A stretch of 63,898 nucleotides of DNA, the filler included, from Psammoneis japonica (Eukaryota): assembly GCA_008632985.1 (NCBI GenBank). It is 4 parts of 4 records of this genome, joined end to end, with 100 filler letters (N's around TTAATTAATTAA, not from the genome) between each part and the next. Parts side by side here need not be neighbours in the genome. Positions count along the whole stretch, not along the records: positions 1 to 20,033 come from QPGO01000478.1; 3 more parts are not named here. One strand, given 5' to 3'. Below are positions 1 through 63,898 of this stretch, in pieces. A model generated the notes under the pieces. It ran no database searches, was not told the DNA's origin, and was given only the letters and a program-made list of their open reading frames with translations. Each line of letters starts with the position of its first letter. The stretch's first letter is position 1. The translations under genes were made by a program, and so were the position numbers.

Positions 1-3
1 TCA

Positions 4-858
4 TCCATCAGAATTGGCAAGCAATGGGAGCGTCTCAATGTTTGTCAAGAAACAGAACTTTTGCAAGGACACTTCAAATTGGTCAGGAACTTGGAGAATG
101 GGCAAAAAGAGGCGGCAAAAAGGCAAGTTGACAATCTCAGAAACACGGTGTGTTCGGCTGTTGGGCGGAGGCAATGGCCCGCATGTTGGGTGACCAATGT
201 GTGTGACTCGAGAGTTGCGCGCATCTCGCAAGGAGATGACGGTGATGCTTTGTCTGTGCAGGCGTTGTCGCCAAGGAAGAGGGAAAGGAAAAAGAAAAGA
301 AACTCAAGGCGGGCAGTCAAGAGGAAAAGCAAGGCAGGAAAAAGTCAAGCCGTGACAAGAACGAAAAGAAAGACATCCCGATTGTGCCGACATGGGATCC
401 GCTTGGCCCAGACACTGTCGCTGGCAGCAAACGAAGGAACAAGCAGGCACGCAAGTGGTTCTGTGATCACACCCCTGTTTGCAAAAATTGACAAACCAAG
501 GATTGTGCGGCAATGCAATCATGGATTGGCACATGGCAACAAGGTGGAGGCAGAAATGGTGATAGTGGGCACAGCGAAAAATGGCGCACATGCTGATTCT
601 CAACAAGTTGTCGCGACATTGGCACAGCAAACTTGCAACCAGAGGTTGTGCCTTGTCATTGTGCGACAACAATTTTGTTGCCAACATTTTGACCAATTGC
701 CATCATGGCAAATCCCACACATTTTTAACGTTTCGTGCACTCTGATGCGTGTGTTGTGCACAGCATCATCGCACAGCATTTGTCCAACTCTCCCTCTCAT
801 CGCAGGATGGGTTGTTGCCATGTGGTGCATCTGCGCAGCGGACTTGCGAATTTGACCA
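4..858. repeat. ~855-bp dispersed duplication, copy A (copy B at 5781-6634); degenerate, TpA-depleted, family not identified
   Basis: TCCATCAGA(A/G)TTGGCAAGCAATGGG ... GACTTGC(G/A)AATTTGACCA aligns end to end with 5781-6634, with transitions and small indels. Confidence 0.9.
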
Positions 859-1254
859 GGTTTGGCGACATTCGGTTCTGTGCCTTTCAGTGCTGGCGCA
901 ACTGTTCATTCCTCATTCTGAGGTTTCTCATGTGCGCTGCATCCAAACTGGGTGCCTGCATTGGCGGCAGGTTCACCAGGCTCGTCGGAGTCTTTGGTGC
1001 ATCAGCAGGTTGAGCAGCAGGCTCGGCAACAGCCGCTTTCTTTGCAGCGCGAGTTTCGGCATCAACCGACTCAGCTTCCAAGGACACAGCAGCAGCTTTG
1101 CATTTCTTTTTGGCCTTCTTGGCGTCGTGGAGCTTTTGGACTTGCTCTCACTCGGGACCGTCAAGAGCACTCCGGTCGGAGATGCCCTTCAGAAAGTCAG
1201 AGACCTTCTTGGTCTCGGCCACCTGTTTGTTTGTCTGGGTGATTCTCAAAGGAT

Positions 1255-2745
1255 GTGCGTGTCTCTTTGTCATCTGCTGGAAATTCAGATGACGAAGCCA
1301 CCACTGATTTAGACTCGCACGCTGACACGTGTGCTGTTGGGTCCAATTTTGTGATGTGCTCTGACATCGACAGAACTGTCATGGTGCACCCCCACTCCAA
1401 AGAGCACGCGCCAATGGAAAACACTCCTGTTTGCACGGCTGCTGCCGTGTGGGTTGATCCAACTGATGGACAACCGTGCTTGCTGCCAGTCCACGAGGCC
1501 ATGTTTTTTGGGGACAAGATGACCAACACCCTTCTGTGCCCCAACCAACTGCAAGCAAATGGGCTGATTGTCCACGACACCCCTTGCCAGTTTGATCCGA
1601 CTGGCACGCACTCCATTGCTTTCCCTGACTTGAAGATCAGGGTGCCACTGCGAACAAGAGGCATTGCTTCTGTCTTTGATTCACACGAGCCAACAAATGA
1701 GGATCTGGAGAACCTCCCCCGGCTGGAACTCACATCACCCCCGAGATGGGAGCCTTCTGCTGATGCCATGGTGCAAAAGGAGGAAGCGCGCGCATGTGCC
1801 AGTGTGCGCCAAGGATCAGCAAAGTCGGGCGGATGGTCGACGACAATGAATGTGACCAGGTGTGTTGCTTCCATTCACTCACACCAAATGTCCTGTCATG
1901 ACGAGAGCATCATTGTGGACACTGATGACGACAATTCATTGCATCGCCGCATGGTTGCTCAGGTGAAAGTCTCCCACAACAACACCGAGGGAGACGGGCC
2001 ACACGACCGGCATGACCTGGATGTCCACCTGGATTGTGCCGAGCGGAAACGGGTGCATGCACTGTCAACCTTGAGTCGTGCATCAACTGTCACGCCCGAG
2101 ACACTCTCTAAAAGGTGGAACATTGGCCTGACGGCTGCTGAGAACACCATCAGAGTGATGACCCAGGCAGGGGTCCGCAATGTCTGCACACCATCCGAAT
2201 GGAAAGTCCGGAAGAAAGCCCCTTGGCTCAAGTTCCCTGCTGTCAAGGGACGACTCTGCTCTGACCAGATGTTTTCAAAGGTCAAATCGACACATGGCAA
2301 GATGGGAGGAAGCGCACTTGCCAACGGAAGAGGGTGTGACAGGTTCCATCCTTGGAAGAGGAAACAGGACCACCCAGATGCCGTCACGTCATTTGTGCAT
2401 GACGTTGGCACACCGCAGGTCCTTGTGTCGGATGGCGCACCGGAAATGGCGGAAGGCCAGACCAAGGAGATCTGCAAGGAATGCAGGATGCACCAGGAGG
2501 TGTCCACTCCATGCAGGCCCTGGCAGAACCTGGCCGAGGCATCCATTCGTGAGTTGAAGAAAAGAGTCCATGTGACTCTGCACTGGACTGGTGCTCACAG
2601 ACGACTTTGGTCCCACAGTGCCAAATGGACATGTGACATCCGACGCATGATTGCAGCCAGTGTGTCAGACATGGGAGGACGAGTCCCAGAAGAGGAGGTG
2701 ACAGGTTCAACACCCGACATCTCTTCCCTCTCTCTCTTTGATTGG
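1255..2745 (+). mobile_element. Ty1/Copia (diatom CoDi-type) pol fragment: aspartic protease and integrase, decayed
   Basis: The 497-aa ORF has the LDSHADT protease motif, LLCPNQL, LSKRWNIGL and integrase core (SDQMF, LVSDGAPE, PWQNLAEASIRELK, TGSTPDIS). It contains no Tyr and is cut by the satellite at 2746. Confidence 0.88.
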
Positions 2746-3009
2746 TGAAAACAAACATGTCTTTTCAAGGAAAACAAACATGTCGTTTCAAGGGGAAAAA
2801 AATGTCTTTTCAAGGAAAACAAACATGTCGTTTCAAGGAAAACAAACATGTGTTTTCAAGGAAAACAAACATGTCTTTTCAATGAAAACAAACATGTCAT
2901 TTCAAGGAAAACAAATGTGTCATTTCAAAGAAAACAAACACGTTGTTTCAGGGAAAACAAGCGTGTCATTTCAAGGAAAACAAACGTGTCTTTTCAAGGA
3001 AAACAAACA
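2746..3009 (+). repeat. 23-nt tandem satellite, array 1
   Basis: Unit AAGGAAAACAAACATGTC(T/G)TTTC repeated head to tail; translations cycle every 23 aa (three units). Confidence 0.95.
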
Positions 3010-3058
3010 CCCCACCTCAAACCAAGCAAAAGCAGGCATGGAGCAGCGCCGCCAAAAC

Positions 3059-3405
3059 TTGCAGACAGGCTCAAGTCCCGCTCTGGCACTCAGCTCTCAG
3101 CTTGTGCTCCGCACAAAACCCTCAGACAATGCTTGGCTCCAGCTGGCACCCAGAGGACTCAGTTGAAGAAACTCTGACACAAGAGCAACAGCTCTTTTCC
3201 TTTGATCTTGTTGACATGATCATGTGGAACCATGGAGATGCTGCCGTGCACGCCATCTCTCCTTGATGACCTGTGTTCTCCCTGGCTGGACCTTTCTCAC
3301 CAAACAGTTGCTCGCCGCTGAACAGAGAGCAGCGCGGGTCACATTGTCAAATGTGGGCGCAGCTGAAACACAAATTGGCTCATCTTGTGTGGCCCGCAAG
3401 GCTTG
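3059..3405 (+). mobile_element. Non-LTR retrotransposon (LINE) fragment, inverted copy of ~17607-17936
   Basis: GCAGACAGGCTCAAGTCCCGCTCTGGC...GGCCCGCAAG matches the reverse complement of the post-RT region of the LINE at 17.0-19.3 kb. Confidence 0.75.
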
Positions 3406-3868
3406 AGACCAAAAAAAAACCAAACCCCAATTTTAAGTGCCATTGCACCTTTGCCCAGCAACACCGGCGCCGGCCAACCCACACTTCCAGTGCACCCTGC
3501 GGAGGATGCGGCAGAAATGTGGTGCAGTTGGCCAGTTTCGGCGCCCCCATCAGAGGGCGCCCGGCGGAGACAGCTGCAAATGGCGCGAGCCCGCTTTTTG
3601 CCAGTCGTTTGGCTTCTTTCAGGCTGTCTTTTAGTCTTGGACGGACCACAGAGATCCAGCTTTGGATCCTCGTTGTTGAAAATGACAGTTGTTCTTCGAC
3701 CGAATCCAGCAATGCACCTCTGTCCTTTGCCAAGCATTCTTGTCGTTTGTTGCATGTCGCCATCAGTTTGGCTTCCGCCTTCCTCTGTTGAGATGATTTC
3801 CAAGAATCAACATCATGCCCGTGAACCAACTTGTTGTGCTCTTCCCAAAGTTCCCACCAGCACCTCTG

Positions 3869-5345
3869 CCATGTTTGTTTTCCTTGAAACGACATGTTTG
3901 TTTTCATTGAAAAGACATGTTTGATTTCCTTGAAACGACATGTTTGTTTTCCTTGAAACCACATGTTTGTTTTCCTTGAAAAGACACATTTGTTTTCCTT
4001 GAAACAACATGTTTGTTTTCCTTGAAATGGCGTGTTTGTTTTCCTTGAAACGACATGTTTGTTTTCCTTGAAAACACACATTTGTTTTCCTTGAAACAAC
4101 ATGATTGTTTTCCTTGAAATGGCATGTTTGTTTTCTTTGAAACGACATGTTTATTTTCCTTGAAACGACATGTTTGTTTTCATTGAAAAGACATGTTTGA
4201 TTTCCTTGAAACGACATGTTTGTTTTCCTTGAAACGACATGTTTGTTTTCCTTGAAAAGACACATTTGTTTTCCTTGAAACAACATGTTTGTTTTCCTTG
4301 AAATGGCATGTTTGTTTTCCTTGGCATGTTTGTTTTCTTTGAAACGACGTGTTTATTTCCTTGAAACGACATGTTTGTTTTCATTGAAAAGACATGTTTG
4401 ATTTCCTTGAAACGACATGTTTGTTTTCCTTGAAACAACATGTTTGTTTTCCTTGAAAAGACACACTTGTTTTCCTTGAAACAACATGTTTGTTTTCCTT
4501 GAAACGACATGTTTTTTTTACCTTGAAAAGACACATTTCTTTTCCTTGAAACAACATGTTTGTTTTCTCTGAAATGGCATGTTTGTTTTCCTTGAAACGA
4601 CATGTTTGTTTTCCTTGAAACCACATGTTTGTTTTCCTTGAAATGACACGTTTGTTTTCCTTGAAACGACATGTTTGTTTTCATTGAAAAGACATGTTTG
4701 TTTTCTTTGAAACAAAATGTTTGTTTTCCTTGAAAAGACATGTTTGTTTTCCTTGAAAAGACATGTTTGTTTTCTTTGAAACCACATGTTTGTTTTCCTT
4801 GAAACGACATGTTTGTTTCATTGAAAAGACATGTTTGATTTCCTTGAAACGACATGTTTGTTTTCCTTGAAACGACATGTTTGTTTTCCTTGAAAAGACA
4901 CATTTGTTTTCCTTGAAACAACATGTTTGTTTTCCTTGAAACGACATGTTTGTTTTCCTTGAAAAGACACATTTGTTTTCCTTGAAACAACATGTTTGTT
5001 TTCCGTGAAATGGCGCGTTTGTTTTCCTTGAAATGACATGTTTGTTTTCCTTGAAAACACACAATTGTTTTCCTTGAAACAACATGATTGTTTTCCTTGA
5101 AATGGCACGTTTGTTTTCTTTGAAACGACGTGTTTGTTTTCATTGAAACGACATGTTTGTTTTCCTTGAAAAGACATGTTTGTTTTCCTTGAAACCACAT
5201 GTTTGTTTTCCTTGAAACCACATGTTTGTTTTCCTTGAAATGACACGTTTGTTTTCCTTGAAACGACATGTTTGTTTTCATTTGTTTTCCTTGAATTGAC
5301 ATTTTTTTTTGAAATGACACGTTTGTCTTTCTTAAAACAACATGA
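3869..5345 (-). repeat. 23-nt tandem satellite, array 2 (reverse orientation)
   Basis: Tandem CATGTTTGTTTTCCTTGAAA(CGA/AGA/CCA/TGA) units. Confidence 0.95.
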
Positions 5346-5350
5346 GTTTG

Positions 5351-5607
5351 CCTTGAATTCTGCGCAAGAACGCACTGACGGAAGCAAACCAACATGATTC
5401 CATGTGCAGGAGAACAGCATCTGCACCCCACAAGAAGCTCACGCCTGTCCCCAAGTTCAGTTGGATCCATGAGACTGCAATGTGCAGCAATTTGTGGGGT
5501 TGATCCTCTCCCAGATGAAAATGTGTGACACCTCTGGAGTGCTTGAGCAGCACCCGCAATTGAGCAACTCCTTTTTTGGTGTCTGGCGGTCAAAACCTGC
5601 CACCGCC
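5351..5607 (-). mobile_element. LINE fragment, direct copy of ~17350-17606
   Basis: CCTTGAATTCTG(C/T)GCAAGA...AACATGATTCCATGTGC...CCCAAGTTCAG aligns with 17350 onward; both translate on the minus strand to LHLGEDQPHKLLHIAVS. Confidence 0.8.
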
Positions 5608-5780
5608 AATCCAGCACCACCGGCAAAGAAGAGAAAGAAAAATGAGACTGTTGAGCCAATGAGCCTGAGACTTCAGGCAGTGTTGAAGAGAATGGGCACG
5701 CAGGCAGCGCATGGTGCGCTGAAACCAGAAGTGGAGAAGGTGGCTGGAAATGATCTCTTTTCACAGGTGAAGTTTCTCAG

Positions 5781-6634
5781 TCCATCAGAGTTGGCAAGCA
5801 ATGGGGAGCATCTCAATGTTTGTCAAGAAACAGATTGCTGGTGGCAACATGGACACTTCAAATTGGTCAGGAACTTGAGAGGAATGGGCAAAAAAGGCGG
5901 CAAAAAGGCAAGTTGACAATCTCAGAAACACGGTGTGCTCGGCTGTTGGGGCGGAGGCAATGGCCCGCAAGTTGGGTGACCAATGTGTGTGACTCAAGAG
6001 TTGCGCGCATCTCACAAGAAGATGACGGTGATGCTTTGTCTGTGCAGGCGTTGTCACCAAGGAAGAGGGAAAGGAAAAAGAAAAGAAACTCAAGGCGGCA
6101 GTCAAGAGGAAAAAGCAAGGCAGGAAAAAGTCAAGCCATGACAAGAATGAAAAGAAAGACATCCCGATTGTGCCGACATGGGATCTGCTTGGCCCAGACA
6201 CTGTCGCCGGCAGCAAATGAAGGAACAAGCAGGCGTGCAAGTGGTTCTGTGATCACACCCCTGTTTGCAAAAATTGACAAACCAAGGATTGTGTTTCAAT
6301 GCAATCATGGATTGGCACATGGCAACAAGGTGGAGGCAGAAATGGCGATGTGGGCACAGTGAAAAATGGCGCACATGATTCTCAACAAGTTGTCGTGACA
6401 TTGGCACAGCAAACTTGCAACCAGAGGTTGGCCTGTCATTGTGCGACAACAATTTTTTGCAACATTTTGACAAATTGTCATCATGCAAATCCACACATTT
6501 TTAACATTTCGTGCACTCTGATGCGTGTGTTGTGCACAGCATCATCACACAGCATTTGTCCAACTCTCCCTCTCATCGCAGGATGGGTTGTCGCCATGTG
6601 GCGCATCTGCACAGCGGACTTGCAAATTTGACCA
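5781..6634. repeat. ~855-bp dispersed duplication, copy B
   Basis: Aligns with 4-858. Confidence 0.9.
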
Positions 6635-6865
6635 TGCACTCCCTCTGTCAGGCAGGATGGGTTGGTGCCATGTGGCGCATCCGGCCAAGGGAGGAGTGGG
6701 TTCGAAGCCCAGCCGCCCACCCCGGATGGGGTTGGAAAGGGGCAGGCCAAGAAAGAAAAGGAGGCTTCAATTTGAGGCCAATTCAAGCCAGCAACCTCAG
6801 GAAGCGCAGCACACATTCAGGCATGTGTTGTGAACAGCATCGTCGCACAGCATTTGTCCAACTGA

Positions 6866-8885
6866 ACATGACAGTTTTCCTTGAAAAGACATGTTTGTTT
6901 TCCTTGAAAAGACATGTTTGTTTTCCTTGAAACCACATGTTTGTTTTCCTTGAAGCCACATGTTTGTTTTCCTTGAAATGACACGTTTGTTTTCCTTGAA
7001 AAGACACGCTTGTTTTCCTTGAAACAACATGTTTCTTTTCCTTGAAAAGACATGTTTGTTTTCCTTGAAAAGACATGTTTGTTTTCCTTGAAACCACATG
7101 TTTGTTTTCCCTGAACATGTTTGTTTTCCTTAGAAACACACATTTGTTTTCCTTGAGACGACATGTTTGTTTTCCTTGAGACAACATGTTTGTTTTCCTT
7201 GAAAAGACATGTTTGTTTTCCTTGAAATGACATGTTTGTTTTCCCTGAAACGACATGTTTGTTTTCCTTGAAACCACATGTTTGTTTTCCTTGAAAACAC
7301 ATGTTTGTTTTCCTTAAAACGACATGTTTGTTTTCCTTGAAAAGACATGTTTGTTTTCCTTGAAACCACATGTTTGTTTTCCTTGAAACCACATGTTTGT
7401 TTTCCTTGAAAAGACATGTTTGTTTTCTTTGAAACTGCATGTTTGTTTTTCTTGAAAAGACATGTTTGTTTTTTTTTGAAAAAACATGTTTCTTTTCTGT
7501 GAAACCACATGTTTGTTTTCCCTGAAATGACACGTTTGTTTTCCTTGAAAGGACACGTTTGATTTTCTTGAAAAGACATGTTCGTTTTCCTTGAAAAGAC
7601 ATGCTTGTTTTCCGTGAAATGACATGTTTGTTTTCCTTGAACCACATGTTTGTTTTTCTTGAAAACACATGTTTGTTTTCCTTGAAACGACATGTTTGTT
7701 TTCCTTCAAATGACATGTTTGCTTTCCTTGAAAAGACACCTTTGTTTTCCTTGAAAACACATGTTTCTTTTCCTTGAAACCACGTGTTTGTTTTCCTTGA
7801 AAAGACATGTTTGTTTTCCTTGAAATGACACGTTTGTTTTCCATGAAACAATGTGTTTGTTTTCCTTGAAACAACACGTTTGTTTTCCTTGAAAACACAT
7901 GCTTGTTTTCCTTAAAACGACATGTTTGTTTTCCTTGAAAAAACATGTTTGTTTTCCTTGAAACAACACGTTTGTTTTCCATGAAACGACATGTTTGTTT
8001 TCTTTGAATCCACGTGTTGGTTTTCCTTGAAACGACATGTTTGTTTTCCTTGAAATGACATGTTTGTTTTCATTGAAAAGACATGCTTGTTTTCCTTGAA
8101 AAGACACACTTGTTTTCTTTGAAACGAAACGTTTGTTTTCCTTGAAACGGCATGTTTGTTTTCCTTCAAAAGACATGTTTGTTTTCAAGACATGTTTGTT
8201 TAAAACAAACATGTCTTTTTAATGGCATGTCAGTTTTCCTTGAAACGACATGTTTGTTTTCCTTGAAACCACATGTTTGTTTTCCTTGAAATGACGTGTT
8301 TGTTTTCCTTGAAACGACATGTTTGTTTTCATTGAAAAGACATGTTTGTTTTCATTGAAACGAAATGTTTGTTTTCCTTGAAAAGACATGTTTGTTTTCT
8401 TTGAAACCACATGTTTGTTTTCCTTGAAACGACATGTTTGTTTTCATTGAAAAGACATGTTTGATTTCCTTGAAACGACATGTTTGTTTTCCTTGAAACG
8501 ACATGTTTGTTTTCCTTGAAAAGACACATTTGTTTTCCTTGAAACAACATGTTTGTTTTCCTTGAAACGACATGTTTGTTTTCCTTGAAAAGACACATTT
8601 GTTTTCCTTGAAACAGCATGTTTGTTTTCCTTGAAATGGCGCATTTGTTTTCCTTGAAACAACATGTTTGTTTTTCTTGAAAACACACAATTGTTTTCCC
8701 TGAAACAACATGATTGTTTTCCTTGAAATGGCGCGTTTGTTTTCTTTGAAACGACGTGTTTGTTTTCCTTGAAACGACATGTTTGTTTTTCTTGAAAAGA
8801 CATGTTTGTTTTCCTTGAAACCACATGTTTGTTTTCCTTAAAATGACGCGTTTGTTTTCCTTGAAACGACATGCTTTTTTCCTTG
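6866..8885 (-). repeat. 23-nt tandem satellite, array 3, with a local inversion palindrome at 8187-8217
   Basis: Same unit; AAGACATGTTTGTTT-A-AAACAAACATGTCTT forms 15-bp perfect inverted arms. Confidence 0.95.
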
Positions 8886-9064
8886 GAAGAGGAAACAGGA
8901 CCACCCAGATGCCGTCATGTCATTTGTGCATGACGTTGGCGCACCGCAGGTCCTTGTGTCGGATGGCGCACCGGAAATGGCGGAAGGCCAGACCAAGGAG
9001 ATCTGCAGGGAATGCAGGATGCACCAGGAGGTGTCCACCCCATGCAGCCCCTGGCAGAACCTGG
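8882..9064 (+). mobile_element. Short duplicate of the Copia integrase segment embedded in satellite
   Basis: CCTTGGAAGAGGAAACAGGACCACCCAGATGCC...TGGCAGAACCTGG is nearly identical to 2350-2533 and 9937-10120. Confidence 0.9.
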
Positions 9065-9846
9065 CATGTTTGTTTTCCTTGAAACCACATGTTTGTTTTC
9101 CTTAAAATGACGCGTTTGTTTTCCTTGAAACGACATGTTTGTTTTCATTAAAAAGACATGTTTGTTTTCTTTGAAACGAAATGTTTGTTTTCCTTGAAAA
9201 GACATGTTTGTTTTCCTAGAAAAGACATGTTTGTTTTCTTTGAAACGACATGTTTGTTTTCCTTGAAACGACATGTTTGTTTTCATTGAAAAGACATGTT
9301 TGATTGCCTTGAAACGACATGTTTGTTTTCCTTGAAACAACATGTTTGTTTTCCTTGAAAAGACATGTTTGTTTTCATTGAAAAGACATGTTTGATTTCC
9401 TTGAAACGACATAAAGACATGTTTGTTTTCTTTGAAACAAAATGTTTGTTTTCCTTGAAAAGACATGTTTGTTTTCTTTGAAACGACATGTTTGTTTTCC
9501 TTGAAACGACATGTTTGTTTTCTCTGAAACCACATGTTTGTTTTCCCTGAAACAACACATTTGTTTTCCTTGAAAAGAAACGTTTGTTTTCCATGAAAAG
9601 ACGTGTTTGTTTTCCTTGAAAAGACATGCTTGTTTTCTTTGAAACCACACATTTGTTTTCCTTGAAACGACATGTTTGTTTTCATTGAAAAGACATGTTT
9701 GATTTCCTTGAAACGACATGTTTGTTTTCCTTGAAACAACATGTTTGTTTTCCTTGAAATGACATGTTTGTTTTCCTTGAAACCACATGTTTGTTTTCCT
9801 TAAAATGACGTGTTTGTTTTCCTTGAAACGACATGTTTTTTTCCTT
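9064..9846 (-). repeat. 23-nt tandem satellite, array 4
   Basis: Same unit, reverse orientation. Confidence 0.95.
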
Positions 9847-11555
9847 GGAAGAGGAGACAGGACCACCCAGATGCCGTCATGTCATTTGTGGGAGGAAGCG
9901 CACTTGCCAACGGAAGAGGGTGTGACAGGTTCCATCCTTGGAAGAGGAAACAGGACCACCCAGATGCCGTCATGTCATTTGTGCATGACGTTGGCGCACC
10001 GCAGGTCCTTGTGTCAGATGGCGTGCTGGAAATGGCGGAAGGCCAGTCCAAGGAGATCTGCAGGGAATGCAGGATGCACCAGGAGGTGTCCACCCAATGC
10101 AGCCCCTGGCAGAACCTGGCCGAGGCATCCATTTGTGAGTTGAAGAAAAGAGTCCGTGTGACTCTGCGCCGGACTGGCGCTCACAGACGACTTTGGTCCC
10201 ACAGCGCCAAATGGACATGTGACATCCGACGCATGATTGCAGCCTGTGTGTCAGACGTGGGAGGACGAGTCCCAGAAGAGGAGGTGACAGGTTCAACACC
10301 CGACATCTCTTCCCTCTCTCTCTTTGATTGGCGTCAACCTGTGCATTGCTGCGTGCCTGTGGTGGAGTTCCCACACGAAAAAAAGTGCGTTGGCCATTGG
10401 CTTGGCGCAGCAGACAACTGCACTGATGAAATGGCATTCATTGTTTTGCCCGAATCAGGCAAACCCATCATTCGGAAGGATGTGTGGGCCATGCCGGAGG
10501 ATGACCTTAAAACTCCGGTGATCCAGACGGATCTTGCATCGGTCGACCAAGCTTTGATCAAACGGCTCAGCACCCCGGAAAAGGGCGCCAGCGCTGACTT
10601 CCCTGAACTCCCTGATGACTTCATGGACGAATGGGACGATGCCGTTGAACCTGTGGAACCCGACGCTTCCAAACCGGAAGCTGATGAGCACACCCTGGAA
10701 GGGCTGGATGAATGTCTCACAGCTCAAGTCATGTCACCACGAGGAGGCGAGCTGACTCATGCTGGGGTCATTGCACACAAGTGAGAATGGTGACGGGGTT
10801 CCTGTTGGCACTGGGAACGACTTGAGGACATGCAACGTGGAATTCCCTGATGGATCCACCGACTCCCATGCTGCTGACACAATTGCAGAGAACCCATTCA
10901 CTCAGATCAACTCTGAAGGGAATGCCCGCCAGATCATGAAGGAAACAGTCGATCACTGACGTGATGCCCGTTGCAGTGTGCATGCAGACAAAAGGTTGTT
11001 TTTGTCACAACCTTTGTGACATTTAAATTGCAACACGTCGCCGTGATGCATTGGCTCTTGTCAGCAGCTGCGCACTGCACTTCTCCCCATGTGTCGCGCG
11101 TCCATGCGGCACTTGGCTGACGTGCACTGACACTGCACGGTTTTGGCGGAACAGTGTGGGTGCGTGCGAAGGAACACACAGAACTGCACAGAGTTTTGCG
11201 CGCTCGACAGTGATCAACGTTGCTGCGGACAACTCCCGCTCAGAGTTTCGAACCCCTGGCCTCCTGCCCAATGGTTGCGATGAACCACTCCGCCAAAAAT
11301 TCATGATGCAGCATGCATGCAGACAAAAGGTTGTTTTTGTCACGACCTTTGTGACATTTAAATTGCAGCACGTTGCCGTGATGCATCAACTCTCATTGGC
11401 AGCTGCACATTGCACCGTGCTGCAACGGCCAATGACGGGTGCACAACGACCAAGACTGGCAGGCGCGCTCCTGGGAGGACGACTGCAGGCTGGGACCTGC
11501 GAGTCGAATGGAAGGATGGGGCTGCATCCTGGGTTCCTCTTAAGGATTTGAAGTC
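9843..11555 (+). mobile_element. Second copy of the Copia integrase region, extending to a chromo-like segment; interrupted by a TRIM
   Basis: 9888-10330 duplicates ~2305-2745, then continues GHWLGAADNC...IIRKDV...AADTIAENPFTQINSEG...ETVDH and, after the insert, RTTAGWDLRVEWKDGAASWVPLKDLK. Confidence 0.85.
10972..11414 (-). mobile_element. TRIM-like non-autonomous LTR element (443 bp): two 108-bp LTRs (10972-11079, 11307-11414), 4-bp target-site duplication CCGT
   Basis: Direct repeats with TG...CA ends; CCGT at 10968-10971 and 11415-11418; removing the element restores the host frame GAT GCC CGT GCT; minus-strand polypurine tract ATGGGGAGAAG (11090-11080) abuts the left LTR; weak PBS candidate TGGCGGAGTGG (11295-11285). 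Confidence 0.85.
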
Positions 11556-13005
11556 AAAGAAAACAAACATGTCTTTTCAAGGAAAACAAACGTGTCATTT
11601 CAAGGAAAACAAACGTGCGGTTTCAAGGAAAACAAACACATGGTTTCAAGGAAAACAAACATGTCTTTTCAAGGAAAACAAACGTGTTGTTTCAAGGAAA
11701 ACAAATGTGTGTTTTCAAGGAAAACAAACATGTGGTTTCCAGGAAAGCAAACATGTCATTTCATGGAAAACAAGCATGTCTTTTCAAAGAAAACAAACAT
11801 GTCTTTTCAAGGAAAACAAACGTGTTATTTCAAGGAAAACAAACGTGTCGTTTCAAGGAAAACAAACATGTCTTTTCAAGGAAAACAAACATGTTTTTTC
11901 AAGGAAAACAAACATGTCTTTTCAAGGAAAACAAATGTGTTGTTTCAGGGAAAACAAACATGTGGTTTCAGAGAAAACAAACATGTCTTTTCAAGGAAAA
12001 CAAACATGTCGTTTCAAGAAAAACAAACGTGTCGTTTCAAAGAAAACAAACATGTCTTTTCAAGGAAAACAAACGTGTCTTTTCAAGGAAAACAAATGTG
12101 TCATTTCAGGGAAAACAAACATGTCGTTTAAAGACAAACATGTTGTTTCAAAGAAAACAAACACATCTTTTCAAGGAAAACAAACGTGTCGTTTCAAGAA
12201 AAACAAACGTGTCGTTTCAAGGAAAACAAACACATCTTTTCAGAGAAAACCAAGGTGTCATTTCAAGAAAAACAAACGTGTGGTTTCAAGGAAAACAAAC
12301 GTGTCATTTCAAGGAAAACAAACATGTCTTTTCGAGGAAAACAAACATGTCTTTTCAAGGAAAACAAACATGTCATTTCAAGGAAAACAAGCGTGTCTTT
12401 TCAGAGAAAACAAACGTGTCATTTCAAGAAAAACAAACATGTCGTTTCAAGGAAAACAGACATGTCTTGAAAACAAACATGTCGTTTCAAGGAAAACAAA
12501 CATGCGTTTTCAAGGAAAACAAACGTGTCGTTTCAAGGAAAACCAATGTGTCTTTTCAAGGAAAACAAACATGTCTTTTCAAGGAAAACAAACATGTCGT
12601 TTCAGGGAAAACAAATGTGTCGTTTCAAGGAAAACAAACGTGTCGTTTCAAGGAAAGCAAACATGCATTTTCAAGGAAAACATGTGGTTTCAAGGAAAAC
12701 AAACATGTGGTTTCAAGGAAAGCAAACATGCAGTTTCATGGAAAACAAGCATGTCTTTTCAAGGAAAACAAACACGTCTTTTCAAGAAAAACAAACGTGT
12801 CTTTTCAAGGAAAACAAATGTGTTGTTTCAAGGAAAACAAACATGTGGTTTCAGAGAAAACAAACATGTCTTTTCGAGGAAAACAAACATGTCGTTTCAA
12901 GAAAAACAAACGTGTTGTTTCAAAGAAAACAAACATGTCTTTTCAAGGAAAACAAATGTGACGTTTCAAGGAAAACAAACATGGCTTTTCAAGAAAAACA
13001 AACAT
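11556..13005 (+). repeat. 23-nt tandem satellite, array 5
   Basis: Same unit, forward orientation. Confidence 0.95.
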
Positions 13006-15992
13006 GGATGACAGTGCTTGGCAGTTTTGACTTGGTGAGCAGATGGTGCCATCCATCCGCACACCTTGCAAAGTTGTCCCGATCATCTGCCGATTCAACG
13101 ACAAGACCATGTGGTCCGGGTGTCGACAATTGTTCAGGTGAAGTCTCAACAGCCCGTTGTTTCCATCTCAATGATTTTGTTTTGTCCCGTGCAATCTTCT
13201 GGCACAACAAAAAGCAATCGTTGTCCAGCTGCTTGGAAAATGGTTCCCAAAATTCAGAAAGGCCATGACGATGCATCTGTTGCATCACACAGTTTTGGTG
13301 ATGAAGATTGGATGGGCCGCAGGCAACATCAGACCATGTCTCCTCTTTAGGAAGTGCAGCCGGCACATTCTCATCAACCTGGCTTGTGTTTGTTGTGCCG
13401 GTTTGTTCATTGGATGGCTCAACAGGCTCAGTGTCCTCATCTTGGGTTCACTTTCTGACGATTCGGTCAATTGTTCATCTTGTTGCTTCTTTCCTTTAAA
13501 GCCATCAGCCGTCTTTTTCTTTTTGCTGTCAAAGGATTTATCGCACCTTTTTTCCAGCAGTTTTCTGCCAGCGTGTGTGTGACCAATGATTGCAAGTGCG
13601 AGAAGCTTTCCCATCTTTTTGTCACACGCAAGTTGACTGAGTGTGGAAAGTCCCCCGTCAACTTGAATTCGCGGGCAGTCACATCTCTGACCTGGATGAC
13701 AATGGGATGTGCAGAATGACTCAGATGCAATCCGGTTGCATTCCTCTTTCTGTTTGGTGGACATCTCTCCAATGATTGCCTCCATCATTTGAGGGACAAT
13801 GCCAGCCTCCAATGCATGCATCATGTCAGCAACGGTCATGCCAAATGCACCACGTGGGTTGTCGCCCATGTCAAGTGGAAAGTGAGCATTGTCCACTGTG
13901 TGCTGTCCAAACACTTTTCTCAAAATTTTGGAGCATGCAGTCATTCGGCGAATGAGGGATGAAGCCAGCTCAGTCTCAGCCTTTTTTTTGATGTCATTGT
14001 GCGATTTTTTCAGGAAACGCTTTTAACATGCTGGTGCCAACGGCTGTTGTCATCCTCTGGATCCGGGCCCAATGCAGCTGCAGCGAGCAACTCTGTGAAA
14101 GCTTGGTCAAAAAATTGGCAGACATGGCTCTTCCACAAATGCGTTCTTGATTGAGGATGTCCCCCAACAGGGAGTTGCAATGCATCACAGCTCTGACATG
14201 GCGGCATTGAGTGCCTGTTGTTGCACGAACAATGGGTGGATTTGCCTGGCAATGAAGCAGACCATGGAGAACCTCCTTGAGAATGCGGTGACAGTTGGCA
14301 ACAACAAGGCACCCAAGCTTGTCTTTCTTGTCCAAATTGGGTGTGAATCCAAGTGGACGCCAACAGCGACAGTCACGGCATGCTTCCTCTTGAATCATGG
14401 TGAGTGAGTGCATTGCAGGCTCCATCCCGTGAGGATTGACCGCATCAACTCCGGTCTTGTCCAAGTGATTGACAAGGTGAGCGTGAAAATCTGATGCCGT
14501 TTCCTTGGTGTTGGAGCAACGTTGTTGCCACTCGCCGTCACCCATGTCTTGACTTTGAGTGGACAATCACCAGTCACCAGGACAATCCGGGAACGACATC
14601 TCAACACCGTCAGCCTGGCCAGCGCTGGGATCCAAATCGCCGTCAGTGGGGGGTGGCACACAAGGTGACCAGACATCATTTGGATTGACCTGCAACTTGG
14701 AAAGATCACGGAACACTGGCTTGGTGAAGAGATCCTGCAAGGTCTCAGTGAAACTGCAAAGCGGAAAAGGTGGGGAGCGACGACATTTGGGTCCACCCTT
14801 CTGTTGCTGTGTTGGATTGTCACATTCTAGCATCACAGCAGCAGTGTGGGGGAGAGGAACATTGGGAAATGACCCCAGGAGTTGCTTCATCGCCACGGCG
14901 GTCGTGATGGGTGGCTTTGTCAAATCCAGTCTTTTTTCTGCATGCTCTTCATGCAAAATTCTCACCACTTTGTCAATGAAGTCAATTGCAACACCTGACC
15001 GACGACACAAATGCAGCAAACGCACCATGGGTGCAATGCTGGGTGAGCAGACTGGAGGCACATCAAAATCCTCATCGGGTGCGACATCACGTGGTGGGCC
15101 AAGAGGGTTGTGTTGATCGAGGGAGGAAACAGGATCTTCTGTCGGACGGGAAATTGAGGGGGGGGCCACAACTGCCATCGCAATGGTCGGCTCCAATGAA
15201 CTCAGGAACATCCACAGGACTGTCCTCTCCAAGGGCAGACACACCATCATCTGCAAACAAAACAAATCGGTGGGCATTTTGGGAGGCTGCACTGGCGGCA
15301 GCAGCGTTGGCGGCTGAACGCAATTGACCAGAGCGTCTGACGGAGGGTGGGCGCAGCCCGCTTCTGGCAGAGGGAGGACAAGCTGGAGAAGAATTGTCTG
15401 TTGGTGTGGGAGGAGATGGAGCTGGATTCCAAAGGACTTCGGGGAGGGGAGGAGGGGGTTCGTCATCGGAGAAACCAAACCCAGCAGGATCATCATGGTC
15501 GTCCAGTGACTCATCATCTGGAGGGGGAAGTGCATTGGTGGCAGCAGAAGATGCCGCATGCAGGCGAAGGGACATTTCCTCCTTTTCGCGGCAGGGCAAG
15601 CACTTCTGTAGATGAAGGGCGATGTTGGAAAAGGGGACACGGCAATGGGGGCATTTGGGTTTGTTGGTGTTGGATCCAAGGGAGCCGACGGAGGCGGAAT
15701 CCAGAGGATGAGAGGAAAGAGGTGTTCTGCCGGATGAAGAAGACAACTGGGTTGTGTGGCGCAGCTGTGTCAATGGGGGATGGAGACCAGATGATGCGGT
15801 GCAGCGCCAAGACAGGTGACACTGCACATTGTTTTCAGAGTCAAATCCACGTTGTCCACAACAAGGACAACCAAAAGACTTGGTGGAAATGGCAGAACGG
15901 AGGCAGTCAGTTGCAATGTGCCTGCTGAGGCCACGTTCGGAAAAGAAACCGGCTTGTTTGCACCGTGGACAAACAAGACCATCAGATGACAT
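13006..15992 (-). mobile_element. Decayed Plavaka-like DNA transposase with N-terminal C2H2-like zinc fingers
   Basis: Frameshifted ORFs give CPRC..LSRH and CPCC..CH fingers, LQDLF..PVF..LQVNP, LDKTG, WRPLGFTPNL, LLGD..ERICGR and ADMMHALEAG, which match my recollection of Plavaka-type transposases. Confidence 0.6.
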
Positions 15993-16435
15993 GGCCGATG
16001 CACACAGATGAAGGAGTTGAGAAGAGAGTCAAAAGGAAACAGTGGGTGCAGCAACAATCACTTGGGGACACAGTGAGGGCAGAAACACAGAGACACAACG
16101 TGCGGATGGATGGGAAGGAAGGATGGAATGGGCAGGGAGAGAAAATTGAGAAGACAATTAAAGTCTAGATTGACGGACACAGGCAGCGATTTTGATCCAG
16201 AAAGTTGATCAACGCACAATCCAGAAACCAAAATGGAGCCAAACACGCACACAAGGCTTGTCAGATGGGGGAGCAAATGGCTGGATTGAGGAACACAGAT
16301 GTTTGTTGTTGAGCATTTCAGAAAAGCTGACTTGACAAATCAGCACGATCTTGGATTGAAGGGAGAAAATGTCGGGTTTTGTTTCAAGAAATCTTGACGG
16401 CCAGTGAGACACCTGGATTGTTGGTGTCCCAGATG

Positions 16436-17037
16436 ATGCTTGTTTTCCCAAAAAAGACATGTTTGTTTTCTTTGAAACAACATGTTTGTTTTTCCTTAAA
16501 AGAACATGTTTGTTTTCCTTGAAACAACACGTTTGTTTTTGTTGAAACGACGTGTTTCTTTTCCTTGAAATGACATGTTTCTTTTCCTTGAAAAGACACG
16601 TTTGTTTTTCTTAAAAACATGTGTTTGTTTTCCTTGAAATGACACGTTTGTTTCCTTGAAAACACACGTTTGTTTTCCTGGAAACAACATGTTTGTTTTC
16701 CTTGAAAAGACATGTTTGTTTTCCCAAAAAAAGACATGTTTGTTTTCTTTGAAACGACATGTTTGTTTTTCTTTAAAAGAACATGTTTGTTTTCCTTGAA
16801 AGAACATGTTTGTTTTCCTTGAAATGACATGTTTGTTTTCCTTGAAATGACATGTTTGTTTTTCCTTGCAACAACTTGTTTGTTTTCCTTGCAACAACTC
16901 ATTTGTTTTCCTTGCAACAACTTGTTCTTCGATTTCTTTGAAAGAACATGTTTGTTTTCCTTGAAATGTTTGTTTTTCTTGAAGTGGCGTGTTTGTTTTC
17001 CTTGAAATGACATGTTTGGTTTCATTGAAATGACATC
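16436..17037 (-). repeat. 23-nt tandem satellite, array 6 (more diverged)
   Basis: Same unit, reverse orientation. Confidence 0.92.
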
Positions 17038-19270
17038 ACAAGAAAGAAAGCGCAGAACTTTCTCCACACTGCCCAGGCTCTTGTTCCTCGTTTCTGCTGC
17101 TCAATGTTGTTCAAAGTGCCGGCGCCACTCGGGAGCAAAGGATCTCCTGCCATCTTTGCAGCATCCAATGTCAAGGCATCTGCCAGAGCAACATCAGACA
17201 TGGGCAACACCTGCAGGTGCAAATGACAACAATTGGTCCATCGGACCTCGCACTGAGAAAAGAGTTGGGGCTGGAGTGCAGCATCCATGATGCACTGGTT
17301 GTTGTCTCATTGGAGAGGGAGGGCTCCAGAGTGTGTCAGGCAAACTTTCCCTTGAATTCTGTGCAAGAGTGCACTGACAGAAGCAAACCAACATGATTCC
17401 ATGTGCGGGAGAACAGCATCTGCGTCCCACAAGAAGCCCCCGCCTGTCCCCAAGTTCAGCTGGACACATGAGACTGCAATGTGCAGCAACTTGTGAGGTT
17501 GGTCCTCTCCCAGATGAAGATGTGTGACACCTCTGGAATGCTTGAGCAGCGTTTGCAATTGAGCAACTCCTTGTTTGATGTCTGGCAATCGAAAACCGCC
17601 ACAGCCAAGAGCTTGTGGACCACACAAGATGAGTTGTTTTGTGCTTCAGTTGCACCCACATTTGGCAAATGTGACCCTTGTTGCTTTCTGTTGAGCGGCA
17701 AGCAACTCTTCAGGGAGAAAGGTCAAGTCAGTGAGAACACAGGTCATTGAGGAGAGATGACATGCATGGCAGCATCTCTGTGTTTCCGCATGTTCAAGTG
17801 GACAAGATCGCTCTTGTGTTGGAGTTTCTTCAACAGAGTTTTCTGGGCACCAATTGGAGCCAAGCAGTGTCCAAGGGTTTTGTGCAGAGCACAAGCTGAG
17901 AGTTGAGCGCCAGAGCAGGACTTGGGCCTGTCCGCAGAGAAAATTTTGCCGCCAAGGTCTTCATGGTGAGGGTGAATGCATGGCTCTCCGCACTCAGTGA
18001 AATCCCGCTCAACAGTGTGGAAAGAACACTTTGGCAGCTCAAGTTCATGCCCAGCTGCACCCAGCAAATCACACCAGAGTTGATTGTCCTGTTGTAAAAA
18101 AAAAGGACAGATCAAATGCCAAAGGTTGAGGACTTGCTTGGAAGTCATTGACTTGTTTGGACGCATCATCTGCACATCCTCGATCAAAGACTTGGATGCA
18201 AAATTGGCCATCAGGGGTTTCAAAATGAGCTCCAACCGCTCTGGCATCAAAAATGTCAAAAAAATGGCTGCAGAGGGTGTTCCAATGCCACAGGGAATTT
18301 CCGCCACCTTGCCCTGTGCCGCACAGAGGCAAATCTTCTGTGTGGGAACAACTCAGCTGGGCTGAGCCCAACAGGGTTTGCAGCCAGTGCCTGGCATGAT
18401 GCAGAGTGCCCATGTTGACTTCAACAACTTGCGAGTGCATGCCGTTGCTCCAAGAGCAAAGTTCGACCAGCGTGGGAATGTTTCTGTCAAAGCAAGAGGT
18501 GCAATCATCATCGCTCATCAGCATTGTCTTTTGAGAAGCACACGACATTTCTGACATCAAGTTCTCAAGAAACACAAAAGTCTGGGTAGAAAGGAATGAG
18601 TGGCATCCACAAATGCCGGGATTGCACATCCAGCGGTGCTCCATTTGCTGTGCCAATTCTTGCCATTTTGCACTCGTGATGATTTGATGGTCTGCTTTGC
18701 ACACGTGTGTGACCCGCAGTTGATGGATTTTGTTGTTCCCTGGTTCTTTAAAGATCATCATGTTGACAATGTCTTTCCAATGGTGTGCGAGCATCCCCAC
18801 TTCAAAGCACAGTCAACGAGGTGAAGCCGTGTCGCAAATGAGGTTTGCTGTGCCTGGCCCAGGTGCAGTTTGGTTGGAGTCAGATTTCCTTGAGCGTCTT
18901 GATCTTTGGAGTGTGAATGAGGGGCATGCAGAGCCTTCCAATGGCCAAGATGTGGTCCTGATTTCAGCAAGGCAGATGTTGATTCAGGCCATGTCTTCAA
19001 TTTAGACAACAAAGTGGTGGGAGACAAAGAATTGCTCACAGCTGGAGGTGTGCATTGACGGAGGTGCTGGACAAGCAACGAGGCAGCAAGATTCAATTGA
19101 CTGGTGTCATGTTCCCCATTCAACATCAGCTCTGCCATGATGGTGTTCCCTTCATGCCCCAAGTCCACGGACAGGGGAGGACAGCAGGAGGTGCACCTTT
19201 GGCCTGTCCAAAATGATGTTGACTCTGTGTCTGAAGTGCTGCTGCTGCATCCTCTGGAGTGTCTGCTGTC
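17038..19270 (-). mobile_element. Decayed non-LTR retrotransposon (diatom Ambal-like LINE), reverse transcriptase region
   Basis: MIFKEPGNNKIHQLRVTHVCKADH, DDDCTSCFDR, GTGQGGGNS and GCADD correspond to non-LTR RT motifs; many frameshifts. Confidence 0.75.
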
Positions 19271-20033
19271 ATCCAATGTTTGCATGTCTTGGATTGTCTT
19301 GAGGATTGGCTGGCACTTGAATGGTCTTGATGCTTGAATCTGCTTTCTCCTTGCAAGCGTCAATCTTTCGGAGCACTCTCTTTGTCTCCTGCTTCGCACA
19401 TTGCAGTTTGCAGTGGAGACTGCTGTTGGATGAAAACACGCCAAGATCCAGCAGCCGGTTTGTGTGGCTGTTCTTCAGTCTTCCAGCCTTCCATGCTTGC
19501 TTTTGCGTGTCCAACCAATGTCCAAGTCTCTCTCCATTTTCAATGTGAAATGGGGCACTTTTCAGCTTCTCTTGTGCAAAACGAAAAAATTTGAGAAGAG
19601 AAAACACAGTTTCTCAATGCTCAGCCAGAATGTCCCAATTGGCTCAGGCCTTTTTCAGTTGTTCCTGTTGAGAAGCGTCAATTTTCCTTTTCCTTGTGGC
19701 ACCCCGTTGGTCATTTGGCCATTTTCCAAAGTTCTCCCCATCCTCTTTGTGGCCCCTTGGCATGTTGCAATGTCCCTCCCATTTTGTGAATTGCTTGAGA
19801 AGAGAGGGCATTGTGCCCCATTGATTTTCCCACAAGAGCCACTCAACACTGGCCTCCTCAAGTTTTTCTTCTTTTTCAATGCCGAGCTTGCTGAGCTTGT
19901 GTTTTGTGGCCATTGGTTGTCCAACCAAATTCCAAGAGCAAAGCCATCCAGCACATTTGCTGGGAACATTGCATCTGCCTTCTCTCTCCAAGCAAACCAA
20001 GAGCAGGCTGCAAGCACAACACGGCCAATTTCA
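19270..20033 (-). pseudogene. Helicase-associated (HA) domain repeat gene relic
   Basis: Tandem W..M..LL..F...EGHCN.P....DGE..GKW...QR and LGHWLDTQKQAWKAG.L....NRLLDLG units; frameshifted and TpA-depleted. Confidence 0.7.
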
Positions 20034-20133
20034 NNNNNNNNNNNNNNNNNNNNNNNNNNNNNNNNNNNNNNNNNNNNTTAATTAATTAANNNNNNNNNNN
20101 NNNNNNNNNNNNNNNNNNNNNNNNNNNNNNNNN
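20034..20133. other. Artificial contig linker
   Basis: 44 N + TTAATTAATTAA (stops in all six frames) + 44 N. Confidence 0.98.
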
Positions 20134-21086
20134 GATTTTTTGTGAGAAAGAAGCGGCACACACACAGTCTCAAGCAATGGCTGTGATTGCTGTTGAGACC
20201 CTTTCCCACAATGATTTTTCTGGATGGCTTGACCCTACTTGCTTGTGAGGAAAAGCACCATCCCACAGAAGCATGAGTGTTCACAAAGAAGAAGACGGCA
20301 GGGTGGATGTGGCAGCTGCTGCCAAGATTGACCGCAAGGCACGCACCAACCACCATGGCGGCTCTCATTGCAGAGTGCTTGGAAAAAATCAATGCTGCAA
20401 ATCTTGGAAAAGAAAGTGGACTTTTGCAAAATGGTCATCAGTTCACAGACTGTCATTTTTGCAGGAGCTCCCCGGCAGAGTGTGGAGCAAGGTGGCAGGT
20501 GACAAGACATGCAGCATGAAAGCATTGCATCACACCTCCTTTTGTTTCATTTGAGTTGCTTGCACATGACAAAGCTCCTAAACCAGCCCAAGATTAGTGG
20601 AGCTGGTCCTGCCTGTTCCCACTGACCCAAGGTGGAGGATCATGTTGTGGGTGCTGTCAGGAAATTGTTGTGCTGTCCAAGTGAATTGTCTGCATGCTGG
20701 TGCATCCTCTCTTCAGTCCCCATTTGCTGCTGTGGACCAAGTGGGTTGTGATGACACCAAACAGAGCATTTCAAGAGACTTGGGCACTCAATGTCACAGC
20801 AACCAGACTGTCTCTACAGAGCTTGTGAATTGCTGATTGCTTGCAGTTAGGCTTAGCTGGAGCAACACCCCCTTGTTGCACGCGCACTCATAGCCTACTG
20901 CATTCATCCCGACAACACTACGAGCATCTAACAAGGTGGCAGCTATATGTAGCTTCTATTCTTACCGATCAGTCCCTCGCCATGTGGGTTGAGGCTCTCT
21001 ACAACTACGCTGCTGCAAAAATAAATTGATCTGACTAACATTCTTGTGTGTCACTATTGGAGTTGCCTCCACTGTCGTTTTGAATG

Positions 21087-22174
21087 TCAAGACCCTCGTC
21101 TTGTGCCAGCATGCGCTCGGGCCCAATCCGGAATCGGCAGGTCAAGCATAATGTAATCAATGGATAGATATTCCAACGCTCGCCGCAGAGACGCAGGAGT
21201 GTAGTATTCCTGGAGATGTTTCGCAGCAGCGGTTTCGGTACCACAGTTTATTTTTGTCTCGCTTTGTTTGCGTTTCAGTGAAAAGACCTGTTCCAGTGCC
21301 ACCTTCATGTCATCACCAAATTGATCGCCCAATCGCGACAAGTCTTTGTAAAAGTTTGTACCCATGTGCCCAACAAAGTCATATTTTTGTATTCTGCGGT
21401 ACAAACCATCACAGTAAAAGCTCATTGGGACAAAGTGAACGTCCCATTTGAGTGGAAGGGCATCAACATGGGCATGAAACAGGAGTTTCTTGTCGTGAGC
21501 AATATTTTTGAGATGCTCGCTGTGACTTGCATTGTGAAAGATTGGTGTCGGCTTGCAATAATATGTATTCAGATTCCCCCTGTAGCACTTGTCAATGTGA
21601 GCCGATAGCAATCGCTCGAGTGGATCACGCAAAAAGACAAAACGTGGATTGGAAGTTTTGTACATGTCGTCTGCGGAGTACTCTGGAGGATAACAGGATT
21701 GCGGCCGATGGGTTTCGTTGTTGAGTGCACAAAAGATCTTTCGCCATTGTGTCGTTCCGATCTTTTCAATACTGCACATGCGAATGTCTGGTGACGCTTG
21801 ATAATGCCAGGCTCCTTCCAACCCGATTCCTCTTATACTATCTCGAAGGAGCGTGCTTGTCCACCAAGGCAGTGATGACAAGCTACTGCTATTGTTTTCA
21901 TCCAGCATGCGCTTGAAACAAGTCTTTTGCTGTTCCTCCTCTCGACAGTCCCACATGGAAAACAATTTTTTGTACGTCTTGTCATAGCTTTACGAATCCA
22001 GTCCGAAGCCAACGGAGTGGAAGAAACGTTATTTTCCTTTACGTGATGCTCTAAATGCCAATAATGTTGATCTGACATTTTGTTCATGGCATAAAAATTG
22101 AAAAAGATGCCGCACAAAGCTGCACCAGCAATGACAAGCGTGAGGGGAGGAAAAGCGATAGCTACTTTCGGCAT
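21087..22174 (-). CDS. Type II membrane carbohydrate sulfotransferase (Sulfotransfer_2/CHST-like), with one frameshift near 21990
   Basis: N-terminal TM anchor (LTLVIAGAALCGIFFNFYAM) in ORF 21833-22174; PAPS-binding motifs CSIEKIGTTQWRK and FVFLRDPLERLLSA plus HFVPMSFYC and YDFVG in ORF 21087-21965. The frames join if one A is added to CGTAAAGC, probably a homopolymer error. Confidence 0.8.
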
Positions 22175-23231
22175 TTTTTTTTGTCTCTGACAAATTCTTC
22201 AGATAACGAGCAACCGACGAGACAGTCTCTACTTTATCGATATAAACCTTTTGTTCGTCTCTCTTGGGTCGTTGGCATGCCGGTACTGTCAACTCTTCAA
22301 TTTGATCATCGGGGGAACGGCTTGAATTTCTTTCCAAATTCAGAATGAAAACTGAGAACTTCGAGTCGGTCCGTTGGGCGTTGGACATCCGTTGAAATAT
22401 TCATTTTAACCTTAGTAACTGAAGCCTTAAAATTTAGTGTAATCTGTGGAAGTGTACCGTACGAAGGAGAAGTTATTTCCAGTACCGTATGTACTAAATA
22501 CACACTCCACATTATTCATATTTATAAACGTAAAATAATAGACTATTGCATTGGAAGTTTCGAGTTTGATTTGGTTGTGCTCCGTGCATGCCTGCCAACC
22601 GATTTTTTGATGTTTGTTTTACATCTGTTTCCCATAACGCCCCCCTACCTACGTAGTACTGCAACGCTTTCATCTTTGATAGCCACAGCAAGACACACTA
22701 CTTTATGGTCACTGACAACTGTGGCTGAGCCGTCGAACATGCTCATCACAAATATGACGACAAAAGTGTGAGCGTTTCGTCGACCGTTGAAGTGCATTTA
22801 TTATTCTACAGTACTGTACTTTACAAATTGAAATATTTAATATTGTAGCTTCAGTCGTGGTTCACTTATTATAATAATTATACATATATAAATAAAAACA
22901 TTGAACTCTACCGGGGAAGTTATTGGATGCAACTCACAATGTGAAATGGCGCGGTACATAAGGCCTCGACGACCAATGGCGAAGGTTGAGGCAATGTGAC
23001 CATCTCCAAAAGTCAGTTATCTTGCAACAAAAGAGATTATGCGAGGAACAGAACAGTCGCTAGCGCGTCGGCAAAAAGAGCAATCATGGCGTGGCGCTCC
23101 GAAGAATCCTACATGATTCTCCAGTAGTCACACGAAATTTTCAACCCACCAATAGAAATCGAGGCATAACAGAGTTCAGAATGGAGAATTGTAATTTCAT
23201 CATTTATTTCTTGGTTGGGTAGGCACCAAGA

Positions 23232-26059
23232 ATGTGCGGAATTGCTGTAACAATCGATCTGCCTCATGATGGTGGTGGATCCTTGCAACAACAACAAGAT
23301 GGAATCAAACTTACTGAGGAAATGGTGAAAAGGCTCCGTCCTCGGGGACCTGACGACGCTTCTATTTTGCGCATTGGACCCGCCGTGAATAACGAAGGAC
23401 CCGAGGTGATTCTCGGTCATGCTCGTCTGGCCATTGTGGGCGGCGCGGAGGTCCATTTTCCTCTGGCGTGGTCAACTGGGTGGACCAATAAGATGGCTCT
23501 TGTTCACAATGGAGAGACGTATAATTACAAAGAGTTAAAGAAATATTTGATGGAGGAGGGGCTCTGTGCGCCGGAAAATTTCAAGACGGAGTGCGACAGT
23601 GAGGTTTTGCGCGCTTGTTGTGCAACAAAGGGTATTGAATGGACTCTTGGTAAAATTCGAGGAATGTTTGCGTTTGTTCTGGTCGAGTGGTCCGAAGGCG
23701 AAGATTCCCGTGATGATTTTGAAATTAAACGCATTGTTGCGGCAAGAGATACGTTTGGTATAAAGCCTCTATGTTGCGCTTTTGATCCAAGCAAGAGACG
23801 CATCGTCCTTGCTTCTCAGGTCTCCGCCATACCTCCGCGTGCTTTCAACGACGACGACGTTCAGGTCAAGGACATACTTCCTGGGAATTACGTTGAGTAT
23901 GCATTTCACAAGGATCACGAGTTGAAATGGAGCTACTCCTACGCGACTAGTCCATTTGTTTCAAAGGATTTTAATTCGAAAAACATCGTTTCTGGTCGTC
24001 GGATCGAGGGCATATCTGATTTGCTCTCCTACAAGGACAAAAGCTCTCTTGACTCTCTACGAGAAAGGCTAATTGATGCTGTAAGGTGCCGCATTCCACC
24101 CATTGGAACCGTCAAGGTTGCTGTGTTGCTATCTGGTGGACTAGACTCGAGTCTAATTACATCGATTGCTTCTGGACTTGTGGGTGACAACAAGCTATAC
24201 ACATTCAACGTGAGCTTCAAAGATGCCATTGGAACGGATCAAGAATACGCTAGAATGATGCAGAGCCATTTACCCAACGTTCATCACGAGGAAGTCACCT
24301 TCTCTTTTGAAGAAGGATTGGAGGTTCTGCCGCAAGTGATTGAATGTTTGGAAACATACGATGCTGTCAGCGTGCGAGCCGGGGTTCCGCTTTATCTACT
24401 ATCCAAGCACATTCGATCCCTTGGTTTCAAGGTTGTGCTCTGTGGAGAAGGCGCGGATGAAGTATTTGCCGGGTATCGCCTCTTTGAAGCCTATCAACCC
24501 TCGAACAAAGAGGACGTGGCAGCATTTGGCCAAGAACTATGCCGTCGCCTTGAGAATATCGACACGTCTGAGCTGCAACGAGTTGATCGGTGTACGAGCG
24601 CCCATGGCTTGGAGGCACGAGTTCCGTTCTTGGATATCCCGTTTGTTTCTACTGCCATGCAGTTCAAAACAATAGAGGTGAGAGAAATGAATAGAGATGT
24701 GATTTCATGGTTGTCTGTGAAACGTACCTCACATTTTCTGTTTCCGTCATGAAGAAAATGAGTCATATAAGTCTTGGCCGCATCCAGAAGTATATTTTGC
24801 GCCTGGCGTTCAATACGAAACCAACGGATGCTAGCAATCGTGGCGACTTACCAACATCATGGTTGCCACATTCCGTTCTTTTCAGAGAAAAGGAACAGCT
24901 AGCGGATGGCATCGGAAGAGGATGGATCGAATCGATACAGAAGTATGCTGTCGAATCTGAAGGCATCGAGGACAGAGAGTTAGCCGAGAAGGAGTTATAC
25001 AGGCGAATATTCGAGCAAGGTAAAGGTAGCGCATGTGATCTGATTAATTGCGATACCCGACTTGACCTGGTCAGGGAGCGTCAGCAACGACGACAGCACG
25101 GATGGCCACGTAGGTCGAAAGTCTGCACCGGGTTGCCGCAACACAGTCGTTGGTATCCTGCATCAAATGATACAGATATCGAGGGCATAGGATTGATGGA
25201 TCAAGATGTTGATCATTTTCTATCAAATGTTCTAGGTTGGCCGAATCATGCCTGCGAGCCAACACTGGATACATTGAATCGGCTTATTGTTTCAATGCTG
25301 GAGCGCGTCCCCTTCCACAATCTAACGCTGTTGCTGCGCGAGAGGCGCCCCCCTACAAGCGAAGAGATCAAGCAAGACATGATGTCTGGTCTAGGGGGTC
25401 CGTGCTCAGTCGTAAATACGTTTTTCGCTGCTCTTTTAGTCAAGATTGGCTATGGCTCGAACGTATACATGTTGAGTTGTCACATTAATGGGCGTGACGA
25501 CTGCCACGTTGCTCTTCTCGTTCAAATCGACGGGCTTCGTTACTTTGTTGACGTGGCGAATGCAAAGCCATATGATAGGGCCATCCACCTTGCCGATTCA
25601 TCTGCGCAAAAGTCTTTAAATAATTCATTTGACTGGAATCTTTCATTTGATTCAAGTGCGGGACGCATTGAATTGTTGCATTTTGGCAAGATGGCTTTGT
25701 CGTTTGACCCCACCAGAACAGCGCGCTTTCGATCATTTCGTGAAATGATAAAGAGGTCACGGAATGATCCTTCATTCGGTCCGTTTCTCACTGGCCTTCG
25801 CTTCTGCATATACGGTAAGAACGTAACCGAGATCAAGGCGGTTCGAGACATTCGTGTGTACGACGGCACATCCACACGGGACACGAGATGTGTTTCAACC
25901 AAAAGCGAGATACGACGCTTTGCAGAAGAGAACTTCTACCACATTTGTTCATTTCCATCACTTGTTTCCGAAGCTCTAGCTACACTTGACAAGGAGTGCC
26001 CGGACTGGTTCGAAAGAGCTATAGCGAAAGAGAATGAAAGGTTGACTACCGGTAGTTAG
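23232..26059 (+). CDS. Asparagine synthetase B-like amidotransferase fused to an arylamine N-acetyltransferase domain; exons 23232-24677 and 24755-26059, ~916 aa
   Basis: MCGI, RGPD, GHARLAIV, HNGETYN, LLSGGLDSS, GEGADEVFAGY and LEARVPFLD; a 77-nt phase-0 intron GTGAGA...CTCAC...GAAG joins in frame to KMSHISLGRIQKYILRLAF; C-terminal VPFHNL, GGPC, HVALLV and YFVDV give the NAT Cys-His-Asp triad. Confidence 0.88.
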
Positions 26060-26459
26060 ATAGCACATACTTTTGAAAATAGCGCGAAGAAGATATTACT
26101 ATCCTCTGCCTAGAACATTACGGTATTGCACTTGCTCTTCGCATTCTGTTGCACGTGCTAGAGCAAAAACGTTAGCACCTACCAGTAAAACAATATTTGA
26201 TGCCGCTGTAGAGATTGCTTTGCATGTGGGAGAGAGTTTTTTCTCATTGATTCTCTTGTCAAATAATGCATTGCGTGACACTGTGAGCTGCGCGGCGAGG
26301 GGGGCGTCTACTTTCAAGATGGGAAGTGCCAAAGTTGAGCTACTACTAGAGGGACTGTCAATGCTGTTTGAATTTATCTGTGAGATTTAACGAATCATTA
26401 CAATTTGCGCCACCAACCTCTAGTCAAGTAGAACGCACGTCACGTTCAACTTCAACGTA

Positions 26460-29400
26460 TCACCCTTGTTCTTGTCGCAGTCCGGTGTGACCCATTAGCT
26501 CTTCTTTCTCCCGCAAGTATTGACTGTTTTCTAGAGTTGGTATTGTGCCCATTCGGGCAGTTTTCAGCCCCGCCTCCTTATACATCTCTTCCACCGAGGC
26601 GATCTTCTTTGGGTTGTTTGTGTATAACAATATGGCGTCAAAGCGGACCTCAAGGTAATCTCGCAAGAATTTTACAGCAGCATGATAAAGTCTCTCATCA
26701 TCCTTGCAACCTTCCTGTATAAGTGCTTCGATATGCGTGATGGAGCCCTTATCCTTGCAGTCGAGCGTGTAATATGCTTTAATCTTGTGGAACAGACCCG
26801 CGCCGCGTCCTTCGTGACCCTTTATATACAGAAGCACAGCGTGCGATGACTTATCCATTATCTCAATAAACCGTGACTTCTGTTCGCCACAGTCACACTT
26901 TTTGGAATAGAAGATATCTCCGGTAAGGCATTCACTGTGGATTCGTACCTTTACCGTCTTCGCCTCATTGAGCTTCTCACCTTTCACCAACGCCACGACT
27001 TGCACTGAAAGGTCGCCTTCCGGAATCTCCTCGGTTACATAAAGCTGCGCAACGAGTTTTTTGCAGGGTAAAATCGTCGAGGCAACCCGCCAAGGAAAGG
27101 GCGCGTTCGCCGCCACTCCATTCTGCTGTGCCCAACTGCCACGATTATCGATCCTCGATGCAGGCCCGTGATCGCACGCGCAATCCAAAGCACCACATTC
27201 GTCACACGATATACTCTTTGACTTCCCAACACCAGAAGAGCCAAATTGGGTATTAAGGACATCCGCTGCTTCACTGACACTCTTCGGAAAACTCCACTTA
27301 AAGCCTACATCCTCCGAGATTTCCTTGGTTAAAATGTTAGGCTGAGGAGCTGCAAAGTCGGTCGGATTGGGTTCAAACGACTCAAGTTTATCAAACTCGC
27401 GGTCCACCACGTCGAATACCTCTCTCTCCCATTGAGCTTCGTCAACTACCCCCTCTAAAGGTTGGATGAGTGCCTTTTTCACCACACCACAACAGTAAGG
27501 CCGAGAACACAAAGTCCTGAGTAGACCGTGAACTCTGGAGAGCCAAAGCTTCAATTCAAGCACAGCTTTGTCCTTGAAGACTCGTTGAGTATCCTTGTCG
27601 CGGCAGAGGACGGCACCAAGGACCTCCTGGACCATAATGTTCCTCATGGCGGACGCCTTCGGAACACGGTCAAATGAGTTATCATGGTAGACAAAAAGAC
27701 GAGAGTTGACTTCAATCGTCTTGCTTGTATATTTTCTGATCTCTTTACACCAGAACGAATCAGATCGACGACTGTGGATGGTTTTGTCGCCGGCCAGGGT
27801 AATGACAGGAGCATCTTGTTCAACGGCCAAGACATCAAAGGAAGTATCGTCTTTCTTGATAAGGACGAGACACCCACCGCGTTGTAGAGTCAAACCCGAC
27901 TCAGGGGGGATCACATCGCGTGCAAATGGCGTCCCAATTAGAATCTCATTCAAAAGCGTGCGCAGCATATCTTGGCTATTGAACGGAGTCCCCTTGGTCC
28001 AATCAAGCCCATAGGAAAATACAGGAGTCTCAAGATGATTTGTTCGGGAACTACTCTTGTCATAGTACCAGTCGAATTTGTCTTCAAAAACATCGATGGA
28101 TTGACAGAATCGAAAAAGTTCATCCACTTCGTCATCTCCTCCATCGATAAAAGAATCCTCTGATTTAAGATGCTGTAAATCAAAGGCGTACACGATGTCG
28201 CGGAGATTGGTTCGGAGAGATAGGAGTGAGGGGTTGGGTGGAGTCCTCAGGTCTCTACCGATCTGGATATCAGCAACCGCACGATTACCATCAGCTAGGA
28301 ATGGCGACCAGCCCATCGGTAGGCGCTTATCGTCGTCAAGAATGACTACTGCATTCACGCCGCGAAGCTCTCTTGCAAGTTTTGAGATGAAGACCTGAAG
28401 GACCGTTCGACTTTGACAGATTGGTAACGGAATATTCACCTTGTCCTTTGAAGTGAAGCTGTTGCAGCGGCTCAAAATATCCCACACAACACTGTTTGAT
28501 CCATCGATGACGTAAGCGCGAAGGCCTTGCTCTTTGAGCGCATCTCGCACCAGCCCTGGAAAGGACCGGTCATCATTGTTGGCAAAGACAACGACAAAGG
28601 CACGGAAATCGCAGCGAGAACTCTCCGATGCTCTTCCAAGGTCCTTCAGAAGGGGATTGATTCGATGCATGTCGCCCGTAATGATGCCAAAGATAACATC
28701 CTTTTTCTCCTTCGCCTCGGATGTTTCGAGAGATGAGAGCAAAGCCTCTGAACCTCGATTGAGCTTCAACTTGTCTCCTGACCACGACAGAAGCGGTCCT
28801 GTTTCAGCCTTTGGTTGGTCGTCATGAGGAACTTCCTTTGCGAGAAACTCGCTCTCGTTGCAATCAAACCGTTCCACTGCCCGGCGCTTGAATGCCGCCC
28901 TTTGAGCGGCGCTCATACGAGGAGCATGCTTGTAATAAAAGATCTTGAGACCCTCAATCTTGGCGGGCGATCCACGAGTCGAGACTCGGTCATGCGTTCC
29001 GGCGTGATGGATGACGGTGTACGTTTCGGTGGACGCAAAGGCAGAGTCAGGGTCGGCTTGGAGGAGGTCTGAGAGACTGATACAGAGATCTCGATCGGTA
29101 GTGCTTGGGAGTCTCTCGTCAAACATCCCGGCTTCGACCAGAGCACCGCACTTGACAAACAAGTTTGAGCCTTGGACACCGGGATTGGTGGTGAAGAAAT
29201 CTTGAGCACATGGCTTTTTCACCGGGATCGGTTCCTTGTGGTCCTCATCGTTGCTTCTCCTGCGAATGATACCCGACACAACCCACTTGCAGCAGTCGTC
29301 TCCACGGCGCTCTGACGCATCGAGACAGGCTCGGACGTGATTGTCCGCCCACTCATCATCGTCGTCAAGGATGGCGACCCAACACTTCTTGCCGTACACC

Positions 29401-29714
29401 TTGAATGCTTCAACAATGCCAGTGTTCCACGCACCGGTCCCAGACATGTGCCTAGTACGGGAGTTGTGCAAGAAGAAGACCTTGTCTTGATGTACGCCTT
29501 GAAAGCAAGACCGAATCATGTCTTGAGAAAGCGTCTCGGTCTCCTTGTCGTTGTCCGACACAACCACCACACGATCAATCTCGTTCATCTGCCTCTGCAC
29601 GGACGCCAGTGCGCGATTCAGAAGAAAATCTACCCTGTCCTTTCCACACGTTGCGATCACGACTACAACCGGATCATGCCAATCTTGGGCAGGTTTAGAG
29701 GCTACCACGCCCAT
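26460..29714 (-). CDS. GT2-family glycosyltransferase fused to a C-terminal GTP cyclohydrolase II (RibA-like) domain, 1084 aa
   Basis: N-terminal VVIATC..R...L.RALASV..Q, TGAWNTG, AILDDDDEW and GMFDERL; a second ILDDD motif centrally; C-terminal VRIHSECLTGDIFYSKKCDCG, HEGRGAGL, DERLY, TNNPKK and YLREKEELMGH. Single uninterrupted ORF. Confidence 0.9.
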   Translation of the reverse strand: MGVVASKPAQDWHDPVVVVIATCGKDRVDFLLNRALASVQRQMNEIDRVVVVSDNDKETETLSQDMIRSCFQGVHQDKVFFLHNSRTRHMSGTGAWNTGIVEAFKVYGKKCWVAILDDDDEWADNHVRACLDASERRGDDCCKWVVSGIIRRRSNDEDHKEPIPVKKPCAQDFFTTNPGVQGSNLFVKCGALVEAGMFDERLPSTTDRDLCISLSDLLQADPDSAFASTETYTVIHHAGTHDRVSTRGSPAKIEGLKIFYYKHAPRMSAAQRAAFKRRAVERFDCNESEFLAKEVPHDDQPKAETGPLLSWSGDKLKLNRGSEALLSSLETSEAKEKKDVIFGIITGDMHRINPLLKDLGRASESSRCDFRAFVVVFANNDDRSFPGLVRDALKEQGLRAYVIDGSNSVVWDILSRCNSFTSKDKVNIPLPICQSRTVLQVFISKLARELRGVNAVVILDDDKRLPMGWSPFLADGNRAVADIQIGRDLRTPPNPSLLSLRTNLRDIVYAFDLQHLKSEDSFIDGGDDEVDELFRFCQSIDVFEDKFDWYYDKSSSRTNHLETPVFSYGLDWTKGTPFNSQDMLRTLLNEILIGTPFARDVIPPESGLTLQRGGCLVLIKKDDTSFDVLAVEQDAPVITLAGDKTIHSRRSDSFWCKEIRKYTSKTIEVNSRLFVYHDNSFDRVPKASAMRNIMVQEVLGAVLCRDKDTQRVFKDKAVLELKLWLSRVHGLLRTLCSRPYCCGVVKKALIQPLEGVVDEAQWEREVFDVVDREFDKLESFEPNPTDFAAPQPNILTKEISEDVGFKWSFPKSVSEAADVLNTQFGSSGVGKSKSISCDECGALDCACDHGPASRIDNRGSWAQQNGVAANAPFPWRVASTILPCKKLVAQLYVTEEIPEGDLSVQVVALVKGEKLNEAKTVKVRIHSECLTGDIFYSKKCDCGEQKSRFIEIMDKSSHAVLLYIKGHEGRGAGLFHKIKAYYTLDCKDKGSITHIEALIQEGCKDDERLYHAAVKFLRDYLEVRFDAILLYTNNPKKIASVEEMYKEAGLKTARMGTIPTLENSQYLREKEELMGHTGLRQEQG

Positions 29715-30852
29715 GATACTTCAGCAACGCAAAAAGCTTCAACTCGCACAAGTCAAACAGTCCAGGAAATGCCACCCTTACAACTCAGGAGAGCAGGAAG
29801 GCAGGTCACCGAAACTCTTGTGGAAAAAGAGTGAAGGAATGGATATTTGGAGAAGAATTTCGCACAAAGAATCGAATTCTTGTCCCTTGTAGTATCTTTT
29901 GTAATTCAAGTTGCGAAAATTTCAAAATCATAGTACCCGCGCCGTACTTGGCAGATGCACTCGCCCGTCGGCCGGCCAAGGACTTGACAGACACAACATG
30001 CATCTCTTCCTCTCTTCTTCATTGGTCACCCACAGGGCCATGCAACCCACGTTTTTTTTTTGAGCCTATCCCGCATCACGCACACAACATATACCAAGAA
30101 TATGCGCTCTCACTTCGTCACGCACCCCTTTGTGATGCTTGCGCAAGATTCCCAAACTCCACGAGTGACAGCGTTTTTCTGTCAAAAATTCAGAATCAGC
30201 GCAAATATCGGGGTCCATCCCACCGCAACGATTATGGCACTTTGAAAGAGAGGACATGAGGAGGCAAAACGTGTTTGAGGAGCACAAAGCACAAACCGCT
30301 GCGGCGAAGGCAGAAGCAAATCCAAGCGGAAAATAAGCGCTTGAGGTTGGGAACTTTGTGCGTGATTCTGTGGCGAAGGCATGCTAGAAACTGTGGAAAG
30401 AGCGGTGACTACAGTCCGCTTGCTTTTGACTCTGCTATGCGACGGCTCTTGCCTCTTTCCCATGGTCGACTCGATCATTGTGATGGCGCAAACATCATGA
30501 AGAATCATCCATCTTGAATCTGAACGTCCAGACGACGGCGTCCAGACGATAATTTGTAAAAATCACAAGCGCCCGAAAACGAAATTGAGTATTTGGAATC
30601 AGGAATCTAAGAACTAAATTCTCTATTTTCTCCATGTTTTTCCAATTTCTCCTGCAATTTTTCGAAATTTCAGTCAATACGCGGATGCTGCGTGAGATTT
30701 GTACTGAATCCTACGTGGAACACACGAACTCTCAACACAACAACAACAACGAAGCATAACAAGCAGCAGACTCTTATTGACGTCGTTTGAGTTCCTTTTA
30801 TCCTTCTCTCTGTCCTTAAAAAGGTCGACACAGCCTCTCTCTTATTGTCGTC

Positions 30853-31353
30853 ATGTCTTCCAATAGTCAAGAAGAAGAAATGAGCGAACCGCTTCAGGCA
30901 AAGCCTACTACTCGAGCACCCTTGCAGGGTTCGCTGTTGGAACGAATTCAGCGACAGCGGGAACGCGAAGCTTCCGTGGCATCGTCATCGGCTGCATCGT
31001 CTGCGGCAACTAACAGTGAGAATCTTGGCAATAGTGTCGAGTTGCAAACGGCACCCATGCAACAGCAGCAGCCTCCCAACTACAGTCCCGTCGATACAAG
31101 TCACGATGCTGCCACCATGGGTGCCGCCGAACAAGACAATTCATCGTCGTGGCTTGGATCTCGATTTCAAGTCGCAGATGGCTCTACAGAATCACTCTTG
31201 GGAGCATCGGAAGGAGAACAGCAAGGATATACCATGATGGGATATTTTCAAACCTTTGTTCAGGACGTCTATGGTGGTTTCAGATCCTTACCCATTTGGG
31301 CGCAGGCGATTTTGGTGTTGGTGCTCTTGATTATTGCCATCAAGCTCTTATAG
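30853..31353 (+). CDS. Small protein with low-complexity N-terminus and C-terminal transmembrane helix (tail-anchored-like), function unknown
   Basis: 166-aa ORF with normal composition ending in WAQAILVLVLLIIAIKLL-stop, followed by an AT-rich 3' region. Confidence 0.7.
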   Translation: MSSNSQEEEMSEPLQAKPTTRAPLQGSLLERIQRQREREASVASSSAASSAATNSENLGNSVELQTAPMQQQQPPNYSPVDTSHDAATMGAAEQDNSSSWLGSRFQVADGSTESLLGASEGEQQGYTMMGYFQTFVQDVYGGFRSLPIWAQAILVLVLLIIAIKLL

Positions 31354-31619
31354 TAATTTTGATTTTATGCGTAATGATTTAGGAATATTATTTTTTGTGT
31401 GAGTAGAGACAATGGATTACAAGAACTAGAAAGCTCACAGATTCGCAACTTTTCAGTTGATGAGTGAACATGAGAGTGGATGACCCAAATCTCTAACCAG
31501 GGGAAAAAGTCCTCACTTTGTGCTGTACCATTTAGTTTACACTCGTTATAAAAGATTCAGCACAGCCAATGTTGACATGAAAGTAGTACCAACAGCAAAT
31601 GACAGGACGTGAGTAGCAG

Positions 31620-33787
31620 CTCCTGAACTGTCGTCGTCACCTTGACATGTGTTGGCGGTCTGGCTGCCACTGGCCGTGAAGCAGCACTCCTTGGCAATCA
31701 CACGCCTGTTTAAGCTCCAAACAAGTGTTGCCCATTGTTGTACATGTGGCAATGACCCACAAGTCACACGTGGCTGGCATTGATTGCTCCTGCTGCCCTG
31801 GATGAATTGAAACAACAGAACACAAGCTTGTGAGTCAAAAATCAGTCGAAGAAGAAGGAACAGCTGTTGGGGTGGTTGTTGGATTTAACAAAAACAAGGG
31901 CAAAATCAAGGGCAGCAGGACTCAAAAACCCAGAGGAGGGAGAGGATGATGAAGACAGTGATTTGAGTGCTGCAGGAACAGTCAAACACAATGACACACA
32001 GACAGAGAAGAGCTGATGGAGATGACATTCACGCACGTGTTCACATCACCAGCTTGACCTGTCAAACCACACAACCCAAACTCAGAACTGCCAAGGCCAA
32101 ATGACATGCCTGTGCTGGCAAAGGTGTCTAGAATCCATTCATTGGTGCAGTCAAAGATGCAGCAGCTCTGTCATCAACAGACTTTGTGCAGCTGTGATCA
32201 TGTGAACAAAAATTCTCACACTCACACACACTTGCACCCCATTGCCAGCACCAAAGCCCTGAGTGGTTTGTGTGCTGACATTGTCTCCAACAACAGCACA
32301 TGGACATGATCTTGATCCAGACCACTTGCCTGCATGGTGCTTAAAGGAGCCAAGCATGTGTGTGGTGCAACAGAAAAAGAACAAGAGTCTGCCACAAGTC
32401 AAAACAAACTCATTGAGTGTGGCCACTGTGTGCTTGTTGGAAGTCAAGCAGAAAAAGAACAAGGGCCTGTGCAAGCCAAGAAGCCAAAACCATTTTTTTG
32501 CAAGGCCCCTGCACTTGTTGGAAGCCAAACTTGTGCCCATCTGTGCGCTGGGCTCTGGCCAGCCCCCAACTTGTTGACAACCCCGTTGTCATGCTTGGTG
32601 GTGTGCTGAAGCAAGTCATCATTGTCTCAGTGCCAAAAATCAACAATGGTGGAACCCACAACTGCCATGGTCGGCAACGCAGAACCTGCCACCCATTGCC
32701 CATTGGCACCAATTCTAACAATTTCAGTGCAGTGCTCAGAGGCACAGGCAATGGGGAGACAGCAAGGTTGAGCATGTTGCTGCTCTGGAATGCCCCCTCC
32801 CTCTCAACAGACTTGGTTGCTGCCAACTTTGAAAAGATTCTCCGATGTTCAGTGCAAGCTGTTGCTTGGTTGTAAATTGACTTGAGTCAGTGGCACTCTG
32901 TGAGGAATGCACCATTGCAAACAAACAAAAAAAGACAAGGTCAGGCAAAACTGCAAATCTCATGATGCACACCTGATCCTTGATTTGTGTGAATGGCTTG
33001 CATCCAGTGAGAACAAATTCAAATGAAAGGCATCTGCTGCCACTGTTTAGCCTGCCAGCCCCCCAACAGGGAATGGCTGCATTGGCACATGGAAAACAGG
33101 AGTTTGTGATTCCGTGGGAGCCAGGCCAGTGCTGCACAACTTCCCATCACAAAGTTGTGGCCCGCCTCTGCTGATGCAATGGCAAAAGCAGCAGCGGCAA
33201 AGAAGTTTCTGCTCTGCAGGCTAGAGTGTAAGTTGAGGAGGCCAAAAGACAAGCTGTTGGCACCACACAAACAGGTGGGCATGTGTGAAAGAGAAACACT
33301 TGAGCAGGCTTGAGTTCCTCAAAAGCTGTGACAAGACAACGCGTCATTGATGTGCCAGGGTGAAAATCAGGAAGAGTGCAGACAGCCATCTCAAGAACCA
33401 GAGTTGAGCCTCAAGCTTTGCCACAAGCCTCTGCAGTTGCTGGCAGATGACTCTGAGCTTGGCCAGAGTTCCAACAAGAAGCGCTGTTGTTGAGAAGACA
33501 TTTTCTGCGCACGAGCCACAAAAACTGAGAGAGCCACCCCAAAAAAGCTCTTGCTGCTTCAATTTGCCAGAACCAGAACTCAAAACCATGGTGCAAATCA
33601 ATGTGCTTGGCAACTTGCTTGCAGGAAAGACCACAAAGAATCAGATGCATGACAAAAAGGAGAGACACGACTGACACACCCCCACGTGCGGCAAACGTCA
33701 AATGTGATGTTTGGTTCAATCAGCAACCTGGGCCTGGTGAACCCGGAGGTGCAGAGTGCCACTGTAACACTGCACTGGCAGGGCCCT
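31620..33787. mobile_element. Degenerate repeat island between genes, TpA- and CpG-poor; family not identified
   Basis: Abrupt compositional switch to TG/CA-rich sequence with many overlapping Cys/His-rich spurious ORFs; no convincing motif recognised. Confidence 0.5.
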
Positions 33788-59400: not shown

Positions 59401-61633
59401 CATTGGACGTGCCTTCCTCATGCAGCCACAAGAGGACGGACAACGCCACAGAGCTCGCATCGTCAAGGCCGTCGAAGACCACGAATGGAAAGTGAACGGC
59501 AATCCCGAGCTCACTAAGTTCGTCTGCTCTGTCAACAATGACGAATGCGAGGAAGTCCTTGCCTGCAATGACATCATGAATCACATTGAGCAAGAAGACG
59601 AAGACACCACTGTTTGGAAATTTCGACGCATCGTGTCACACGAAGGACCTCTGAAGCCTCACGACCCAACCTGGAAAGGCTCCAGCTACAACATCATGCT
59701 TGAATGGGAAAGTGGGGAGATCACGTCCGAGCCTCTTGCCATCATCGCCAAGGACGACCCCGTCACCTGTGCCATCTATGCACGAGAGAACGGACTCCTC
59801 GACACGGATGGCTGGAAGCGGTTCCGCACCATCGCGAGGCGCCAAAAGAAGCTGTTTCGCATGGCCAACCAAGCCAAGCTTCGCTCCTTCCGCACTGCAC
59901 CCCGCTGCAAGTGTGGATGCGAAGTTCCCCGGAACTGCAAACACGCCATGTCACTAGACGAACGCAACGGCAACCGCAAGTGGGGAGACGCAACTAATCT
60001 CGAGATGGACCAACTCGACGAATACGAAGTCTTCCATGACTGCGGGCCCTTCAAGTCTTCCACTCCTCCTGCGGGACACAAGAAGATCCGAGTGCACCTG
60101 TGTGCGACGTGAAACACGACGGTCGCCACAAGGCACGACTCGTAGCCGACGGGCACCTCACGGACGCACCTGTCGACAGTGTCTGCTCCGGAGCAGTCTC
60201 CCTCCGTGGCCTTCGGCTGATGATTTTCCTGGCCGAACTCAACGAGTTGGAGACATGGGCCACCGACATTGGCAATGCCTGCCTTGAAGCCACCACCAAG
60301 GAGAAGCTTTACATTGCAGCTGGACCCGAGTTCGGCAAACTCGAAGGACACATCCTTGTCATCCACAAGGCACTGCATGGACTGCGCAGCTCCGGTCTCC
60401 GCTGGCACGAGCGCTTCGCCGACTGCCTGCGAGCTGAAGGCTTCTTCCCCTGCCGCGCCGAACCCGACATTTGGATGCGCAGGAACGGCGACCACTGTGA
60501 ATGCATTGCCGTTTATGTGGATGACCTCGCCATTGCCATGAAGGACCCTCAATCTTTCGTCGACACTCTCACGGAAAAGCACAAGTTCAAGCTCAAGGGT
60601 GCGGGACCCATTGAGTTCCATCTGGGTTGCGACTTTTCCCGGGAACCCGACGGAACCTTGTGCCTGTCTCCGCGCAAGTACATCGAGCGCATGGTCGACA
60701 GCCATGCCCGACTGTTTGGGGAGAAACCTGCCACCAACGCCCTGTCACCTCTAGAGAAGGGTGACCACCCCGAACTGGACACTTCCGAACTGCTGGGACC
60801 CGATGGCATTCACAAGTTCCAGTCTCTTGTTGGTTCACTCCAATGGGCAGTGTCCCTTGGTCGAATTGACATCACCACGGCCGTCATGTCACTCTCTAGC
60901 TTCCGAGCTGCGCCCCGTCAAGGCCACTTGGATCGTGCCAAACGCGTCTGTGGGCACCTCTCCAAGATGCGACACGGTGCTCTCCGCGTTCAGACGGAAG
61001 AGCCCGACCATTCGGATCTCCCTGCTCCGGCCTGTGAATGGATGCATTCCGTGTGTGGTGAAGCAGAAGAGATGATCCCGAAGGACGCTCCACCGCCCCT
61101 TGGCAAGTTCGTCACTGCCACCCACTACGTCGATGCAAACTTGTGCCATTGCATGCTCACCGGACGCTCTGTCATGGGAATGCTCCACTTCCTCAACAAA
61201 TTCCCGGCTGATTGGTTCTCTAAGAAACAAGCCACCGTGGAGACTGCGACCTGCGGGTCTGAATTTGTTGCCGCAAGGACTTGTGTTGAGCAGATTGTCG
61301 ACCTGCGCATCACCCTGCGCCACCTTGGCGTCCCGATCCGCAACGTTAGTTGCATGTTCGGTGACAACAAGTCGGTTGTAGACAGTGCCACCATCCCGCA
61401 CTCCAAGTTACACAAGCGACACACCGCACTGTCGTTCCACCGTGTGCGTGAGGCAATTGCCTCTGGTCACCTTGAGTTCCACTTCATCGAAGGCTCCCGC
61501 AACCCTGCTGACATTCTCAGCAAGCATTGGGGTTGCTCCCAAATCTGGGACCTTCTCCGCCCCCTCATGTTCTGGAACTTCATTCCATCCGAAGTCGAAT
61601 CTGTTTCTGTGGCTCCTCAAGCAAACTGGGGAG
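56483..61633 (+). mobile_element. Near-complete Ty1/Copia (CoDi-type) gag-pol: gag, protease, integrase, chromo-like domain, RT, RNase H; several frameshifts
   Basis: ALVDRGANGG (protease), VATDTV/LISDRAQ/EPHQQHQNFAE (integrase), DVKHDGRHKARLVADGH, DIGNA.LEA, AVYVDD (RT), VDAN..H, GSEFVAA and FGDNKSVV..NPADILSK (RNase H); frame changes near 56750, 57050, 57560 and 60100; polypurine-like GGGGAG ending at 61633. Confidence 0.95.
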
Positions 61634-61842
61634 TGACAGGATTTGAACAGGATTTGGGTGCGCGCGAAGCATCGCGCGCTGTTTAGTTTACCGTGCACAG
61701 TTTTGTGTGCTTTAGTTCCGCGCGTTCACGCGCGATGTAGTTTGCTTTCGAGCCACAAGGCTCACAAGAACAACAACAGCAGCCCGATTGCACCGACTTG
61801 CACGTCTTTCGGCTCCTGCAACGGTCTCTGAGCGGAGACTCA
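61634..61842 (+). repeat. Probable 3' LTR of the Copia element (~209 bp)
   Basis: Starts TGACA directly after GGGGAG; candidate end ...GAGACTCA, where CpG-rich sequence gives way to CpG-poor flank. The 5' LTR is not in the contig, so the end is unconfirmed. Confidence 0.6.
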
Positions 61843-63106
61843 TCTGCCATTTAGACAGCAGCAAGGAGCCATTGTTTGAATTCTTGCCATTTGCCTTCAA
61901 TTTCCATCACAAAGCATGACAAGATGCTTTGTTTGAGCTGGCTGATGACAACAGCAGCACAGCACTCAACCCCACCAAACTGGATCTCACATCCACACAA
62001 TGCAAGAAGAAACAGCCACATGTGGCTGCCATCTGCAAGATGCCTGACACACGTGAGCTTCTCCAAGCAGAAGCTTGTGAGTGGTGCATGCCAGCATTGT
62101 GCCCAGACAATTGGCCGACAATGCGCAGCCACCATCCTGCTCTGGATGTGCAGGGAAAGGCCAGGACTCCAGGACAAAGTGCTCAAGAAGCCTCAAATGA
62201 GGGCACAACAACCACAAAGAAGACAAGCTGGTGCTCTGTCCCAGGCAGGATGTCAGAGCTGATCAAATGGCAAGCCCAGTGTGCCCAGGTTTTCACTCCA
62301 ACATGCTGAGGCAAACCCACGACACAACAGAGCCATGGCTTCATGGGCCGCTTTTTGGATTTTGCCAATGTCAACCTGATGGCAAGCATGGTTGTAGCTG
62401 CCACCACCACAAAAAAAGCATTTTTTGTGCAGTGCTGTTCTCAATCACATCTGAGTGCAGAAAATGGCGTGCTGCAGTGCAGGTGGATTTTCAAAAACTG
62501 CGAGTGTGAAGAGGCACAATTGTGCCACAAATTTTGTGATTGGTTTGGGGCGGTGTCAAAGACAAACATGTTTGCTGCCCAGCACCAAATTGTTGAGCTC
62601 ACTTGCAAATTTCTGCTGGCCCATGTCACATGGTGTCTCACCCAGTGTCTAAAAACCCTCAGTTGTGTGGTGTGGATGACCTGCAGAAAAGAAAAAAACA
62701 TGGAGCAACAACATTTCCAGCTGTCCAGCACATGCCACAGGCTCAGGACCACCCTCGAACATTCCACACAGCATCTTGACCTTGACAGCTTGCTTCTTGG
62801 CAGTGGAGGACAGTGAGGAGATTGCCAAATGTGATGCTGCTGACACAATTGAGCAGCTGCATGGTGCCGTCAATGCCCGTGAGAACCAGCCGGACAGCAA
62901 GATGTTGTGTGAGCATGAGCTTGAATGGCCACAGAAGGGTGGCTCCAGCTGGTGCTGGTTGCAGTGGAGTCATCACACAAAATTTTTGAATCTTGGGCTG
63001 GATGGCCTGTGCAAGCCAAAAAACATGTCATTTTGTGCCTCTCTTTTCCCCTGTGGTTTTTGGAGACAAGGGTCACCAGCAGAGTGGGTGTTTGTGCACG
63101 CTTCAG

Positions 63107-63110
<4 letters not shown>

Positions 63111-63142
<32 letters not shown>

Positions 63143-63292
63143 GTTTCATCTTGCTTTTGTCCACAGCATGCACTGAGCAGCAGTGCCTTGCTGATGTGAT
63201 CAAAACAAATGCTGCCATTTTCAGGTGCTTTTGTCCACAGCATGCACTGGGCAGCAGTGCCCCGCTGATGTGATCAAAACAAATGCTGCCAC
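63111..63292. repeat. (GA)n microsatellite followed by a ~62-bp direct repeat, within decayed repeat DNA
   Basis: AGAGAG tract at ~63111-63139; TTTTGTCCACAGCATGCACTG.GCAGCAGTGCC..GCTGATGTGATCAAAACAAATGCTGCCA at ~63155 and ~63229. Confidence 0.85.
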
Positions 63293-63898
63293 AGCATTGT
63301 CTCAGCTGTTTGGCACCCCAGAGTGTGCAGTCATTTTTGAAGAAGCAGTTGACAGGTCTGCGCTGACAAGTCTCCTTGACAGCACACAAAGCACCACTCA
63401 GGAATTTCTTCTTCTTTTTCTGCAGCAAATCGTGCTAAATTTGGCCGTTTTACCACTTGTTGGCTTGGTTTGGCAGCTTCAAAAATTCTCATTGCCTGGC
63501 ACTTTTGCTGTTTGTCAATTTGGGTGTCAAGCACTGGCGGCGCTTTCACCCTGCTTTCATTTGTTGACCTGCCCCATTCAGCCCACAGCAAGAAAGAAAA
63601 ATTCCATGCTTGCATCTTGGACAGATGTCAGTTGTGCCCCCCCCACAAACTTTGGCCAAACCAGAGGCATCACACCACATGATGTGCAAAGGGCCGGGGT
63701 GTCTGGCTGCAGGCATTGTGGGGGCAAAGTTCTCAGCAACACAAGCAAATGACTTTTGTTGATCTCAGGAGGAACAGCAGCAGATTTTGAGCCATCTTTT
63801 GCCAAATCTCTTTCTTGGAGTGTGCCTGCACTGCTTTTTTGCAATGCAGATCAGGAGAATGTGCGGGGCCATTCACAAAAGTGCCGCTTGATGCACCC

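Follow-up and report, generated by a model that had tools for sequence, protein, structure and literature searches.

Fungal RIP converts CpA and TpG to TpA and turns the affected DNA AT-rich, and APOBEC3 and ADAR editing modifies the cDNA or RNA of an element that has yet to integrate, leaving its marks on one strand. The closest described system was observed in mutation-accumulation lines of the chlorarachniophyte Bigelowiella natans (Mettrop et al., bioRxiv 10.64898/2026.01.13.699255), where viral DNA integrated in the genome undergoes TpA to TpG/CpA hypermutation; according to the text of that preprint, the viral regions collected 231 mutations, of which 230 were A>G or T>C, all of those at TpA, and reverse transcriptase and DDE domains are over-represented among low-TpA coding sequences. 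In dinoflagellates, also SAR protists, 5hmU prefers T in TA and TC, lies mostly in transposable elements and silences them, and so resembles the case described here in its TA preference, its targets and its host lineage, but the available sections of the source (PMC11572971) present it as an epigenetic silencing mark and report no mutational footprint. Our literature search returned no description of TpA hypermutation beyond the B. natans preprint, whose text reports the same TpA-specific spectrum as found here and so supplies the description that an earlier, sequence-only reading of this DNA did not know of.

We find that the window, by which we mean the whole stretch of 63,898 nucleotides analysed, contains TpA-free blocks that are probably the footprint of DNA-level TpA hypermutation of silenced transposon and satellite DNA, of the kind reported in B. 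natans, for which adenine deamination would be the likeliest chemistry. As in the text of that preprint, changes are only A:T>G:C and only at TpA, giving TpG or CpA according to strand; they are confined to selfish or foreign DNA while the rest is ordinary, and TpA depletion goes with CpA and TpG enrichment. The two cases differ in host, which here is diatom-like; in targets, here Copia, a 23-bp satellite and unclassified repeats and there NCLDV and virophage inserts; and in degree, the depletion here being saturated (TpA observed/expected ratio, O/E, 0.03) against 0.45 in the B. natans NCLDV region. They also differ in that the B. natans process was seen in real time, whereas ours is read from its accumulated footprint. 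The words diatom, stramenopile, satellite and retrotransposon are absent from the text of the preprint, and its supplementary tables of TpA-depleted clusters may bear on the comparison. We regard the case as a probable further instance of the just-described hypermutation, here saturated on transposons and satellites.

The window consists of four contigs joined by N44-TTAATTAATTAA-N44 linkers, so that three TpA at 20079-20087 are linker rather than contig sequence. Over six repeat blocks (1-20033, 20134-20850, 31620-33787, 38303-47080, 56483-61700 and 61714-63898) TpA is observed 115 times against 2629 expected from base composition, with depletion edges sharp to within 100 bp and TG and CA rising to O/E values of 1.3-2.1. 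Each counted block falls far below expectation, as the sequence-only reading had proposed for those it listed, and its counts of 4 TpA in 1-2745 (at 563, 726, 1310 and 2109) and 11 in host coding sequence at 23461-23760 are exact; its list was incomplete, missing the Copia element at 56483-61700 (35 TpA, 231 expected), and one entry, 56150-56382, does have zero TpA in its 233 nt but is CT-rich and contains just 16 A. Contig 1 (1-20033) is TpA-depleted repeat DNA throughout, with 43 TpA against 1492 expected, O/E of 0.00-0.08 in all 40 windows of 500 nt across 1-20000, and CpG O/E of 0.52 outside satellites. Contig 2 opens with a TpA-poor block (20134-20850; 5 against 47 expected) that ends sharply near 20850, and further along a 2.2-kb TpA-free, CpG-poor block lies between normal genes (31620-33787; 11 against 135), its edges sharp within 100 bp; a search of this block found no TIR, LTR, TSD or Pfam domain. 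In one sequencing run (X2), 31591-33399 is nearly uncovered, and the sole joint, 31423/31750, has one side of just 22 letters; run X3 contributes nothing, the matching runs include no RNA, and we base no inference on any of this. The block adjoining the rDNA spacer (38303-47234; TpA O/E 0.03, CpG O/E 0.12; 15 TpA against 587 expected over 38303-47080) is the oldest-looking, and Pfam searches of its six-frame ORFs found no recognisable coding capacity; an older repeat also adjoins the Copia element (61714-63898; 6 against 137; TpA O/E 0.04, CpG O/E 0.26). In the older blocks CpG has decayed as well (O/E 0.12-0.52), and across 90 six-frame ORFs of depleted DNA only RVT_2 and a helicase-associated domain (HA) rise above noise in Pfam.

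Tandemly repeated ribosomal DNA on the plus strand (47240..55617) is spared, with TpA O/E of 0.76 in the spacer and 0.86 in the 18S-5.8S-28S rDNA, and repetition alone is therefore not the trigger; the description of the process as repeat-targeted applies to transposon and satellite DNA and is otherwise too broad. Host genes are likewise spared (20900-31600, TpA O/E 0.57; 0.57 and 0.46 over two compared regions), in line with the earlier view that genes and rDNA are normal, and the Asn synthase encoded there has 3 of 4 conserved Tyr intact, as well as 174 of 190 conserved residues. NCLDV-like Asn synthases suggested by Atlas raised the idea of a viral origin of contig 2, but a viral_contigs scan with the neighbouring Asn synthase gave no relative, and the nearest named relatives are Thalassiosira genes, so that we do not call this contig viral. 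The nuclear host of the TpA-free blocks is probably diatom-like and not cercozoan.

Contig 1 carries five arrays of one 23-bp satellite unit, at 2747-3009 (minus strand), 3870-5344 (plus), 6874-9847 (plus; about 129 units, 79% matches), 11554-13006 (minus, in inverted orientation) and 16436-17036 (plus). TpA O/E in the satellite is 0.03. Transitions that create TpA are found at 10 of 708 sites, compared with 62 of 454 for non-CpG C>T at positions 13-14, counts that are not independent events because variants spread via amplification. Newly arisen TpA in the satellites is continually purged, and the process appears to be ongoing. Loss of TAA and TAG inflates open reading frames, as had been anticipated: 23 of the 40 stop-to-stop ORFs of at least 200 aa in the whole window lie within 1-20081, and contig 1 outside satellites contains 13 TAA and 9 TAG against 296 TGA. 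One such ORF (1243-2745, plus strand), previously described as a 497-aa Copia ORF without Tyr, indeed has no Tyr (17 Cys, 26 His), but its Copia likeness is limited to the C-terminal part, where 2233-2745 preserves a degenerate remnant of a Copia-type integrase (27-33% identity, blastx E 2e-10 to 3e-15), and it has no Pfam match. A duplicate fragment lies at 9885-10478. The integrase-like fragments of contig 1 offer only 5 and 6 Tyr columns and keep 31-40% of other conserved residues, a divergence too great for testing Tyr columns. Later duplicates in this contig differ chiefly by CG/TG (27) and CG/CA (26), in keeping with TpA conversion running ahead of CpG decay, and an ORF on the minus strand at 19647-20030 encodes the HA domain (PF03457, Pfam E 3.1e-10) in TpA-free DNA.

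The direction of change is given by a dead Ty1/copia element on the plus strand (56483-61700), which has an RVT_2 domain (Pfam E 2.7e-24) and is 55-76% identical to 120 listed homologues, many of them about 1900 aa long. It is truncated on the 5' side by the edge of the contig, self-BLAST found no LTR pair, and its polyprotein is not one intact ORF but is split over two frames, in overlapping ORFs at 56732-60109 and 60040-61683. Although 629 of 733 conserved protein columns are identical, only 6 of 36 conserved Tyr are kept, 18 having become Cys and 8 His, as expected from the predicted erasure of Tyr codons, while 623 of 697 other conserved residues are retained; Tyr content is 0.4-0.7%, against 3.1-5.0% in all 120 listed homologues, so that family members are not equally depleted. 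At the DNA level, 33 family-conserved TA sites comprise 7 that are kept, 17 now TG, 6 CA and 3 other, compared with retention of 669 of 768 other conserved dinucleotides (Fisher p=1.7e-16), which is the level of control loci (0.83-0.94 for most). This polarised comparison with 45-plus family members supports A to G change at TpA on either strand, with TpA context specificity. Conserved TA retention is 61-100% in 45 of the 48 family loci that offer at least 8 such sites for scoring. Decay of 5-methylcytosine at CpG yields the same TG and CA products but is separable here, as the element has lost 79% of conserved TA and only 2 of 30 conserved CG (28 kept); with CpG O/E at 0.93 and TpA O/E at 0.15, TpA conversion is faster than CpG decay. 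Such elements are killed by the disappearance of their Tyr codons and of the stops TAA and TAG, and the hypermutation may serve genome defence.

Three metagenomic Copia copies (L015, L028 and L029) from unrelated assemblies have the same TpA signature. L028 and L029 are 94.8% identical and differ at 93 positions, of which 40 belong to TG/CA double differences, 20 in number, and 26 have TA in one copy and TG or CA in the other; the same TA sites have thus been resolved differently, and conversion proceeds copy by copy. Tyr-poor representatives number 4 among the best 150 in the protein collections, with a fifth, partial one (P0272) among four more checked, so that Tyr-free pseudo-proteins from such DNA already sit in public protein collections. 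The pattern resembles ascomycete RIP as a transition hypermutation of one dinucleotide that strikes duplicated or selfish DNA one copy at a time, in sharp domains, and kills coding capacity. It runs in the opposite direction, from TpA to TpG/CpA, and raises GC (58% in the window's Copia element, 39-55% in 49 family loci), and whereas RIP relies on the RID/DIM-2 cytosine-methyltransferase machinery with premeiotic timing in a fungal host, the host here is diatom-like.

As we picture the process, A:T to G:C change would strike the self-complementary TpA so that a hit on the top-strand A gives TpG and a hit on the bottom-strand A gives CpA. Its targets would be silenced transposons and satellites in the nuclear genome of a diatom-like host, with genes and rDNA left alone, and it would act on each copy after insertion or duplication, at a speed far above that of CpG decay, with later-arising TpA erased as well. 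In chemical terms, a TadA/ADAT2-like enzyme may deaminate adenine to hypoxanthine, guided to its targets perhaps through chromatin state or small RNA. The natural TadA/ADAT2 substrate, tRNA A34, follows U33. Because TpA is self-complementary, attack on A or on T has identical products, and 5-formyluracil mispairs with G; a TET/JBP-type dioxygenase that oxidises T at TpA in silenced DNA to 5hmU/5fU would thus also yield T>C, seen as CpA on the strand that was oxidised and as TpG on its complement. The TA preference and transposable-element location of dinoflagellate 5hmU (PMC11572971) speak for such an enzyme, but the accompanying TC preference is absent here (TC O/E 0.8-1.15 in depleted blocks) and the literature consulted, as far as its available text extends, reports no T>C hypermutation by 5hmU, and we consider attack on thymine unlikely.

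Much less probable is A-to-I editing of retroelement transcripts, by an ADAR-like or TAD2/3-like enzyme with 5' U preferred, followed by reverse transcription and integration. An excess of TG over CA on the coding strand, 17:6 in the Copia element (binomial p=0.035) and 43:25 pooled over four hypermutated copies (p=0.038), would fit it, as would the 5'-U preference of ADAR given in the text of the B. natans preprint (bioRxiv 10.64898/2026.01.13.699255). Yet CA cannot arise from sense-strand editing and accounts for 6 of 23 conversions in the window's Copia element and 8 of 16 in L028; the 23-bp satellite, which never passes through RNA, and unclassifiable repeats are depleted equally, and new satellite TpA is purged in place. 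The same two observations, both strands and non-retroelement satellites affected, set the case apart from APOBEC3 and ADAR editing, with which it shares deaminase-type transitions in genomic retroelement copies. That the pattern is a base-calling or assembly error, or a modified A or T in heterochromatin misread by polymerases, is highly improbable. The sequencing platform is not on record and the matching runs come from one sample, possibly the window's own source, so that the Logan contig of run X1 spanning 29812-34019, with 2 differing letters in 4208 and even depth, is not independent agreement; misreading on both strands would, however, leave a TG/CA mix at each site on which two assemblers would disagree, which the close match of the X1 contig contradicts, the signature recurs in the metagenomic copies and Tyr-poor representatives, block edges are sharp and CG is unaffected. 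Equally improbable is an intrinsic avoidance of TpA, which might serve to evade a nuclease that cuts UpA/TpA, or descent from a TpA-poor donor: TpA is mildly under-represented in most genomes, including the genes here, but replacement of conserved catalytic-domain Tyr in a broken polyprotein frame is decay, not adaptation, intact relatives are normal in Tyr and TpA (O/E 0.5-1.0), and non-coding satellites are affected too.

Returning to DNA-level hypermutation, we put at about even the wider proposition that TpA to TpG/CpA conversion is a widespread SAR genome-defence system, running also in diatoms, in which TpA loss goes to completion in transposons and satellites, copy by copy after insertion and well before CpG decay, while rDNA is spared; this would amount to a natural base editor, targeted through chromatin and acting on adenine (or thymine) in nuclear DNA, the mirror image of fungal RIP. 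If true, a phenomenon known from one chlorarachniophyte preprint extends to the distant and ecologically dominant diatoms, its target range, so far integrated viruses, widens to take in ordinary transposons and satellite DNA, and it is able to reach saturation. With two unrelated hosts, the responsible enzyme could be approached through deaminase or dioxygenase genes common to genomes with TpA-free repeats and missing from genomes that lack them, and base-editing research would have an interest in a natural enzyme that turns A:T into G:C at chromosomal TpA. TpA-free DNA also misleads gene calling, through long spurious ORFs and Tyr-free pseudo-proteins.

Beyond the dinucleotide itself, sequence context gave no significant difference in polarised tests: grouped by 3' neighbour, the conversion rate is 11/22 for T, 16/36 for C, 19/42 for G and 10/32 for A (pyrimidine versus purine p=0.48), and the TG versus CA outcome by preceding base has p=0.33. 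Only 241 sites are conserved as trinucleotides. T>C before G was rejected as part of the signature, since control loci show it too (11 of 27 in L001). Surviving TpA outside satellites lies in TTAA in 18 of 54 cases (7.3% expected), with 1 in ATAN and 2 in NTAT, a hint of a lower conversion rate at TAA. Finally, 34003-35811 has high summed contig depth and normal TpA; if it is a true repeat, targeting spares some repeats.

We find that TpA depletion in the window is real and strong: six blocks (1-20033, 20134-20850, 31620-33787, 38303-47080, 56483-61700 and 61714-63898) hold 115 TpA where base composition predicts 2629, and the TpA counts of the sequence-only reading are exact on recount. Contig 1, the satellite and 38303-47080 each show an observed/expected ratio (O/E) of 0.03, and the value is 0.04 in 61714-63898, 0.08 in 31620-33787 and 0.15 in the Copia element at 56483-61700, a depleted block absent from the earlier list; the control regions give 0.46-0.57 (genes), 0.76 (rDNA spacer) and 0.86 (rDNA), bearing out the earlier view that genes and rDNA are normal. 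TG and CA are raised within the blocks (O/E 1.3-2.1), the edges of which are sharp, within about 100 bp. Stop codons in non-satellite contig 1 comprise 13 TAA and 9 TAG vs 296 TGA, and with TAA and TAG nearly absent long ORFs accumulate there, giving 23 of the 40 ORFs of at least 200 aa, the pile-up that had been ascribed to stop-codon loss. The stretch 56150-56382, 3' of the 28S gene, had also been called depleted; it indeed has no TpA, but is CT-rich (86 C, 85 T and 16 A in 233 nt) and, with so few A, is weak evidence of the TpA process.

The window's 63,898 bases are four contigs plus artificial linkers, N44-TTAATTAATTAA-N44 (20034-20133, 38203-38302 and 56383-56482); contig adjacency across these is meaningless and the 3 TpA in each are artificial. 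Contig 1 (1-20033) is repeat throughout, with a 23-bp satellite in five arrays that sum to 6766 nt, dispersed duplicates, one ORF that is degenerate and integrase-like, and one with an HA domain. The genes of contig 2 are intron-less and encode a sulfotransferase, an Asn synthase followed by an arylamine N-acetyltransferase, a GT2/GTP-cyclohydrolase II protein and a DUF5898 kinase-like protein, in a run split by a 2.2-kb foreign block (31620-33787). In contig 3 a repeat block of 8.9 kb is followed by rDNA spacer and a full 18S-5.8S-28S unit; contig 4 carries a dead Ty1/copia element (56483-61700) adjoining older repeat DNA.

The Copia family gives the direction of the change. A search returns 1930 proteins at E<=1e-10; all 120 of these that were listed, many about 1900 aa long, contain 3.1-5.0% Tyr, and mean content in the 76 full-length homologues among them is 3.8% Tyr and 0.9% Cys. 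In the window copy Tyr makes up 0.4-0.7% of residues and Cys 3.5-4.0%. Set against 40 full-length homologues over columns conserved in at least 80%, this copy retains 623 of 697 non-Tyr residues and 6 of 36 Tyr, with 18 Cys, 8 His and 4 other residues at the remaining Tyr columns. For the DNA comparison, 49 family loci from metagenome contigs were anchored codon by codon, and a dinucleotide was taken as conserved if 70% or more of the 46 undepleted loci shared it. The 33 conserved TA sites are now 7 TA, 17 TG, 6 CA and 3 TT in the window copy, which upholds, in a polarised comparison, the TpA to TpG/CpA change proposed earlier. Other conserved dinucleotides are retained at 669 of 768 sites, including 28 of 30 CG (Fisher p=1.7e-16); TA has thus been turned into TG or CA, in a change that is TpA-specific and independent of CpG decay. 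Among the 48 loci scored at eight or more conserved TA sites, 45 retain 61-100% of TA.

Three loci from other assemblies, each sharing only about 62% identity with the window copy, carry the same TA to TG/CA signature. Conserved TA is retained at 1/19 sites in L028 (8 TG, 8 CA; whole-locus TpA O/E 0.27), 2/19 in L029 (9 TG, 6 CA; 0.13) and 12/27 in L015 (9 TG, 5 CA; 0.31), with CpG O/E of 0.74-0.80. In a library of 1.84 billion proteins, 4 of the best 150 cluster representatives combine Tyr below 1.5% with 3-6% Cys. A family-alignment check of these and four other representatives places Cys or His at 8/10, 12/14, 5/8 and 5/8 conserved Tyr columns of the Tyr-poor four; among the others, P0272 shows partial conversion (4 Tyr, 5 Cys and 3 His in 13 columns), P0252 and P0262 retain 19/20 and 14/15 Tyr, and P0269 retains 10/16, none of its six changes being to Cys or His.

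Both strands are affected, with TG and CA present within one copy, and the coding-strand excess is modest (TG:CA 17:6 in the window, p=0.035; 43:25 pooled, p=0.038). Erasure persists in the 23-bp satellite, DNA that never passes through RNA, with 20 TpA in 6766 nt; transitions creating TpA are found at 10 of 708 satellite sites and non-CpG C>T at positions 13-14 at 62 of 454, counts that are not independent, as variants are co-amplified with units. L028 and L029, Copia copies from two assemblies of one accession series whose differences lie almost entirely at former TpA sites, are 94.8% identical; their 93 mismatched positions (40 in 20 TG-vs-CA doubles, 26 TA vs TG/CA, 8 CG vs TG/CA and 19 other) imply that identity before conversion was about 98% and that conversion of the shared TA sites took place separately in each. 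The process thus acts copy by copy, and the pair looks like a snapshot of it under way. CpG O/E is 0.93 in the Copia copy, and four duplicated contig 1 segments, which differ mainly as CG/TG (27) and CG/CA (26), were TpA-free already at the time of copying; these patterns indicate that TpA loss is faster than CpG decay. Being repeated is not enough to trigger the process, since rDNA and its spacer escape it. TTAA accounts for 18 of 54 surviving TpA vs 7.3% expected, a hint of a lower conversion rate at TAA, with polarised tests not significant.

Sequence comparison shows that the process converts A:T to G:C at TpA in a targeted way, copy by copy and on both strands; a DNA-acting enzyme would probably carry it out. 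Our candidate is adenine deamination by a TadA/ADAT2-like enzyme, which would fit the 5'-T requirement because A34, the natural tRNA substrate of such enzymes, follows U33. The main rival is thymine oxidation at TpA, and sequence alone cannot separate attack on adenine from attack on thymine because TpA is self-complementary. The oxidation product of 5hmU, 5fU, mispairs with G. Dinoflagellate 5hmU prefers TA and TC and is located in silenced transposable elements, according to the accessible text of PMC11572971. An artefact, in which a modified base is misread on both strands, predicts that reads of one strand give TG and reads of the opposite strand CA at each site, with assemblers disagreeing, whereas a Logan contig of sequencing run X1 that spans 29812-34019 (the 2.2-kb block and both flanks) has 2 differing letters in 4208, and the metagenomic copies and Tyr-free proteins elsewhere are independent of the window's assembly. 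X1 serves as an assembly check, not an independent replication, because X1 possibly derives from the source sample and has no recorded library type; in 20136-20882, 7 positions separate its contig from the window, including two T>C changes at residual TpA of the window (20595 and 20848).

Targeted conversion at TpA has a precedent. The sequence-only reading knew of no such system; our full-text literature search finds only one description of TpA hypermutation, made independently in Bigelowiella natans (bioRxiv 10.64898/2026.01.13.699255). The accessible part of that preprint reports that 231 of 302 nuclear mutations in mutation-accumulation lines fall in one integrated NCLDV region and one virophage region, that 230 of these 231 are A>G or T>C, every one at TpA, and that reverse transcriptase and DDE domains are over-represented in a subset of 324 low-TpA CDS; its authors propose an ADAT2-like DNA deaminase, and that part makes no mention of diatoms, stramenopiles, satellites or retrotransposons. 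New here relative to B. natans are the lineage of the host, what is targeted and how far depletion has saturated; the window fits best as a further case, saturated and in a probable diatom, of the TpA-specific hypermutation described in that chlorarachniophyte.

Marker and gene affinities lead us to conclude that the host is diatom-like, not Bigelowiella. The 5' part of the 18S has what we take, as an impression, to be an ochrophyte look. The diatom V4 primer DIV4rev3 (PMC6896584) matches the window 18S exactly at 50563-50584, and two Cercozoa-specific primers (PMC12993544) have 3 and 2 mismatches to it, in each case one at the primer's 3'-terminal base. The closest Atlas clusters to the Copia reverse transcriptase are labelled Bacillariophyta, few members having a known phylum. 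Among named organisms, the Asn synthase is closest to 877-aa proteins of two Thalassiosira species in which Asn synthase and N-acetyltransferase are fused, with the two domains ordered as in the window; the second ORF (N-acetyltransferase) is 47% identical to residues 431-876 of one of these fusions. The two window ORFs (23223-26059, + strand) overlap in different frames and together correspond to the single 876-877-aa fusions of the two species, with 45% and 47% identity to the protein P0137; the cause would be a frameshift or short intron in the window, or else two genuinely separate genes. For the Asn synthase, the Atlas puts giant-virus clusters nearest.

Some minor features were also observed. 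Just outside the TpA-free block, 33789-33990 is dense in CTAG, GCTAGC-like words and CpG, in sharp contrast with the block. Summed X1 contig depth is 690-1155 over 34003-35811 vs 55-64 in the flanks, a measure distinct from copy number, and TpA there is normal (O/E 0.4-0.8); if this is a true multi-copy host element, it escapes hypermutation. Three ORFs tried in 33914-35871 give no Pfam hit. The DUF5898 kinase-like ORF (35953-38250, + strand, 765 aa) has only 9 relatives at E<=1e-5, with 35-43% identity; no named organism is among their sources, and the protein collection gives no self-hit. Within the satellite, variation is almost nil at T-run positions 6, 7, 10 and 11, CpG positions 21 and 22 show 19-25% decay, and T>C at position 3 (CATG to CACG), a frequent variant that makes a CpG, occurs in 29 of 194 units.

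What the first reader, a model, noticed from the sequence alone, without database searches (positions are those of the whole stretch)
541..2110. Surviving TpA sites point to a T-A-pyrimidine target preference, as in TadA-type deaminases
Seen: the four survivors here are ATAG, TTAA, TTAG and CTAA. Elsewhere in contig 1 the survivors are mostly TTAA, TTAG or CTAG (e.g. ~3434, ~10507, ~11024, ~14826), while TAC/TAT and GTA/ATA are nearly gone. YTAR is the only context with no TAY on either strand. Known: bacterial TadA edits the A of UACG in tRNA, and TadA-derived DNA adenine base editors prefer a 5' T. Inference: the mutator may be a natural TadA/ADAT-like enzyme acting on DNA. The bias is not absolute, since some CTAC->CCAC changes appear in the young Copia.
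Basis: partly seen in the sequence, partly recalled or inferred. Interest (0 to 1): 0.72.

Follow-up and report, generated by a model that had tools for sequence, protein, structure and literature searches.

The report
Flanking-base rule of a TpA mutator
In the repeated DNA of this protist genome almost every TA step has been mutated to CA or TG, and the few TA steps left sit mostly in TTAA, TTAG or CTAG surroundings, which gives a sequence fingerprint for the unknown enzyme behind a recently described kind of genome defence.

Summary
Positions 541-2110 hold 4 TpA (ATAG, TTAA, TTAG, CTAA) where base composition predicts 85.5. This region alone is not significant, but the wider set is. Of 54 TpA left in 26 kb of strongly depleted non-satellite DNA, 40 are YTAR, 13 mixed and 1 RTAY. 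Unique DNA has 16-25% YTAR (p 1e-12 to 1e-18).

The depletion is real TA->CA/TG hypermutation. In the window's Copia elements 27 of 34 conserved tyrosines are now Cys (TGY) or His (CAY). Two 94.5%-identical Copia copies from independent metagenome contigs differ mainly by TA versus CA/TG and by CA-versus-TG pairs, and they show the same context gradient.

The test of which strand was hit supports the rule in the window's young Copia (p 0.014) but not in the environmental copies. Recognition of the duplex RTAY context is therefore an equally live reading.

The TadA link is untested because no genome is held. The +1 preference is the reverse of ADAR and of fungal ADAT editing.

TpA-specific hypermutation of foreign DNA was described in 2026 for Bigelowiella natans. 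The flanking rule and this lineage are new.

The parts
541..2110 (.). The finding region. It holds 4 surviving TpA (563 ATAG, 726 TTAA, 1310 TTAG, 2109 CTAA) in 1570 bp.
   Evidence: 85.5 TpA expected from base composition.
1243..2745 (+). Hypermutated fragment of a Copia-type polyprotein (protease/integrase half), cut off by the satellite at 2747.
   Evidence: 43-47% identity over about 97% of its length to roughly 1400-aa RVT_2 polyproteins. It has 0 Tyr. All 5 conserved Tyr columns are now Cys (3) or His (2). It also carries cross-codon t|A->t|G changes and CpG decay.
1..20033 (.). Contig 1: a repeat block almost free of TpA (43 TpA; o/e 0.00-0.05). CpA and TpG are at 1.3-1.9 and CpG at 0.2-1.0.
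2747..17036 (.). Five arrays of a 23-bp satellite in both orientations (2747-3009, 3870-5279, 6874-9847, 11554-13006, 16436-17036). TpA occurs at the TCAA site (TTAA, 10 of 266 monomers) and never at the CATG core.
20134..20600 (.). TpA-depleted start of contig 2.
31620..33760 (.). A 2.1-kb TpA-depleted island with sharp edges inside gene-bearing DNA of contig 2.
   Evidence: No terminal repeats were found.
38303..46900 (.). Old unclassified repeat DNA, depleted in both TpA (14 left) and CpG (o/e 0.0-0.3).
56483..61750 (+). 'Young' Copia element (ORFs 56732-60112 and 60100-61686) with normal CpG and 37 TpA left (o/e 0.0-0.4). It is the half-converted stage.
   Evidence: RVT_2 hit. Of 29 conserved Tyr columns, 17 are now Cys, 5 His, 1 Phe, 1 Trp and 5 kept. 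Survivor contexts.
61751..63898 (.). Old repeat DNA next to the Copia, depleted in TpA and CpG (5 TpA left).

Best explanation
The four TpA sites are leftovers of a near-saturating, strand-symmetric TpA->CpA/TpG (A:T->G:C) hypermutation. It has hit the repeated and transposon DNA of this genome, about 60% of the window, and has spared the unique DNA.

How fast a TpA is lost depends on its neighbours. R-TA-Y, and above all A-TA / TA-T, goes first. Y-TA-R goes last, especially TTAA, TTAG/CTAA and CTAG. A further A at +2 (TTTAAA- and TCTAGA-like surroundings) also protects.

The most likely chemistry is inferred, not shown: enzymatic deamination of adenine to hypoxanthine in DNA of silenced repeats, read as G at the next replication, on either strand. 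This is the same kind of process measured directly in Bigelowiella natans in 2026. The confidence of 0.6 is a blend: about 0.9 that the hypermutation and its context rule are real, and about 0.45-0.5 that the agent is a DNA adenine deaminase.
For: (1) Direction of change. Against 60, 70 and 42 homologues, 34 conserved Tyr columns of the window's Copia ORFs are now 20 Cys (TGY), 7 His (CAY), 2 other and 5 Tyr. Also seen are Ile->Met, Val->Ala and cross-codon t|A->t|G changes.

(2) Confinement to TpA. TA o/e is 0.00-0.05, while both CA and TG are raised, mostly to 1.4-2.3. TpA density is 1.6-5 per kb against 43 per kb in unique DNA. The edges are sharp, within about 100 bp.

(3) The process is not limited to retroelements. 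Satellite arrays and unclassified repeats are equally TA-free.

(4) Independent replicate. 3 of 49 related Copia loci from metagenome contigs are TA-depleted. L028 and L029 (94.5% identity, 1722 bp) differ at 99 positions, 87 of them transitions. There are 20 adjacent CA<->TG pairs, 25 TA-versus-CA/TG sites and only 8 CpG-type sites, so 65 of the 99 positions are TpA events that arose independently in each copy. 2 of 120 homologous RT proteins from other assemblies carry the Tyr->His/Cys signature.

(5) Context rule in the window. 40 YTAR, 13 mixed and 1 RTAY among 54 survivors. Fitted loss constants for T-A-N are T 3.7-3.9, C 2.4-2.5, G 1.2-1.3 and A 0.4-0.9 in old repeats, and T 2.3-2.4, C 0.9-1.0, A 0.7-1.2 and G 0.3-0.4 in the young Copia. 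At +2, A is 0.63 among survivors against 0.25 in the background.

(6) The same gradient appears elsewhere. In L028/L029, lineage conversions are YTAR 18/36, mixed 24/38 and RTAY 14/16 (trend p 0.012). Survivors are 50% and 46% YTAR against 17% in 46 reference loci.

(7) Precedent. In B. natans mutation-accumulation lines, 230 of 231 mutations in two integrated viral regions were A->G or T->C, all at TpA, and the authors propose an ADAT2-like DNA deaminase (bioRxiv 10.64898/2026.01.13.699255; abstract, Results and Discussion read).
Against: No enzyme was seen, and nothing in the sequence tells adenine chemistry from thymine chemistry.

The per-strand T-A-Y reading fails the product test outside the window (L028 reversed, p 0.02; L029 and L015 null; mixed contexts 13:11). 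Inside the window it is only modestly better than a constant ratio (logL -27.97 against -28.86).

Over the whole Copia the predicted products (YTGY/RCAR) and the opposite products rise about equally relative to 46 reference loci. The excess of predicted products in old repeats (M1/M2 1.4-1.7 against 1.19) rests on an assumed ancestral composition and on CpG decay being symmetric.

The ancestral TpA numbers in the survival fit are estimates taken from unique DNA, not from unmutated copies.

The young Copia and the old repeats disagree on whether TAA or TAG is the most protected.

The host organism is not identified, and dependence on copy number could not be tested.
Confidence: 0.6

Rival explanations
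1. The hypermutation is the same, but the mutator reads the double-stranded tetranucleotide. Alternating purine-pyrimidine R-T-A-Y is preferred and Y-T-A-R is refractory, and either adenine is then hit almost at random. Under this reading there is no single-strand T-A-Y preference of the TadA kind.
For: In the L028/L029 pair, 20 of about 45 doubly converted sites took different products, including at mixed contexts (CTAC, TTAC, ATAG). Mixed-context products split 13:11. Across the Copia both product classes rise about equally. Log survival is additive over the two flanks (YTAR 0.170, mixed 0.022, RTAY 0.0034), which both models predict. A at +2 also matters, suggesting a footprint of about 6 bp.
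Against: In the window's young Copia, T->C is frequent only when the 5' base is a purine (RTAY CA 12 of 20; YTAY CA 5 of 23; p 0.014). Per-context product ratios track the survival-derived per-strand rates for 6 of 8 contexts. Old repeats show more YTGY/RCAR than YCAY/RTGR.
Confidence: 0.3
2. The thymine is the base attacked, not the adenine. For example, T in R-T-A could be oxidised by a TET/JBP-type dioxygenase to 5-hydroxymethyl- or 5-formyl-uracil, which mispairs with G and gives T->C.
For: T->C at N-T-A is the exact complement of A->G at T-A-N, so every count fits this equally. That oxidised thymines are mutagenic towards T->C, and that dinoflagellate hydroxymethyluracil favours TpA, is recalled and comes from no call.
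Against: There is no direct evidence. No such gene lies in the window. The one experimental precedent is interpreted by its authors as adenine deamination, also without proof.
Confidence: 0.12
3. The changes come from A-to-I editing of retrotransposon RNA or cDNA (ADAR-, ADAT- or APOBEC-style restriction), fixed when the edited copy integrates. Under this reading they were never made in chromosomal DNA.
For: Each Copia copy carries its own pattern, as expected if each was edited at its own retrotransposition. There is a mild excess of sense-strand A->G in the window's Copia (TG 26: CA 17).
Against: Both strands are hit within the same copy, with changes switching within 2-30 bp. A 23-bp satellite and unclassified non-coding repeats are just as TA-free. 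TAG, the preferred triplet of ADAR and fungal ADAT, is among the best protected here. The depleted zones have sharp edges unrelated to element ends.
Confidence: 0.05
4. The surviving TpA are not survivors. They are new TpA made by ordinary mutation after the purge, so their context says nothing about the mutator.
For: In the satellite, TTAA arises where the consensus has TCAA (10 of 266 monomers), so some TpA are probably new.
Against: New TpA made from CA/TG should mirror the flanks of all Y-R steps (22-26% YTAR), not 60-79%. At the satellite's ACAT site a T never stands beside an A (TG 25, TA 0 of 266), while at TCAA it does. New TpA are therefore also filtered by context. The half-converted Copia and L028/L029 show the same gradient among TpA that are ancestral.
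Confidence: 0.05
5. The pattern is an artefact: a modified base at TpA misread by the sequencer, or an assembly or polishing error.
Against: The same signature occurs in independent metagenome assemblies and in proteins from other assemblies. CA and TG outcomes alternate within 2 bp in one contig, which misreading by strand of origin would not give. Open reading frames stay intact, with Tyr replaced by Cys or His.
Confidence: 0.03

Closest known systems
TpA hypermutation of integrated viral DNA in Bigelowiella natans (Mettrop et al., bioRxiv 10.64898/2026.01.13.699255; abstract, Results and Discussion read)
   Same: Almost exclusively A->G/T->C, only at TpA, on both strands. It is regional, aimed at foreign or silent DNA, and leaves TpA-poor, CpA+TpG-rich blocks that include reverse-transcriptase genes. 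An ADAT2-like DNA adenine deaminase is proposed there too.
   Different: There it was measured de novo in mutation-accumulation lines, on single-copy giant-virus and virophage inserts, with modest depletion (rho 0.45). Here it is inferred from sequence, is nearly saturating (o/e 0.02-0.05), covers about 60% of the window, and hits LTR retrotransposons, a satellite and old repeats. The host's nearest named relatives are diatoms. The preprint's main text has no flanking-base analysis ('flanking', 'context' and 'tetranucleotide' give 0 hits). Its supplementary mutation table could not be opened.
Repeat-induced point mutation (RIP) of fungi
   Same: A transition-only, strand-symmetric, dinucleotide-specific hypermutation of repeated DNA with sharp borders. 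It inactivates transposons and skews dinucleotide indices.
   Different: The polarity is opposite: RIP makes TpA from CpA, and this process destroys TpA and makes CpA/TpG. This process cannot create stop codons, so all six frames stay open (77 ORFs of 150 aa or more). Dependence on duplication is not shown here, and the B. natans target is single-copy.
TadA / ADAT2-ADAT3 tRNA adenosine deaminases, TadA-derived base editors and fungal ADAT2/3 mRNA editing
   Same: The target A follows a U/T. Fungal editing has U at -1 in 85.7% of sites (PMC4817773). TadA can be evolved to act on DNA (recalled).
   Different: The +1 preference of fungal ADAT editing is A~G>U>C, and UAG/UAA are its best triplets. 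Here TAA and TAG are the protected ones and TAT is the most sensitive. TadA's natural UACG site (recalled) has C at +1, which here ranks second. No such gene could be looked for.
ADAR and APOBEC3 hypermutation of viruses and retroelements
   Same: Deaminase-driven clustered transitions that disable parasitic sequences. ADAR also favours a 5' U.
   Different: ADAR prefers a 3' G and edits RNA duplexes. APOBEC3 changes C on one cDNA strand. Here both DNA strands and non-retro repeats are affected, and a 3' G protects.

Membership tests
TpA-directed A:T->G:C hypermutation of foreign/silent DNA (B. natans type) | Mutations are almost only A->G / T->C. | tested here: met
   In L028 versus L029, 87 of 99 differences are transitions. 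In the window, Tyr became Cys or His at 27 of 34 conserved columns.
TpA-directed A:T->G:C hypermutation of foreign/silent DNA (B. natans type) | The changes are confined to TpA and produce TpG and CpA on the two strands. | tested here: met
   TA o/e is 0.00-0.05 with both CA and TG raised. 65 of 99 differing positions in the pair lie at inferred TpA. At inferred ancestral TA sites of the young Copia there are TG 26 and CA 17.
TpA-directed A:T->G:C hypermutation of foreign/silent DNA (B. natans type) | The process is regional and aimed at foreign or silenced sequence, not at host genes. | tested here: met
   Depleted blocks are Copia elements, satellite and degenerate repeats with sharp edges. 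Gene-bearing DNA keeps 43 TpA per kb. Silencing itself was not tested.
TpA-directed A:T->G:C hypermutation of foreign/silent DNA (B. natans type) | De novo occurrence at a rate about 1000-fold above background. | not testable with these tools
   This needs mutation-accumulation or pedigree data. As indirect evidence, the L028/L029 pair shows about 65 lineage events at some 50-75 TpA sites, against 26 non-CpG other changes in 1722 bp.
TadA / ADAT2-3 type deaminase as the agent | A CDA-fold (HxE...PCxxC) adenosine deaminase is encoded and acts in the nucleus. | not testable with these tools
   No genome is held. No deaminase domain was found among the 12, 104 and 53 window ORFs scanned.
TadA / ADAT2-3 type deaminase as the agent | The target adenine is preceded by U/T. 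| tested here: met
   All inferred conversions are at TpA.
TadA / ADAT2-3 type deaminase as the agent | The 3' neighbour preference matches known members: C in TadA's UACG (recalled), or A~G>U>C in fungal ADAT2/3 editing. | tested here: not met
   The order here is T>C>G>=A in old repeats and T>C~A>G in the young Copia. This is the reverse of the fungal order. C is accepted but T is better.
TadA / ADAT2-3 type deaminase as the agent | The enzyme acts on one strand at a time, so the product at YTAY/RTAR sites is set by the T-A-Y strand. | tested here: inconclusive
   Window Copia: YTAY 18 TG: 5 CA against RTAY 8:12, p 0.014. L028 is reversed (p 0.02). L029 and L015 are null. Mixed contexts in the pair split 13:11.
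Fungal RIP | C:G->T:A transitions, mainly CpA->TpA. | tested here: not met
   The direction is the opposite.
Fungal RIP | It is triggered by sequence duplication. | tested here: inconclusive
   Copy numbers are unknown without a genome. One duplicate pair in contig 1 (10972-11080 and 11307-11415) differs by 14 transitions including 4 CA<->TG pairs. Another (2303-2745 and 9889-10331) has only 1 such pair among 19 differences.
ADAR-type RNA editing fixed by retrotransposition | A->G on the sense strand only, a 3' G preference, and restriction to retroelements. | tested here: not met
   Both strands are hit. TAG is protected. Satellite and unclassified repeats are equally depleted.

The most novel reading that the evidence does not exclude
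A dedicated DNA adenine-deaminase genome defence, a 'reverse RIP', exists in at least two distant protist lineages: a chlorarachniophyte, and the diatom-like host of this window together with its environmental relatives. Its R-T-A-Y > Y-T-A-R rule, with A at +2 protecting, matches no characterised A-deaminase. The enzyme would then be a new DNA-specific family or a repurposed paralogue rather than the housekeeping ADAT2/3, and a natural TpA-specific DNA adenine editor.
Probability: 0.3. Interest if true: 0.9.

Novelty: new member of a known kind. Interest (0 to 1): 0.68.

Why it matters
Until the 2026 B. natans preprint, no eukaryote was known to mutate adenines in its own DNA as a defence. 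This window shows the same TpA->CpA/TpG process carried almost to completion in a different genome, and related Copia copies in public metagenomes carry it too. The process is therefore probably widespread and has been overlooked.

The flanking-base rule is the first quantitative fingerprint of the agent. It can be checked directly against the B. natans de novo mutation list. It argues against an ADAR-like or fungal-ADAT-like specificity. It also gives a simple assay readout, NTAN oligonucleotides, for candidate enzymes. A natural DNA adenine deaminase with TpA specificity would also interest base-editor engineering.

For annotation, such DNA has lost TAA and TAG, so it yields long spurious ORFs in all six frames.

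Tried and rejected
(1) A whole-genome tabulation was not possible, because no genome is held.

(3) A window self-comparison found no pair of a mutated and an unmutated copy. It found only satellite arrays and five duplicate pairs already TA-free. CA<->TG pairs there are ambiguous wherever CpG is also depleted.

(4) The 23-bp satellite could not be polarised. The CATG core varies as CA/CG/TG with no TA, which is suggestive only.

(5) The product-side tetranucleotide test gave conflicting answers depending on the baseline. Old repeats against unique DNA favour T-A-Y. The Copia against 46 reference loci shows no preference.

(6) No terminal repeats define the 31620-33760 island.

(7) Pfam scans of 104 ORFs from the depleted DNA recognised only HA-domain remnants and weak hits.

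(8) A viral-contig scan with the asparagine synthase found no relative. Cluster look-ups gave no organism names for the Copia homologues.

(9) Earlier notes of this scan hold nothing on this genome or this process.

(10) Two reviews searched for the base-editor 'YAC' context gave no usable passage, so that point stays recalled.

(11) Nine literature searches found only the B. natans preprint for TpA-directed hypermutation, and nothing for diatoms.

Rejected readings: a natively TA-poor element composition (refuted by Tyr->Cys/His), GC-biased gene conversion (it is not TpA-specific), and selection on TTAA.
Full report
WHAT THE WINDOW IS. The 63,898 bases are four contigs joined by N/TTAATTAATTAA spacers: 1-20033, 20134-38202, 38303-56382 and 56483-63898. 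No whole genome is held. The host is not identified. The nearest named relatives of two genes are diatoms. The asparagine synthase plus N-acetyltransferase at 23232-26059 is 43-45% identical to fused Thalassiosira proteins, and its best unnamed hit is 67%. The Copia reverse transcriptase is 67% identical to a Cylindrotheca fusiformis entry. Against a diatom host, the unique DNA of contig 3 has no ORF above about 160 aa and no Pfam hit. The asparagine synthase also resembles giant-virus clusters in the ESM Atlas.

THE OBSERVATION. Positions 541-2110 hold exactly four TpA: 563 ATAG, 726 TTAA, 1310 TTAG and 2109 CTAA. Base composition predicts 85.5. The region lies in a contig that is almost TpA-free: 43 TpA in 20 kb, with o/e 0.00-0.05. 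The same state holds at 20134-20600, 31620-33760, 38303-46900 and 61751-63898. In those blocks both CpA and TpG are raised, mostly to 1.4-2.3. The Copia at 56483-61750 is partly depleted (37 TpA, o/e 0.0-0.4) and has normal CpG. Together the depleted blocks cover about 38.5 of 63.6 kb. Unique DNA keeps 43 TpA per kb, against 1.6-5 per kb in the blocks.

IS THE CONTEXT BIAS MORE THAN CHANCE? Three YTAR of four in the finding region is not significant alone. Over all strongly depleted non-satellite DNA, the 54 survivors are 40 YTAR, 13 mixed and 1 RTAY. The two unique-DNA baselines have 16% and 25% YTAR, and 30% and 22% RTAY (Fisher p 7.6e-19 and 1.6e-12). Each block alone gives 60-79% YTAR. The flanks of all Y-R steps in the same DNA are flat (22-26% YTAR), so composition is not the cause. 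The satellite has 14 YTAR of 19.

THE SURVIVAL MODEL. I normalised by the conserved quantity "all Y-R steps per flank pair" and fitted a Poisson model. In it, loss is the sum of a term for the base 3' of the A on each strand. In old repeats the terms are T 3.8, C 2.5, G 1.3 and A 0.6. In the young Copia they are T 2.4, C 1.0, A 0.9 and G 0.4. The fitted counts are close to the observed counts in all 16 contexts. The order holds with either baseline or a flat one (LRT 67-111 and 21-26, df 3). The protected context extends further: at +2, A is 0.63 among survivors against 0.25 in the background, and 0.39 against 0.20 in the Copia.

WHAT THE DEPLETION IS. It is mutation, not native composition.
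- The ORF at 1243-2745, which covers most of the finding region, is the protease/integrase half of a Copia polyprotein (43-47% identity to roughly 1400-aa RVT_2 proteins). It has no tyrosine. All 5 columns where 42 homologues conserve Tyr are now Cys (3) or His (2). It also has cross-codon t|A->t|G changes (Ile->Val, Thr->Ala, Ser->Gly, Lys->Glu) and CpG decay (Arg->Gln/His/Trp).
- In the young Copia, 29 conserved Tyr columns are now 17 Cys, 5 His, 1 Phe, 1 Trp and 5 Tyr.
- Both strands are hit.
- A 23-bp satellite and unclassified repeats are equally TA-free. The process is therefore not tied to reverse transcription.
- TA->CA/TG cannot create stop codons and removes TAA and TAG. This explains the 77 ORFs of 150 aa or more and the spurious Pfam hits in the satellite.

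INDEPENDENT REPLICATE. A metagenome scan with the RT protein returned 49 Copia loci. Of these, 46 have ordinary TpA (o/e 0.52-1.02) and 3 are depleted: L029 0.13, L028 0.27 and L015 0.31, all with near-normal CpG. L028 and L029 come from different contigs and are 94.5% identical over 1722 bp. Of their 99 differences, 87 are transitions. There are 20 adjacent CA<->TG pairs, 25 TA-versus-CA/TG sites and 8 CpG-type sites, and only 26 positions are anything else. So each copy lost its TpA independently, at a per-site rate far above background. CA and TG outcomes alternate within 2 bp, which rules out misreading by strand of origin. 2 of 120 RT homologues from other assemblies carry the Tyr->His/Cys signature (11 and 8 of 22 columns; all others have 2 or fewer).

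The context gradient recurs in these copies. Lineage conversions in the pair are YTAR 18/36, mixed 24/38 and RTAY 14/16 (trend p 0.012). Survivors are 50% and 46% YTAR against 17% in the 46 reference loci. L015 is weaker, at 24% and not significant.

IS THE RULE "T-A-PYRIMIDINE ON ONE STRAND"? Survival alone cannot tell a single-strand 3'-neighbour rule from recognition of the duplex tetranucleotide, because both predict additive flank effects. The discriminating test is which base changed at YTAY and RTAR sites.
- Window's young Copia. At sites where at least half of the non-depleted reference loci have TA, YTAY gave TG 18: CA 5 and RTAY gave TG 8: CA 12 (p 0.014). Per-context ratios follow the survival-derived rates in 6 of 8 contexts, but the likelihood gain is small.
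- Adding the five Tyr sites of contig 1 weakens the test to p 0.08.
- Old repeats hold more of the predicted products (YTGY+RCAR against YCAY+RTGR is 1.4-1.7, against 1.19 in unique DNA). This leans on an assumed ancestry.
- Against 46 reference Copia loci, both product classes rise about equally.
- In the environmental copies the test is null (L015, L029) or reversed (L028, p 0.02). Mixed contexts in the pair split 13:11.

I therefore treat T-A-Y as a good description of which TpA are lost, and as unproven for how the enzyme reads DNA.

MECHANISM AND KNOWN RELATIVES. The closest known system is the TpA-specific hypermutation measured in Bigelowiella natans mutation-accumulation lines. There, 230 of 231 mutations in an integrated giant-virus region and a virophage region were A->G or T->C, all at TpA, at about 1000 times the background rate. 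The authors also found TpA-poor coding sequences enriched in reverse transcriptases, and they propose an ADAT2-like DNA adenine deaminase (bioRxiv 10.64898/2026.01.13.699255; abstract, Results and Discussion read). Its main text has no flanking-base analysis, and I could not open its supplementary tables.

The present case differs in four ways. The depletion is near saturation. The targets are LTR elements, a satellite and old repeats. It affects about 60% of the sampled DNA, whereas the preprint counts 124 clusters in the whole B. natans genome. The apparent host lineage is also different.

The case resembles fungal RIP in logic but has the opposite polarity. The context rule separates it from characterised A-deaminases. 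Fungal ADAT2/3 mRNA editing has U at -1 but A~G>U>C at +1, with UAG and UAA as its best triplets. ADARs prefer G at +1 (PMC4817773, passages read; the abstracts of PMC11156358, PMC11087585 and PMC10962958 were seen in the listing). Here TAA and TAG are the protected triplets. TadA's UACG site and the early base-editor preference are recalled and not verified (searches gave nothing usable). C at +1 is accepted here, but T is better.

Adenine deamination on DNA is the most economical chemistry, but it is inferred. Attack on the thymine, for example oxidation followed by mispairing, fits every count equally well.

ORDER OF EVENTS (inference). The young Copia has lost about 85% of its expected TpA and still has normal CpG. 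Older blocks have lost both. The TpA process therefore acts faster than CpG decay.

LIMITS. Reads could not be examined. Ancestral TpA numbers in the survival model are estimates. The product tests rest on 43 window sites and 19-24 sites per environmental copy. L028 and L029 share ancestry. Dependence on copy number, the activity of the process today and the enzyme are all untested. Nine literature searches found no other report of TpA-directed hypermutation and none in diatoms. The library lacks most subscription journals.

VERDICT. The finding is a new member, with a new quantitative fingerprint, of a kind of genome defence first described in 2026.

Noticed in passing
window 2747-3009, 3870-5279, 6874-9847, 11554-13006, 16436-17036: A 23-bp satellite (about 290 monomers) lies in both orientations, interleaved with Copia fragments. 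Larger units are duplicated (4-858 ~ 5781-6634 at 93.5%; 2303-2745 ~ 9889-10331 at 95.7%). Its CATG core varies as CA/CG/TG (A/G at monomer position 11 in 65 of 266 monomers, T/C at position 12 in 22 of 266) and is never TA.
   Followed up: partly
window 21090-38202 (contig 2): A run of long intron-less ORFs: sulfotransferase (21090-21989, minus strand), asparagine synthase (23232-24752) overlapping an N-acetyltransferase ORF (24707-26059; the two are fused in Thalassiosira proteins), a 1084-aa glycosyltransferase-2 / GTP cyclohydrolase II protein (26460-29714, minus strand), and a DUF5898 kinase-like protein (35953-38202). By ESM Atlas features the asparagine synthase is nearest to giant-virus clusters. 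This block is not TpA-depleted, unlike the viral inserts of B. natans.
   Followed up: partly
window 33230-33765: The TpA-free zone runs about 300-500 bp beyond the CpG-poor zone on the right side of the contig-2 island. CpG returns from 33482 while TpA returns only at 33765. This could be leakage of the mutator into flanking DNA, or a younger fragment.
   Followed up: no
window 1-20033, 38303-46900, 61751-63898: TAA and TAG are gone, so the depleted DNA is open in all six frames (most of the 77 ORFs of 150 aa or more). It gives spurious family hits such as 'LbR_Ice_bind' on translated satellite. A gene caller would over-predict here.
   Followed up: yes
window 19272-20030 (minus strand): Remnants of Helicase-associated (HA, PF03457) domains lie inside TpA- and CpG-depleted DNA at the end of contig 1.
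   Followed up: no
window 1-20033 vs 38303-46900 vs 56483-61750: CpG depletion differs greatly among TpA-depleted blocks (o/e about 0.9 in the young Copia, 0.5-0.7 in most of contig 1, 0.0-0.3 in contig 3). This gives a relative clock in which TpA loss comes before CpG loss.
   Followed up: partly
L028:129-1850 and L029:1-1722: In L028 the product choice at Tyr-type sites is the reverse of the window's (YTAY gives CA 8 : TG 1; RTAY gives TG 7 : CA 3). This hints at a locus-specific strand bias, for example replication or transcription direction, on top of the context rule.
   Followed up: partly
window 47100-56382: Nine kb of compositionally ordinary DNA (TpA o/e 0.5-1.4) has no ORF above about 160 aa and no Pfam hit. 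This is unlike gene-dense diatom DNA and leaves the host's identity open.
   Followed up: partly
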